Source of the DNA: Nitrososphaerales archaeon
Lineage (GTDB): Archaea > Thermoproteota > Nitrososphaeria > Nitrososphaerales > UBA213
NCBI GenBank assembly: GCA_965197925.1
Contig: CBDAOC010000018.1
Location: forward strand, 290,407-354,406
Reading direction: 5' to 3'
DNA length: 64,000 bases
Shown here: one piece after another, positions 1 to 64,000 of the stretch
How the letters are laid out: every line of letters starts with the position of its first letter
Numbering within the stretch: position 1 is the first letter of the stretch
Notes under the pieces: generated by a model
The model's database searches: none
The model's input: the letters and a program-made list of their open reading frames with translations, nothing else
What the model was told of the DNA's origin: nothing
Program-made: the position numbers and the translations under genes

Positions 1-163
1 AAATACTCAACTCAGGATCTCGCAATGAATTAGCAATATCTTTCACGGTTTTTCGTATATTCCTAGGCGTTGTGAAATTATCACCCACACCATTTAGTAT
101 CTCCATTGATTTGGTACATCTTTCTACGTTTTCCTTCTCCTTTTGTTTCTTTGTTGTCAACAT
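1..163 (-). CDS. UPF0147-family small archaeal protein (5' part; runs off window start)
   Basis: Manual translation MLTTKKQKEKENVERCTKSMEILNGVGDNFTTPRNIRKTVKDIANSLRDPELSI; PRNIR motif typical of UPF0147; absent from ORF track because it is truncated. Confidence 0.7.
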   Translation of the reverse strand, partial: MLTTKKQKEKENVERCTKSMEILNGVGDNFTTPRNIRKTVKDIANSLRDPELSI

Positions 164-426
164 TATCACCCACAAAACAACTCTTAACCAATGATACTCA
201 CTTTAAATGTTTATTATCATAAAAGGTTTTAGAAAGTCCACTTTCATAGTGATGCTTTTCAAAGAAAAATTTCAAAATCTGTGGCAAAATTGTAGAAAAC
301 GAGGGTTATTTCCCATATACCAAAATACGCAAGCCTTAATCGGAGTTGGTGGAGGTTACTGGTAGGTTGAACATAGACGAGAAGAAAAAAAAGTATAGAA
401 ACTCATTATTAAAAAATAATGAGGAA

Positions 427-735
427 TTAGACCTCAACGTATACTGTATCACCCTCAACACTAACTTTATAGGATTCTGAATCTTTGATCTTTGCCGGAA
501 AAGCAATCAATTTTCCTGTAGTAACGTCCCATTTTGAACCATGCCATGGACATGTGACCTCTTTGCCTCCTAATTCCCCCTCGTGCAAATTTGCACCTGC
601 ATGTGTACAAATATCACCCATTGCATAGAAACTACCTTCAACGTTCGCCACGAGTATATCTATCCCTCCAGCCTCTACATGCACCATTTTTCCTGTTGGT
701 ATATCTGTTTTCTTTCCTACAACGACCTTAGCCAT
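427..735 (-). CDS. Rieske [2Fe-2S] ferredoxin
   Basis: CTH...CPWHG Rieske boxes in a 102 aa protein. Confidence 0.92.
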   Translation of the reverse strand: MAKVVVGKKTDIPTGKMVHVEAGGIDILVANVEGSFYAMGDICTHAGANLHEGELGGKEVTCPWHGSKWDVTTGKLIAFPAKIKDSESYKVSVEGDTVYVEV

Positions 736-772
736 ACAATCTTGTGTTGAAACTATTATTTATAAATTATAA

Positions 773-1630
773 CTACTCAACAATCAGGACGTTATTCCTT
801 AAACTTCCTAGATTTTCAATCTCAATGTCAACTCTATCACCATTGTGAAGAAACTTAGGATTTTCCATGAATGCAGCCACACCAGAAGGTGTGCCTGATG
901 CTATTATATCGCCCTGCTCTAATGTCATGACCATTGATAAACTTGCCACTATTCTATCTATCTTTATCACCATATTTTTTGTAGAAGAGTCCTGTCTTAC
1001 CTCATTATTCACTTTGGTAATAATACGCAGATTATAAGGATCCCTTATTTCATCTCTTGTAGTCAGCCAGGGACCACAAGGAGCAAAAGTATCAAAGCCT
1101 TTACTCTTAGTCCATTGGCTTTCTTTGAATTGAATATCTCTAGCTGATACGTCATTAAAGATCAAATATCCTAGTACGTATTCCATTGCTTCTTCCGGTT
1201 TTACATTCTTACATTTCTTACCCATTACAAATGCAAGTTCACCTTCATAATCCAATTGCGTGACGAAACTAGGACACACTATGCTATCACCACTACCAAT
1301 CAATGTCGTTCTTGGTTTCATAAATATAATGGGTTCATCCGGTGGAGTTGTGCCCCTTTCATTAGCATGATCAAGATAATTATATCCAAGGCAAATAATC
1401 TTGGATGGGTTTGATAAAGGGGGAAGAAACCTGTAGCCATCGATAGGCTCTGAAATGCTAACGTGATCATCCCTAATAGTTTCAATCCAGCCGCCAAAGA
1501 GAAATTCCTCTATATGCTCTGGTAGATTAATATTCAATTGCCTCCCCATGTCTTCTCTAGTCGTCAATTTATTACCATCAACTAATGCATAGGATTCCAA
1601 GGAAAGATGCTCTAGTCTAGCGATCTTCAC
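773..1630 (-). CDS. fumarylacetoacetate hydrolase family protein
   Basis: KIICLGYNY..H, DYEGEL, NDVSARD, KGFDTFAPCGP, GDIIASGTP motifs. Confidence 0.92.
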   Translation of the reverse strand: MKIARLEHLSLESYALVDGNKLTTREDMGRQLNINLPEHIEEFLFGGWIETIRDDHVSISEPIDGYRFLPPLSNPSKIICLGYNYLDHANERGTTPPDEPIIFMKPRTTLIGSGDSIVCPSFVTQLDYEGELAFVMGKKCKNVKPEEAMEYVLGYLIFNDVSARDIQFKESQWTKSKGFDTFAPCGPWLTTRDEIRDPYNLRIITKVNNEVRQDSSTKNMVIKIDRIVASLSMVMTLEQGDIIASGTPSGVAAFMENPKFLHNGDRVDIEIENLGSLRNNVLIVE

Positions 1631-1636
1631 ATAACA

Positions 1637-3343
1637 TCACCTGTGTGTTAGAATGGCGAAATTAGCAGAATCAATCTTGCAGAAACCAAATCTAATAAAC
1701 TGAATTCTATCGTCAAGATTTAACCTCGAAACGTACGATTCTGCATAACCCTTCACAATTTCCATGCTGGCAGGGTTGTACTCCTCGCCGATTAAGAGCT
1801 TTCTAGGAATCATAATAGTCAAGTTGATTGCATCATTTACGCTAACCCAATGTATTTTTGCAGTATCCCGTAACTCATCACCACTATATGTTCCAATTAC
1901 TTTATCCCCAACTTCATCAATCTTTACATTATACAAGTCGATCATTCTAATTTCAGATCCTACTTCCATCTTATTAACATCATCACCTGAAACATAAAAA
2001 GTGTCATGAATACTAATCTCCCTTAAACCCATATCTACATCTGGATGATTTTTAATTTTGATCTTTTTTGACGGGGCATTTCTGACCAGTAGAATGATTG
2101 GCTTTGTGACGAAAAATAGTCTTATAGAATGAGAGTCTATCATCTTCCTGTTAATAGATTCCAAGACATCAAACGGTGGTTTAGTATCTGCCTTCGTAAG
2201 CCCTAAAGTAAAAACAAACTTCCTTATCGCTTCAGGTAGAATCCCCCTTCGTTTCAACCCCATCAACGTAGGCAATCTTGGATCATCCCAGTTCTCTACT
2301 AGCCCTTGGTCTATCATTGGTTTTATCTTGCGTTTTGATACAGGCATACCATCAAAGTCCAACCTAGAAAATTCCATCATCATAGGTTTCCTTAATTGGA
2401 GTTTATCAATTATTGCATAATACAGTTCCTTTCGTAATTCATATTCTTTAGTCCGCATGGCATGAGTAACACCATCAACACTGTCCTCTATTGGAGCAGC
2501 GAAGTCATAAGTTGGCCATACTCTATACTTATGATCTTTCAGAGGATGTTCACTATCAATTATTCTGAACAGCGTTGGATCACGCATTGCTGTATTTTCG
2601 CTCTGCATATTACCTCTAAACCTTACAATGGCTTGATTGGATATATAGTCGGTGAACATCCTTTCCCATCTTTCAAAATTGTCTTCTTGATACACATTTC
2701 TGCACTTGCACTCAACACCATTCTTTCTGTTTTCTCTTATAGTATTAATGGCACATGTACAAACATATGCACCGTTTATCCCCAACATCTGGCCTCCATA
2801 ATTGTAAATCAATTCCATATCGTCTGAAGTGTTCTTTACTATGTGGGGTTTAACGCCAAGCCACTCTACTCCGTCTCTTATTGCGTCATAGTATTCCAGC
2901 TTCTCTTTCAAGGGATTGGTATCATCAAAACGCAGTATGAGCTTCCCATTATACATCTTGGCGTATTCTTCATCTAAGATTACAGCTTTTGCATGACCTA
3001 TGTGAGGATAACCGCTTGGTTCCGGTGGGAATCTTGTAACAACCTTACCCATTTCCGCATTTGGCAAGGGCGGAAGAACATTCTTCTGTTCTTTCCGAGT
3101 CTGATTGATCAATTCTGGGGCTATTGATTCTAGTTCCAATTTCTGTTCCTCAACACTTAACTTGTTTACATTGTTGACAATTATCTTGGTCTCCTCGAAG
3201 ATCATCGTGGCTTCTTTTCTAAATTCCGGTCTTAAACCAATAACTTTAGCCACTACTGTACCAGATTTGGCTTTGCCTTCATGGTCTACTGCATTTTTAA
3301 GTGCTAATTTTCTGACAAGACTCTTGACATATTCATCTATCAT
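1637..3343 (-). CDS. gltX: glutamyl-tRNA synthetase (archaeal)
   Basis: TRFPPEPSGYPHIGH, RFDDTNP, WPTYDFA, WDDPRLPTL, QFIRFGF. Confidence 0.97.
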   Translation of the reverse strand: MIDEYVKSLVRKLALKNAVDHEGKAKSGTVVAKVIGLRPEFRKEATMIFEETKIIVNNVNKLSVEEQKLELESIAPELINQTRKEQKNVLPPLPNAEMGKVVTRFPPEPSGYPHIGHAKAVILDEEYAKMYNGKLILRFDDTNPLKEKLEYYDAIRDGVEWLGVKPHIVKNTSDDMELIYNYGGQMLGINGAYVCTCAINTIRENRKNGVECKCRNVYQEDNFERWERMFTDYISNQAIVRFRGNMQSENTAMRDPTLFRIIDSEHPLKDHKYRVWPTYDFAAPIEDSVDGVTHAMRTKEYELRKELYYAIIDKLQLRKPMMMEFSRLDFDGMPVSKRKIKPMIDQGLVENWDDPRLPTLMGLKRRGILPEAIRKFVFTLGLTKADTKPPFDVLESINRKMIDSHSIRLFFVTKPIILLVRNAPSKKIKIKNHPDVDMGLREISIHDTFYVSGDDVNKMEVGSEIRMIDLYNVKIDEVGDKVIGTYSGDELRDTAKIHWVSVNDAINLTIMIPRKLLIGEEYNPASMEIVKGYAESYVSRLNLDDRIQFIRFGFCKIDSANFAILTHR

Positions 3344-4339
3344 CTATAAGGCCCTCTCAACAATGAAATCTGCGAGAGAGACTAGAGCATCCTTTGACTT
3401 TGAGCCGTCATATAATTTTAAAGAATCCATGGCCTTTGATACATATAATCTCGCCATTTTTCTTACATCGTGATCAATTCCAATACGAGAAAGAATATCT
3501 AGAACCGCCTTCAGTTCCGCGTCGGAAGCATTCTTCGAACCAAAGACATTAAGAATGATATTTTTTTCCTTAACCTTTGCTCTCTTGATTGTCATAAGGA
3601 TGGGTAAGGTTTTCTTTCCTTCCCTAATATCATTCCCAACGGGTTTCTTCGTTACTTTGGGATCGCCTACAATGCCTATAAGATCATCAACTAGTTGAAA
3701 AGCTATCCCTAGGTTTTTACCAAATACTCCAAGATTCTCAACATCAGCCTTATCCGCGAGTGCACACATCGCACCCAATTCGCAAGAAACAGAAAACAGC
3801 GCCGCTGTCTTTTTGCTAATCATATTGATATATTGTGATCCTGATGAAAATTTGGAGTTTAAAGCCATACCAATATCTAGTGCCTGTCCTTCACTCACTT
3901 CAATACAGCTTTGTGACAATTTGTAAACAAGTTGAGATATAACCTTGTCTGGCAAACCTCTTCTCTTTCCATAGTGTGCTACTGCTTGAAATGCCTTAGA
4001 AAAAAGAACATCCCCTCCTAGTATAGCTAATGGAAAACCGTAATACTTGTGCACTGTAGGAATACTGTGTCTAACTTCATCATTGTCCATTATATCATCC
4101 TGTACAAGTGTAAAATTATGTACCATCTCAATAGCAGCAGCTATAGGTAACGCTTGCTCTATTTTTCCTCCTAGCAATTCTGAGCTCTTTATTACTAAAA
4201 ATGGTCTCATCCTTTTCCCACCACTCCGTATGTAATGGGATGATGCCAGATACAGGTCTCTTGGTTCACCTTCAAGCATTGATAATATGAAGCTATTTAC
4301 ACGCGATACTGTCGACCCTAAATGTTGTTCTAGACTCAT
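3344..4339 (-). CDS. idsA: geranylgeranyl diphosphate synthase
   Basis: GGKRMRP, first Asp-rich motif DDIMD with Phe at -5, GQALD, second motif FQLVDD, GKKT. Confidence 0.92.
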   Translation of the reverse strand: MSLEQHLGSTVSRVNSFILSMLEGEPRDLYLASSHYIRSGGKRMRPFLVIKSSELLGGKIEQALPIAAAIEMVHNFTLVQDDIMDNDEVRHSIPTVHKYYGFPLAILGGDVLFSKAFQAVAHYGKRRGLPDKVISQLVYKLSQSCIEVSEGQALDIGMALNSKFSSGSQYINMISKKTAALFSVSCELGAMCALADKADVENLGVFGKNLGIAFQLVDDLIGIVGDPKVTKKPVGNDIREGKKTLPILMTIKRAKVKEKNIILNVFGSKNASDAELKAVLDILSRIGIDHDVRKMARLYVSKAMDSLKLYDGSKSKDALVSLADFIVERAL

Positions 4340-5409
4340 TTAAACCAATCCGCCAAAGGACCTGTCAACACATGTCTAGACCCTTTCAATGCTTTTACAT
4401 TTTCGGCTCCAACCAAATACATCGCGCTCTTTAATTCATTTAACAACAAGCTGACAAACTGCATAACAGAATCTTTGGAAATTGAAGCCTGTTTCAAGAA
4501 TGGTAGTGCCATTGCACACATATCAGCCCCTATAGAGAGGGACTTGGCTACTTCAAGACCATTTCTTAAACCTCCTGAAGCTATCAATGGCAACTCCACT
4601 GCCTTTTTAACTTCAATCAAACTAACTGCTGTAGGTATACCCCAATCCCAGAACATTTCTCCCAAATGCATTTTCAACTCATCACCCATCGATTCAGCTC
4701 TAAGCTTTTCAACTCCAGCCCAGCTAGTGCCTCCGGAACCAGCTACATTAATAGCCTTTATACCTATGACCTGCAATTTGAGTGCAACTTCCTTCGATAT
4801 ACCTGCTCCGACTTCCTTCGCAATAACAGGAACATTCAAGACCTTTACCAGGTCTGCAATTTTTTGATATACAGCTCTGAACACCGGCTCACCTTCTGGT
4901 TGTATTAGCTCCTGTAATGGATTAAGATGAACCACGAGTGCATCGGCATTTATCATATCGATTATCCGTGTCACCTCATCAACACTCAACCCTTTCGCTA
5001 ATTGTGCTCCTCCTATATTCGCAATCAGGAACGCATTAGGCGCATGTTCTCTTGCTATTGAATATGTTTCAGCCAGTGCCTTACTTTTCAATCCAGCCCT
5101 CTGGCTTCCCAAACCCATTCCTAACCCAAGTTCCTCAGCTGTTTCAGCTAATCTCTCATTGATCTTGGCTGCCTCGGGCGTACCTCCAGTCATGGAATCA
5201 ATAATCAATGGTGCACTGAAATTATGGTTCAGAAATGTAGCTGAAGTATCAATTTCATCAAAATCTAACTCTGGTAATGCATTATGGACAAGCCCAACAT
5301 ATTCCAGATAAGTTGACGTTGTCTTTGCTTGAACTTGTTTGTGTAATGGCACATTTAACCCATCTAACTTTCTCTGTTTAATTACATCAATATCTGTTCG
5401 TTCATTCAT
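4336..5409 (-). CDS. fni: type 2 isopentenyl-diphosphate isomerase
   Basis: SMTGG, GSQRA, HLNPLQE, KEVGAG, GGTSW, SGGLRNG. Confidence 0.97.
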   Translation of the reverse strand: MNERTDIDVIKQRKLDGLNVPLHKQVQAKTTSTYLEYVGLVHNALPELDFDEIDTSATFLNHNFSAPLIIDSMTGGTPEAAKINERLAETAEELGLGMGLGSQRAGLKSKALAETYSIAREHAPNAFLIANIGGAQLAKGLSVDEVTRIIDMINADALVVHLNPLQELIQPEGEPVFRAVYQKIADLVKVLNVPVIAKEVGAGISKEVALKLQVIGIKAINVAGSGGTSWAGVEKLRAESMGDELKMHLGEMFWDWGIPTAVSLIEVKKAVELPLIASGGLRNGLEVAKSLSIGADMCAMALPFLKQASISKDSVMQFVSLLLNELKSAMYLVGAENVKALKGSRHVLTGPLADWFK

Positions 5410-6164
5410 TCCCTTACACCCCTCACTATCGTACCTATCGCTTTTTTGTTATTCAAAGCCGTAACGATCCTATTAGGTTTCAATCCATTTACCATTAACA
5501 CATCTATGTTCATTCCTGTTATCTTAAATGCTTCCCTGATTTTTCTCTTCATTCCTCCCGTAACATCTCCAACCACATTATTGATGTTTGCCTGATCTTC
5601 GGTATTGATCTCTCTTACTACTTCTTTACTATTCATATCTCTGTAAACCCCATCTACGTTCAGAGCAAATATAACAACGTCAGGACTCAATTCCTTTGCT
5701 AGTATAGTCATCAGGACATCGCCGGAAAGAATGTAATATGAACGATCTACATAGTAGAGAACATCACCATATGTTATTGGTATAAGATTACTTTTTGCAA
5801 GTTCCTTTAGTTCATTAAGTTTTGTCTTTATGCTTCTTGTTCTATACAGCAGCGATGAGGGTGGTACACTATAAGGATTAAGTTTGTTTTTTACCATTAT
5901 ATTGATAATATAACTGTTGAGCTCGACCATGGCGCTCTTCACTACAGCTACACCATGTATATCGTATTTTGCTGGCTCCGTGTGCATGTCATACTTTATC
6001 GAATAATAATGCCCAAATGAACCGCCCCCATGCACTATTATCAATGGCATCTTTACTTTTCTAAGACACTTACTTATTTTCTCCAAAGCTTTTTTGTTTA
6101 CAGAAAGGGGTCTATCCTTGTATGTAATAACGGATCCTCCTAGTTTTAGAAGGGCTAGCCCCAT
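5406..6164 (-). CDS. ipk: isopentenyl phosphate kinase
   Basis: KLGGSVIT, HGGGSFGH, SGD, DVTGGM; directly upstream of fni. Confidence 0.93.
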   Translation of the reverse strand: MGLALLKLGGSVITYKDRPLSVNKKALEKISKCLRKVKMPLIIVHGGGSFGHYYSIKYDMHTEPAKYDIHGVAVVKSAMVELNSYIINIMVKNKLNPYSVPPSSLLYRTRSIKTKLNELKELAKSNLIPITYGDVLYYVDRSYYILSGDVLMTILAKELSPDVVIFALNVDGVYRDMNSKEVVREINTEDQANINNVVGDVTGGMKRKIREAFKITGMNIDVLMVNGLKPNRIVTALNNKKAIGTIVRGVRE

Positions 6165-6597
6165 TAAAATATAGCTCCTTCAAGAACACATTTAACGTTA
6201 TCTATTAGACCCGAGGATCTTTATTAGTCTGATCTAAATGACATCACAAGACCTTATTGAATTTCAATTGGGTTTTTGTTCCATAATAATTCAAAATCTG
6301 GTGAAAGGTATTTATCTGATCGTTATTTCTAAATTATATTCACCTCCGTTGGTTCCCGGGATATTTTGTCTTTTTATTAACAAAATCTATAATCGATCTA
6401 TGGATATGATAACCAATAAGATTCCTGACAATTCGTTATACCTACAAAATCATGTAAGAATGACACTATCAGTGGATATTTTATACCTGCAGTCCCTCAA
6501 AATGTCTAAAATATATTATATTAGATTGACACGGTTTAGTAAGTAGATTTACTTTTCTGCTTACATAATCAATCTTCTCGAAAAATGTAATGACTAA

Positions 6598-7641
6598 GAG
6601 CCTATCCTAAAATTCTATCTGATTGTTAACGATTGGTAGAAATGATAACATTTAGAATGCAAGAATACTAGTTCATACTGTCAGGTTTAGTTTTCTTACT
6701 ATTGATTTTATTAGTATTGTAGATAGTAGATACTAGAAACAGTTGCATTAACGTGTTTATGACACTACCAATATATCGCTCTATACACTATTAGGCAGTT
6801 AGCAAATTCTACTAGCGCCTGATAATTTTCCTTCTTCTCGAACCTTACCAATAACTTTCTGAACCTGTTATGCCAAGATGCGGTTCTTTCTACAACCCAT
6901 CTCTTTGCTTTGTACAAATTCTTTTTCAACACTTCACCCTTACGACGAATGTGATCCACATATCCCCTTCCTAACTCCATACTCTATCTCAGGGAAATCA
7001 TATCATATCCTATTCATGCATATGTTCTGTTTAACTTTGGGCCTATCAACAACAATGCTATCTATTGTAGGAAAGGCTGATTTCATATCGTGTTTATTTG
7101 CTCCAGTAATTACAGATGAGAGAGGAATACCTCTTCTATCAACCAGCATGTGACGTTTGGTACCTAGCTTGCCTCTATCCGTTGGGTTTGCTCCGGTCGT
7201 TTTCCCCCTAATGGGGCCTTCGGTACGCTATCCATGGATTGCCAGTCCCATCCTATACCCTTCAATTCATCATATATTTCCAGCAGCCTCTTCCATACCT
7301 TCTTGAATACTCCTATCCCAATCCATTCCTGAAATCTTGCATGGCAAGTTGAACCAGAACCAAATTCTTTAGATACCTTCTTCCACTGGCATCCAGTTCT
7401 TAATACGTACAGTATTCCATTCAACACTTTTCTAAATGGTACAGCTGGCCTTCCAACTGTTCTTGCTGGTTTCTCTGGTGGCAACACTAGTTTGAACTCT
7501 TCCCATAGATTGTCTGGTATATGCCATATGGTCGGCATGCTCTTTTTCTTTGATTTTCTCACAAATTTAGCTAGAGAGGACAGATCTAGATCTGTTTCGG
7601 TATAAACAATTAGGCTATGATGTTAATTTTAGGATAAGCTC
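6598..7641 (-). mobile_element. IS5-family (IS1031-like) element, copy A1, defective transposase
   Basis: TIRs GAGCCTATCCTAAAATT / AATTTTAGGATAAGCTC; TAA duplication at 6595-6597 and 7642-7644; OrfA 7164-7562 (LRTGCQW) with -1 frame OrfB (NPTDRGKLGTKRH...RWVVERT) broken by a stop/frameshift. Confidence 0.93.
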
Positions 7642-7717
7642 TAAATCAAATTTGTGGTAATAATGATCTCTTTGATCCTTCTATTAGTATTAGTAATTTT
7701 ATTATTCATAACTATCA

Positions 7718-8810
7718 GAGGCTTGGGCGTAATTTAGTTCGAAACGATAAGATCAGGTTCTAGTTTTTATTGTTGATATGTTTAGCTCAGACTCGATACT
7801 TCTTCATATATTATTTTTGATTGACGTGATTCGGACAAAACCTAATAGGAAAAGAGGTAGATCATTCTACTATTCTCCTACAGTTATGGTGAGATGCTTC
7901 ATCGTTAGAGTATGGATAAGAATACCAAGCAACAATGTGTTACATCAATACTTTTCGATAGACATGCCATACAACAGGAAGGTAATGAAGGCATGTGGTC
8001 TTGATAGGTTGCCAGACAGAAGAACATTCGACAGAAGGTCAAGGCCGTATCAATTGACATAAGATCAAGGATAGATGTTATGGGTGTGCTCTTCATAAAA
8101 GATGGGTTGGTAGACCCAGCCATAGTATCCGTTGACAGTTCATTGTTGAAAGCAAAGGGACATGTATGGCATAGATCAAACATGAAGAAGAACGAAGTAC
8201 CACGCTCCGGTATAGATACAGATGCTCGATGGGGATTCAGCAGAACCAAGGGATGGGTATTCGGATACAAGATGCATCTAGCATGTAGCACAGGTTCGTT
8301 GATAGTTCCATTATCAGCTGATTTCACAACAGCTAACATTACTGATAACAAGATGTATGAAAGCATAACATCTTCATTGCCTACAGGAATGGTAAGGTAT
8401 GTTGTAGGAGATGAAGGATATGATGATCACAAGTTATGTGATTTCAGCAGGTATAGAGGGCATCCAGTATTCCCATTGGAAAGGTACAAGCATACTACAG
8501 ATAATAATAGACTGGCATTGCTGCAGTTCTATCAATCTGAATTTAGACAGCATGTATATTCTCGGAGGAGCATAAGCGTTGAACCATTGATAGAGCAGAT
8601 AAAGGATGTATTTACCATTAGATCCATTACCAGTTAGAGGATTTGATAAAGCTAGGAGCATCGTTCTGATTTCTATATTGCTATACCAGCTGATGGTATA
8701 CTACAACTACTTGACAGGAAGACCATTAAGGGCATTGAAGCACATGTTGGGAAGTTAATCAATCAGAGGCATCAAGTTATTTTTGTTATATGGAATAATG
8801 CCCATGCCTC
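7718..8810 (+). mobile_element. DDE_Tnp_1-type IS (family uncertain, IS982/IS5-like), copy B1, frameshifted transposase
   Basis: Imperfect TIRs GAGGCTTGGGCGTAATT / AATAATGCCCATGCCTC; flanks AACTATCA / AACTATCT; ORF pieces 7778-8062 and 8080-8637 with VDSS, GYKMHL, GDEGYD, VEPLIEQIK; two more copies in window. Confidence 0.88.
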
Positions 8811-8977
8811 AACTATCTATTGAATAAATAATAATATCTATTGATCATTAAGTGCCATAAACAAATTAGAACGATATGCTGGATCAAATTAACCAAGGGT
8901 AAATCATTACAAACAAGCTGGATAGTAATGAACAAAAACAAAATTAATGAAGGAGACCTTATTTCTAATGATAGTTT

Positions 8978-9200
8978 GGCTCTGTAGAAACCATACAATA
9001 AAAAAAGTAAATCTATGCATGTTGTAGGCTATCATTCTGAACATCAGTCCCTATTCTACATCTTCACCAGTCTTGATGTTATATGCTCACTAAACTTCTC
9101 TTTATCACTGATAGTACCGCCTCATTCTTGTTTTTTTGATGGTATAGCCGTGTATAGAATCTCCTCTTCAGTTGCTTCCTTTATCTCCCATATGAAGCCT
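8978..9200 (-). mobile_element. degenerate 3' end of an IS5-family (ISH1-group-like) transposase with its terminal repeat
   Basis: Minus strand reads RKQLKRRFYTRLYHQKNKNEAVLSVIKR/FSEHITSRLVKM*NR/LMFRMIAYNMHR across stops and frameshifts, ending at GGCTCTGTAGAAA (8978-8990). Confidence 0.7.
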
Positions 9201-9662
9201 CAACTTTCTATGGTTTTACTTAAATAAACGATCTATGTATTCGAATTCCCTACGATAAAGAAATTGTTTTGTAATCCAAATATTATTAATTCTGTCAGCA
9301 AATTTTTGAACGGTTATATGCAGAGGAATATACAGCGCTTTAGTAGGGTCCCCATGTTAGTATCCCTATGATGCCAATCTACACATCTTCAAATAATAAA
9401 TTTCATTCTCTCTTTTACCTAGAAGGAAATTGCGATGTCATATCGCAAAGATATGATTTCTATTTTTGCAAATAGAGGCCCCCTCTTGTCTTTAATGCAA
9501 TATTAAAAGAAGTTTTATAGATATTGAACTAGCGGGATTCTTTTGTGAATTAAACATAAGGAATACCCTAATACTAGTTTTGATGTTACTTCAGAATCCT
9601 AACACTGAGGGTTATGGTTTTTCCAGAGCAAAAAATACTCCTCAATACTTGGTTTAGTAAGA

Positions 9663-10637
9663 TTAATCTACAATTAGACCATCGTATTCTATTTTTGCCA
9701 CAAAACCTCTATATCTTTTCATGAATTTCATTATCTTTTTCTTACAATGCTTGCTTGTTAACACTATAATACATCCACCACCACCAGCACCAGTTATCTT
9801 AGCGCCCAAGGCTCCATTTTTCAAAGCATTTTGTACTAAATTGTCTAACACAATTCTAGAAACACCTAATCTAGATAACAGACCATGGTTTAAGGTCATA
9901 AGCAAACCAATTTCTTTATAATCTTGATCATTTAACGCTTTTAGTCCACATAAAGTAATCTTTTCACTCTTGGTAGCCAAATCCATAAAGAGGTCATTAT
10001 TTCTTTCATGCTTTTGTTCAACTCTGGAAACCACCTTACCCGTGGTTCTTCTTATTCCTGAATTGAGAAGAATCAACTGCAAATCAATCTCTGAATTAAT
10101 AGGTTTCACACTCTTATTTTTGGTGTATAACATAAGCCCGCCATAAGTACAAATTGCAGAGTCTGCCCCAGATGGATTCCCATGAACCATTTTTTCTGTA
10201 TTTAATGATATATCACAGATTTTCTTCTTGCTTAACTGCCCAAAAAGCGCTCCTACGGCGCCTATGGTTCCTACAGAACAAGCCGCAGATGATCCGAGGC
10301 CTACACCCTGTTGAAATTCAGATCTGATACTTATGTCGAGTCCAACATTAGCATTAAATTCATTCATAGTATCAGTAGCGGCTGTCAGTATCGATTGTGC
10401 TAACGATTTAAAAGGTCTAGTCTGTATTTGCCTCCGTTCTTTCTGATCGAAAGAACCAGCAAAATCTATATTTGATTTAATTACAATTCTATCATCTTTT
10501 CTTATTTTAACATCAACATGAACTTTCTTATCAATCGAAGCCAATATTGCCGGTTTACCGTAGACCACAAAATGTTCTCCAAATAATATTACTTTAGCAG
10601 GTGCAATCGCTCTTGCATGATTTTTTATGGGATTCAT
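9663..10637 (-). CDS. mvk: mevalonate kinase
   Basis: APAKVILFGEHFVVYG, GLGSSAA, HGNPSGAD, KITGAGGGG. Confidence 0.96.
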   Translation of the reverse strand: MNPIKNHARAIAPAKVILFGEHFVVYGKPAILASIDKKVHVDVKIRKDDRIVIKSNIDFAGSFDQKERRQIQTRPFKSLAQSILTAATDTMNEFNANVGLDISIRSEFQQGVGLGSSAACSVGTIGAVGALFGQLSKKKICDISLNTEKMVHGNPSGADSAICTYGGLMLYTKNKSVKPINSEIDLQLILLNSGIRRTTGKVVSRVEQKHERNNDLFMDLATKSEKITLCGLKALNDQDYKEIGLLMTLNHGLLSRLGVSRIVLDNLVQNALKNGALGAKITGAGGGGCIIVLTSKHCKKKIMKFMKRYRGFVAKIEYDGLIVD

Positions 10638-11467
10638 GTAAAGATTATCGATCCGTAACCAACTACGGAATCCTTTTTATCAGTAATATCACCGCTTGTT
10701 GCATATTTCATTAATTCACCTTTCTTTGCTCCAAGAATTTTCGCAGCAAACATAACTGAGGCAATTGCTCCATATCCACATGTTGAAACTCGCAGTTTTC
10801 TTAACACCGTGTAAAATTTGTTAAGATCTAGGTCAAGTATAGTCTTAATCAATTCATTATCCTTCCTGTAGGCTACTTCATTGGGTTCATAGTGTGTAAA
10901 ATCAGAAGAAGCTATTAAAAGAGCGTTTCTATCCTTGCAAATTTCAGCTATTGCTTTTCCTACGTCTGAAGCGGTTTCCATATCCTGCATCCACATAATT
11001 ATTGGTAGTATTTTGAAATTTTCATAAACGAATTGTAGCATCGGTAACTGAACTTCTAAGCAATGATCTTCAGTGTGCGCAGAATCATCAATATCTACTA
11101 TTCCAGATATTTTCACAACACTCTCAGCGGCCCTGTCATCAACGCTTATAACACCTAAGGAAGTCTCCCAATAACACATACTCGTAGTTGCTACACCACT
11201 ACCTATACCGTAGTGATTTGGCCCGATCATTATTACTATATCAGTGTTCAGAGACGACACTGCATAATATGAATGCGCAGCTACCGACCCTGAATATGCA
11301 TAACCTGCATGAGGGCAAACCATCCCAATTATTTTTCTTTCATTATCAGTAGGGGGTTTCTTTCGTGGTCCGTAAGGGTGTGTAAAACAATTTTCAATCA
11401 TCTGTACTAATTCGTGCTTATTTGATGGATAAAATGATCCTGCTACGGCGGGTTTCCTAACCCGCAT
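10634..11467 (-). CDS. MEMO1-family protein
   Basis: RKPAVAGSFYP, PHAGY, GPNH, SSDFTHY. Confidence 0.93.
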   Translation of the reverse strand: MRVRKPAVAGSFYPSNKHELVQMIENCFTHPYGPRKKPPTDNERKIIGMVCPHAGYAYSGSVAAHSYYAVSSLNTDIVIMIGPNHYGIGSGVATTSMCYWETSLGVISVDDRAAESVVKISGIVDIDDSAHTEDHCLEVQLPMLQFVYENFKILPIIMWMQDMETASDVGKAIAEICKDRNALLIASSDFTHYEPNEVAYRKDNELIKTILDLDLNKFYTVLRKLRVSTCGYGAIASVMFAAKILGAKKGELMKYATSGDITDKKDSVVGYGSIIFT

Positions 11468-11471
11468 AAAT

Positions 11472-12125
11472 TCAAGTTACCTCCTCCTCTGTCAACTTGG
11501 TTTCAAAATCATCAATCACATATTCATTACCATTATAAACTATTTTATCTATAGGTTGTTCTTCAGGCTTTATTTTATTCAATCTGGCAAGAACTTCCTT
11601 TGCTATAAGCCAATACACTGTAGCAAGAGCTTTTCGTCCTCTGTTATTAGCGGGTATTACAAGATCAACTTTTGACGTAACATTATCACTATTAGATATA
11701 GCTATAACGGGCAATCCTGCTCTCGTAGCCTCGAGCACTGCCTGCTCGTCCGCTTGAGGGTCGGTGACTAAGATAAGCCCAGGTTCCATGTAGTTGGGGA
11801 GTAAGGGATTGGTAAAAGTTCCAGGCATGAATCTTTCCAGTATTGGGGTAGCACCAGTAAGCTCGCAGAACTTCTGAACAGGCGTTTTACCATATTCTCT
11901 AGCTGAACATACAGCCACCTTTAATAGTGGCATTCTAGAAATAAAGCTTGCCGTAACTTCAATTCTCTCAAGCGTTTGATTCATATCAAGTATGTATAAT
12001 CCTTCAGGGTTGGTCTTTGTTATGAAAGGCAACATATACTTGGTCTTTACAGGTGTACCTACCCTTATACCTGTGGAAAGCAACATCTTTTCAAGCAGAT
12101 TTTCCCCTTCAACGGCAGTCATCAT
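11472..12125 (-). CDS. rps2: 30S ribosomal protein S2
   Basis: RFMPGTFTNP, DPQADEQA, PANNRGRKAL. Confidence 0.97.
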   Translation of the reverse strand: MMTAVEGENLLEKMLLSTGIRVGTPVKTKYMLPFITKTNPEGLYILDMNQTLERIEVTASFISRMPLLKVAVCSAREYGKTPVQKFCELTGATPILERFMPGTFTNPLLPNYMEPGLILVTDPQADEQAVLEATRAGLPVIAISNSDNVTSKVDLVIPANNRGRKALATVYWLIAKEVLARLNKIKPEEQPIDKIVYNGNEYVIDDFETKLTEEEVT

Positions 12126-12149
12126 AACTCACTACATAATACACTAATT

Positions 12150-13388
12150 TTAAACTTCTGCCATACCATCTATCAACTTGGTCTCTGAAAGTCGTAACAA
12201 TTCGTTCAACTTGGCTATCCTTTCTCCTCCCAAAACTCCAGTCTTGATCATTCTAGCCTCTGTTGCAATAGCTATATGGGCCAAATGATTATCGATAGAT
12301 TCGCCAGATCTGTGTGATGCTATTAACTTGACTTTATTTTCATTGCATTTTTTAGCAAAACACATTGCATCATGCAAACTGCCTGCCTGATTTACTTTCA
12401 ATATTGCGGCGTTACAAGCACCATGTTTAATGGCCTTGGTAAGTTTTCCCACATTGGTTACTAATAGATCATCACCTGTAACATATACATTCCTGAATCT
12501 CTTAGTCAATTCAGTCATTTCCTCAAAAGCTTCCTCATGCACTGGATCTTCTACGTAGATCAGTTTATAGTCTTTGATTATTTTTGAAACGAATTCAACC
12601 TGTCTTGAAGGTGTAAGCTTCTTTCCTGAACGCTCATATACATACGCATTTGATTTTTCATTCCATAGAGAAGATGTGGCAAAATCAACACCTATTGCAA
12701 TATCCCTTCCAAGTTTGAACCCGCAATCATTACATGCATTCTCAACTGCATCCAAAGCATGTATATCGTTCATTCTAGGAGCCCATGCACCCTCATCACC
12801 CCTTCCATAAGTAAATTCTTTATCCTTGCGTTGTATAATATTCTTAAGCTCCTTATGCACTTTAATATTCATTTCCAACGCCTTGTTGATCGATTTGGCA
12901 CCTATAGGTATGACAAGAAATTCTTGTATATCCGGTGTTCCAGGTCCAGCATGCGCACCTCCCCCCAAAACATTGCCCAGCGGGAAGGGAAATTTGTATG
13001 AACCATTTTTCCTTAACACTTTGAACATAGGTATATTCAAGGTTTTAGCAGCAGAATCTAGAGCGGCTAAACTTAACGCATATGCAACCGAACCACCGAC
13101 CTTACTATAATTACTTGTACCATCAATCATTCTTAATGTATCATAAATTGCTTTAGTATCAGAAGTGTCAAGTCCAATGAATCTGTTAGTATTAGATTTA
13201 AGCATTTGAAGTGCATATTCAGGTTGATTCTTTGGAAAACTTCTGACTTCATACTTACCGACGCTTGCGCCAGAAGGTGCACAAGCTCTACCAAGATGTT
13301 TCTTGTCCGTTATAACATCGACTTCTACTGTTTTTTGCCCTCTGCTATTGTAGCATATCCTTCCGACGACGGAAGTTAAGCTAGGCAT
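12150..13388 (-). CDS. eno: enolase
   Basis: NSRG, PSGASVG, GDEGAW, GDDLLVTN, SHRSGE. Confidence 0.97.
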   Translation of the reverse strand: MPSLTSVVGRICYNSRGQKTVEVDVITDKKHLGRACAPSGASVGKYEVRSFPKNQPEYALQMLKSNTNRFIGLDTSDTKAIYDTLRMIDGTSNYSKVGGSVAYALSLAALDSAAKTLNIPMFKVLRKNGSYKFPFPLGNVLGGGAHAGPGTPDIQEFLVIPIGAKSINKALEMNIKVHKELKNIIQRKDKEFTYGRGDEGAWAPRMNDIHALDAVENACNDCGFKLGRDIAIGVDFATSSLWNEKSNAYVYERSGKKLTPSRQVEFVSKIIKDYKLIYVEDPVHEEAFEEMTELTKRFRNVYVTGDDLLVTNVGKLTKAIKHGACNAAILKVNQAGSLHDAMCFAKKCNENKVKLIASHRSGESIDNHLAHIAIATEARMIKTGVLGGERIAKLNELLRLSETKLIDGMAEV

Positions 13389-13389
13389 A

Positions 13390-13638
13390 TTACTCTAACT
13401 CTGCCTGGACTTCCTGTTTTTTCCGTCTCAACGCCTCATAGTACGGAATAACTTGATGAATAGTTTCAACTGTTGAGACAAACATTCTTCTGCAGCAGTA
13501 GCGTCTAACACCAAGCTCATCCATCACTTTTGCAGAGTCCTCACCATTTTTAACTCTATTATCATATTTCTGAAATTTGTCCCCAACCAAACCTCCACAG
13601 CTGAAACATCTTACTGGAACTAACATATCATTACTCAA
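13390..13638 (-). CDS. rpoN: RNA polymerase subunit N (Rpo10); likely start ATG 13626
   Basis: VPVRCFSCG and RYCCRRM. Confidence 0.97.
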   Translation of the reverse strand: MSNDMLVPVRCFSCGGLVGDKFQKYDNRVKNGEDSAKVMDELGVRRYCCRRMFVSTVETIHQVIPYYEALRRKKQEVQAELE

Positions 13639-13646
13639 ATGAAGGC

Positions 13647-13654
13647 TTTATAAA
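13647..13654. promoter_or_regulatory. palindromic TATA box probably shared by divergent rpoN and tRNA-Leu
   Basis: TTTATAAA lying ~20-25 nt from both the rpoN ATG (13626) and the tRNA 5' end (13680). Confidence 0.6.
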
Positions 13655-13679
13655 AACCAATCATCGATCTAGTTTGACT

Positions 13680-13764
13680 GCGGGAGTCGCCCAGCATGGC
13701 CAAAGGCGCTAGACTGAGGCTCTAGTCTCTTAGGAGTACGTGGGTTCAAATCCCACCTCCCGCA
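13680..13764 (+). tRNA. tRNA-Leu(GAG), intronless, CCA not encoded
   Basis: Acceptor stem GCGGGAG/CTCCCGC plus A73, anticodon arm CTAGA-CTGAGGC-TCTAG, long variable arm, GTGGG-TTCAAAT-CCCAC T arm. Confidence 0.96.
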
Positions 13765-13939
13765 TCATTCTTACTACAATTATTTTAGGTTTTGTTAGAA
13801 TCACAGTTTGAATATGCCTAAACACAGATTGTCTTTATGCTTGTATTGATCAGATAACAAATTTTATCGTTAGCAAAAGATTAGTGTTGAATTAGAAAAT
13901 TTAGGTAAAATTTAAAAAATATCTCATCATATTAGACAT

Positions 13940-14857
13940 ATGAGAATATGTTCTTTCCTCCCTAGCGCTACTGAGATACTCTACGAATTGGATCTAGGGA
14001 ACCATGTTGTTGGAGTAACCCATGCTTGTAATTTCCCCCCCGCCGCGAAAGGAAAGACTGTTGTAGTTAGAAGTGTTTTTGATGACTCTATTTTGACTAG
14101 TAAAGAAATCGATAATTTGATAGTTCAATTGGAGTGTGAAAGAAAGGATGTTTATGTAGTGGATGAATATGCGTTAAAAAACGCAGCTCCCGATCTAATA
14201 ATTGCACAGGGGTTATGTGACGTATGTTCACCACATAAGAAAGAACTTGACAGAGCAATGAATATTTTGAACAATAAACCTGAAGTCATTATGTTAAATC
14301 CTGACGATCTGGATGGAATAATTTTCTGTATTGGTGATATTGCTAAAAAAGTAGGAAAGGAGCAGAAGGGGAAGGAAATAATTGCATCACTGATGAGGCG
14401 TATAGACAACATAAGTTCTAAAGCCAAGGCGGCACTGAATAAGCCGAAAGTGCTCTGCATAGAGTGGTTAGACCCATTGTTCACATCCGGTCACTGGGTT
14501 CCACAAATGGTGGATCTCTCGGGAGGAATAAATGGTATTAGTAAAACAGGAGAAAGGTCGAGAAGGATGGAGTTGAGAGAAGTCATGGAATTCGATCCCG
14601 ATATAATAATTCTTATGCCCTGTGGTTTTAATATTGAGAGAACTATGAAAGAAATATGGCAAATAGAATGGATAGAGGAATGGAAGAACATTCGAGCAGT
14701 TAAGATGAAAGAAGTATACGCTACCGAAGCAAGTCCATACTTCAGCAGGCCGGGACCTAGGACTGTTGTTGGTATTGAAATACTAGCCAAGATAATTCAT
14801 CCAGAATTATTTACCGAACTAAAAGTTCCAGAGGATTCTTATACAAAAATTTATTGA
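13940..14857 (+). CDS. BtuF/TroA-like cobalamin/iron-complex binding protein, no signal peptide
   Basis: RICSFLPSATEIL, GVTHAC, CDVC, EWLDP..GHWVP, PCGF, FSRPGPR. Confidence 0.85.
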   Translation: MRICSFLPSATEILYELDLGNHVVGVTHACNFPPAAKGKTVVVRSVFDDSILTSKEIDNLIVQLECERKDVYVVDEYALKNAAPDLIIAQGLCDVCSPHKKELDRAMNILNNKPEVIMLNPDDLDGIIFCIGDIAKKVGKEQKGKEIIASLMRRIDNISSKAKAALNKPKVLCIEWLDPLFTSGHWVPQMVDLSGGINGISKTGERSRRMELREVMEFDPDIIILMPCGFNIERTMKEIWQIEWIEEWKNIRAVKMKEVYATEASPYFSRPGPRTVVGIEILAKIIHPELFTELKVPEDSYTKIY

Positions 14858-17502
14858 TTTTTTTTGTTTTTTATACTAATTTGTGCGGCGGCTATTAACG
14901 CTATAGGGATTCTATTTGGTGAAGTACTAACGTAGTTAAGATTTATAGTATCACAAAATGCAATTGAGTTGGGATTTCCTCCATGCTCACCACATATACC
15001 GACTTCAAGATCCTCTTTAACACTTCTACCATGCTCTACTGCAATTTGCATGATTTTACCTACTCCCTTTGAATCCAAAGTTTGAAATGGATTGTCTGCG
15101 ATAATTCCTTTCTCCAAGTAAAATGGTAAGAATTTTCCCTCTACGTCTTCCCTGCTAAAACTGAACACAGCTTGTGTAAGATCGTTTGTACCGAAACTAA
15201 AGAATTCTACTAATTCTGCAATTGAATCTGCAATCAAGCAAGCTCTAACTACCTCTATCATAGTTCCAAACTTTATACTCATCTTAGTTTGATGCTTTTG
15301 TTCAACTTCCTTCATTATTTTTTCATAAATTTTTTTTATCGTAACTAGTTCCTGTACACTTCCAACCTGCGGGATCATTATTTGTGGCTGAGCATTAACA
15401 TTCTGCTTGCTCAATTCATAAGTTGCTTCACAAATAGCCTTGATTTGCATTTCGTAAATTTCTGGAAAAGTTACTCCTAACCGAACTCCTCTATGACCCA
15501 TCATAGGATTGAACTCTGCCAATTCCCTAGCTCTTTCAAGCAGATTCTCCCTCCTTCTTCTTACAAGTGATTTCTTGTCGAATTTGTAGATCTGCGTTAG
15601 CAAGTCCTCTATTCTAGGAAGGAATTCATGCAATGGTGGATCTAATAATCTGAACGTAACAGGGTAGCCTTCCATTGCCTTCAATATAGCCTTGAAATCG
15701 GCCTTTTGCAAGGGCTTGAGATCATTCAATGCTTTCAATCTCTCCTTCTCTGATCTTGCCATGATCATCTTCACGAATAGAGCTAGGCGATCTTTGGTAT
15801 TGAACATTCTTTCTGTTCTACATAAACCAATTCCCTCTGCGCCACGTTTCCTTGCAAGCGCAACACCGTCAGGGGTACTAGCATTGGCCCTAATACCAAG
15901 CCTCTTGATTTCTCTAGCCCAATCTAACATTTGCTCGAATTCTTTCCCAGTTTCTGGTTGTATTGTAGGTAATTCTCCGCGGTATACATTACCCGTAAGA
16001 CCATCGATGGTGATAATAGAATTGGCTTTTACAATTGTCTTTCCAGCTATGAATCTATTGGTTTTATAATTGATCGATATATTGGAGCAGCCGACTATGC
16101 ATGGCTTACCCATACCTCGTGCAACTACTGCAGCATGTGAAGTCTTGCCACCCCTGCTTGTTAATATTCCATTAGATACGAAGAATGCTGAGACATCATC
16201 AGGTTTCGTTTCTTCCCTTACCAGAATCACATCATCTCCTCTCTTACCCATCTCCTCTGCTTTCTTTACATCAAATACCACTTTTCCAATCGCCGCTCCA
16301 GGTGAAGCTGATATCCCTACCGCAATTGGTTTTGCATTCACAATTGGATTAACTCTCTCGTGTAATATCTGCTTAAGCTGCTCTACATCAATTCGGAGTA
16401 TCGCTTCTTCTTTGGTGATAAGACCTTCAATGGCCATATCAACAGATGTCTTTACCTCAGCAATTGCGTTCATCTTAGCCGGTCTGGTTTGTAACAAGTA
16501 TAACTTGTCGTGTTGTATCGTGAATTCAACATCTTGTGGCTCTCTGTAATGTTTCTCCAGATTTTGACCCGTTTGAAACAATTGTTTATAGGTTGTTGGC
16601 ATCTTTGCTTCAAGTTTGTAGATCGGTTCTGGCGTTCTTACACCCGCTACAATATCCTCGCCTTGGGCATCGATCAGAAATTCTCCATAGAGTTTATTTT
16701 CACCAGTTTCTGGGTTTCTCGTAAATACAACCCCGGTAGCGCTGTTCTTACCCATGTTGCCAAATACCATAGTAATAATTGTAACAGCTGTTCCATTTGA
16801 TATATCTGAACTTATTTTGTAATATTTCCTATATTCGACTGCACGTTCACCCATCCAACTCCTGAATACAGCGTCTATAGCAAGTTCCAATTGCCGGTAA
16901 GGATCAGATGGAAATTTTTTTCCAGTATGTTTTTCACATATCTGTATAAACTTCTTAGTAAGCTCCTTCAACACATCTTCATCCAGTTCACTATCAAATT
17001 GTATTTTTTTTTGCTTCTTGGTATCTTCCAGCAATTTTGAGAGAATATTCTCCTCAGCACCAAGAACTATTTTTCCAAACATCTGAACAAACCTCCGATA
17101 AGCATCCCATGCAAATCTTGGATTACTACTCTGTGTTATTAACCCCTGAATAGTATCATCGTTAAGACCCAGATTTAGAATCGTGTCCATCATTCCTGGC
17201 ATGGATATTGAGGCACCTGAACGCACGGAGACCAGCAATGGGTTATTTTTATCTCCAAAAATCTTACCAGTAATCTTTTCCAGTCTCTTCACAGAAGTAT
17301 GGACCTGTTCAATCAATTCCCGTGGCAATTTTCCGCCATTTTCGTAGAACCTATTACATACTTCTGTAGTAACTACAAAGCCTGGAGGAACTGGTAAACC
17401 CAATCTTGTCATTTCACATAAACCTGCACCTTTTCCTCCGAGTAGTTTCTTATCACTTCCATCACCTTCATCAAAGAAAAGGATAGACTGTGTTTCTAGC
17501 AT
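14851..17502 (-). CDS. ppdK: pyruvate, phosphate dikinase
   Basis: GGKGAGL, SMPGMMDT, TSHAAVVAR phospho-His, GLCRTE, GICGEHGG. Confidence 0.98.
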   Translation of the reverse strand: MLETQSILFFDEGDGSDKKLLGGKGAGLCEMTRLGLPVPPGFVVTTEVCNRFYENGGKLPRELIEQVHTSVKRLEKITGKIFGDKNNPLLVSVRSGASISMPGMMDTILNLGLNDDTIQGLITQSSNPRFAWDAYRRFVQMFGKIVLGAEENILSKLLEDTKKQKKIQFDSELDEDVLKELTKKFIQICEKHTGKKFPSDPYRQLELAIDAVFRSWMGERAVEYRKYYKISSDISNGTAVTIITMVFGNMGKNSATGVVFTRNPETGENKLYGEFLIDAQGEDIVAGVRTPEPIYKLEAKMPTTYKQLFQTGQNLEKHYREPQDVEFTIQHDKLYLLQTRPAKMNAIAEVKTSVDMAIEGLITKEEAILRIDVEQLKQILHERVNPIVNAKPIAVGISASPGAAIGKVVFDVKKAEEMGKRGDDVILVREETKPDDVSAFFVSNGILTSRGGKTSHAAVVARGMGKPCIVGCSNISINYKTNRFIAGKTIVKANSIITIDGLTGNVYRGELPTIQPETGKEFEQMLDWAREIKRLGIRANASTPDGVALARKRGAEGIGLCRTERMFNTKDRLALFVKMIMARSEKERLKALNDLKPLQKADFKAILKAMEGYPVTFRLLDPPLHEFLPRIEDLLTQIYKFDKKSLVRRRRENLLERARELAEFNPMMGHRGVRLGVTFPEIYEMQIKAICEATYELSKQNVNAQPQIMIPQVGSVQELVTIKKIYEKIMKEVEQKHQTKMSIKFGTMIEVVRACLIADSIAELVEFFSFGTNDLTQAVFSFSREDVEGKFLPFYLEKGIIADNPFQTLDSKGVGKIMQIAVEHGRSVKEDLEVGICGEHGGNPNSIAFCDTINLNYVSTSPNRIPIALIAAAQISIKNKKNQ

Positions 17503-17621
17503 ATGCGATCTCCATATTTACCTATTATCAATCTTTTGACAGAATTTTGTCTGTAATTGAATATTAAATAAATTTTACAGATTCGATAACATTAAACACG
17601 AAGAAGGTCTATAATTTTTAA

Positions 17622-18545
17622 TTGAATAAAAGAACTGAGTTTGGAGTAGTATTGGGCTCAAAGGCTTCACCTCACATTGTGAGAGAGGCCGCTAGAATTT
17701 GCGATGATTCTGAAATGAACTCTTTCTGGGTACCCGAGACAACAGAATATGGAGGATTTGCTATGCTTGGATACCTTGCAAGTCATACAAGAAGAATCAT
17801 GCTTGGTTCAGGTATTGTTAATGTTTATAGCCGCTGTCCAAAGACCATCATGATGGAAGCAAAAAGTTTGTCCGAGCTAACCAATGGTCGATTTATCCTC
17901 GGTATTGGAGCAAGTTCTCCGCCGATAATTGAACAATGGCATGGGATCAAATTTGAGAGACCTATTCATAGAATGGTTCAAGCAACCAAAATTTTACGAG
18001 AGGGGTATAATGGCTTAATTTACTGGGCTACGATTAACAAGCTAATGACCAATAATGCAGGTAAATTTGCCGACGGCGTCATTTTTTTTCTCAAACCCAT
18101 CAATGTTGTAAAGAAGTACACTGAGTACCTCAAAGGAAGAACAGGTCAAATAGCAAATAACAAAGCAAAGATTGTATCATTTATACCCACGTATATTTCG
18201 AATGATATAGTGAAGGCTAAAAATATGGCAAGAACTACTATTGCGGCATATGTTGGCGGAAGTCCATTTTATGGTCAACCAATTATAGAAGCAGGCTACG
18301 CTGAAAGTGTCAATAAAATAAGAGATGCTTGGTCATTAGGAAATCGCACTTTATCCATTAAAAGTGTTCCCGATGAATTGGTTAGCTCAATAGCAGCGGT
18401 AGGGGACGTAGATGAATGTATTTCTACTCTTAAGGATCATGCCAGAAGTGGCATTTGTAAAGTAGTTGCTACTTTTGATCTCAGAAGGCATCTATATAAC
18501 GAACAATTCTTAAACAATTTACGGAAGTTCAATGATAAACTTTAG
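17622..18545 (+). CDS. luciferase-like monooxygenase superfamily oxidoreductase (Mer-like, probably F420-dependent)
   Basis: WVPE, T..I.LGSGIVNVYSR.P, GRFILGIGASS, ADG motifs. Confidence 0.85.
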   Translation: MNKRTEFGVVLGSKASPHIVREAARICDDSEMNSFWVPETTEYGGFAMLGYLASHTRRIMLGSGIVNVYSRCPKTIMMEAKSLSELTNGRFILGIGASSPPIIEQWHGIKFERPIHRMVQATKILREGYNGLIYWATINKLMTNNAGKFADGVIFFLKPINVVKKYTEYLKGRTGQIANNKAKIVSFIPTYISNDIVKAKNMARTTIAAYVGGSPFYGQPIIEAGYAESVNKIRDAWSLGNRTLSIKSVPDELVSSIAAVGDVDECISTLKDHARSGICKVVATFDLRRHLYNEQFLNNLRKFNDKL

Positions 18546-18554
18546 TGAGAACTA

Positions 18555-19667
18555 ATGACCGAATTTCTATCAATTTTATCAATAGCCACAAAATTTCCAC
18601 CCTTCAAATATTCAATAAAAGAATTTGTAGAATTTTTAAGCGACAGAATGACTGAGGCAGCAAAGGATTTTTTTATTAATTCACTTGGTATAAGCACGGT
18701 TTATCATTCCATAGATTACAATCAGATCGGCTTATCAGATGAACATTACGTTCTCCCTCACGTCAATTTAAGCGATCTCTACCTTGATGCCGCAAAAGAG
18801 TGTTTAGACAAAGCTATGGTAAGTGCAAAACAGGTGAAAAAGATAATAGTTATAAACGATAATCCGCAGACTCTAGATCCCTCGGTAACCAATGAACTTA
18901 TGTGCCGATTACCCCTACCATCTGCCACCTTAGATTTTAATTTACAGGGACATGCATGTTCATCATTGACTAGAGCAATGCATATTGCAAATTCACAATC
19001 AAATGAAGATTATTCTTTAGTTTTGATCGGGAATTATTACTCGCCTTGGTTCTTCGATATGACAAAACAGATAGAAATGGTATATGCTCCAAGTGAAATA
19101 AACTCAATAAAAAAAAGACGTAAGGACTTCAATACGTGCAATTATTTCCTTCAATTCAGTGATAATGCAACAGCACTCCTGATGTCTCATATGGAAGGTG
19201 GGCCCCTGAATGTGATCATGGATAGTATTACAACCAAAACCGGAGTAGAGTCCGATGATTACAAGACAGCAAGTCTTAAGATTATTCCAGATAAGAATAA
19301 TCGAGTTATTTTCGATATGGATGTAAATACTAAGCATCTTAAACAACGGGTCAAGCAATTGAGCAGAGAAGCAAAAATGGAAACACTGAAAAAATGTGGT
19401 ATGATGGAAAATGACATTAAGTTATGGTCCCTTCATACAGGTGGTAAGGTGTATGTTGATGGGGTGAGGGAAGAATGTGGTATTAGCTATGACAAGTGTA
19501 AAATAACATATGATATTATGAATGAAATTGGAAATACAGGCGCTTCGAGTTCCTCAATCTTGATGATGAAAACTCTTGAAAGAAAGGTTTTAAAGAATAG
19601 AGAGATAGGTGGAGTACTAGACTTCGGTTGGGGTCCCAAAGCTGATGCTTTTCTGTACTATATCTAG
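18555..19667 (+). CDS. divergent type III polyketide synthase / KAS III-fold condensing enzyme
   Basis: ILSIATKFPP N-terminus, GHAC(135)SS, QFSDNATA, WSLH(294)TGG, GN(327)TGASS, FGWGP; Cys-His-Asn triad with His-Asn spacing of 33 as in chalcone synthase. Confidence 0.8.
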   Translation: MTEFLSILSIATKFPPFKYSIKEFVEFLSDRMTEAAKDFFINSLGISTVYHSIDYNQIGLSDEHYVLPHVNLSDLYLDAAKECLDKAMVSAKQVKKIIVINDNPQTLDPSVTNELMCRLPLPSATLDFNLQGHACSSLTRAMHIANSQSNEDYSLVLIGNYYSPWFFDMTKQIEMVYAPSEINSIKKRRKDFNTCNYFLQFSDNATALLMSHMEGGPLNVIMDSITTKTGVESDDYKTASLKIIPDKNNRVIFDMDVNTKHLKQRVKQLSREAKMETLKKCGMMENDIKLWSLHTGGKVYVDGVREECGISYDKCKITYDIMNEIGNTGASSSSILMMKTLERKVLKNREIGGVLDFGWGPKADAFLYYI

Positions 19668-20546
19668 ATTGGTATTATTCCTAATTACTTTTTCCAAAAA
19701 GAACTCTCCGGCTCTATAAGAACTTCTAAGCAGGGGCCCAGAAACTACGTACATGAATCCCATATCCTCTATACTTTCTTTAAGGGAATTAAATATTTGT
19801 GGTGAAACATATTGAACAACAGGATAATGTTTTGGAGTTGGTTGTAGGTATTGACCCAATGTCAATATATCTACTTCAGCTGCTCGTAGATCTTTCGCTG
19901 TCTGAATAACCTCCGCCTCCGTTTCTCCAAGACCAAGCATTATTGAAGATTTTGTGTAGATCTTAGAATTGAAATCTTTAACCTTTTTCAATACCCATAA
20001 TGATTGTTCATACAATGCTCTAGAATCCCTAATTTTCGACGTAAGTCTACTTACAGTTTCTATGTTATGGCTTATTACTTCTGGTTGAGCATCCACTACC
20101 TTTTGTATTAAAACTTCATTCCCTCTGAAGTCAGGAATTAATGGTTCTACTATTGTTTTTGGACATAGTATTTTTACAGCCTTGATTGTTTTTGCAAAAT
20201 TCTCTGCCCCTCCATCCTCCAAGTCATCTCTACAAACAGAAGTAATTACTACGTACCTTAATCCCCATTCTTTGATCGCCTTAGCCACCCTTTCGGGCTC
20301 TTCTGAATCAAGTGATGTAGGTGTACCACTTTTTACAGCACAAAATCTACAGCCTCGAGTACATATATCTCCCATGATCATAATGGTAGCTGTTCCAGTT
20401 CCCCAACATTCTGCTATGTTAGGACATCTTGCTTCTTCACAAACAGTACTAAGCTTCAGAGTTCTAAGAGTTTGTTTAACTCGTACATAATTCTCATCTG
20501 AAGGTATTCTCACTCTAAGCCACTCAGGTTTTCTAATTTTTTCCAT
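19617..20546 (-). CDS. lipA: lipoyl synthase
   Basis: CEEARCPNIAEC (CX4CX5C), CTRGCRFC radical SAM motif, HNIETV, RSSY; start placed at ATG 20546 (MEKIRKPEWL). Confidence 0.97.
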   Translation of the reverse strand: MEKIRKPEWLRVRIPSDENYVRVKQTLRTLKLSTVCEEARCPNIAECWGTGTATIMIMGDICTRGCRFCAVKSGTPTSLDSEEPERVAKAIKEWGLRYVVITSVCRDDLEDGGAENFAKTIKAVKILCPKTIVEPLIPDFRGNEVLIQKVVDAQPEVISHNIETVSRLTSKIRDSRALYEQSLWVLKKVKDFNSKIYTKSSIMLGLGETEAEVIQTAKDLRAAEVDILTLGQYLQPTPKHYPVVQYVSPQIFNSLKESIEDMGFMYVVSGPLLRSSYRAGEFFLEKVIRNNTNLDIVQKSISFGTPTEV

Positions 20547-20580
20547 TTCTTGATCAAGAAAGATACATAATAATAAGAGT
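20546..20580. promoter_or_regulatory. divergent lipA/gcvT promoter with 16-bp perfect palindrome
   Basis: TTTCTTGATCAAGAAA at 20546-20561; AT tract TAATAATAA centred ~25 nt from both start codons. Confidence 0.5.
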
Positions 20581-20595
20581 TCACTTTTCACTTGA

Positions 20596-21657
20596 TTGAA
20601 TTTGAGAACACCCTTTTACGGAATTCACAAATCCCTCGGTGCAAAAATGCTGGACTTTCATGGATGGGATATTCCTCTACATTACTCTGGAATAATTGAT
20701 GAACATATCAATGTTAGAAATAAAGTTGGTTTGTTTGATGTTTCTCATATGGGCAGGTTTGAAATCAAGGGTCCAAAAGCTTATGATTGTCTACAAAATT
20801 TAATTACTAATGATATCTCGAAACTAAGTAATCATCAAGCATTGTATTCCCCCATGTGCTACGATAATGGCGGAATAGTTGATGATGTGATCGTTTACAG
20901 AATTGATAAGGAGAAATTCCTTGTTGTAGTTAACGCTTCAAATAAACAGAAGGATATTGAATGGATTACCGAGCATTCTGAATCGGTTAATGTGGAAAAC
21001 GTTAGTGATAAGATGGCTTTACTTGCAATTCAAGGTCCTCTAGCTATAGATACCTTACAGAAAATCGTTGAACCGGATTTAAGTCTACTACGATCATTTG
21101 ATCTTATAATCACAAATATTTTCGGAATCGAATGTATGATATCAAGAACAGGTTATACGGGAGAGGATGGTTTCGAAATATTCTTTGATTCTTCGCAAGT
21201 AGTAATTTGGGATAAGCTTATGGAGGCAGGTTCCGGCTTTATTAAACCAGCTGGCTTGGGCGCAAGAAATACACTTCGACTTGAGGGAGGATTGATGCTC
21301 TACGGGAATGATATTGATGAAAATACTACACCGTTAGAGGTCCCACTCAAATGGACTGTGCGATTTGAAAAAGACTTCATTGGAAAGCAGGCGCTCATGA
21401 ATCAGAAGGTGACACGAAAGTTGGTAGGATTTTATGTTCCAGAAAAAAGGATAGCAAGGCAGGGAAACGAAGTCTTGATAAATGAATCCAAGTCGGGTTT
21501 TGTAACAAGTGGGAGTTTTTCACCAACATTAAAAAAGTCTATTGGTCTTTGCTTTGTCCCCTTACAAGTTCTGTTGGATGAATTAATTGAAATTAATATA
21601 GGGCGGAATCTATACAAGGCAAAGGTAGCTGGTACACAGTTTTATAAGCGGAAATAA
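20596..21657 (+). CDS. gcvT: glycine cleavage system T protein
   Basis: GLFDVSHMG, VVNASN, SRTGYTGEDGFE, GLGARNTLRLEGG. Confidence 0.97.
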   Translation: MNLRTPFYGIHKSLGAKMLDFHGWDIPLHYSGIIDEHINVRNKVGLFDVSHMGRFEIKGPKAYDCLQNLITNDISKLSNHQALYSPMCYDNGGIVDDVIVYRIDKEKFLVVVNASNKQKDIEWITEHSESVNVENVSDKMALLAIQGPLAIDTLQKIVEPDLSLLRSFDLIITNIFGIECMISRTGYTGEDGFEIFFDSSQVVIWDKLMEAGSGFIKPAGLGARNTLRLEGGLMLYGNDIDENTTPLEVPLKWTVRFEKDFIGKQALMNQKVTRKLVGFYVPEKRIARQGNEVLINESKSGFVTSGSFSPTLKKSIGLCFVPLQVLLDELIEINIGRNLYKAKVAGTQFYKRK

Positions 21658-21688
21658 GGTTTTATTGGTGGAGTATGAGAGACAAATT

Positions 21689-22069
21689 ATGGAACAAAAA
21701 GAGTTGAGATTTACAAAAGAGCATGAGTGGGTCGTGATAAGGGAAGGTTTAGCTGTAGTAGGAATTTCAGATTTTGCTCAGAGACAACTTGGAGATATAG
21801 TTTCAATAGAATTGCCAAAGGTTGGTAATAATTTCAAACATATGCAACCTATAGCTATAGTTGATTCAATAAAAGCTTCTTCAGATATATATTGTCCTTT
21901 GAGTGGAGAGATAGTTGAGGTTAATGAAGATTTGCTTGAGAATCCGGGACAGATTAATCAGTCACCATATGAGTTAGGTTGGATTATAAAAATTAGACCT
22001 TTGTATATCAAGGGATTTGATGATTTGATGTCAAAGGAACAATATGATAAGTTCGTTGGTGAATTGTAG
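21689..22069 (+). CDS. gcvH: glycine cleavage system H protein
   Basis: FTKEHEWV, GISDFAQ..LGD, lipoyl-Lys in DSIKASSD, NQSPYELGW; upstream in-frame TTG at 21665 also possible. Confidence 0.96.
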   Translation: MEQKELRFTKEHEWVVIREGLAVVGISDFAQRQLGDIVSIELPKVGNNFKHMQPIAIVDSIKASSDIYCPLSGEIVEVNEDLLENPGQINQSPYELGWIIKIRPLYIKGFDDLMSKEQYDKFVGEL

Positions 22070-22079
22070 GAGATTGAAT

Positions 22080-23342
22080 ATGGATTATGTACCAATTTCT
22101 GAAAAAGATAAAAAAGAAATGTTGAAGCGGATAGGAGTAGGCTCTATAGATGATTTAGTTAAGGAATTCAAGCCAGCTTTCCAAAGAAAATTACATCTCT
22201 CTGAACCAATGAGCGAGCTTGACCTAATACAACATATGAAAGCTTTGGCTCAAAGAAATAGAATCTTGAAATGCTTTGTGGGAGCAGGGTCGTACAATCA
22301 TTATATTCCTTCTGCAGTGACTCACTTGCTTATGAGGGGAGAGTTCTATACAGGATACACCCCATACCAAGCGGAGATAAATCAAGGCACATTGCAGGCA
22401 ATATACGAATTCCAATCTTTCATATGCCTTCTAACTGGCATGGATGTTGCCAATGCTTCGATGTATGAAGGTGCATCTGCGTTGGCAGAAGCCACATTGA
22501 TGTCATCAACCTATACGCAAAGGAACGGCATTTTTGTAAACGAAGGAGTTCATCCTCAATATCTGGAAGTTTTAAAAACATATTTCGAGGGTGCAGATCT
22601 TGAACTTACAAACAAGATTGACAATAAAACAGCTTGCGTAATTGCCCAGAATCCTGATTTCTACGGAAATGTTGAGAATTTACTACAACTATCGTTTCGT
22701 GCTCATAAAGCAGGAGCACTGTTTGTTGCATGTATAGTAGAACCAACATCTCTTGCAATAATAGAACCTCCTGGAAATTATGGTGCAGATATTGTGGTTG
22801 GCGAAGGACAATCGTTTGGAATACCAATGAACTTTGGTGGCCCATATCTTGGATTCATTGCGGTTAAAGATTTTTTATTAAAAAAAATTCCGGGAAGAAT
22901 ATCTGGTATGACGACTGATTCTAACGGAAACTATGGTTTTGTACTGACATTGCAAGCGAGAGAGCAGCACATAAGGAGAGAAAGAGCTACAAGCAATATA
23001 ACTACAAACCAAGGATTGATGGCCTTAGCTTCAACAATTTACTTGGCACTTATGGGTAGAAAGGGGTTAAATATGGTTGCAAAATTATCTTATAGTAGGG
23101 CACACCTGTTGCTTGAAAAATTGATGAGTATCGGCTTTGAAACTTTAAACAAGAAACCATTTTACAACGAGTTCATTGTAAAGGCACCAGCATCTTCTGA
23201 AAAGTTTATTTCAACTTTGAACGAAAATGGAATTCTTGGAGGACTTGATCTAGGAGAGGATAGAATGTTAATTTGTTGTACTGAGATGAATAGAATTCAA
23301 GATATAGAAAATTTTGTATCAATTGTGAAGGGAACAATATGA
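22080..23342 (+). CDS. gcvPA: glycine decarboxylase subunit 1
   Basis: YTPYQAEI.QG.LQ, ANASMY, FGGP, REQHIRRERATSNI; ATG 22080 preceded by AGGAG. Confidence 0.96.
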   Translation: MDYVPISEKDKKEMLKRIGVGSIDDLVKEFKPAFQRKLHLSEPMSELDLIQHMKALAQRNRILKCFVGAGSYNHYIPSAVTHLLMRGEFYTGYTPYQAEINQGTLQAIYEFQSFICLLTGMDVANASMYEGASALAEATLMSSTYTQRNGIFVNEGVHPQYLEVLKTYFEGADLELTNKIDNKTACVIAQNPDFYGNVENLLQLSFRAHKAGALFVACIVEPTSLAIIEPPGNYGADIVVGEGQSFGIPMNFGGPYLGFIAVKDFLLKKIPGRISGMTTDSNGNYGFVLTLQAREQHIRRERATSNITTNQGLMALASTIYLALMGRKGLNMVAKLSYSRAHLLLEKLMSIGFETLNKKPFYNEFIVKAPASSEKFISTLNENGILGGLDLGEDRMLICCTEMNRIQDIENFVSIVKGTI

Positions 23343-24793
23343 AGCTGATTTTCGAATATGAAGAACAGACTAGTGAGCATTTGCCAGATGAAAATATTCT
23401 AATAGACTTACCAAAAGATCTTGTTAGAAAACAACTCCCACTCCCCAATGTGAGCGAAGTTAATGTTGTTAGACACTACACTAATTTATCAAAAAAGAAC
23501 TTTGGAGTTGATGTTGGTCTGTACCCCCTGGGTTCCTGTACAATGAAGTACAATCCAAAAGTAAACGAAGACTCAGCAAACCTAGGAGGATTTAGAAATA
23601 TTCATCCATTTTCTCCGGAACATAATGTTCAAGGAGCGTTACAATTGATGTGGGAGCTTGAGCAGGATCTGAGGGAGATTACAGGCATGGATTACTTTTC
23701 TTTGCAACCGGCAGCGGGTTCCCAGTGTGAACTTCTAGGTATAATGATAACAAAAGCTTACTTTAAGCAAAAGAAGGAAAAAAGAACAAAGATAATAATC
23801 CCTGATTCTGCTCATGGTACGAACCCTGCAAGTGCCGCTATGTGTAAGTTTGAAGCAATAACCATTCCTTCTGATTCACGTGGTAATATGGATATTACGA
23901 AATACAAACATGCACTTAGCCCTGAAGTTGCACTTGTTATGGTGACAAACCCTAATACTCTTGGGCTCTTTGAGGAACAGATTCTGGAGATGACAGAACT
24001 TGCTCATAAGAATGGAACGTTGATGTATTGTGACGGCGCAAACATGAATGCAATGCTTGGAATAACTAGGCCTGCCGATCAGGGTTTCGATATTATTCAT
24101 TTGAACTTACATAAGACATTTTCAACTCCACATGGCGGAGGTGGTCCCGGGGCTGGAACGCTAGGGGTAAAGTCATTTTTGGCAGATTATTTGCCGATAC
24201 CGAGGGTAATCAAAGAAAGTAATAGATACCATTTAGATTATACCAAAAGAAAATCTGTAGGGAGGGTTAGAACCTTTTATGGAAACTTTGGTATGCTTGT
24301 TAGAGCTTATTCTTATATCAAGGCATGGGGCGCAAATATTAGAAAGGTATCAGAGTATGCTGTATTGAATGCTAATTATCTCCTTAGTCAGCTGAAGGAT
24401 ATCTATGAACTCCCTTATGATCGAAAATGTGCTCATGAATTTGTCTTGTCATCAAGGAATTTCGGGGAAAAGAGTGCTTCGAACATTGCTAAGAGACTAT
24501 TAGATTATGGATTTCATCCACCAACAGTTTACTTCCCATTAATTGTTCATGAAGCTTTGATGATCGAACCTACAGAAACTGAGAGTAAAGAAACTTTGGA
24601 TAGATTTGCAGAAGCGTTAAGAAGTATAGCTGATGAGATGATAACAAGTCCTAATGTTGTCAAAGAAGCTCCACATACGACACTCGTTGGTAGGTTGGAT
24701 GAGGTCACTGCTGCCAGAAGGCCAAATCTAAGATGGATTGCATCTACACAAGCAACTAATAAAAATGCACAGACCGCAAAATCTAAAAACTGA
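23339..24793 (+). CDS. gcvPB: glycine decarboxylase subunit 2
   Basis: YPLGSCTMKYNP, SAHGTNPASA, LNLHKTF (PLP Lys), PHGGGGPG, IEPTETE. Confidence 0.97.
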   Translation: MKLIFEYEEQTSEHLPDENILIDLPKDLVRKQLPLPNVSEVNVVRHYTNLSKKNFGVDVGLYPLGSCTMKYNPKVNEDSANLGGFRNIHPFSPEHNVQGALQLMWELEQDLREITGMDYFSLQPAAGSQCELLGIMITKAYFKQKKEKRTKIIIPDSAHGTNPASAAMCKFEAITIPSDSRGNMDITKYKHALSPEVALVMVTNPNTLGLFEEQILEMTELAHKNGTLMYCDGANMNAMLGITRPADQGFDIIHLNLHKTFSTPHGGGGPGAGTLGVKSFLADYLPIPRVIKESNRYHLDYTKRKSVGRVRTFYGNFGMLVRAYSYIKAWGANIRKVSEYAVLNANYLLSQLKDIYELPYDRKCAHEFVLSSRNFGEKSASNIAKRLLDYGFHPPTVYFPLIVHEALMIEPTETESKETLDRFAEALRSIADEMITSPNVVKEAPHTTLVGRLDEVTAARRPNLRWIASTQATNKNAQTAKSKN

Positions 24794-24799
24794 TTAATA

Positions 24800-25075
24800 A
24801 TGAAAAAGGCAAGTTACGTATACAAGTCAGAAAAACTAATCAAGATTTCTCTTGAGTATGACGAGTTAAACAACATCATTCACTCGATAAAGATTACAGG
24901 AGATTTTTTCCTTTATCCAGAGGAAAGTTTGGATAGACTTGAAACGAATCTAATCAGTACTAGATTAGAAAGAAATGCCATAGTACAAAAGATCGAAAAC
25001 TGCATGAATAATTCAGAAGCATTTGGTTTTGATACTAAATCTTTGACCGAAGCTATTCTCGGATGTTTAAGATGA
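24800..25075 (+). CDS. lipoate-protein ligase accessory (C-terminal) domain, stand-alone LplB
   Basis: KITGDFFLYPEE motif; immediately upstream of the ligase catalytic domain. Confidence 0.82.
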   Translation: MKKASYVYKSEKLIKISLEYDELNNIIHSIKITGDFFLYPEESLDRLETNLISTRLERNAIVQKIENCMNNSEAFGFDTKSLTEAILGCLR

Positions 25076-25080
25076 ATTGA

Positions 25081-25815
25081 ATGAGATTCGAGTTTAGTGA
25101 AATCAGAGTTTTGGAGACAGGCTACAATAAAGCATACTGGAATATGGCACTCGATGAAGTATTGATGAATGGTGTGACCGATGTACCGGTTTTAAGGCTA
25201 TATGGGTGGAAACCTCCAGCTATATCAATTGGATATTTCCAAAGCATTAACGATGAGGTAGACTTGCAAAAGTGCAACTATATGGGTATCGATGTGGTTA
25301 GAAGAATAACAGGAGGTGGAGCTGTCTTTCATGATTCTGAATTGACTTACTCCTTTATCACAAGAAAATACCCACAGAATATCATGGAATCTTACAGGAT
25401 GATTTGTGTAGCCATAGTTATATGCCTTAATAAACTTGGGTTAGAGGCTAAATTTGCTCCTTTGAACGATATAGTTGCCAATGGTAAGAAAGTCTCTGGA
25501 AATGCTCAAACTAGGAAGAAAGGGACTCTATTGCAACATGGAACGATTTTGTTGGATGTCAATATTGAGAAAATGTTTTCTACATTGAAAGTGTCTTCAG
25601 AAAAGATCAGGGATAAGATGATCACTAACGTAATGGAGAGGGTAATGCCGTTGAATAAGACATTCGAAGAAGTGGCTCTTGCTCTGAAAGCAAGCTTTAG
25701 TGAAAAATTTGGTGCTAAACTTGTTATTGATAGGCTTACTATGGAAGAAGAAGAAAGTGTAAAAACGTTAGCTAAAAAGAAATATGCTACTATTCAATGG
25801 AATTGGAAAAGATGA
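25081..25815 (+). CDS. lplA: lipoate/octanoate-protein ligase catalytic domain (LplA/LipM family)
   Basis: NMALDE, RRITGGGAVFHD, ND..GKKVSGNAQ, LQHGT. Confidence 0.9.
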   Translation: MRFEFSEIRVLETGYNKAYWNMALDEVLMNGVTDVPVLRLYGWKPPAISIGYFQSINDEVDLQKCNYMGIDVVRRITGGGAVFHDSELTYSFITRKYPQNIMESYRMICVAIVICLNKLGLEAKFAPLNDIVANGKKVSGNAQTRKKGTLLQHGTILLDVNIEKMFSTLKVSSEKIRDKMITNVMERVMPLNKTFEEVALALKASFSEKFGAKLVIDRLTMEEEESVKTLAKKKYATIQWNWKR

Positions 25816-25857
25816 TTCATTAAGATTTATTGCTAAGCACACCTTAAATTCCACGAT

Positions 25858-27189
25858 ATGTATGATGTCGTTGTGATAGGAGCAGGTCCAGGAGGTTATG
25901 CTTGTGCTATTCGAGCCGCTCAACTTGGTGGGAATATTTGCCTAATTGAAAGGAATGGACTAGGCGGAACTTGCACGCAACTGGGATGTATTCCTACTAA
26001 GTTCCTTCACTCTTTGGGGGATATTGTTAGGGGTGCAATAGCGGCTAAAAAGAATGGAATAAACGCACAAATTGAGCTCGATTATAAACTCGTAAAGTCA
26101 AGAATGGAGGCAACTGTTGCCAAACTTGCTTCTGGAATAAAACTTCTCATACAAAGTAATGACATAGATCTCATAGAAGGCGAGGCGCAGATAATTTCAA
26201 AAAATAAAGTGGTTGTCAAAGAAAAAACTATAGAAACAAAACATATTGTTATTGCTACAGGCAGTTATCCCATTTGCTTGCCAGGTTATGAATTCAGAGA
26301 TAATTTCTTATCAACTAACACTATTCTAGAATTAGAAGAGCTTCCCAAGTCAATTATTATTGTTGGAGGTGGTTATAGTGGTTGTGAATTTGCTTCTGTT
26401 TTAAACGCACTAGGATGCGAAGTCACACTGGTAGAGGTCGAAAACCATCTAATGCCTTTACAGATTGAAGAGATCGGAAATACAATTGAGAAATACATGA
26501 GACTTGATGGTATCAATGTAATGACAAGATCAAGGGTAGAAAAAATTACTGGTGACATAGCTTTGGTTAATGGAGAAAAATTGAAAGTGGAAAAGATACT
26601 TTTTTGTATAGGGAGAAGACCGAACATAAATGAAGATGAATTAAATAACATTGGTGTAAAATTCAACCAAAAAGGCATTCTTGTTGATGAAGAAATGCAA
26701 ACCAGTGTTCACAACGTATTTGCAATTGGTGATGTAAGTGGAATGTATGAACTTGCTCATGTCGCTTCAAGGCAAGGCGAGATAGCGGCTCAAAATATTA
26801 TGGGAACGAAGAGCAAGATCAACTACAGATCTATTCCTATATGCATATTCACCTATCCTGAAGTTGCGTTTGTAGGAGAGTTGGAAGGAAGAACTGGAAA
26901 ATTTCCTCTTACAGCAAGTGCAAAGGCAAACTGCTTGGGGAATACAAGAGGGCATATTAAGGTATTTGAGAAGAATGGAAAACTTGTTGGTACTTTTATA
27001 ATTGCACCACATGCAGGAGAAATGATAAGTGAAGCAGCACTTGCAATTAATATGCAACTAAGCCTTGAAGACGTATTTGATACCATACACCCTCATCCCA
27101 CACTTCCAGAATCTTTTGTGGACGCTTTAAAAGATGTTAATAGTCTAGCCATACATCTTCCTTCCAAAGGATCTGGATCTGACAGATAG
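25858..27189 (+). CDS. lpdA: dihydrolipoamide dehydrogenase (GCS L protein)
   Basis: GAGPGG, GGTCTQLGCIPTK redox disulfide, GGGYSG, HPHPTLPE. Confidence 0.95.
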   Translation: MYDVVVIGAGPGGYACAIRAAQLGGNICLIERNGLGGTCTQLGCIPTKFLHSLGDIVRGAIAAKKNGINAQIELDYKLVKSRMEATVAKLASGIKLLIQSNDIDLIEGEAQIISKNKVVVKEKTIETKHIVIATGSYPICLPGYEFRDNFLSTNTILELEELPKSIIIVGGGYSGCEFASVLNALGCEVTLVEVENHLMPLQIEEIGNTIEKYMRLDGINVMTRSRVEKITGDIALVNGEKLKVEKILFCIGRRPNINEDELNNIGVKFNQKGILVDEEMQTSVHNVFAIGDVSGMYELAHVASRQGEIAAQNIMGTKSKINYRSIPICIFTYPEVAFVGELEGRTGKFPLTASAKANCLGNTRGHIKVFEKNGKLVGTFIIAPHAGEMISEAALAINMQLSLEDVFDTIHPHPTLPESFVDALKDVNSLAIHLPSKGSGSDR

Positions 27190-27222
27190 AATCAAATTCA
27201 AGAACGTGTTTATAGAACATAA

Positions 27223-27894
27223 CTACATCAAGCTCGCTAGCTCTCTTATCTTTACCCCCCAGTTCCTTGCTTTGACTACACTACTTGCAACCAAGATACC
27301 TTTAGAACCAAGATTTATCGCAGCAGACACATCCTCTGCACTAACTATACCTGCGCCACAAATGACACTTACGTCAGGATTAACCCTATTTACAGCATCT
27401 ACTGAACGGGTAATGACACTTGGCTTGGCCTTTGAAACCGCAATTCCGCTGCCAATAAGCTCCGGGGGTTCAATGGCGATGTAATCAGGAGCGAATGTAG
27501 CAAGTTTCATTACTTCTCTAGGAGTTCTGGCGCACACCACAGAGATCATCTTCAAGTTACGCAATCTTTCTACGAGGTGGCTAATTGTTGAAAGTGATAT
27601 TCTATGTTCACTATGATTAATCAGTGAACCACTAACACCATATGATTTAGCTATTTCGGGCACAATAAAACCAGTGGTACTCCCAATTTGGGAATGATCG
27701 AGGTGCTGAGCAAATACTGATATACTTACAGCATTTGCCACATAGGCTAGGGACCCAGCAGAAGGTGCAACTACAATCTTCACCCTTGGAGGAGGAACTA
27801 CACGCTCTGCCGCCATTGCTAATTTTATGCTATACCTACCAGCAACCTCAGAATAGTTTTTTAAATTAACAATGAGTAATTTTTGCTTTACCAT
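27223..27894 (-). CDS. tpiA: archaeal triosephosphate isomerase
   Basis: VNLKNY, AQH, NHSEHR, IEPPELIG, CGAGI. Confidence 0.96.
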   Translation of the reverse strand: MVKQKLLIVNLKNYSEVAGRYSIKLAMAAERVVPPPRVKIVVAPSAGSLAYVANAVSISVFAQHLDHSQIGSTTGFIVPEIAKSYGVSGSLINHSEHRISLSTISHLVERLRNLKMISVVCARTPREVMKLATFAPDYIAIEPPELIGSGIAVSKAKPSVITRSVDAVNRVNPDVSVICGAGIVSAEDVSAAINLGSKGILVASSVVKARNWGVKIRELASLM

Positions 27895-27905
27895 TGTTCG
27901 AATTA

Positions 27906-29006
27906 TTAACTTCTTTTCTTTTTGCTATTAAACTTTTCTTCTAATTTCTTCATCCTTGCTTCATATCCCTTGTTATATTCAAGTTCTTCAGGGACAACAG
28001 TTGCTGGGTGTATAAATCCTTGGTTTCGCATATCAGATGCTCTCTGAGACGCAATATTTCTGACATAATCCCAGTCAGGGGTATCGAAGCTATCACATGG
28101 TCCAGTGAACTTCCCATTATGTATACTGAACACAAGTCCGATCACCATCGGTATAGCATAATTGACGCTTGCAGGTGTATTCATCCTGACTGGCATCAAC
28201 GGTAGATGATGACTACCTCTTGTATTACCAGCCACAAAATGAGGATTGTTAAAAGCGCTACATGCCTCCTCTGTTGCTGGGAATGATTTTTGGACTCTCA
28301 CGATCGCTATTGGATCATCCTTTCCGACATAAGTCCCAGCAATATTATGCAAGCGGTCAGTGGAAGAAGTGACAATTGGTTCTCCTTTCTTGCTTATAAC
28401 AGATTCTATAACATATCTTCCAGGATACATAAGAGCCGCTTCTAACTCCGGTTTATCCTCCCATAAACGCAATTTAGCTATTCTTCCTCTCTGTACATCC
28501 ATGACACAGATTATAACACCTTCAGCAAGATCCGGATTAATTATAAGTCCTGTGTTACTCCTGCTGTCAACAAACATTCTATAAAATGGAAAGTTGAAAG
28601 CACCTGGCTCGGTCTTGTCTGCTGCAAAAACAACGAATGCCTCGTTCTGTCTTTCTTCAAACTTGAATTCTGCAACACCTGGTCCCATCCCCTTGACATT
28701 GCCAGAAAAAGAGTCTTTCAAAAGATCCTGACCAGCACCATATAATCCCTGTTCCCTTGCAACTTCCGTTCCTTCTTTGAATGAATCCCATGCAATTTTA
28801 TGTATCTTATTATTTTGGACCCCCTGCTGGTGAGACATAATTATATGTATATCATCCCCAGAATATCCTATATAGTAATCAAGCAATAGTTCAAATTCAG
28901 AACTACTAACAACATCCTCTACAGCCCTTAGAACTTCATCGCTTGGCTTTGTATGACCTCCTATTCCACCAATATCAGCTTTTATAGCTGATAATGTAAT
29001 CTTCAC
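27906..29006 (-). CDS. fbp: fructose-1,6-bisphosphate aldolase/phosphatase
   Basis: KADIGG, GLYGAGQDLL, SGNVKGMGPG, YVGKDDP, RGSH; start placed at GTG 29006. Confidence 0.97.
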   Translation of the reverse strand: MKITLSAIKADIGGIGGHTKPSDEVLRAVEDVVSSSEFELLLDYYIGYSGDDIHIIMSHQQGVQNNKIHKIAWDSFKEGTEVAREQGLYGAGQDLLKDSFSGNVKGMGPGVAEFKFEERQNEAFVVFAADKTEPGAFNFPFYRMFVDSRSNTGLIINPDLAEGVIICVMDVQRGRIAKLRLWEDKPELEAALMYPGRYVIESVISKKGEPIVTSSTDRLHNIAGTYVGKDDPIAIVRVQKSFPATEEACSAFNNPHFVAGNTRGSHHLPLMPVRMNTPASVNYAIPMVIGLVFSIHNGKFTGPCDSFDTPDWDYVRNIASQRASDMRNQGFIHPATVVPEELEYNKGYEARMKKLEEKFNSKKKRS

Positions 29007-29384
29007 AAATCCACTTTCCAGAATAAGGGTTAAATGTCTTGCTATCAGGAAGTTTGTTAGGAGATACAAAGGTAGAGATCCGAACAGCTCCTACTCTTGC
29101 TTTAGAGTTTAATCGCTTGCTGAACATTTGCCGTAAATATTTATCCTTAACCAACATTTTAGAGATCTTATAGTTAAAAATTGCTAGATTATTTTTTCTT
29201 ATTATTGAGAAGGATGGTATACTACAATTAGACAGAAATACCTCTGAGGGCATTGCAGCACATGTTGGGAAGATAAAGAACCAATTTCAAAATAATATTA
29301 TAATTCATTTAAGCGCAAGCCTCAGATATGAATGAATCTTCTTGGTACTACAAACACCAGAAGATAGTACTCTACAAAAAATCT

Positions 29385-29513
29385 TTACCGACCTTTCGGA
29401 TGCGCTTTTTCTTTGTGCTTCATAAATCTACTTTTTTCCACAAACTCCATGCCACATATATCACATTTTACCTTATGTGGAGCACCATCATTCTTCTTGA
29501 ATAAATTAAGCAT
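29385..29513 (-). CDS. 42 aa single C2H2 zinc-finger protein
   Basis: MLNLFKKNDGAPHKVKCDICGMEFVEKSRFMKHKEKAHPKGR; C-x2-C-x12-H-x4-H; TTTATTAA box 22 nt upstream; below ORF-track cutoff. Confidence 0.8.
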   Translation of the reverse strand: MLNLFKKNDGAPHKVKCDICGMEFVEKSRFMKHKEKAHPKGR

Positions 29514-29563
29514 GGCCGAGAATCCTAGAAATGATTTAATAAACTTTTGTAAAGAAAAAGATG

Positions 29564-29734
29564 TTAGATAGCTTTAATTTGCTTTACAAAGGGCGGTCGG
29601 GTCTTCTTGAAAACCCGAAAACCACAAATGCATTTTAATTCTGGCAGCCTGTTTAACTCTTCTACACTTGTTTCTGTACTACATCTCATGCATTCGTAAA
29701 AAACGTTTTGCAATGGGGTGTTTTCGTTTTCCAT
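29564..29734 (-). CDS. rpoP: RNA polymerase subunit P (Rpo12)
   Basis: YECMRC...KCICGFRVFKKTRP zinc ribbon. Confidence 0.9.
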   Translation of the reverse strand: MENENTPLQNVFYECMRCSTETSVEELNRLPELKCICGFRVFKKTRPPFVKQIKAI

Positions 29735-29785
29735 AGGGATATCATGAATAGCCCTCATTTAAGCGTAAGTCAATAAAAAATTATT

Positions 29786-30097
29786 TTATTGAGTTAAAGA
29801 TACTTCGATGTAAACATCATCAGGTATCTTTAACCTCATCAGCTGTCTCATAGCCCGATCATCAGCTCCAAGATCAATAACCCTTCTATGGACACGCATT
29901 TCCCATCTGTCGTAAGTGTTGGTACCCTGTCCAGCCGGTGCCTTTCTTGTAACCACCTTCAATTTCTTTGTAGGAAGAGGTAAAGGTCCTTTAACCTTTA
30001 CACCAGCCTTATCACCTATAGTCCTTATCTCTGTGCATACATCCTGTAGTTTAGGCAAATTAGTACTGGTCAGTTTTATTCGTGCATGCTGTGTCAT
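29786..30097 (-). CDS. rps10: 30S ribosomal protein S10
   Basis: GPLPLPTK, RKAPAGQG, WEMRVHRRVID. Confidence 0.98.
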   Translation of the reverse strand: MTQHARIKLTSTNLPKLQDVCTEIRTIGDKAGVKVKGPLPLPTKKLKVVTRKAPAGQGTNTYDRWEMRVHRRVIDLGADDRAMRQLMRLKIPDDVYIEVSLTQ

Positions 30098-30108
30098 TAG
30101 TATTCACG

Positions 30109-31437
30109 TCAAGACTTACCAGTTACCTTTTCTGCTGTAAACTTCTCTGTTACTTCCTGCACTATCCCCGCGGCTATTGTTGTACCCATATCTCTCAAGG
30201 CAAACCTTCCTAGCTCAGGATACTCCTTGAATGTTTCAATGCACATTGGTCTAACTGGTCTTATCTTCACTATAGCGGAATCTCCACTCTTTAGGAACTT
30301 TGGATTTTCTTCAACAGTTTGTCCACTTCTGGGGTCTATCTTTGCCAAAAATTCAGTAATTGTTGCAGCTACTTGAGAAGTGTGTGCATGAAGAACTGGT
30401 GTATACCCTGGTGCCAAGGCTGTGGGATGAAAAATTACAATTATCTGAGCTTTGAACTCCTTTGCGGCTGTTGGAGGGCTACTTACAGGTCCAACAACAT
30501 CACCGCGTTTAATAGCCTTCTTGTCTATGCCTCGAAGGTTAAATCCAATATTGTCTCCTGCAAACGCCTCAGCTATTTCTGAATGATGAGTTTCAATGGA
30601 TTTTATTTCTCCAGCAGCTCCTTCTGGCATCACAATAATCTTATCAGCCGGTTTCATACTCCCTGTCTCTATTCTTCCTACTGGTACAGTACCTACACCA
30701 GTAATCGAATAAACATCTTGTATAGGAATTCTAAGTGGTTTGTGAATAGGTTTTTCAGGTTCTACAAATTCATCTAATGCCTGAAGAAGAGTTGGACCCT
30801 CATACCAAGTCATATTTTCTGATTTTTTATCTAGATGATCGCCCTTCCATCCTGAAACTGGAATGATTCTCATTTTATCGGTTTTGTATCCTACACCTTT
30901 AAGCAAGTGCTCGACAACCGCCTTTACTTCCTCAAATCTATCCTTTGAATAATTCACTATCTGGTCGTCCATCTTGTTTATACAAACAATAAGCTGGGTT
31001 ACACCAAGGGTTCTCAATAGAAATGCATGTTCTCTTCCCTGCCCTCCAGGATCGACAGACACCTCCGTTTCACCCTTTTTTCCAGATATAACAAGAACAG
31101 CACAATCAGCTTCAGATGCCCCGGTTATCATGTTCTTTACAAAGTCCCTATGTCCGGGAGCATCAATGAGTGTAAAGAAGAATTTTTTAGTCTCGAACTT
31201 CTGAAATGCGAGGTCTATTGTTATACCCCTCTCACGCTCATCCTTAAGTTTGTCAAGAACCCAAGCAAACTTGAAAGTATCTCCTTTACCCGTCTTTTCG
31301 GATTCTTTTGCATACTCATTGATTGTTCTTTGATCAATAGCACCAGTAGAGAACAACAAGTGTCCAACCAATGTTGATTTACCATGATCAGCATGACCTG
31401 TTATTATAATATTCAAATGCGGTTTCTTGCTACTCAT
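30109..31437 (-). CDS. tuf: elongation factor 1-alpha
   Basis: GHADHGKST, ERERGITI, DAPGH, NKMD, LGRFALRDMG. Confidence 0.98.
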   Translation of the reverse strand: MSSKKPHLNIIITGHADHGKSTLVGHLLFSTGAIDQRTINEYAKESEKTGKGDTFKFAWVLDKLKDERERGITIDLAFQKFETKKFFFTLIDAPGHRDFVKNMITGASEADCAVLVISGKKGETEVSVDPGGQGREHAFLLRTLGVTQLIVCINKMDDQIVNYSKDRFEEVKAVVEHLLKGVGYKTDKMRIIPVSGWKGDHLDKKSENMTWYEGPTLLQALDEFVEPEKPIHKPLRIPIQDVYSITGVGTVPVGRIETGSMKPADKIIVMPEGAAGEIKSIETHHSEIAEAFAGDNIGFNLRGIDKKAIKRGDVVGPVSSPPTAAKEFKAQIIVIFHPTALAPGYTPVLHAHTSQVAATITEFLAKIDPRSGQTVEENPKFLKSGDSAIVKIRPVRPMCIETFKEYPELGRFALRDMGTTIAAGIVQEVTEKFTAEKVTGKS

Positions 31438-31686
31438 ACACCCATACATCTGTGGTAGGGCTTTATTTGCATTTCGATTTGTGAATAAGATTAGAAATGG
31501 TATGAAATGAAGAAAATAAATATATTAATGATCGGGTCTCTAAATACCATATTCCAGACCTAGGGTTCTCAAAAAAAAACCTTTGCCTTGACATTTTTCA
31601 AGAACTTTTTCAGGGTATTTAATAAGAAATATAGGAAACCCATTACTTATGGTATATAATTTTACCCAAATACAAGGTGTATATAG

Positions 31687-32262
31687 TTAGTGTGAAGATG
31701 GGATGGAATTTTCTAAGATTGACTGTTCAATTAGAGGATCCTTGTCCTTCTCTCGCTTCTTTACCATTTTTTTCTTAAGGCTGTCAAGATCTCCATCCAT
31801 TCCGAAGTAATCCTGGAACTTTTTTGTAGTTTGGTAAATTTTCAAGCGTCCTAATTTCTGATAAGTAAGAAAACCTGATTGAATCAATAATTTAAGATGC
31901 CCATATACCTGACTCCCACGTATTTCTACCATTTGTTTTGAAGTCACAGGCTGCATGTAAACAAGACAGGAGAGGGTTTTGAGGGTAGCATGAGAGAGGA
32001 ACGGCCTTGAAGCAAATTTTCGTACAACAGAGTTATATCGCAATTTTAACTGCAGGGCAAACGAACCATCTTGTAACTGGATAAGTTCGAGGGCGTGTAG
32101 ATGTGAATTTATCATTTCACCAAGTTCTTTGGCCATTTTAACAGCTTTATTTAAAGAGTCCGTACCAGCAGCCTTCTGAATTTCTTCCACACTCAAGGGT
32201 CTCCCAGCAGCATAAAGAGCAGCTTCTATACGTGCAAGCATCTCAATATCTCTATTAACCAT
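31687..32262 (-). CDS. scpB: SMC-Scp complex subunit ScpB
   Basis: IEAALYAAGRPL, QPVT...IRG, YQTTKKFQDYFG. Confidence 0.93.
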   Translation of the reverse strand: MVNRDIEMLARIEAALYAAGRPLSVEEIQKAAGTDSLNKAVKMAKELGEMINSHLHALELIQLQDGSFALQLKLRYNSVVRKFASRPFLSHATLKTLSCLVYMQPVTSKQMVEIRGSQVYGHLKLLIQSGFLTYQKLGRLKIYQTTKKFQDYFGMDGDLDSLKKKMVKKREKDKDPLIEQSILENSIPSSH

Positions 32263-32337
32263 TTGTTCAAATTTAGCCTATAGACCATTTAAAAGATCCC
32301 TTTACCTCCAGTTGATCCAATTGTAAAATTTTACAAA

Positions 32338-33015
32338 TTAGGATTTGAGAACCAATCTTATGTCGTCCTCGGTCTGCTCCAGATCTATCTTCTCATGCAT
32401 GGCGAGGTATAGCATTCCTATAAAGTATCGTGCTACCTCAATAGGCTCCATGGTCATAATGAACTCATTGAACATCAATATTTTGTTTTCTAGCAGCTTT
32501 TCAAAAATCGCACCCTTATATTTTTCCAGTAGCTCATCGAACGATATGAGATACTTGTCAAGTTCATGACTTTCAATAGGTTCTATTTCCAGCTCTTTCT
32601 TATGCCTTGGATTGGCTATTTGCGCCATCATATTTTCTAGGACTCCCAACAAGTCTTCCAATGAAACGGGATATGTGGCCTCATATCTGTACGGCATGTC
32701 CAAAACTTTGATGTTTTCAACCATACTTCTATCAGCAAGAGTTTTTCGTTGCATTGCTATTTTTTCTAATGCAAAGATGCTTTCTACCTTCAACCTGAGG
32801 ATTATGGCAGAAGATAAGGCAGCAAGCCCACAAAGCCTCAGATCCCTATCTTCAGAGGTATCAAGAATTGCAACTAGCTTTTCAAGTAACGATGTTATGT
32901 CTATATCCCAAATATTTTTCTTGGCGACTAGGTTAGGATTGAAGAGGATATTTAGTGGAGGCTTTGAGATGGTTTCTTGTGATTGTAGAGGCTTCAATCC
33001 CTCCTCTTCATTCAT
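32338..33015 (-). CDS. scpA: kleisin ScpA
   Basis: WDIDI, DLRLCG.A.LSSA...RLK, C-terminal FIGMLYLA; adjacent to scpB. Confidence 0.85.
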   Translation of the reverse strand: MNEEEGLKPLQSQETISKPPLNILFNPNLVAKKNIWDIDITSLLEKLVAILDTSEDRDLRLCGLAALSSAIILRLKVESIFALEKIAMQRKTLADRSMVENIKVLDMPYRYEATYPVSLEDLLGVLENMMAQIANPRHKKELEIEPIESHELDKYLISFDELLEKYKGAIFEKLLENKILMFNEFIMTMEPIEVARYFIGMLYLAMHEKIDLEQTEDDIRLVLKS

Positions 33016-33497
33016 TTACAAATATCTCAACCTTCAAATATATCAATAAACAGCTCTATTATCTTAATCTTCATAGTCAACTTTGTATTTCACTGTTTCT
33101 CAGATTTTTTTATGTTTTATACCCGTGGATAGGGGTTGGCTTGCATTTCATATCTACCCAATATGAGGATTTGAACAATGCAAATCAGCATTTGGGTAAG
33201 AAATATACATTTATGTATGACCGGACCTGGTTCTGGAGGTCATACATCTGACGGAAATATATTTTACTTTCGTACATTCTATCTTTTATACCGATAATAG
33301 TTGAAGCAATTGGGCTTGCTTGAAAGGCTATTGCCTTAGGTGGAAAAGTTTGGGAGCTTTCATTAGAGGACTAATCAAATCTATAGCAATGCTTGCTACA
33401 AGAATAGTAATTATGACTTTAAAAAATAGGATTTCACTACGGATAAGAAATGTCTTGTCGACAAAATATAATAAATTGCAGTATCCTATAACATTAT

Positions 33498-34550
33498 ATG
33501 AAAGCTGCTAGGATAATAAGGCCCAAGGAATCATTATCTATTGAAGATATTAATACTCCTAAGCCCCGGAGCACTCAAGTTCTTGTTAAAATGGATTCAG
33601 TAGGAGTTTGTCATAGCGATCTACATCTTTGGGAAGGTGGTTATGCTGGTCCTGAAGGCATATTCATGAAAGTTGAAGACCGTGGGGTAAAGTTTCCCTT
33701 GACTCCAGGACATGAAGTGGCAGGGATTGTCGAAAGTTTGGGTGAAGATGTTGAAGGTGTTAATATTGGTGATAAGATTCTAGTTTATCCGTGGATAGGA
33801 GATGGTATATGTCCGGCTTGTAGGATTGGGGAAGAAAATCTCTGTGACAAACCAAGATCTATTGGTATCTATCAAGACGGAGGTTACGCAGAATATGTTC
33901 TTGTGCCACATTACAAGTATCTTGTCAATATTGATGGTCAGGATCCAGCTGGTGTTGCATCCCTAGCATGTTCAGGTCTTACTGCATATACTGCAGTAAA
34001 GAATGCTCAGGCCAGGCCCGCTGAATCACTGGTAATTGTAGGTGCGGGTGGACTAGGCTTAATGGGTACACAGATCGCTAAGGCATTGACCAATACCACC
34101 GTAACTGTGCTTGACCTAGATGATAAAAGACTGGCTGAAGCAAAGAAACTTGGTGCTGATTACGTCATTAATTCCAAGACAACGGATCCTGTTAAGGAGA
34201 TAAAGGATCTAACAAACGGCCTAGGTGTGGATATTATCATTGATTTTGTAAATGCATCAAAAACGGTTCAGATTGATATCAATATGCTACGTAAGCGCGG
34301 AAGACTCATCCTCGTAGGATTGTTTGGCGGTTCTGTGGAACTTAATCTTGCGCTGATGCCATTACGGGCTTTCAAGATTTTAGGATCATACACTGGTAAC
34401 CTAGGTGATTTGGTGGAATTGGTTTCACTCGCCAAAAAAAATGCTGTAAAATCCATCGTGTCTAAGAAGTTTAAACTTGATGAAGCAAACGATGCCTTGA
34501 ATCAGCTAAGGCAAGGAAGGATAATAGGGAGAGCAGTAATATCTTCGTAA
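33498..34550 (+). CDS. zinc-dependent alcohol dehydrogenase
   Basis: GVCHSDLH, PGHEVAG, CPACRIG..NLC, GAGGLG. Confidence 0.93.
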   Translation: MKAARIIRPKESLSIEDINTPKPRSTQVLVKMDSVGVCHSDLHLWEGGYAGPEGIFMKVEDRGVKFPLTPGHEVAGIVESLGEDVEGVNIGDKILVYPWIGDGICPACRIGEENLCDKPRSIGIYQDGGYAEYVLVPHYKYLVNIDGQDPAGVASLACSGLTAYTAVKNAQARPAESLVIVGAGGLGLMGTQIAKALTNTTVTVLDLDDKRLAEAKKLGADYVINSKTTDPVKEIKDLTNGLGVDIIIDFVNASKTVQIDINMLRKRGRLILVGLFGGSVELNLALMPLRAFKILGSYTGNLGDLVELVSLAKKNAVKSIVSKKFKLDEANDALNQLRQGRIIGRAVISS

Positions 34551-34585
34551 AACAAAAAGATAGGGGTTTCATTGCATTACTTGGG

Positions 34586-34831
34586 TTACTGACTTCCTTG
34601 TCCCTGAATTACTATTAGCGTAACAGTGGATCGTACCTTAGACATTCTTCTGATTTTCCAAGTTATAGTATCCTTCAATGAATCCATTTGATCTGACTCC
34701 ACCCTTGCAACTATATCATAGACGCCATAGGTGCCCTGCACATCCTTTACGCTATCAAGGGCTTTGATCTCCTTAATTATGTCTTCTTCAGAACCAAGGT
34801 CACAATTTATCAGTACATAAGCAGCTGGCAT
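34586..34831 (-). CDS. Lrp/AsnC ligand-binding (stand-alone RAM domain) protein
   Basis: MPAAYVLINC...GTYGVYDIVA..E...IRRM..VRSTVTL; no HTH. Confidence 0.88.
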   Translation of the reverse strand: MPAAYVLINCDLGSEEDIIKEIKALDSVKDVQGTYGVYDIVARVESDQMDSLKDTITWKIRRMSKVRSTVTLIVIQGQGSQ

Positions 34832-35362
34832 AAACAATATTACTACAGCAGTAGTATATAGCAATTTAATAATAATTTAAATACTGTTCACTTAATTTTC
34901 TAAAGCAAATTACGAATTACAAGATATGTGCCTAACAATTCCCTCAATGAATTGATTCCTAGGCGTAGTATTAATTTTTTATCCACCTCTTTATGGATTG
35001 AGATTGGGAGAATGTTGTCTGAGGATAATAATTCCAAATCTAAGAGTTTATGGTAAAATGGTTGTAAAAAATCACAAATTAATATTGCTGATATACTAAA
35101 TGCATACGTAATATAGAAGAGGAATTTAATTAACTTTACATGTCTTAATCTACCTGTCATATCTATAAGTTTTGTCAGAGACCTTTGGGAAACTAACATA
35201 GTAAAACGTATGAACTTTTAATGAACAAACCAAATCTTACATAAGTTCTACCTAAATTTCCGAGTTAATGAATATCAATCTTAATATTTATGCGAATTAT
35301 GAGGAAAATATTGTTAAACAAAAGAACAATTATAAGGCTTAAAGCTAGCTGTTATCCATTTA

Positions 35363-36118
35363 ATGTCAAGTGATAATGTAACGGAGGGGGAAATAAAAGA
35401 GTTCGATCAGTATGGAGAGTATACCGTAGAACAAAAAATAGGAAAGCAATTCGGCTCCATTAATCTTGTCATGTTCAGAATAGATCACAACAAATATGGT
35501 TATCAACGTTTTCAAAATGGAAATTTAGTGGTGGAAAAGGTCATCGCCTCTGACAGACGCCTTGTTCTAGGTATATTTCCGATCGCCCCACTTAATATTC
35601 CAGCCAAATATGGAAGTCATATCATGTTGAAATTAACAACACCACTTGTAATCGATACAAAATCCCATGTTGATGCTTATCTTACTATGCCTGTAGAGAT
35701 GGGGGTAGTTCGTACTAACGAAGATGACGTTCAGATTATAGATGCATTTTCTGTAGGTCAGCCCAAGTACGCGTTATATGGTATTCCTGAAGCTGGTATT
35801 GTATGCAGGTATTTCGAAACAAGGATCAATTCTGAAATACCAAAAGTTGCTGCATTTAGTGAAGCTGTGGTGCGCACGCATTTTCATAATTATACAAATA
35901 AAATTAGCACAATAAATCGGATAGTGTTTCCAGTAGAGGGGGCTGATTTTTACTACCGAAACAATGAGGCCTATTACAGAGATATAGAGGCGGTTATAGA
36001 GGGAAACCTGTTGCAGGCTGTCCTGAGTATTAATGTTACAGATGGAGAATGGGTGGGGAAAAAAACTAATTTAAAACAAAAATTTGATGGAAAGTACGTA
36101 ATGGAGTGGGGGTTCTAA
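35363..36118 (+). CDS. DUF432-family protein
   Basis: FPIAPLN.P, MPVEMGV, KYALYG.PE.G..CRY, C-terminal MEWG; upstream of MscS. Confidence 0.75.
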   Translation: MSSDNVTEGEIKEFDQYGEYTVEQKIGKQFGSINLVMFRIDHNKYGYQRFQNGNLVVEKVIASDRRLVLGIFPIAPLNIPAKYGSHIMLKLTTPLVIDTKSHVDAYLTMPVEMGVVRTNEDDVQIIDAFSVGQPKYALYGIPEAGIVCRYFETRINSEIPKVAAFSEAVVRTHFHNYTNKISTINRIVFPVEGADFYYRNNEAYYRDIEAVIEGNLLQAVLSINVTDGEWVGKKTNLKQKFDGKYVMEWGF

Positions 36119-36119
36119 A

Positions 36120-37100
36120 TTGGCGGAACTTTTCCCCCCAACAATAAATATTTTGGGAACAGAAATTGAGATTCTAACCCTCGTTGTAACTATACTGATT
36201 ATCGCGATTGGTATATCCGTTGCGACTATTGTTAAGTTTACAATAACTCGGCTTTTGGGTAAATACATTCCTGATCCGACAGAGATTCTCATTAAGAGAA
36301 TACTTTATTGGGGTATAATTGCTGTGACAGTTTTTTCCGCAATTGGTAACCTAGGAGTTGATTTCACAGGCGTCTTACTTGCTGGAGGCATTATAGGAAT
36401 TGTAATTGGTTTTGCAACACAATCAATAGTAGCAAACTTAATTTCTGGTATATTCTTGCAGCTTGACAGAGCAGTGAAGATAGGAGACCCTGTTGAAGTC
36501 GTTGACATGGGTGTTTCGGGTATTATGAAGGAAATAACTGCTTTTTCTACCAGGATAAGGAGATGGGATGGTGTTTTAATCAGAATACCAAACGAAAAGA
36601 TCTTTACCTCGCAGTTAAGAAACTTTACTGGACATATAGCGAGGCGTGTTGAAGTTACTGTTGGTATTGCATACAAGGAAGATGCCTCGGCGGCGATACA
36701 GTTAATTACGGATATGGCATCCAGAAATCCCAAAATATTTGCTGAACCGGCCCCACAAATTGTAGTGTGGGAGCTTGCTGATTCTAGCGTAAATATAATT
36801 ATCAAGGTATGGACTGTTTCTCAAGAATGGTTCCCAGTAAGGATTGAAATAATGGGGCAGCTCAAAGATTTACTTGATAATGCTGGGATTGAGATACCAT
36901 TCCCGCATCGTACACTATGGTTTGGAGAATCGAAGGACGGTACAAAAGATACCCTAGAAGTCGCAGTAAAGGAAGCAAAGGGGGAAACTAAAGCCACACT
37001 CGTACCTGCATCTACGACAAGAGAAGAGAATGAAGTTATATCAAGAAAGGATAAAGATGCTTCCGCTGAAAACGATTCTAGCGGCGCCGATGGGTTCTAG
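36120..37100 (+). CDS. mscS: small-conductance mechanosensitive channel
   Basis: Three TM helices, GFATQ..ANLISG, GD.V, IPN, VGIAY, GIEIPFP. Confidence 0.93.
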   Translation: MAELFPPTINILGTEIEILTLVVTILIIAIGISVATIVKFTITRLLGKYIPDPTEILIKRILYWGIIAVTVFSAIGNLGVDFTGVLLAGGIIGIVIGFATQSIVANLISGIFLQLDRAVKIGDPVEVVDMGVSGIMKEITAFSTRIRRWDGVLIRIPNEKIFTSQLRNFTGHIARRVEVTVGIAYKEDASAAIQLITDMASRNPKIFAEPAPQIVVWELADSSVNIIIKVWTVSQEWFPVRIEIMGQLKDLLDNAGIEIPFPHRTLWFGESKDGTKDTLEVAVKEAKGETKATLVPASTTREENEVISRKDKDASAENDSSGADGF

Positions 37101-37819
37101 GGAATTTAACCACCAGCAAATGATAGAAATGAATAGGATTTTTTTAGAGGTTCCTACCCAAAGGGAACATCTGGATTGATTCCATTTAGAATATACTCAT
37201 TATGATTCTACTCTTGCACGAGCAAATTTATGTTGTATATGTAAATATTATTCTGAGGTAATCAACAGATCAACAATTTGAAAAGTTTTTCTACAAGTTG
37301 TATAACCATGTTTACTGTTCCATATTTGATATGACGGCTTATCATTCAGTCAATTCTTGAGAATCGTAAGGATTGTTTGTGTACTATCATCCTGTAGAAA
37401 AAGTCCAGAGCTAGGAAATAATGAGTCCTGGTTCGTGTGTCAATGGGAAGGGGATTTATGTTTACACAAAAGATGTTTTCATGACACTGGACATAGAATC
37501 ATCTGTTTATGATAAGTTTTAATTGATAGATATAAGTTATTGTGCGGAGAAGAAATAACTAGATCAAGCTTTACCCTGAAGAAGGACAAAGCCATTGTAA
37601 ATGAGTACCCTTACAATTGGAGTATTTGTTAAAATAGCGACGTTTAGTACTAACTCCCCAACAGTGTTTAGAGATGACAAATATTCTGTGGTCTATGTAT
37701 GAATATAGCGCAATGGAACCTAACATGGTAAATATTCCTGAAAATAATAATATGTATTATTTGTAAAATAGAATGTATTTCTATCTAGATTTGATTATTC
37801 ATCTGATAAATCCCCAGGA

Positions 37820-38845
37820 TTAAGTAACAATCTTTTCAAGCGAATCACTATTATTTGCAATCTTGACTTCTCTTGCAAGTCTTCTACCTGTGCTCATCGG
37901 TTCATCATAATGCAATGATGTGTAAGGAGAACCATCGACATAAAGATTTGTGCCAGCAACTATTCTCGCAGAAAATTCAAATGTTACGAACTTGCCCTCT
38001 TTATCATAGACACCTTCAATGCAGAATGGTCCAACCATACCCGGTTTGACTAGTTTCTTTGACGCTTCTACAAACCTTTCACCCATCTTAAACACTTCAT
38101 CCAGCAAGGATTCTCTCAAGACTATTGGTATATTGCCTACAACTGTGAACGAAGGGTTTATGTCGACCTGCTGCTGGTGTTTGCTTGAAATTCTTCCTAA
38201 TCCATCAATATCAGATTCGTATCTCCGATCAATACCCATAAACTCAATTTCCTCGCTTAATGGAGAATAGAAATACTGTAGATATACAGGGACTCCAAAT
38301 ACATATTCTTGTATGTATAATTCGTTCTGAGTCTTTATCAGTCCCTCTTTTTTAAGATTATCAGCACCCTCTATGAAACTCTTATTATCCCATGCGAGGA
38401 AATACCCCCTGCCTCCAGCTGCGCCATGTAATTTCACGATAACCAATCCATTGATATCAGCCGGGCTCCTAACACTACTTGGCGTTTCCAACTTGGATTC
38501 AATGATTAATTGTTCCTTTAATTTTCTATCAGCCTCCCAGCGCAGTATCCATCTGTTACCAAAAAAAGGAACATTTAGACTCTCGATTTGGTTGCTATTC
38601 ATGCTAGAAATCAATGTGCCATGTGGTACAAGAATTGCATTATTTTCTCTCAGAATATTAAGAACTTTTTGATCAAGTATCTCTTGAAATTTATCTACAA
38701 TAATAACTTCATCGATGAATCTAAAACGCCTGTACAGTTCTTCTCTTCTTTTTTCACAAACTAGTAATGTTTTTAATCCCTCATCTTTAGCTCCCTTCAA
38801 TACCTGCAATGCACAATGGGAACCCAGTGTCGATATGGCATTCAT
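37820..38845 (-). CDS. purP: PurP-family FAICAR synthetase (ATP-grasp)
   Basis: TLGSHCALQ, VPHGT, GGRGYF, DRRYESDIDG, LRESLL, SARIVAGTN. Confidence 0.92.
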   Translation of the reverse strand: MNAISTLGSHCALQVLKGAKDEGLKTLLVCEKRREELYRRFRFIDEVIIVDKFQEILDQKVLNILRENNAILVPHGTLISSMNSNQIESLNVPFFGNRWILRWEADRKLKEQLIIESKLETPSSVRSPADINGLVIVKLHGAAGGRGYFLAWDNKSFIEGADNLKKEGLIKTQNELYIQEYVFGVPVYLQYFYSPLSEEIEFMGIDRRYESDIDGLGRISSKHQQQVDINPSFTVVGNIPIVLRESLLDEVFKMGERFVEASKKLVKPGMVGPFCIEGVYDKEGKFVTFEFSARIVAGTNLYVDGSPYTSLHYDEPMSTGRRLAREVKIANNSDSLEKIVT

Positions 38846-39005
38846 TACATTAACTACAGGAGGGGTGATTAAAAACTTAACAGTTGAAATCTTAGCATGG
38901 AACATAATTGAAACTTCTCCCATTTCACACCATAATTTCCTCTATCATTTTAGAAAATCATTGTATTGTGTTAAATTAATAAGAAGTAATTCATTGTGGT
39001 AAATA

Positions 39006-39920
39006 ATGCATTCTAAAATGGCACACACTGCAGAGCATATCTTTATGGGAAGTTTGCAACACCTGATTGGTGGTATAACCGTAAGGAAAGTCGAACATCG
39101 AGACATAATCAACAAAGTATATCTGAAGAGTCCGGAACTTACATTAGACATAATCTATGAGGCCGAAGTTAAGACAAATAGCATAATAGAAGAAGGGAGA
39201 AAGGTGAAGGAACAAGTGTTCCCATCGATAAAAGAAGCTCGTCAAGCATTTCCAAATATGCGTGCTTATGAGGAACGCATATCTGGAGAGGTTAGAGTAA
39301 TAGAGGTTGAGAATCATGATTCGTCAGCTTGTGCAAGGGAGCATGCAGAGAAAACAAGTGAATGTGAATTCTTTCTTATTACGAGGATATCTAAACAAGG
39401 CGATCAGTACGAAGTAGAATTTCTTACAGGAAAAGAGGCAAGAAAATCAGCCTTGGATCTGAGTATGAAGTGTCTAAGTGTTGCAAGGGAGCTTGGTGCC
39501 AGTATTACAACATTGGAAGCCACGGCTAAGAATATGAGAAACCAGCTAGAGATGTACAAACAGAGAATGGTTATTCTTACAGAGAATTTTATAGGGTCCT
39601 TGAAACCTACAAATAAAAATGGTAAGGTCATTTATGGCATAATCACGGAAATGCTTGACGATTCAGTTATAATGGAAAAGGTTGGAGAGATTATAAAACA
39701 AAATAATACTATAGTATTATTTGTAAATGTTAATAGCAGCGGAAGGATCATACTGGGATGTAATGAGAAATTACAAGTGGACTGCGTTGGAATACTGAAA
39801 AATTGTCTTGGTAAATTCGGAGGCAAGGGAGGAGGGAAAGTCAATTTTGCAACAGGTTCTGTTCCCAAAGAGAAAGTAGAAGAAACATTCAATGCTTTAC
39901 GTAAAGAGTTAAATTGCTAG
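39006..39920 (+). CDS. AlaX-type tRNA editing protein with C-terminal DHHA1 domain
   Basis: HTAEH (HxxxH) and CAREH (CxxxH) zinc ligands; GGKGGG..FATG. Confidence 0.8.
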   Translation: MHSKMAHTAEHIFMGSLQHLIGGITVRKVEHRDIINKVYLKSPELTLDIIYEAEVKTNSIIEEGRKVKEQVFPSIKEARQAFPNMRAYEERISGEVRVIEVENHDSSACAREHAEKTSECEFFLITRISKQGDQYEVEFLTGKEARKSALDLSMKCLSVARELGASITTLEATAKNMRNQLEMYKQRMVILTENFIGSLKPTNKNGKVIYGIITEMLDDSVIMEKVGEIIKQNNTIVLFVNVNSSGRIILGCNEKLQVDCVGILKNCLGKFGGKGGGKVNFATGSVPKEKVEETFNALRKELNC

Positions 39921-39935
39921 TTCAGAGGTTTTGTT

Positions 39936-41258
39936 GTGTTGAGTGAGAGAGAGCTTGGCGATTGGAGAAGAACACACTATTCATCAGAGATAAATCCTGA
40001 TTTAAACGAAAATAAGGTTCTTGTTATGGGTTGGGTTGCTAGTATTCGTGATCATGGGAACATAGTATTTATCATTCTTACTGATAAAAATGGAGAGATG
40101 CAAGTAACTGCTAAGCTCGATGAGTGTGGTAAGGGACTTTTTGACAACATCAGAAAAGTGAAAGAACATTCAAGTATAGGGGTGAAGGGTAGGGTAAGAA
40201 GCATACAGAATGCACCCATGGGGGCAGAAATTATTCCTGAAGAGATAAAGATTTTTGCGATAGCAACAAAGTTGCCTCCCTTTCAGGTGTATAGTAGAAC
40301 TATGAGCAATATAGATACAAGGTTGGATCTTAGAGCTGTTGATCTTCGTAGAAAAGTTTTGCAGTCAGTTTTTAAGCTTAGGCACAGCACTCTAAATGCT
40401 GTACGGGAATTTCTTAACAAGGAGGGATTTATTGAAGTTAATACACCAAAGATGATAGCTACCGCAACAGAAGGAGGTGCCGCGCTCTTCCCGATATTTT
40501 ACTATGATAGAGAGGCTTTTCTTGCACAGAGCCCCCAATTGTACAAGGAGGAGCTGACGATGGCATTTGAACGTGTTTTTGAAATAGGGCCGATATTTAG
40601 AGCAGAACCATCTCGAACCATGCGACATCTATCAGAATCAATATCGATAGACACAGAAGTAGCCTTTGCAGATTACAATGATGTTATACACCTACTAGAA
40701 AGAATAATTTCCTACGTTATAGAATACATTACGAGAGTGAATGCTACAGAGTTAAATGTTCTAGAAAGTAAGATAGAAAAGCCCAAACTGCCAATTTTAA
40801 GATATAATTACAGTGAACTTGTTGAGCTATTGAGGAAGGAAGGTGAGAGGATAGAGTGGGGAGATGACTTTTCTACTGATAATCTAAAAAAACTTGGATC
40901 CATAGTTCAAGGGTATTACTTCATTACTGATTGGCCATCATCATCAAAGCCATTTTATGCAAAGCCTAAGGCTAGTGAGGAGAAATTATCTGAATCATTC
41001 GATCTCATGTATGGTGAGTTGGAAATATCATCAGGTAGCAGTAGAATAAACAGGAGAGAGGAGCTGATGACACGCATGAAGAAGCAGGGTTTAAATTCTG
41101 ATGCTTTTGATTATCATCTTAGAGTTTTTGATTATGGAATGCCACCCCATGCTGGCTTTGGTCTTGGCCTTGAGCGGTTTCTAATGACCTTCACAAATGT
41201 AGGAAATATAAGGGATACTACACTTTACCCTAGAGATATAGACAGACTAAGACCGTAA
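39936..41258 (+). CDS. aspS: aspartyl-tRNA synthetase, probably non-discriminating
   Basis: WRRTHY, LAQSPQLYK, FRAE, GMPPHAGFGLGLER; Pro in the anticodon-domain loop (NAPMG); in operon with gatCAB. Confidence 0.96.
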   Translation: MLSERELGDWRRTHYSSEINPDLNENKVLVMGWVASIRDHGNIVFIILTDKNGEMQVTAKLDECGKGLFDNIRKVKEHSSIGVKGRVRSIQNAPMGAEIIPEEIKIFAIATKLPPFQVYSRTMSNIDTRLDLRAVDLRRKVLQSVFKLRHSTLNAVREFLNKEGFIEVNTPKMIATATEGGAALFPIFYYDREAFLAQSPQLYKEELTMAFERVFEIGPIFRAEPSRTMRHLSESISIDTEVAFADYNDVIHLLERIISYVIEYITRVNATELNVLESKIEKPKLPILRYNYSELVELLRKEGERIEWGDDFSTDNLKKLGSIVQGYYFITDWPSSSKPFYAKPKASEEKLSESFDLMYGELEISSGSSRINRREELMTRMKKQGLNSDAFDYHLRVFDYGMPPHAGFGLGLERFLMTFTNVGNIRDTTLYPRDIDRLRP

Positions 41259-41267
41259 GGTGGTATT

Positions 41268-41540
41268 GTGGTAAACAAAGAGGAATTGAAGCATCTAGCA
41301 TGGTTAGCAAGGATAGAACTGGACGATAAGGAACTAGAAGTATATACAATACAGGTTGAAGAGATGGTCGGTTATTTTGATTTATTGGATAAAATTTCAC
41401 TTGAAGATATTGAAGTATCTCAACAAAGTGTATCACTTGCAAGCTTAAGAGATGATATATTAAAAGAATCAGATGCCAACACATTAAGCGTTGTAAAAAA
41501 TAGTAAAGAGAGGTTCGTCAAAGCACCGAAGATGATCTGA
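41268..41540 (+). CDS. gatC: Asp-tRNA(Asn)/Glu-tRNA(Gln) amidotransferase subunit C
   Basis: HLAWLARIEL, LRDD, FVKAPKM; position before gatA. Confidence 0.92.
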   Translation: MVNKEELKHLAWLARIELDDKELEVYTIQVEEMVGYFDLLDKISLEDIEVSQQSVSLASLRDDILKESDANTLSVVKNSKERFVKAPKMI

Positions 41541-42995
41541 GTGATAGATACTTTAGAGTTTAATGCAACGGATATTGTAGATCTGATCAAAGACGGATCT
41601 TTAAACGTAGAAGAATACATCACAAAACTACTTGAGCGTACAAAAAAGATAGAAAGCAAAGTACATGCATATTTATCTGTAAATGAATTGGCTATTGAAA
41701 AGGCAAAGCAGATTGATGGTGCTGTCAAGAGGGGAGAGAAGCTGGGACGGCTTGCTGGTATTGGAATAGCTGTGAAGGACAACATATGCACCAGAGGAAT
41801 GAAAACAACATGTGCGTCAAAAATGCTTCAAGATTATGTTCCGCCCTACAATGCAACAGTTATAGAAAAGCTAGAGCATGACGGTGCGATCATACTTGGA
41901 AAGACAAACCTTGACGAATTTGCTATGGGCTCGTCTACTGAATTCAGCAGATTTCAGTTAACCAGGAATCCATGGGATACCGAGAGGGTTCCCGGAGGAT
42001 CTTCCGGAGGTAGCGCAGCTTCCTTGGCAAGTACAGAAGCTTCGCTTGCACTTGGATCAGACACCGGTGGTTCAATAAGGTGCCCTGCGAGCTTTTGTTC
42101 CACGGTTGGATTAAAACCTACATATGGACTTGTTAGCAGATATGGACTCGTTTCATTTGCAAATAGTTTGGAACTGATTGGACCTATGGGTAGATCTGTT
42201 CATGATGTGGCATTGATGCTGAGTAGTATCGCGGGTAGAGATTCCATGGATCATACAACCCTAGATGTTGATGCAAAAGATTACACAGCCTCCATAAAGC
42301 TTGGTGTGAAAGGTCTGAAGATCGGTTTAGTCAAAGAAATGATTAATTCTGATGGCATAGACGAACGTGTGTCTAAAAGCATCTATTCAGCAGCAGGTAA
42401 ATTCGAGAGTTTGGGAGCTACTCTCGAAGAAGTTTCCATCGATTCATTACATTACGCTTTACCTTCTTATTACACTTTAGCAACAGCAGAGGCAAGCAGC
42501 AATCTTGCAAGGTATGATGGAATACGTTATGGCGCGAGTATGGATCCAGAAGGTTTCGAATGGAATTCATATTATATGGGGATGAGAAGCAACTTTGGAG
42601 AGGAAGTAAAGAGAAGGATAATTATAGGGACATATGTTTTGTCATCAGGTTATTACGGAAGGTATTACTTGAAGGCCCAAAAGATTAGAAGCTTAATCAA
42701 GCAAGAATTTTCAGCATTTTTCAAGACATATGATCTATTGATAGCACCTACTATGCCATTGTTGCCGTATAAGATAGGCGAAAAATCTATTGATCCGTTT
42801 CAAATGTACATCGCAGATTTAGATACCGTGGCTGCCAATCTTGCAGGAATACCATCAATTTCTGTCCCTTATGCATTTACGGATGGTTTACCAGTTGGGT
42901 TGCAGATAATGGGAAATGACATGAATGAAGAACTGCTATTAAGAGCTGCGTATTCACTCGAGGAGGTTACCGATGTGAAGAAGGTGATTAAATGA
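41541..42995 (+). CDS. gatA: amidotransferase subunit A
   Basis: KDNI, GKTNLDEFAMGSS, GGSSGGSAA, GSDTGGSIRCPA, SSNLARYDG. Confidence 0.97.
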   Translation: MIDTLEFNATDIVDLIKDGSLNVEEYITKLLERTKKIESKVHAYLSVNELAIEKAKQIDGAVKRGEKLGRLAGIGIAVKDNICTRGMKTTCASKMLQDYVPPYNATVIEKLEHDGAIILGKTNLDEFAMGSSTEFSRFQLTRNPWDTERVPGGSSGGSAASLASTEASLALGSDTGGSIRCPASFCSTVGLKPTYGLVSRYGLVSFANSLELIGPMGRSVHDVALMLSSIAGRDSMDHTTLDVDAKDYTASIKLGVKGLKIGLVKEMINSDGIDERVSKSIYSAAGKFESLGATLEEVSIDSLHYALPSYYTLATAEASSNLARYDGIRYGASMDPEGFEWNSYYMGMRSNFGEEVKRRIIIGTYVLSSGYYGRYYLKAQKIRSLIKQEFSAFFKTYDLLIAPTMPLLPYKIGEKSIDPFQMYIADLDTVAANLAGIPSISVPYAFTDGLPVGLQIMGNDMNEELLLRAAYSLEEVTDVKKVIK

Positions 42996-44413
42996 AGACA
43001 AAGATAGGGCTCGAGATCCATTGTCAAATCACAGGTTTGAAGAGTAAACTCTTCTGTTCATGCTCATCTGATTATAGGGGCAAGCAACCAAACGGTAACA
43101 TCTGTCCTATTTGTTTAGGCTTGCCTGGTACGTTACCAGCCTTGAATAAAAAAGCATTGGAGTATGCATCGATGATCTCATTGGCCTTTAACTGCCGTAT
43201 ACCTGATATAGTGGCATTTTATAGAAAGAACTACTTCTATCCAGATCTTCCAAAAAACTTCCAAATAACACAATATAACAATTATCAGATAAGCAGTATA
43301 GGAACTAATGGAAGTATAGAATTCGATCATCAAAAAGTCAGGATTAGGCGTATGCAGTTAGAGGAGGATCCAGGTAGAATAGTCTACGAAAGTGGGATGG
43401 GGACATCACACTACACATTGGTGGACTATAGTAGGGCTGGAGTAGCATTAATAGAAATAGTTACAGAGCCTGACTTTGATGATCCTAAAGCTGTGAGACT
43501 ATTTCTGAATAAACTCGTATCGGTGTTGGAACATTTGGGAGTGTGTAACACAAAGTTAGAAGGCGCTGTAAGGTGTGATGCTAATATTTCTCTAGAAGAT
43601 GGTCAGAAGGTTGAAATCAAGAATGTTGGGTCCTTCAAGGAAGTGGAGAAAGCATTGCTGTTTGAAATATCAAGGCAGAAGAGTTTGGGTGACAAGGGAT
43701 TTGAATTAAAGGCTGAGACTAGGCACTGGGATGATACGAGACGAATAACCTTACAGTCCAGAACGAAGGAGGCGGAACAAGACTACCGTTATTTTCCAGA
43801 AGCAGATATTCCCGCAGTAAGTTTAGGTAATAAGTTGCTAAGTTCTATAACAAAAAAGATGCCAGAACTACCTGACGTAAGAAAATCGAGATTTATCAAA
43901 AAGTTCAGTTTATCGGAACAAACTGCGCAGATCTTGATTGATGATAAAGAAGTAGCAGATTTTTTTGAAGAAAGTGCGAAGTTGTACGGCAATGCAAAAG
44001 AAATAGCCAACTGGATTGTTACAGATCTCAAAGGATATTTTAATGAAGTTGTGGGTTTAAGATCGCTGAAAGTGAAACCGGCACACGTAGCTGAGCTTGC
44101 TAAACTCGTAGATAATTCCACAATCAGTAGAAATACGGGAAAACAAATCCTTCATCAAATAATTAAGAGTGGAGATATGCCGTCAGAAGTAATGAAGAAT
44201 CTTGGAGTAAGACGAATAAGCGACGAGGGTTCACTTGCAGAGATAGTGGATGATGTGTTTGAGAAGGAATCTAACGCGGTGCAGGACGCTCTTAAGAATG
44301 AAAAAACCATAAATTTTCTACTAGGCAAGGTGATACAATCTACTAAAGGCAGGGCGGATCCCAAAATTGCTACAGAGTTGATCAGGAAGAAGCTCGCAAG
44401 TATTTCTACTTAG
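42992..44413 (+). CDS. gatB: amidotransferase subunit B
   Basis: IGLEIH, RKNYFYPDLPK, EIVTEPD, RCDANIS, YRYFPE, GRADP. Confidence 0.97.
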   Translation: MKTKIGLEIHCQITGLKSKLFCSCSSDYRGKQPNGNICPICLGLPGTLPALNKKALEYASMISLAFNCRIPDIVAFYRKNYFYPDLPKNFQITQYNNYQISSIGTNGSIEFDHQKVRIRRMQLEEDPGRIVYESGMGTSHYTLVDYSRAGVALIEIVTEPDFDDPKAVRLFLNKLVSVLEHLGVCNTKLEGAVRCDANISLEDGQKVEIKNVGSFKEVEKALLFEISRQKSLGDKGFELKAETRHWDDTRRITLQSRTKEAEQDYRYFPEADIPAVSLGNKLLSSITKKMPELPDVRKSRFIKKFSLSEQTAQILIDDKEVADFFEESAKLYGNAKEIANWIVTDLKGYFNEVVGLRSLKVKPAHVAELAKLVDNSTISRNTGKQILHQIIKSGDMPSEVMKNLGVRRISDEGSLAEIVDDVFEKESNAVQDALKNEKTINFLLGKVIQSTKGRADPKIATELIRKKLASIST

Positions 44414-45454
44414 AGCTTATCCTAAAATTAACATCATAGCCTAATTGTTTATACCGAAACAGATCTAGATCTGTCCTCTCTAGCTAAATTTGTGAGAAAA
44501 TCAAAGAAAAAGAGCATGCCGACCATATGGCATATACCAGACAATCTATGGGTAGAGTTCAAACTAGTGTTGCCACCAGAGAAACCAGCAAGAACAGTTG
44601 GAAGGCCGGCTGTGCCATTTAGAAAAGTATTGAATGGAATACTGTACGTATTAAGAACTGGATGCCAGTGGAAGAAGGTGCCGAAAGAATTTGGTTCTGG
44701 TTCAACTTGCCATGCAAGATTTCAGGAATGGATTGGGATAGGAGTATTCAAGAAGGTATGGAAGAGGCTGCTGGAAATATATGATGAATTGAAGGGTATA
44801 GGATGGGACTGGCAATCCATGGATAGCGTACCGAAGGCCCCATTAGGGGGAAAACGACCGGAGCAAATCCAACGGATAGAGGCAAGCTAGGTACCAAACG
44901 TCACATGCTTGTTGATAGAAGAGGAGTACCTCTCTCATCTGTAATTACTGGAGCAAATAAACACGATATGAAATCAGCCTTTCCTACAATAGATAGCATT
45001 GTTGTTGATAGACCTAAAATTAAACAGAACATATGCATGAATAGGATACGATTTCCCTGAGATAGAGTATGGAGTTAGGAGAAGGGGATATGTGGATCAC
45101 ATTCGTCGTAAGGGTGAAGTATTGAAAAAGAATTTGTACAAAGCAAAGGTGGGTTGTAGAAAGAACCGCATCTTGGCATAACAGGTTCAGAAAGTTATTA
45201 GTAAGGTTCGAGAAGAGAGAGGAAAATTATCAGGCGCTAGTAGAATTTGCTAACTGCCTAATAGTGTATAGAGCGATATATTGGTAGTGTCATAAACACG
45301 TTAATGCAACTGTTTCTAGTATCTACTATCTACAATACTAATAAAATCAATAGTAAGAAAACTAAACCCGACAGTTTGAACTAATATTCTTGCATTCTAA
45401 ATGTTATCATTTCTACCAATCATTAACTATCAGCTAGAATTTTAGGATAGGCTC
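44413..45454 (+). mobile_element. IS5-family (IS1031-like) element, copy A2, defective transposase
   Basis: GAGCTTATCCTAAAATT ... AATTTTAGGATAGGCTC; TTA duplication at 44410-44412 and 45455-45457; OrfA 44492-44890; G GGA AAA slippery site 44848-44854; near-identical to A1. Confidence 0.94.
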
Positions 45455-45989
45455 TTAATTGCTTCTGGGATTTTGGGTACAATTAGAAAATAGTTCATTA
45501 ATTCCTAGGAACTGAATTTACGGCAGTTATTTCTTTTTTTGGCAAATCATTTTTAGAAAGTACTCCGTCTTGGATAAAACAAATACAAGCAATTCCGTGC
45601 AGAATCTCTGACGAAACAAGTATACATGAAATCTGATGTATCTAGTACCCCCGCCATTACGATTCTTAGCAAAATTGTTTTTTTTAGAAATTCATATGTA
45701 TTTTTTTGACTTTTCCCAGCTTTTTATCATACCTATCTTAGCTATCGAATACTTGAATTTCTTTAGCTAGCGCGGTCTCTTTATTTCTGTTATTAAGAAG
45801 CTCTTCGCCAACTTTGAATTTTCGCCTATAATTTGATACTTATTGTGTTGAGGTACGCATTGTTGAAATGACAAATCAGGAAGCAAATCTACCCTTTAAA
45901 GCAATAGAACAGATAAGATTTATTGTTACAGGTCCTAGTACTAGGAATTTCTGAGTCGTGTATTCTGCATAGGCCAATATTGAGGGATG

Positions 45990-47225
45990 TTATGAAATTG
46001 TTTCGAGATGATTTACCACCAAAGGTAGGAATGAACCAACATCTGATACTATTCCTAATGCTTGCCAGGTTCCCCTATCAAGAAGCTTCGTAACTACCGG
46101 TTGGCTAATGTCAACAGCAACAACCTTTACTTTCGAATGTAGCATATTCCCGACAGCAATAGAGTGGAGCATCGTACAGAGCATCAGTACCATATCTGTA
46201 CCCTTTAGTAATTCCCTATGCTTCTCCTGTGCCTCCACAACATTTACTATACAATCCGGAATCGGACCATCATCGCGCAAAGATGCTGCAAGGACGTATG
46301 GTACACTATTTCTAATACATTCATACATTATACCATGTTTCAAAATACCTTTTTTTACCATATCACTTATTGAACCTGCTTTGAAGACCTCGTTGACTGC
46401 TCGCATGTGGTTTCTATGTCCTCTAACTGCAAGCGTTCCATCATTAACATACATACCAAGTGATGTCCCCATCAAAGAATATTCTATATCGTGGACCGCC
46501 AATGCATTCCCAGCAAAAAGAACATCGATATAACCCATCCTAATCAGCCTTGCAAGCGATTCCGATGCTCCAGTATGGACAATCGCCGGACCTCCCACAA
46601 CCACTATCTTCCCTTTCTTGGATTTCGTATCGTAGATGTCGTTTGCAACTTTCCTTGCAATATGTTGGGTCGGCCTCTCGCTTGAACTGTTGCTGCTCAT
46701 GAACTGAAATACATCTATGCCTTCCCTTGGTCTCTCAGGAGGGGAAACCATGACACCCTTTTCTCCAACAGTAATGAGATCTCCTTGTCTCACATCACGA
46801 ATGGGCTTGCAATACGCAATCTTTTTAACCGGATCGTAAACAATGCATTTATCCATCATCATTTTTTCAACTTTGATCCATTTACCTTGATGAATGAAAG
46901 TTGGATTATTTGTAGAGCTGTAAAAGTTGTCAGGCATTACCATATCCCTAGGTGCTTCCTCTAGGTTCACATCCTCTACTGATACTGAGACTGCCCCCTC
47001 ACGATACACTTCCTCGATCAGTTCTTCCAGGTGCTCTTTGCTCTTCCCCTTGATCAGCAACTTAGCATAGCTCGGGGCTTCCTTCTTCTTCCCTATAGAA
47101 AATTTCAAAACTTCAAAATCTCCATCCATGTCCATGATTTTATCAAATATTCTCGTAAGTATCATGGAATCTATCAGATGTCCCTTTACCTCGATCTCCC
47201 TTTCATTTTTCCTAAAGTTTATCAC
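45990..47225 (-). CDS. LOR/SDH-domain protein (TIGR00300 family; ornithine cyclodeaminase-like)
   Basis: GHLIDS, P.NFYSSTN, FQFMSS..SSERP, GPAIVHTG, GNALAVHDIE, RDDGP, KLLDRG. Confidence 0.85.
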   Translation of the reverse strand: MINFRKNEREIEVKGHLIDSMILTRIFDKIMDMDGDFEVLKFSIGKKKEAPSYAKLLIKGKSKEHLEELIEEVYREGAVSVSVEDVNLEEAPRDMVMPDNFYSSTNNPTFIHQGKWIKVEKMMMDKCIVYDPVKKIAYCKPIRDVRQGDLITVGEKGVMVSPPERPREGIDVFQFMSSNSSSERPTQHIARKVANDIYDTKSKKGKIVVVGGPAIVHTGASESLARLIRMGYIDVLFAGNALAVHDIEYSLMGTSLGMYVNDGTLAVRGHRNHMRAVNEVFKAGSISDMVKKGILKHGIMYECIRNSVPYVLAASLRDDGPIPDCIVNVVEAQEKHRELLKGTDMVLMLCTMLHSIAVGNMLHSKVKVVAVDISQPVVTKLLDRGTWQALGIVSDVGSFLPLVVNHLETIS

Positions 47226-47263
47226 CAGCCAAAGTATCGTACCTATGTCTTCTACTTAAAAAT

Positions 47264-47584
47264 CTATATTGGGATCTTTATCTTGTCAATATACTCTTCC
47301 ATCCCATCGCCCTTCATCTTCGCTATGATCTTGTCCGCATCTTCTTTCTTGAACCATGATGCTATTGACTTTGCATTACCTTCTTTATCACACAGGCAAA
47401 TTATACAACCATGTTCCCCTAGGACAAGTCCACCAAGGTCTTCTTCACCCACGGGTTCCCATATGTTGTTCTTGCTTTCCTTCAAAGCAATAGCAGGCAT
47501 TGCATTTCCTGCATACTTCTTAAGTTTTGCAGTAGCATCTTTGATCCTCACTTGTCCTATCTTCAGTGCCTGAAAGTACTGCAT
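47264..47584 (-). CDS. hypothetical protein (resembles a conserved thaumarchaeal family)
   Basis: Clean 106 aa ORF co-oriented between the HD hydrolase and LOR/SDH genes; WEPVGEE motif. Confidence 0.65.
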   Translation of the reverse strand: MQYFQALKIGQVRIKDATAKLKKYAGNAMPAIALKESKNNIWEPVGEEDLGGLVLGEHGCIICLCDKEGNAKSIASWFKKEDADKIIAKMKGDGMEEYIDKIKIPI

Positions 47585-47592
47585 GTTGAATC

Positions 47593-48141
47593 CTATGTTT
47601 TGCCTTCCTTTAAACTGTTCAGCATATCCACCAATTCCTTATCTTTTATTCCAGCTTTTGCAGAAAGAAAGAAATGCTCAAGAAGTTCATGATCGCACCC
47701 CTTCTTCATATAGTCATTTGCCTGAAGGGCCATCTCCAATTTATCTAATTGATTAACGAGCTTCGATTCCTCACTTGTCATAGCCCTATACTCTCGCCAT
47801 AATTTGGTATAATTTGAGCGAATCCTTGGTGGTAATTTGCTCAAAAGGCTTTTCATCGCGGCCTCTTCCTTGTTCTTCTTAGCCCGAGTCTTCTTCGATA
47901 GATCATCTGGGATATAGTCACCTGTTATTGATTCTGCCAGATCGTGAAGTAGCGCAATTTTCATTGCTTTGTTACCATTCAACCCTCTTTTGTCTGCAAT
48001 TACCATGGACATGATTGCAGTTAAATAAGAATGGTCCGCGACCGATTCTGGTTTCCCTACCTTGAGCCTTACCACCCATCCTCGCCGATCTGTCCATTTT
48101 AGTTTATTAGCAAGTTCAAAGAATCCTAGCAAATCTACCAT
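47593..48141 (-). CDS. HD-domain phosphohydrolase (HDDC2/YfbR-like)
   Basis: LK...RRGW, ESVADHS, LLHDLAE..GD, DKLEM..QA. Confidence 0.9.
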   Translation of the reverse strand: MVDLLGFFELANKLKWTDRRGWVVRLKVGKPESVADHSYLTAIMSMVIADKRGLNGNKAMKIALLHDLAESITGDYIPDDLSKKTRAKKNKEEAAMKSLLSKLPPRIRSNYTKLWREYRAMTSEESKLVNQLDKLEMALQANDYMKKGCDHELLEHFFLSAKAGIKDKELVDMLNSLKEGKT

Positions 48142-48628
48142 TAAAAATATCACCTTGATGAAACATAATGTATACAATCCATCAGGTTTGATGGATCTTC
48201 ATAGTTATTAAAATTGGAATTACGTCCTAGACATTTGCCCTCGTTCATATTATGTATTTCACTGAAGTTGATTTTAAGTTATTTGTTTGAGTAAGATTAT
48301 TCATAACTTTGAGATCAGATAATTCATCATACGAGGAAGGAAATTAATCTTATGGGACAGGGTAGTGAACTACAAAATTACATATTATACAGTCAAACAT
48401 AAATGAGAAAGATAACAGCGAGGGACCCATAATAACTGCTATCTGATCAAGCATAAGATCGATTTATGTTTGTTTAACTCAACACATTTATATTCTGATT
48501 AAGATTGTCAAAATTTACTATGTTTAAGCTTTATGATTATAATGTTCATGATACACAAGTAACTTGTGTAGTAAATATAATGCACCCTTTCCAAATATGT
48601 TAATGGAGAGAGCTTCAATGGAGTACAT

Positions 48629-48862
48629 ATGATGAAGAATACTTTTTCTAGTATACTTCCACTCAAGGTGCTACTTATCACAGGGGCATGCTTGTTGACA
48701 ATTTCTGGATCGATAGTATTTGGTCTCATAAATGAGGATATATTGAATTATACTGGAGATAAGTCGTTTGCCACAAAGATTGTCTATACAACTGGCGGAT
48801 TTGGATTCGTGACAATCGTTCTTGCTGGGTCGTTTTACTTTCGTTACAAGTATAGGTTGTAA
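48629..48862 (+). CDS. small two-TM membrane protein
   Basis: Two hydrophobic segments and a basic C-terminus; AT-rich box upstream. Confidence 0.5.
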   Translation: MMKNTFSSILPLKVLLITGACLLTISGSIVFGLINEDILNYTGDKSFATKIVYTTGGFGFVTIVLAGSFYFRYKYRL

Positions 48863-48898
48863 CACATTAATTTAAGAATGTTGTAAGGATATCATTTC

Positions 48899-49447
48899 AT
48901 GGTGAAGATATACACAAAGGGAGGAGATAGAGGTTACACTTCCTTAATAGGGGGAAAGAGAGTTTCAAAATCTAGCATAAGGATAAGTGCATATGGCCAA
49001 ATTGATGAATTGAATTGCTCCATAGGAGTTGTAATATCTTTTATTGGCGAGAATGAAGTAAAGAATTTACTTCAAACAATACAAAACGAACTATTCATAG
49101 TAGGGTCTGATTTGGCCGATCCTTCATATCCTGATAACCCGAATAAAATTCCTAGAGTTACTGACGCAATGGTTAAGGGGTTGGAGAATATTATAGATTA
49201 TTATGATCAGGAAGTTGGGGCTATACAATATTTTATTCTTCCAGGAGGAAGTAAAGATGCTTCACTACTACATCTGGCAAGAGGTATCGCCAGAAGAGCC
49301 GAAAGGAATACCGTTGAACTATCAAGTATAGAAAAGATTAATCCCGCAATAATTACATATTTGAACAGATTATCAGATCTGCTTTTTACCTTAGCTAGGG
49401 TGATGAACAAACGTAGGAACATAAATGACGTAGCTTGGAATCCCTGA
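48899..49447 (+). CDS. PduO-type cob(I)alamin adenosyltransferase
   Basis: KIYTKGGD.G.T, YG..DELN, FILPGG, ARRAER, YLNRLSDLLF. Confidence 0.95.
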   Translation: MVKIYTKGGDRGYTSLIGGKRVSKSSIRISAYGQIDELNCSIGVVISFIGENEVKNLLQTIQNELFIVGSDLADPSYPDNPNKIPRVTDAMVKGLENIIDYYDQEVGAIQYFILPGGSKDASLLHLARGIARRAERNTVELSSIEKINPAIITYLNRLSDLLFTLARVMNKRRNINDVAWNP

Positions 49448-49585
49448 TCATTCATTCTGTAGGATCTTAACGGATTCTTCTGTGGAACCCCATTCTTTGT
49501 TGATCTCGATCATAACCTTGGCATTTATGAATGCCATAGCAGCCCAGAAGGGCACAAGTAACACAAACATCGTGTTGAAATCCAT
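49448..49585 (-). CDS. putative 45 aa single-TM protein
   Basis: MDFNTMFVLLVPFWAAMAFINAKVMIEINKEWGSTEESVKILQNE; stop codon abuts the pduO stop; below ORF-track cutoff. Confidence 0.45.
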   Translation of the reverse strand: MDFNTMFVLLVPFWAAMAFINAKVMIEINKEWGSTEESVKILQNE

Positions 49586-50130
49586 TTTTCTCACTTAATT
49601 TGAGAGTATTGAATATTTGGGGAACATGTTTACACTGTACACACGTGTACTTGCAGCTTACTAATCTTTAGTGCATTTGATAATGATCATATTAACTCTT
49701 TTTCCAAGTATGCAAACAAGAGTTTCTTATATTACATTGTACCTTCTTCCTCTAAATCAAATTGATTAGAGTTATCGAAATTGAAGGTGAATAGTCTGGC
49801 AAAAAACAACTTCACATGTGAAGTTTTTTTCTAATGGTATTTTAACATGGCCAAAACCAATTCTTATTTTAACAGAGAATGAACTTCATGTCCTTTTATG
49901 CAGTACTGTAGAGCACTTTTTCCTAGACTTGATGAACTGTTTATCAGAACAGATCCTAAAGGTTTTTCACGGATATTGCTGTATAGAGAAAACATCCTTC
50001 GAAGTCGACCACCTTGAACCAAAAACTTCTTTGAGTTCATCACATCTGCTTCCCAACAGGTATCGGATAACAATTTCTAGGTCCATTAGCTGATATAGTA
50101 CATGCCAGTAGTAAAGTTATTGTAGACTTA

Positions 50131-50515
50131 GAGCTTATCCGAAAATTAACATCATAGCCTAATTGTTTATACCGAAACAGATCTAGATCTGTTCTCTCTA
50201 GCTAAATTTGTGAGAAAATCAAAGAAAAAGAGCATGCCGATCATATGGCATATACCAAATGATCTATGGGAAGATTTCAAACTAGTGTTGCCACCAGAGA
50301 AACCAGCAAGAACAGTTGGAAGGCCAGCTTTACCATTTAGAAAAGTGTTGAATGGAATACTGTATGTTTTAAGAACTGGATGTCAGTGGAAGAAGGTGCC
50401 GAAAGAATTTGGTTCTGGCTCAACTTGCCATGCAAGATTTCAGGAATGGATTGGGATAGGAGTATTCAAGAAGGTATGGAAGAGGCTGCTGGAAATATAT
50501 GATGAATTAAAGAGT
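50131..50515 (+). mobile_element. IS5-family copy A3, 5' fragment only
   Basis: TTA then GAGCTTATCCGAAAATT; matches A2 up to ...IYDELK and then breaks at element C. Confidence 0.92.
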
Positions 50516-51389
50516 CAACTCATCTCAAAACCCTACAATACATCAAAAATGATGCAGGATTAACAAATGCCAGGTAGTTTTCTGCCGTTCTTTCATACCT
50601 GGTTCTTGTTCTGTGAAATCCATTCTTGAGCCATGCAAGGAATCTCTCAACTACAAATCTTGTCTTGTTGTAATGTTTGCAATCATTATTTTGCAAGATG
50701 AACTTGGAATTTATTTTGTATGGGATGCAACATGCAATATTTCTATCCCACAAATACATTCTGATGTATTTTGCATCATTTTGTCTGCATAAACTGATTC
50801 TATCTGTTGTATTGAATCATCATCAAGATAGTCTGAAATTGATCCTGTAACATCCATGCATTTTGTACTGTCATGTTCATTTGCTGGACTCAACAGTATG
50901 GATATTGGAAATCCGTTACTCTCTACTGCGGCATGTATTTTTGTACCTGTTATTCTCTTGAATCCATTATATCCAGTTACATTGCCCCTTTTTTATCAGG
51001 AATGGATGAAGAGTCAACTGATATTTTTTGTAGATTAATTTTGCCAGATTTATGTGCTGAGTGAATAGTACGTGATAGAATCTTTTTCCAGATTCCTTTT
51101 TGTTGCCATTTGTTTAACCTTCTGTTTGCAGTAGAATCATCACCATATCTTTTTGGCATATCGTCCCATCGGCATCCAGTAGTTAGAACATGGATTATTC
51201 CGTTAATGATTTTTCTATCATCATCCCTAGGCCTGCCAGTTTTTGCATGTGGCGGTATGTGTGATTCCATCATACTCCACTGTTTGTCTGATAATTCTTG
51301 GAATTTCATAAAATAATTTTAGATGTCGCTATTCATGGATCTAAATGGTCGCTAAAAATTGTCTAAATGGTTAGTTTTGAGATGAGTTG
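50516..51389 (-). mobile_element. IS5-family (IS427-like) element C, defective
   Basis: Perfect 16-bp TIR CAACTCATCTCAAAAC; OrfA 50977-51309 (GRPR, LTTGCRW), AAAAAAGGGG shift site, -1 OrfB (GTKIH, PANEHD, RFVVER) broken after YADK. Confidence 0.92.
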
Positions 51390-52173
51390 CCGGTATAGAT
51401 ACAGATGCTCGATGGGGCTACAGCAGAACCAAGGGATGGATATTCGGATACAAACTGCATCTAGCATGTAGCACAGGTTCATTGATAGTTCCATTATCAG
51501 CTGATTTCACAACAGCTAACATTACTGATAACAAGATGTATGAAAGCATAACATCTTCATTGCCTACAGGAATGGTAAAGTATGTTGTAGGAGATGAAGG
51601 ATATGATGATCACAAGTTATGTGATTTCAGCAGGTATAGAGGGCATCCAGTATTCCCATTGGAAAGGTATAGGCATACTACAGATAATAATAGACTGGCA
51701 TTGCTGCAGTTCTATAACTCTGAATATGGGCAGCATTTATACTCACAAAGAAGCATAAGTGTTGAACCATTGATAGAGCAGATAAAGGATGTATTTACCA
51801 TAGATCCATTGCCAGTTAGAGGATTTGATAAAGCTAGGAGCATCGTTCTGATTTCTGTATTGCTATACCAGCTGATGGTATACTACAACTACTTGACAGG
51901 AAGACCATTGGGCAGCATTTATACTCACAAAGAAGCATAAGTGTTGAACCATTGATAGAGCAGATAAAGGATGTATTTACCATAGATCCATTGCCAGTTA
52001 GAGGATTTGTAAAGCTAGGAGCATCGTTCTGATTTCTGTATTGCTATACCAGCTGATGGTATACTACAACTACTTGACAGGAAGACCATTAAGGGCATTG
52101 AAGCACATGTTGGGAAGTTAATCAATCAGAGGCATCAAGTTATTTTTGTTATATGGAATAATGCCCATGCCTC
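51390..52173 (+). mobile_element. IS copy B2, 3' fragment with internal tandem duplication
   Basis: Starts mid-transposase (CCGGTATAGATACAGATG = SGIDTDA) and ends at TIR AATAATGCCCATGCCTC. Confidence 0.9.
51727..52089 (+). repeat. 182-bp direct tandem duplication inside IS copy B2
   Basis: TGGGCAGCATTTATACTC...GAAGACCAT at 51727-51908 repeated at 51909-52089 with a 1-nt deletion. Confidence 0.9.
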
Positions 52174-52626
52174 AAATAACTAGGATAATTCTGTAGTACT
52201 TTCATTTAGTGTTATCAAAATCATTTCATCAGCTCCTGAATTAACCAAAGGCAAGGCCCTATAATTCATTGAAATGATTTTGATCAGAATATTTTTTTTA
52301 TATCTCATTGAGTTCATCTCGGATTTCAAAAGTTTTTCATTGCTTCCCGATAATACGATAGCTTTAAGAGAACCTTAAAGGTTCCAATATCTCAATATCC
52401 ACCCCCCTAATCCAATGTGTATAACCAAGGATATTTCTTGTAATGTTCTTCAAGATGTTCAATTATTAGATAACTGTTTTTCCCTAACTGTTACTCTATT
52501 TTTCATGGAGAGATTTGTACATCATATAAGATTTTAGTAAATCTAATCCCTTAATTTACACCTTGGAATCATTATTTCCTTTTTGATTATTGATGTCCTT
52601 GGTGAGTTTTATGAATTCCTATAGTT

Positions 52627-53721
52627 CTATGTCAGTTTTGGTTTTATTGTTCTTGTAAAATAATCCAAACGTCTCTTCATCTCCTCCTTGAATTGGAATA
52701 TTGCAGTGATGGGCGTAGGATCAATTTTCTGTAATATTCCAAGATATATAGTTGAGTAATCGAGAAGATAGAGTGATGATATTATATTTGCAAGGGGTGT
52801 TGAGCCGTACAAGGGAATATCATTCACTTCATGACCATTTCCTTCCAGGATCTCCTTGAATATATCGAATCTAGTTTTTATCTCCACAGGATCGAATTTA
52901 CTTCTTACAAGTATAGGTTTAAAGATCGGCTTTTCTCGATTTGTATTTTTGTAACCCCATGATACCAGCTCGTTGTGACAGGCATCCAAGAGTTCACTCG
53001 TTATTGCATTTATCTTAGCATTTTCATTCACAGAATTTTTGAACCTTATTCCAACACCCTTTTGTAAGGGGGCACAATAAACTGTTGGTAAACCTTTAAA
53101 CATCCTTTCAGCAAGTTGCTTTGATGGGTTTTCTTCAAAGCTGCATTCTCTACAAATCTTCTTTCTCACATCTATCATTGTTTTAATGGAATCATCTATC
53201 TGAAGCCGTATATCGTGTACGAAAGGCGTGTATGTAAGTAACTTCAGCACAGAAAACAGAATTTCTGGCAGGGTTATACGTGGCAAAAGTCTTTGCTCAA
53301 TCTTTACAAATGGTAACATCTTCTTCTTACAAATGGCTTCCATATTACCTCCATGAGAGATGCCTACAACCTTGGCATTAACAGATGCAGCTTCAATCAG
53401 CGTTGATAATGTCTCTTCAGTATTTCCAGATACACTCATAGCGATGAATAATGTGTTTTGATTAACAAACGCAGGTATATGGTAACCTTTTGTAACGACA
53501 ACGGGAACATTACACTTTAGCTGCATCCAATCTGAAAGAATATCCCCTGTTGTGCCAGAACCTCCCATACCTGAAAAAACAATTGAATTTACATTATCAA
53601 ACAACTTGTCATCTATATTTGTACTTCTCCCAAATGAAATTTTGCAGTATTCAGGCCATTTGTCATACGAATCACAGATAGATGATTTATCAACGGTTTT
53701 TATTTCGTCAGACGTGAGCAT
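52627..53721 (-). CDS. bifunctional phosphoglucose/phosphomannose isomerase
   Basis: GMGGSG, SVSGNTEET, ENAK, HNEL (two SIS domains). Confidence 0.9.
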   Translation of the reverse strand: MLTSDEIKTVDKSSICDSYDKWPEYCKISFGRSTNIDDKLFDNVNSIVFSGMGGSGTTGDILSDWMQLKCNVPVVVTKGYHIPAFVNQNTLFIAMSVSGNTEETLSTLIEAASVNAKVVGISHGGNMEAICKKKMLPFVKIEQRLLPRITLPEILFSVLKLLTYTPFVHDIRLQIDDSIKTMIDVRKKICRECSFEENPSKQLAERMFKGLPTVYCAPLQKGVGIRFKNSVNENAKINAITSELLDACHNELVSWGYKNTNREKPIFKPILVRSKFDPVEIKTRFDIFKEILEGNGHEVNDIPLYGSTPLANIISSLYLLDYSTIYLGILQKIDPTPITAIFQFKEEMKRRLDYFTRTIKPKLT

Positions 53722-53880
53722 GTATATTGCTAATCATGAAGTTGAATAAATCTTATTCTAAAAAAACAAGCCAATATTCATACATTTGACCAAATTAGAG
53801 GTTCGTCTCACAATGTCTGGATTGTTCGTAAATTTATAGAATATTAGGTATTTTCTTACTATTTAATCACCTAAACAATT

Positions 53881-54162
53881 TTACCAAGTGATTTTTAATA
53901 GGATAGAGAGCCCTCCTAATTCTGCAATGTTAATGGCCAATACGTATGGAAGAACAGCTTCTGAAAAGAAAGGAGCCATAGTTACATATGAGTATATACC
54001 TATAGCGTTCTGTATGAGCAAAAGTGAAGCGAAGAAGATCAATCCCAGAGTAAATTGAGCTCTAGAACTGTTGTACGTTTTTGCATACAGAATTATCAAG
54101 CCAACCAATATCCCAACATTGGCTAAACTTACTACTGCACTCGCATCCATTACTATAGACAT
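53881..54162 (-). CDS. small three-TM membrane protein
   Basis: Hydrophobic helices, FTLGLIFFA..L..QN; directly downstream of the wHTH regulator. Confidence 0.75.
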   Translation of the reverse strand: MSIVMDASAVVSLANVGILVGLIILYAKTYNSSRAQFTLGLIFFASLLLIQNAIGIYSYVTMAPFFSEAVLPYVLAINIAELGGLSILLKITW

Positions 54163-54186
54163 TCATGGTTAATAATTCAAATTTGT

Positions 54187-54486
54187 TTATTTACTTTTTT
54201 CCAATTTTTTACATATTTCATCAAAAGCTCCAGCATTAACTTCCAAATATGAGGAGATGAAGAACATAATACCGTACTTCTCTCCTTGCCGCGTAATCAA
54301 ATTGTTCTTTTCAAGTACACCCAAATGATGTTGAATTGACTTGTAATCCAGTCTCATTTCCTCTGCAAGTTGATTTCTGTTAGATGGTTTGTCCCTTAGG
54401 CGCATAATAATTTCAATTCTAGTACCGCCTCCCCTAGTTCCCGCAAATAAATACCAGAATAGCCTCATTGCACCTGAGTCTGGCAT
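54187..54486 (-). CDS. ArsR-like winged-helix transcription regulator
   Basis: WYLFAGTRGG..R, NQLA..LDYKSIQHHL.VL. Confidence 0.88.
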   Translation of the reverse strand: MPDSGAMRLFWYLFAGTRGGGTRIEIIMRLRDKPSNRNQLAEEMRLDYKSIQHHLGVLEKNNLITRQGEKYGIMFFISSYLEVNAGAFDEICKKLEKSK

Positions 54487-54644
54487 CGTTATAAGTGTGA
54501 AGTATGATGATTTAAACTTGGTTTGGAAATAAATTGTATGGTTGTTGAGGGGATTATCATCATATCAAGATACCATTTACATCCATATTACAGGATAATT
54601 ATTGTGCATTTCTATAATAATCAATTAGGAATTTTATCTCCTTC

Positions 54645-55513
54645 TCAAGAGTTCCATTTTGGTCTAAAACCTAGAGATCTTGACATTTGAGCTAGATCTG
54701 TTATTATATCATGTACATAATTTTCGAGTGGATTTTCAATAAATCTAGGTTTTATGGACGTACCTAGAAATTTGTTGATCAATGATACAAAGTTGGTGAA
54801 AGTCGTTCCTATACCTGTCCCGGCATTGAAAATACCGAAATTTATGTTGGGGGTCATTGTCATTATATTTGCATCAACAACATCTCGCACTAATGTAAAA
54901 TCTCTTCTCTGGGTGATATTACCGTAGATTAACAGTGATTTATTCTCCATCATATCCCAAAGGAACTATGATATATTATTGGCAATGCCCCTTATGGTGT
55001 TCATTAAGTCCATACTCACTAAAGTATCTCAATCTCTATGGAAATAAAGTCATTTTCATAGTACGTTTGCGCATCTATCTCCTCGCTGCGAAACGACGCC
55101 TCGTAGAGAGTCTTGGCTGTTATAGGTTGAGTTTCGCTGAATGGCAAAGTGTTATCATTATACATTGAGAATGTGAAGCGTAAATGACCTTCTTTACACC
55201 ATATCAAAAGGGGATTTCATAACATTCATGAAACCAATCAGATTCACTTCCATTCCCAGTTTTGGTTGTTCCTTGAACATTGGAGATAAGCTCTTCACAG
55301 CATAATGAAAGACATAATCACACTGTTTGCATAATCTATTCATACTCAGTACATCCCTTACGGAACCTTTGACAACTTTCACATCATAATCATCAATGTT
55401 TTCTTATGTCCAGGATGAGGATCATCAAGAACAATAACATCATGATCTTTTGATACTCTTTCTGTAATATCTGAACCTATAAAACCTGCACCACCAGTCA
55501 CCAAAAACCTCAT
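54645..55513 (-). pseudogene. NAD-dependent sugar epimerase/dehydratase pseudogene
   Basis: MRFLVTGGAGFIGS at 55513, then fragments in several frames (VFHYA, IYG..TQRRDFT.V.DVV.AN, FNAGTG, LGFRPKW). Confidence 0.88.
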
Positions 55514-55551
55514 AATTCGAGATTCTAGAACTTCGTAATAGAAAGGTAATG

Positions 55552-55989
55552 TCAGCCATAACGTTGTTTTACTGGTTTGAGTTTCGCAATGTGAATACCA
55601 AATGCTATTGGTATAACACCAACGATCAAGAATATTTGTGGAATGATTAAAAGTTCAAAAGATCTATAGGCTTCATTAATGTTACTTGTAAGGGTCGACG
55701 CATAAAACATTCCCAACGGCATCATTATACCATGAGCTATAAGTAAGATGCTAGTCTCCCTTGGCGCATCTCTTTTTGATAAAAAATATGTTATAATGAC
55801 TAACCCAAAACCTGGTAGCGCAAAAAGGAACACGCCAACCAATAGAAGCTGTGAAGGATAAAATATAATATTAAAACCTTCTATAGGACGTGACAGGGCA
55901 TGGTAAAATGATGACAAATATGCCACGAACATTATATGAAGTCCAAGAGAGGCAATTGCTAGTCCAGTCTCGAGTCTAATACTTTTCAT
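55552..55989 (-). CDS. four-TM membrane protein of unknown function
   Basis: 145 aa, four hydrophobic helices, TATA-like sequence upstream. Confidence 0.7.
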   Translation of the reverse strand: MKSIRLETGLAIASLGLHIMFVAYLSSFYHALSRPIEGFNIIFYPSQLLLVGVFLFALPGFGLVIITYFLSKRDAPRETSILLIAHGIMMPLGMFYASTLTSNINEAYRSFELLIIPQIFLIVGVIPIAFGIHIAKLKPVKQRYG

Positions 55990-56352
55990 TGTTACACAAA
56001 ATTGAAGTAGGCCATAAATAAGTTATGAATATTCATTCAATCATAGATATTATTTATTTCTACGCAATTAGATATTCAATATGATAATCTTTGCCTTCTC
56101 ACGAGGAAACGGGTTACTTCCTGATAACTAGTTCTATTAACGGTGGGATCAAATGTACGTATCAACAAGTTACTTAAGAATGAAAGTGTAAAACCACACA
56201 AGGCTTGTGACCAACACGAAAAAATAATTCACGGGGTAGATACAAGAATTCCAAAAAGTCAGAACAAAAAGTAGAACAATATCTAATAACCGCTAAATCT
56301 TATTAGAACGATACTGGTGCTTATTCATCTCGATCTAATTTGATATATATTT

Positions 56353-57443
56353 GAGGCTTGGGCGTAATTTAGTTCGAAACGATAAGATCAGGTTCCAGTT
56401 CATATTGGTAATGTGTTTAGCTCAGACTCGATACTCCTTCGTATATTATTTTTGATTGACGTGATTCTAGTCAAAACCTAATAGGAAAAGGGGTAGACCA
56501 TTCTACTATTCTCCTACAGTTATGGTGAGATGCTTCATCGTTAGAGTATGGATAAGAATACCAAGCAACAATGTGTTACATCAATATTTTTCGATAGATA
56601 TGCCATACAACAGGAAGGTAATGAAGGCATGTGGTCTTAATAGATTACCAGACAGAAGAACATTCGACAGAAGGTCAAGGCCGTATCAATTGACATAAGA
56701 TCAAGGATAGATGTTATGGGTATGCTCTTCATAAAAGATGGGTTGGTAGACCAGCCATAGTATCCGTTGATAGTTCATTGTTGAAAGCAAAGGGACATGT
56801 ATGGCACAAATCTAGCATGAAGAAGAATGAAGTGCCACGCTCGGGTATAGATACAGATGCTCGATGGGGCTACAGCAGAACCAAGGGATGGATATTCGGA
56901 TACAAACTGCATCTAGCATGTAGCACAGGTTCATTGATAGTTCCATTATCAGCTGATTTCACAACAGCTAACATTACTGATAACAAGATGTATGAAAGCA
57001 TAACATCTTCATTGCCTACAGGAATGGTAAAGTATGTTGTAGGAGATGAAGGATATGATGATCACAAGTTATGTGATTTCAGCAGGTATAGAGGGCATCC
57101 AGTATTCCCATTGGAAAGGTATAGGCATACTACAGATAATAATAGACTGGCATTGCTGCAGTTCTATAACTCTGAATATGGGCAGCATTATATTCTCGGA
57201 GGAGCATAAGCGTTGAGCCATTGATAGAGCATATGAAGGATGTATTTACCATAGATCCATTGCCAGTTAGAGGATTTGATAAGGTAAGGAGTATAGTGTT
57301 GTTATCAGTATTGTTGTATCAGGTAATGGTGTACTACAATCATCTAACAGGAAGACCATTAAGGGCATTGAAGCACATGTTGGGAAGTTAATCAATCAGA
57401 GGCATCAAGTTATTTTTGTTATATGGAATAATGCCCATGCCTC
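56353..57443 (+). mobile_element. IS copy B3, full length, multiply frameshifted
   Basis: Both TIRs present; colinear with B1; no target duplication visible. Confidence 0.9.
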
Positions 57444-57741
57444 AATTAAGTATGGGCATATTTACGAAGTATGTGAAAGGCATAGGGTACTTTGCTCTGG
57501 AAAAAAAGCCTATAATTCACATGTACAAAAGGAACATGCTTACTAGCCCTACTATTCTGTACCAAAGGACTCAGAAAAGGATGATGCCTTCCCTATAGAA
57601 ACTTAACTTTTTATAAATATACTTACTTTTTCGAAAATAAAGTTTCAATTTCAAAGGAACAAGAATAAATAACTTATTTACCCTTGTTCTATATTGATTA
57701 TCTAGAAACAAAATGAGTGATCAGTTTTTCTCTCATAATCC

Positions 57742-58383
57742 TTAATTTCGCATAAATGAATAAAATTCTCCAGTAAGAGGATTGGATAACAAAAAGGAAT
57801 CAATTCTTTGATCTGTTATATAATAACTTGAAATTTGACCTATTTCATTAATCATCGTAAATATTCCATTGTTAGTATCAATATTATAAATCCCAACACT
57901 TTGTAAGGGTGCACCACCTATATTTCCTTCCATCTCGTATTCTGTATTATCATATAATATTATCCTCGCAGAGAGAGAGTAACCATAAGAATTTCCACTA
58001 ACATTCCAAGTCCCTTGATAATCTAACATCTGTCGTTCCAAGTCTGGTTGCTCTTTCACATCTTGTTTTTTCAGATCATCTATTTGTTGTTGTAGATTTT
58101 CTAATTGTTCTTGACTATCTCTTGTTTGTTGTTTCTTCAAGTCATCTAACTGTTGCTGTAGATGTTCTCTTTGTGTGGGCTCCAAATCGTCTAGAGAGCT
58201 AGGTTCTAATTGTTGTATTTTATTTTCAGAATGTACTGGCGCTTCTCCTCCTAATGCACCAACCTTTACTGAGGTCGGAGTAACTTCGACGAAGGTTATA
58301 TCTGGTACTACAACTAGAATCATTGCTAATGCAACTAATATAACAACACTACCAACAATAGCTATTCCTAACGTTCGTTCCAT
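57742..58383 (-). CDS. membrane-anchored protein with coiled-coil repeat and beta-rich C-terminal domain
   Basis: N-terminal TM; LQQQLDDLKKQ / LQQQIDDLKKQ; GTW-led aromatic beta-strand domain. Confidence 0.7.
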   Translation of the reverse strand: MERTLGIAIVGSVVILVALAMILVVVPDITFVEVTPTSVKVGALGGEAPVHSENKIQQLEPSSLDDLEPTQREHLQQQLDDLKKQQTRDSQEQLENLQQQIDDLKKQDVKEQPDLERQMLDYQGTWNVSGNSYGYSLSARIILYDNTEYEMEGNIGGAPLQSVGIYNIDTNNGIFTMINEIGQISSYYITDQRIDSFLLSNPLTGEFYSFMRN

Positions 58384-58756
58384 ATATTTTTGAAATAGTA
58401 GATGGTAAAAAACATTTCCTGTTATTAGCTAAAGTATTTTTTAGAACCAATGAATAAGATCATGATACTTTTTTCACTTCTATACGTTATGTGAGCAATT
58501 GTAACATTTTTGCCCTACGATTTTGACATCTTCTATTTAATTTATAACATAAAAATATGCTATAATACTGCAAGTATATACTTCTTAGAATACTCAAAAA
58601 ATGAAGTGTGTTCAACCAAAATCAATATAGACATCTGTAAAATAAGCAGTTTTGAATTTATACTGAATAAGACCTTATAGCACTTTTTATACTTATATTA
58701 ATTGAAAAAAGAGCATGACTTAGCTTATAATGAACTGACTGACCCTTTGAACCAGT

Positions 58757-59388
58757 ATGCGATTCACAGACAGGAATGATGCTGGGTTATAGCTAGTAGC
58801 AAAGTTATCCGGAATGAAAAATGAAAACATAACAATTCTTGCTATACCACGAGGAGGTATAGTTGTTGTTGATGTTGTTGCAAAGTCACTAGATGCACTA
58901 CTAGATGTTGTTGTGCCAAGAAAGCTTAGTGCACCACACAATTCAGAATTGGTAATAGCTGCTATAATGCTTGATGGCAGCTCTTACATTAATGAATATG
59001 TGATCAAAATATTGGGCATAAAACAGGGAAAAGTGTTCCCAGATATTGAGGTCCAGACCGAAGCAGGACGCAGGTTAGTAGTTTTCCATGGAAGCGGTAA
59101 ATATGATTTGAAGGATAAAACCATTGTAATAATTGATGATGGTATAGCTACCGTTGCAACAACGATGGTAGCAATAACATGGATCAAAAAACAAAAAACC
59201 TAGGATGGTAATACTTGCAATATCTGTTGCTCCAAGCCAAGTGGTTAGAAAATTTAAAGAAATTGTTGATAGAACTCTGGTTTTTACATACGCCATCAGA
59301 ATTTAGCACTTTTGGTGAATTCTATGAGGATTTTGCTTAGATAAGTGATGATGAAGTAATAAAAATAATAAGAGATTATAAAAAATAA
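58757..59388 (+). pseudogene. phosphoribosyltransferase-family pseudogene
   Basis: MRFTDRNDAG then in-frame TAG (58790); AIPRGG, RKLSAP.NSEL, IIDDGIAT; frameshifts near 59200 and 59285 and a further TAG before ISDDEV. Confidence 0.88.
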
Positions 59389-59473
59389 TAATTCTTAAAG
59401 AACGACTGATTCGTCTTCTCTATAGTTTAGTTATTAGCTTTTAATACAAAAAATATAGTAATAGAAAATTATG

Positions 59474-60775
59474 CTATCGTTGTTCTATAGCTGATTTGTC
59501 CAAATAATCAGAATGAAGCCTTTGCACTTTGATTTTTAAGGGAGCATTTTGTTTCACTTCTTCCACACTAATAACTACATTGCTTATTGTTACCTTGTCT
59601 CCTTGCTTCGGAATATCATGAAGCTTTTCGTGAAGGAAGGCATTAAGTGTGGAGTAATCTTCTCCTTTGGGTATATGGATGTTTAGTGCTTCGTTTACAT
59701 CATCAATTTCAACATCTCCATGCACTATTACTGTATTCTTATCTACTGTAACAATCAATAGCCTATCTATATCTGTCTCGTCAACAATCTCTCCTACAAG
59801 TTCCTCTATTATATCTTCAAGAGTAACCAATCCTTCTGTTCCTCCGAACTCATCAACAACAATAGCCATGTGCATCCGCCTGCTCTGAAATTCCTTAAGA
59901 AGTTCGCTGATCCTTTTTTCCTGAGAGACAAATAATGGCTTTCGTGCTATGTCCTTCAACATAGCATCCATATTTTTGTGCTCCAACTCTCGAAGAAGGT
60001 CCCTGTTATGAACGATTCCAACGACATTGTCTTTAGTTCCTTCTATTATCGGGACGCGGGAATATACCCCCTTGTTTATAAGGGGGATCGATTCCCGAAT
60101 TAACGTATGTGCATTAAGCACATACATGTTCTTTCTAGGAGTCATGACGGCTCTAACAGGTATATCATAAAACTCTAGAACCTCATCGATGAGTTTCTTT
60201 TCTTCTTTCAGCAATATTTTTTCTTCTACACCAACGTCTATGAATGCTTTTACCTCCTCTTCGCTAATTGGTGGAGGATGTTCTTGTGTTCCCATTACCT
60301 TAAAGATTCCTTTAGTAATTAATTCGAACATTTTTACTATTGGGAATATAACATATTCATGCACCATCATAACTCCTGCCCATCGGAGTGATATGGATTC
60401 GGCATGTGCATTACAGTATGCTTTTGGGGTTATCTCTCCAAACACGAGTAATAGGAAGGTCATTATTCCAATCGCATAACCAACGCCTAAATCACCAACC
60501 AAGATTATTGCTAGGTTGGTCGCAATTGCAGCTGCTGCTACGTTCACCAGATTATTACCAATTAATAATGTTGTCAACATCCTACTAGGATTTGATTTTA
60601 ATTTTTGAAGGGATTTCGCTCCCCGCCTATTTTCATTTAGAAACCTTTTTAGCTGCCCTTTACTTATAGACACAAAAGCTACCTCGAGACCGCTGTAAAA
60701 TCCGGAGAGCACTATTAATCCAATCAATGCAGCTATTGGTAATGCTATATCAATCGGTAATGCTATATCAACCAT
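59474..60775 (-). CDS. CNNM/CorC-like (DUF21-CBS-CorC) membrane protein
   Basis: SGFYSGLEVA, LIGNNLVN, FGEITPK, VMTPR, YSRVP, VDEFGG..GLVTLEDIIEELVGEI.DE. Confidence 0.93.
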   Translation of the reverse strand: MVDIALPIDIALPIAALIGLIVLSGFYSGLEVAFVSISKGQLKRFLNENRRGAKSLQKLKSNPSRMLTTLLIGNNLVNVAAAAIATNLAIILVGDLGVGYAIGIMTFLLLVFGEITPKAYCNAHAESISLRWAGVMMVHEYVIFPIVKMFELITKGIFKVMGTQEHPPPISEEEVKAFIDVGVEEKILLKEEKKLIDEVLEFYDIPVRAVMTPRKNMYVLNAHTLIRESIPLINKGVYSRVPIIEGTKDNVVGIVHNRDLLRELEHKNMDAMLKDIARKPLFVSQEKRISELLKEFQSRRMHMAIVVDEFGGTEGLVTLEDIIEELVGEIVDETDIDRLLIVTVDKNTVIVHGDVEIDDVNEALNIHIPKGEDYSTLNAFLHEKLHDIPKQGDKVTISNVVISVEEVKQNAPLKIKVQRLHSDYLDKSAIEQR

Positions 60776-60893
60776 CTTTCTAGATGAAAATAATCACCCA
60801 TTTGTAATAAATAAAGGTTAGCTATGATTTAGATTGGGTCTCATGAACATCGTTGAAGATTGTTGTGTATAATATCAAATATTTTATTCTCAA

Positions 60894-61940
60894 TTATCGG
60901 AATTCTTCCATTAGGATTTTCTTTTGCTTATTCATATTAAAAAGTCTATCAGTTCTATTAATTGCTTCTTCTCTATTACGCTTAAATGCCATTGCCTGTA
61001 GCAGCATATGATTTTCAGGTATCACCATACCTGTTTGATCATCAGAATAGACTATCTTTAAAGTATCACCCTGAAGCTTAAACACATCAGCATGTATATG
61101 GACTGCGTTGGTATCACCGTGAGGAAACCCTAATTCTTTTGCTTTATTTCTGACACTTGCAGTTCCTTTCGCACTTTGAAGAACAACAATACCAAATTCC
61201 TTTTCTAATAAATCCATTGCTTCGTCAATACTAGGAGAGTAACCTTTTTTGAATCTAACATAAAGCTGGTGCAAGTGCATCATCCTTGAGGGTACCTTAT
61301 AAACATCAACGTATAATGGAGGCTTTTCTATAAAATCAGCTACATCGTCCTGATGATGCGGGTTACTGGTCCACTCTATCGAATCCTTTATTTCTTTTTT
61401 ATCCTCGAGATCGGCCCATCGTCTGATAAGCGTGGCATCAAACCTCTCTATAGCATCTCCATACTTCTCTATTAATGGTTGCATAACCCTTCCCAAACCA
61501 GTCACATTACAACTACCCTGTATGACATATTTTTTACCGAAACTTTTTTCATAATTTACTCGTGAATTATGGATCATATCGGCAACGCTTCTCTCCCCAT
61601 TCCTGTCCTCCCCACCTTGAAATATTGCTGTCTTTGACATTGGTAAGTAATATTTTACTTTATTTGCAAATCCCAAACCTTCCTTAGCTGCATCTACAAC
61701 GATATCACTCTGCTCAATAGCATCCCTCACTGTTCCCGTAATATTATAACCATCGAAAGCAGCAATATTATCATCTGGAACATATATGCTAAAGTTCTGG
61801 TCTAGGGCTTCCCTTATTCTTTCATCAGGAGTATATTTTGATATACCTAAAAACTTGAATTCCTTATCTACAGATAATGCGCTCGCAAGTCTCCTCCCTA
61901 TGTTACCAAAACCATTAACAAATACAGTAACCAAATCCAA
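60894..61940 (-). CDS. gap: archaeal type II glyceraldehyde-3-phosphate dehydrogenase
   Basis: NGFGNIGRR, IFQGGE, SCNVTGL, RRWAD, MHLH, VIPEN. Confidence 0.93.
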   Translation of the reverse strand: MDLVTVFVNGFGNIGRRLASALSVDKEFKFLGISKYTPDERIREALDQNFSIYVPDDNIAAFDGYNITGTVRDAIEQSDIVVDAAKEGLGFANKVKYYLPMSKTAIFQGGEDRNGERSVADMIHNSRVNYEKSFGKKYVIQGSCNVTGLGRVMQPLIEKYGDAIERFDATLIRRWADLEDKKEIKDSIEWTSNPHHQDDVADFIEKPPLYVDVYKVPSRMMHLHQLYVRFKKGYSPSIDEAMDLLEKEFGIVVLQSAKGTASVRNKAKELGFPHGDTNAVHIHADVFKLQGDTLKIVYSDDQTGMVIPENHMLLQAMAFKRNREEAINRTDRLFNMNKQKKILMEEFR

Positions 61941-63376
61941 GTTAACAACGATTAATACTAGATATAATATTTACTATTTAGAATTCAATATTTGGTATAG
62001 GTGAGAGTGATTCTTTCCTGGTTTTACACCGGTTATCCATACACAATTGTCGAGCTTGTAATGTGTGATTATTTCTTCTCCTAGGATTAGTGCTGTATTG
62101 ATGCAGTGGGTGCAATATCCATCGGATTCTTTCCATTAGCATCCTTTTTCTTTGCTTGGTTATCTATAATCCAATGCTTACCTCTGTATTTTCATTTTTT
62201 TTGTACAACTCCGGTTGTTATACCTGATATTTACCTCAATGCAACTATGACAAGCATATTCTTTCCACGCTCGTTCAACAATACATGGTAACACTTTGCT
62301 TACCCACTATTGTTAAGATAACTAATTTTTCACCGCGTCACTTTTCTGGTCACCATGATTACTACTCCCAACTAACACGGAAGATAATATTTTCCCTTTT
62401 ATCGATCTGTTCATCATTAATATACAAGTTAACATCTTCCGATAGATGTGTATAGTAACTTCCTTCATTAGGGGATTATAGTAGTATATGTCCAAAGTCT
62501 TGATAGGAAATTCATCACATGTATAATATTTCTCTGCTTGGGGATGGAATTTGATATTAGTATCCCATATCTGCATACTGTAAACAAATACTCTTAACAT
62601 CAATGATCTTCCATTTGCGGTCATAGACGCTTTTCCAATGATTGCTGAAATCCCTTACCAGCTTTTGTAAAATATGAGTCGGCTTCTCTCTATTTCTTCT
62701 GTCCGCTTTTGTAAATGCTTCCCAATCTAGCTTTCTATTAATAATCTTGTGAGGAATTTAGCCGCAGCCGCTGCAAGTTAGTTTCTCCGATTCGTATAAT
62801 AATATTATTTTACCACTGCAACACCTAGGGCACCTATTATTTGAAATAAGCATATGTGAGAAAAAGAATATTGTATAAGAACTATAGCATCATTAATGTC
62901 ATTCCCGAAGTGTTCTAATTTCCTCAATTGGTGGAATAGTTCTTCGATCCACGGTGTTAGCCTAATTTAATCTGGTATAGAAGATCAATATGGTGGATCA
63001 TTTTTTGGTTTTTGCTGCTGGATCATCTAGATCGTCTTACCTTGTAGTGAAAATACTTCGTCAGTTATTACACATCCAAATATCTTATAATCCAAAATCC
63101 GTTCTATATCTAACATAATTTTTTTTCTAGACCTGCCATAACAGTGAATATCAGTATATTCGTCAGAATACAATCTCTCCAAAAAATACCAAATTATATT
63201 GCTAGAGATTCAAGACCTTTATAGAAGTGAATTGCCTCTCATGGTTCGATAAATTTTTCAATATTAAGGCTATAAAGATAAATAAATGTAAAATCTTGTA
63301 ATTGATCATATTTCTGTTAGAGAACTAAAGAAATTGTCTAAATAGATATATATGACAGCTAAAGGATTGATGTCCA

Positions 63377-64000
63377 ATGTCTAGGCTCGTAGGCATAGAC
63401 GATATAGCCATATACGTACCAAAGTTATACATAGATTCTAAGGACTTTGCCGAGGCAAGGGGAATAAATCCTGCAAAGCTTGAGTTTGGTATAGGTGTGA
63501 AGATGATGGCAATGGTTGATACTAATCAGGATCCAGCCACGATGGCCTCAAATGCATGCCTAAAACTGATGGAGAGGAATAACCTTCAACCGGAAGATGT
63601 TGGTAGGCTGTATGTAGCAACGGAATCAGGGCTTGACGAATCAAAGGCCATGAACTCCTATGTTGTTGGCATGCTTGAACAGATTTATGGGAATGACAGC
63701 TTTGAGCATTGTGGTGGCATAGAGTGTAAGTTTGCGTGCGTTAGCGGATCATATGCTCTATACGATAATTCTAATTGGATAAGGGCGGATGAGAATGAAG
63801 GAAGAGCTGCTATAATTGTTGTTAGTGATGTAGCAAAGTATGATATTGGTTCCACAGGTGAATACACTCAAGGAGCTGGTGCTGTCGCGATGCTAGTTAA
63901 AGAAGATCCTCGAATTCTTGTGTTTGATCAAAAGGTTACCTCTACTGTGATAAAGAATGAGCATGATTTCTTCAGACCTTTTGGACGACAAACCCCACTG
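63377..64000 (+). CDS. mvaS: hydroxymethylglutaryl-CoA synthase, bacterial type (runs off window end)
   Basis: Manual translation MSRLVGIDDIAIYVPKLY...VATESGLDESKA...ECKFACVSG...SDVAKYD..S.GEYTQGAGAVAML...DFFRP; absent from ORF track because it has no stop. Confidence 0.93.
   Translation, partial: MSRLVGIDDIAIYVPKLYIDSKDFAEARGINPAKLEFGIGVKMMAMVDTNQDPATMASNACLKLMERNNLQPEDVGRLYVATESGLDESKAMNSYVVGMLEQIYGNDSFEHCGGIECKFACVSGSYALYDNSNWIRADENEGRAAIIVVSDVAKYDIGSTGEYTQGAGAVAMLVKEDPRILVFDQKVTSTVIKNEHDFFRPFGRQTPL

Follow-up and report, generated by a model that had tools for sequence, protein, structure and literature searches.

Where does the octanoyl chain of lipoate come from in an archaeon without ACP or a fatty-acid synthase, and could a condensing enzyme and a reductase encoded beside its lipoate and glycine-cleavage genes supply it? 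The octanoyl source for lipoate in archaea without ACP is still described as unclear (PMC10332631; PMC13692748), as the sequence-only reading of this DNA had also held, although a CoA-based KT/DUF35 pathway has been described in Sulfolobus in the available part of 10.1101/2024.07.05.601840. That reading proposed a self-contained lipoate system in which the pair provides the octanoyl precursor. As a case for the pair as octanoyl supplier, the linkage is real and the tested genomes have no ACP or acyl-CoA dehydrogenase, but a related family carries the same gene island without the pair.

Gene content and layout

The window analyzed here is a 64,000-nucleotide stretch of a Nitrososphaerales genome (G000) that carries amoA. 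All ten genes proposed for the lipoate/glycine-cleavage locus are confirmed in content and position. LLM-A, a Mer-like luciferase-family oxidoreductase of 307 aa that is probably F420H2-dependent (17622..18545, plus strand; PF00296), is followed after 9 nt by KS, a condensing enzyme of predicted type III PKS/KCS fold with 370 aa and the triad Cys135-His294-Asn327 (18555..19667, plus strand; PF08541, PF02797). Beyond these lie lipA, encoding lipoyl synthase (19617..20546, minus strand; TIGR00510, 394 bits against a cut-off of 310) and, all on the plus strand, gcvT (20596..21657; TIGR00528), gcvH (21665..22069; TIGR00527), gcvPA (22044..23342; NF001696), gcvPB (23339..24793; NF003346) and lpdA, encoding dihydrolipoyl dehydrogenase (25858..27189; TIGR01350, 427 bits against 409); these six pass their NCBIfam cut-offs. 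Between gcvPB and lpdA, also on the plus strand, are lplB (24800..25075; PF10437) and lplA (25081..25815; PF21948, PF03099), the small and catalytic subunits of a bipartite lipoate-protein ligase. Both pass Pfam cut-offs, and their top NCBIfam models are the archaeal LplB (NF053749, 52 bits, cut-off 65) and LplA-large (NF053750), each below cut-off.

The pair does abut lipA, as had been noted, but lipA is antisense to it: the two are convergent and lipA overlaps the 3′ end of KS by 51 nt. The lipA start is ATG 20546, based on its own sequence and the N-termini of orthologs, and lipA and gcvT are divergent with 49 nt between them. Because lipA is antisense, the LLM-A/KS pair forms its own two-gene unit outside the gcv transcript, and an operon of the pair with lipA was rejected. 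Scans for sigma-70 promoters (33 versus 33.6 expected) and terminators (3 versus 6.0 expected) are at chance level, the methods being unsuited to archaea. The other 63 ORFs scanned in the window include no member of the ACP, LipB or Fab families, in agreement with the sequence-only reading.

In a DNA run that looks independent, though it may be the source sample itself, one contig matches positions 14000-29272 with zero differences. Two contig sets from sponge metatranscriptomes contain short identical pieces in the LLM gene (18247-18445), lipA, gcvH, gcvPA and lpdA at a depth of 2-5. No KS piece is among the matches listed, and the contigs show neither transcription nor strand.

The condensing enzyme

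By modeled fold and by triad, KS belongs to the type III PKS superfamily. The top 50 structural matches of the predicted model (pLDDT 87.7) are all type III PKS-family proteins (Z 35.5-37.6), led by the bacterial long-chain enzymes CylI (8yw7) and M. tuberculosis PKS11 (4jat) and PKS18 (1ted), with Z ~37 and an rmsd of 2.3-2.8 Å over ~335-350 residues. The CHS-type thiolase fold extends along the full length of KS, and Foldseek concurs. C135, H294 and N327 are invariant in 18/18 and 16/16 aligned sequences, and HxGG-like and GN motifs are also shared with type III PKSs. KS differs from those enzymes in its low identity (16-18%), in having an F420-type reductase as partner where they have an acyl ligase or methyltransferase, in its tie to lipA/gcv and in the lack of ACP in the hosts tested.

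The family profile gives plant elongase KCS (E 8e-27; 9kqg, 9lgy) tied with PKS11 (1.5e-25) as best match, the KCS similarity covering two stretches only. Plant KCS, also of CHS fold, lengthens acyl-CoA together with separate reductases and needs no ACP; it acts within a membrane complex on very long chains, and its reductases use NADPH. A single-sequence search returns Vibrio FabH2 as the best PDB match, but curated scores do not make KS a FabH/KAS III enzyme (TIGR00747, 40.7 bits versus 292; NF006829, 49.8 versus 249), and no ACP to carry malonyl for such an enzyme was found in the host.

The reductase and its paralog

The best NCBIfam models for LLM-A, TIGR04024 and TIGR03559, both score below cut-off, and its best solved fold is Mer (8qpl/1z69; TM ~0.8). 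It resembles Mer and other LLM hydride transferases (fPKR, LxmJ; TIGR03559 Rv3520c, TIGR04024) in its Gly-Ile backstop: Gly64-Ile65 aligns by sequence with jMer Gly61-Val62, the F420 backstop after strand 3. It departs from them in being ~20% identical, below all cut-offs and altered at the pterin site. The position of the Mer catalytic Glu (jMer Glu6) is Val10 in the window protein and Val or Ala in all four sequences of the family f1 type, whereas all ten of the family f2 type have Glu. Profile alignment to 8qpl places Ser99 at Mer position D (Asp96) and Phe156 at position C (residue 178). Judged by these alignments, LLM-A of the host genome is Mer-like yet does not keep the Mer pterin-site residues. 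That it uses F420H2 is probable; the F420 ligase family PF01996 occurs in two copies in each of five genomes, by PF01996 search alone, and F420 is reported to be common in ammonia-oxidizing archaea (AOA).

The sister of LLM-A is a widespread paralog, LLM-B (SH-aLRT 94-98), relative to which LLM-A has a 26-residue deletion. LLM-B lies directly upstream of a thiolase gene in 20/20 loci and near bio genes in eight of nine f1 or f4 loci. The bio linkage is missing in 10/10 f2 loci, and three unrelated genes separate the LLM-B locus from the bio genes in G000. New here is that the nearest relative of LLM-A is thiolase-coupled and often near biotin genes; no early biotin genes have been identified in Thaumarchaeota (PMC6138646).

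Lipoylation and chain-building genes of the host

The tblastn queries used turned up no lipoyl-domain protein in the genome besides GcvH, neither a second gcvH nor an E2. A LipB query has no match in G000, and PF03099 matches only lplA and one other locus, probably a biotin ligase. The genome holds the set for de novo lipoylation by LplAB and LipA: bipartite ligase, LipA and lipoyl-domain acceptor, with no LipB. We rejected LplA as a LipM-type transferase, because in 24 sequences no Cys is conserved immediately ahead of the ligase lysine motif, where the LipM Cys presumably lies. Octanoyl-CoA is not a substrate of the T. kodakarensis ligase (PMC13692748).

ACP (PF00550) is found in none of five genomes including G000 (control positive in 11/14), and neither acyl-CoA dehydrogenase nor MaoC in any of the five AOA genomes tested; a 4HBT thioesterase is present in one of five. 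The locus does not hold a full elongation cycle (KS, KR, dehydratase, ER and release enzyme), having one KS and one reductase only and, as had been noted, no dehydratase or thioesterase. A self-contained system is not supported: the carboxylase, the dehydratase, another reductase and the release of the acid have to be provided from outside the locus. Carboxylase and crotonase are present in the host, on other contigs.

Distribution and linkage to lipA and gcv

Profiling the pair against lipA/gcv, as the sequence-only reading had suggested, gives a divided answer. Among 401 genomes of the class, all 19 with KS also have lipA and gcvPB (G203, with a distant clade beside an SDR and no lipA or gcvPB, is excluded from the 19), and within f2 the 16 genomes with gcvPB, of 223, are exactly the 16 with KS. 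On the other side, 50/69 lipA genomes lack the pair, including 11/11 of the related family f4. At the level of the class, most gcv-lipA loci are thus without it, an outcome that the earlier reading had said would refute its proposal. Six f4 genomes have the same island with both ends visible and no pair, and PF08541 gives nothing above cut-off in five f4 genomes tested; two weak f4 matches were rejected as lying on the opposite strand or within a dehydrogenase-like ORF. The pair is not required for the lipA/gcv island.

The association is nonetheless not due to chance, contrary to the caveat that the adjacency might be coincidental: besides the 19/19 co-occurrence, the pair is attached to the island across three gene orders and evolves under purifying selection, as do the gcv genes (dN/dS 0.10-0.30, versus 0.06-0.27 for island genes, in six genome pairs). 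KS is coupled with LLM in 23/24 loci. Whole-island losses remove the pair too, as in G160, which retains IS-broken remnants of lipA, lpdA and LLM, and G174, which has an empty tpiA-ppdK site. The KS proteins of f1 and f2 are not monophyletic (AU p 0.012), and their genes occupy opposite island ends, suggesting that KS was recruited twice. Within f2, pair distances follow those of gcvPB (Spearman 0.86) as expected of a block inherited as a whole, which means that the 16 genomes do not count as independent cases. Because every f1 or f2 genome with gcv also has lipA, linkage cannot tell lipoate supply apart from some other role tied to the glycine cleavage system.

An apparent pair without gcv (locus L069) was rejected, since genome G401, to which it belongs, carries lipA through lplA on a different contig, with chimeric-looking joins. 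A sister KS clade occurs in 7/151 genomes of another class; all seven have LipS2, but so do 96/151, and the association is uninformative. A metagenome scan around divergent homologs (P0013-P0020) gives only AOA-type loci (6/12), the other six being weak 50-residue matches, and none of these homologs is among the viral contigs or plasmids searched.

A possible role in octanoate supply

Our preferred reading, tentative and with a little less than even confidence, is that the pair is an accessory module of the island that elongates chains on CoA, driven by malonyl-CoA, and so provides LplAB/LipA with octanoate. Host acetyl-CoA carboxylase would provide malonyl-CoA, which KS, like plant KCS or BioZ, would use for decarboxylative condensation with a short acyl-CoA (C2, C4, C6). 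LLM-A would perform one F420H2 reduction per round; enoyl-CoA reduction is a guess, and keto reduction is possible. No known chemistry lets one reductase perform both, and the remaining steps would be taken by host crotonase and another reductase. Free octanoate would then be released by hydrolysis, loaded onto GcvH by LplAB and given its sulfur by LipA. The LLM ketoreductase fPKR and alkene reductase LxmJ are precedents for the reaction types needed (PMC8498797). It is plausible that the C8 chain is built on CoA without ACP, in a scheme whose substrate, product, chain length, cofactor use and release step are all predictions.

The nearest folds of KS (CylI, PKS11, PKS18) are type III PKSs that make alkylresorcinols and pyrones. 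The product of the pair might accordingly be a polyketide lipid, reduced or aromatic, of the alkylpyrone or alkylresorcinol kind, and have nothing to do with lipoate. The pair would then be kept by shared selection or by riding on the island, and octanoate would be scavenged or made by the LLM-B/thiolase/DUF35 trio. The f4 island, which does without the pair, and the f2 distances that track gcvPB would fit such a passenger. We consider this rather unlikely, as a passenger should sometimes be lost or kept alone, which is seen in 0/19 genomes; the two attachment ends and the non-monophyly of f1 and f2 KS also speak against it, as does the lack of an acyl-CoA ligase or methyltransferase partner in mapped loci. 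Alternatively, KS may handle an acyl group without iterating, either by a single C6 extension (BioZ-like) or by transfer or hydrolysis of octanoyl from CoA via its Cys in place of LipB or a thioesterase, with chain building left to the thiolase trio. The invariant, complete decarboxylation triad makes this unlikely, and strict reductase coupling implies a keto or enoyl product. It would, however, fit the Vibrio FabH2 match and the lack of LipB in G000, whereas non-AOA relatives keep near lipA a gene that is probably LipB-like. This ligase type also needs free acid (PMC13692748), and the thioesterase found in one of five genomes is not conserved.

The affinity of LLM-A to Mer raises the idea of an F420-dependent methylene-tetrahydrofolate reductase for GcvT-released C1, with KS unrelated or acting on a C1-derived substrate. 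The catalytic Glu is present in the ten f2-type sequences aligned, but it is Val or Ala in the host and three other f1-type proteins, positions D and C are Ser/Ala and Phe, and the coupling to KS in 23/24 loci is left unexplained; we regard this role as very improbable indeed. Cys-His-Asn decarboxylative enzymes are biosynthetic by established chemistry, and no transporter or acyl-CoA dehydrogenase lies alongside. A catabolic pair that oxidizes and cleaves an acyl compound feeding the glycine cleavage system is therefore very improbable as well, despite the resemblance of LLM-A to TIGR03559, whose member Rv3520c is beside the thiolase ltp4 in a table of cholesterol catabolic genes (PMC6429209, that table), and the occurrence of the island in sponge and deep-sea lineages (available parts of PMC7848895 and PMC7265257).

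If the octanoate-supply reading is correct, it would add to archaea a decarboxylative way of making fatty acyl chains and give F420 a new role in abundant nitrifiers. Since the LLM-B/thiolase/DUF35 trio is present in AOA anyway, they might not need a second system. A wider reading, possible but in our view doubtful, joins the two as F420H2-driven, ACP-free cofactor-precursor modules: a universal trio (possibly the source of the pimeloyl chain for biotin and, in f4, of octanoate as well) plus the derived LLM-A/KS pair, recruited perhaps twice. This would amount to a third way to a fatty acyl chain, decarboxylative, CoA-bound and F420-reduced. The two small soluble enzymes and the paralogous trio are offered as directly assayable candidates, and if the octanoate role is false, an archaeal type III PKS-like family is still defined.

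Comparison with known systems

Dedication of a condensing enzyme to the chain precursor of a cofactor has a parallel in BioZ, which serves pimeloyl formation for biotin (PMC7645780, available part). BioZ uses malonyl-ACP and host FAS II, whereas the KS host lacks ACP and KS has a fold nearer to type III PKS than to FabH and an attached reductase. The Sulfolobus KT/DUF35 complex is, like the proposed module, archaeal, CoA-based and directed to short chains, and the LLM-B/thiolase/DUF35 trio of AOA is partly similar to it. It yields C6 in vitro, and C8 and C10 drop in an ECR mutant; in the available part of that preprint, no decarboxylating enzyme is found in S. acidocaldarius (10.1101/2024.07.05.601840). 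Unlike the AOA pair, the complex has a non-decarboxylative thiolase, NADPH-dependent SDR/MDR reductases and MaoC.

No description of the pair was found in the literature searched, mostly outside subscription papers and without bioRxiv supplements. The island is that of deep-sea and sponge AOA, with the same lipA, gcvTHP, lplAB and lpdA, and the available parts of those accounts contain no discussion of the KS/LLM pair; the KS domain features there only as a table row (PMC7265257, PMC7848895). In the supplementary table concerned, PF08541 is present in exactly 2/23 genomes, the two that have GcvH and LplA (PMC7848895).

Organization of the locus and its host genome

The ten genes that the sequence-only reading placed at 17622–27189 are found there: a gene for a Mer-like luciferase-family reductase (LLM-A, 17622–18545, plus strand), a gene for a condensing enzyme of type III polyketide synthase (PKS) fold (KS, 18555–19667, plus strand) and the glycine-cleavage/lipoate island. 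The lipA, gcvT, gcvH, gcvPA, gcvPB and lpdA products pass curated cut-offs; those of lplB and lplA match archaeal bipartite ligase models best, below cut-off, with Pfam domains above cut-off. The KS/LLM-A pair is adjacent to lipA as proposed, but lipA is antisense to KS: it is encoded on the minus strand from an ATG at 20546 and overlaps the 3′ end of the KS gene by 51 nt, so that LLM-A and KS form their own two-gene unit in this genome (G000). The lipA and gcvT genes are divergent, with 49 nt between them.

Scanning the other 63 window ORFs revealed no ACP, LipB or Fab family, as the sequence-only reading had noted. The host carries amoA, and its genome is 98.7% complete and 5.4% contaminated. 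Genome-wide, no ACP, acyl-CoA dehydrogenase or MaoC was found, and the queries used recovered neither LipB nor E2 nor a further GcvH. Genes elsewhere in the genome encode F420 ligase homologs, acetyl-CoA carboxylase subunits, one crotonase, one 4HBT thioesterase and two thiolases. Window positions 3347–10637 and 63377–64000 contain HMG-CoA synthase and genes of the mevalonate/isoprenoid pathway (polyprenyl synthase, kinases and an FMN-dependent isomerase-like protein); neither thiolase is nearby. The window is also dotted with IS4/5-type transposase pieces, at least eight in all, and the island is flanked by genes that we take to be ppdK (14851–17502) and tpiA/fbp (27223–29069).

Conservation and linkage of the pair

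Residues Cys135, His294 and Asn327 of KS are invariant in 18/18 close and 16/16 wider homologs. The best structural matches of its predicted model (pLDDT 87.7) are type III PKSs, with CylI, PKS11 and PKS18 tied (Z ~37, identity 16–18%). In a family profile search, plant 3-ketoacyl-CoA synthases tie with PKS11. KS falls far below the cut-offs of FabH models. The nearest fold to LLM-A is Mer, and the Gly-Ile F420 backstop is kept.

In a single sample of 401 genomes of the class, KS matches 20. One, G203, was left out: its gene (L110:9795–11634) is 25% identical, belongs to another clade and encodes a different type III PKS-like enzyme coupled to an adjoining SDR; the genome is from f2 and has neither lipA nor gcvPB. 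The 19 counted are G000, 2/4 genomes in its family (f1) and 16/223 in a second family (f2). All have lipA (19/19) and gcvPB (19/19), bearing out the predicted co-occurrence in the direction from pair to lipA/gcv. The gcvPB set in f2 is the identical 16 genomes (15/15 with the unpublished G132 left out). A 17th f2 lipA match, in G160, is a transposase-broken remnant in which the deletion surrounds a transposase and pieces of lipA, lpdA and LLM-A are left (L034:8896–11933). In G174, an f1 genome without gcv genes, tpiA and ppdK lie 427 nt apart where the island sits in G000. In f1 and f2, every genome with gcv genes also has lipA, and linkage therefore cannot tell a role in lipoate supply from some other one tied to the GCS.

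Patterns specific to ammonia-oxidizing archaea (AOA), which divergent members would escape, match 24 loci when run against all GTDB species. An LLM gene lies upstream at 23 of these loci, and lipA is present at 21. The exceptions comprise two loci at contig ends and a chimeric-looking assembly, G401, whose genome does contain gcv genes (chimeric-looking joins at L069:11444–13258 and L111:12177–12557, island split across contigs). Nitrosopumilus, Nitrosotenuis, Nitrosotalea and Cenarchaeum are among the named records. The AOA island itself has been published (PMC7265257 and PMC7848895). Supplement rows of PMC7848895 place PF08541 in exactly 2/23 genomes, the two with GcvH and LplA; its main text has no match to terms naming the pair, and our literature search found no paper describing it. 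The pair is a real, conserved, uncharacterized module and a candidate open to direct testing.

The converse expectation, that lipA loci would mostly carry the pair, fails: 50 of the 69 lipA genomes, mostly of other families, lack KS. In five mapped genomes of those other families, lipA is accompanied by a gene that we take, by sequence, to be LipB-like. Of 78 genomes in family f4, 11 have lipA and none has KS. Both ends of the same island are seen, with the pair missing, in G239, G316, G321, G325, G397 and G399; in four of these six the site is ppdK–tpiA, as in G000. PF08541 gave no match over cut-off in five f4 genomes tested; the pair is therefore dispensable for the island in some lineages. 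The island is inverted between ppdK and tpiA/fbp in four f4 genomes. Two of the f4 genomes without the pair, G399 (L047:7173–8258) and G397 (L045:18308–19294), have an LLM gene of a third clade, placed either in the lipA–gcvT interval or at a distance of 3.6 kb from lipA. The gcvPB of three f4 genomes (L044:6526–8229, L046:7303–8979 and L142; one, G365, unpublished) aligns in two pieces around an in-frame insertion of 30–70 residues, and gcvT and gcvPA are longer too in some of these. In two f7 genomes (G340 and G368; L050 region), lipA matches lie inside 634-aa open frames, suggesting fusions.

Gene order and history

The pair is attached to the island in three gene orders: before antisense lipA in f1, after lpdA and co-directional in most f2 genomes, and, in a rearranged version of the island, flanked by lpdA and lipA. 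The island of most f2 genomes lies between two presumed ribosomal-protein genes. Across six genome pairs, dN/dS is 0.10–0.30 for the pair and 0.06–0.27 for island genes. Pair distances at f2-type loci track gcvPB (Spearman 0.86), so the f2 genomes represent one inherited block rather than independent tests. Between f1 and f2, divergence is 1.3–1.4 for the pair and 0.4–0.6 for island genes, and f2 KS clusters with seven context-less proteins, not with f1 KS (AU p 0.012; quick tree, group partly picked after a first tree). We infer that the pair was recruited to the island twice; faster evolution or gcv-gene transfer could instead underlie the split.

A paralogous reductase beside a thiolase

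The best LLM-A paralog in G000, LLM-B (29% identical), directly precedes a thiolase and a DUF35-like gene (L115:8294–10720; G000:C19:391293–393719), with bioD 2.5 kb off and bioA, bioB and a bioF-like gene beyond. Strong orthologs occur in 21/25 genomes queried, including every f1–f4 genome asked. In the 20 of 21 loci fetched, thiolase directly follows LLM-B in 20/20 and DUF35 is detected in 17; bio genes fall within the fetched stretch at 8/9 f1/f4 loci and 0/10 f2 loci. The thiolase retains its cysteine and histidine. LLM-B orthologs make up 25 of the 31 database matches outside LLM-A's own group, and LLM-A and LLM-B are sisters relative to the other six and four further paralogs (SH-aLRT 94, 98; quick trees). 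A listing in PMC6429209 puts the mycobacterial relative Rv3520c beside thiolase ltp4. Both members of the LLM-A/LLM-B lineage accompany a condensing enzyme of thiolase fold, suggesting that they act on acyl-CoA. The trio is a possible octanoate source for f4, which would equally weaken the need for the pair; it may also account for the missing pimeloyl supply or for an unassigned reductase step of carbon fixation. AOA thiolases have roles in carbon fixation and mevalonate synthesis, either of which the trio could serve instead.

Possible functions of the pair

Our best overall reading, a tentative one, is that the pair builds a C8 chain for the lipoate island, as first suggested from sequence, and does so on CoA. 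We infer that KS would condense malonyl-CoA with short acyl-CoAs, LLM-A would perform one F420H2-dependent reduction each round, and host enzymes would supply dehydration and the other reduction; free octanoate would then pass to LplAB, GcvH and LipA. Reduction of lipid ketones and activated alkenes has been reported for LLM enzymes (PMC8498797), BioZ is a precedent for a condensing enzyme dedicated to a cofactor chain (PMC7645780), and the donor for archaeal octanoylation is termed unresolved in PMC10332631. The CoA-based archaeal route to short fatty acids described in Sulfolobus uses a non-decarboxylative thiolase (10.1101/2024.07.05.601840). The T. kodakarensis ligase does not accept octanoyl-CoA (PMC13692748), and given this, the finding of a 4HBT thioesterase in only 1/5 genomes counts against C8 supply by the pair.

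The type III PKS fold would also suit a polyketide lipid unrelated to lipoate, which the constant company of lipA and gcvPB leaves unlikely though worth weighing. A single-step or acyl-transfer role for KS is rather improbable, and a catabolic role, in a genome where no acyl-CoA dehydrogenase was found, very unlikely. Least probable is that LLM-A is a C1 reductase: at three Mer pterin-site positions, those named in PMC11094777, the window protein has Val10, Ser99 and Phe156. The Mer residue at the first position, a glutamate, is kept in 10/10 f2-type proteins, so that this type may have a C1 role.

A sister clade of KS, made up of type III PKS-like enzymes and from an atlas cluster that is mostly Bathyarchaeota, occurs in another archaeal class in 7/151 genomes, versus 96/151 for LipS2. 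Six of its seven loci (L104, L105, L106, L107, L098, L108 and L109) lie close to genes labeled, in part provisionally, as thiolase/DUF35 pairs, gcv genes, acyl-CoA carboxylase or methylmalonyl-CoA mutase-like; in G629 the clade's gene is broken into two frames.
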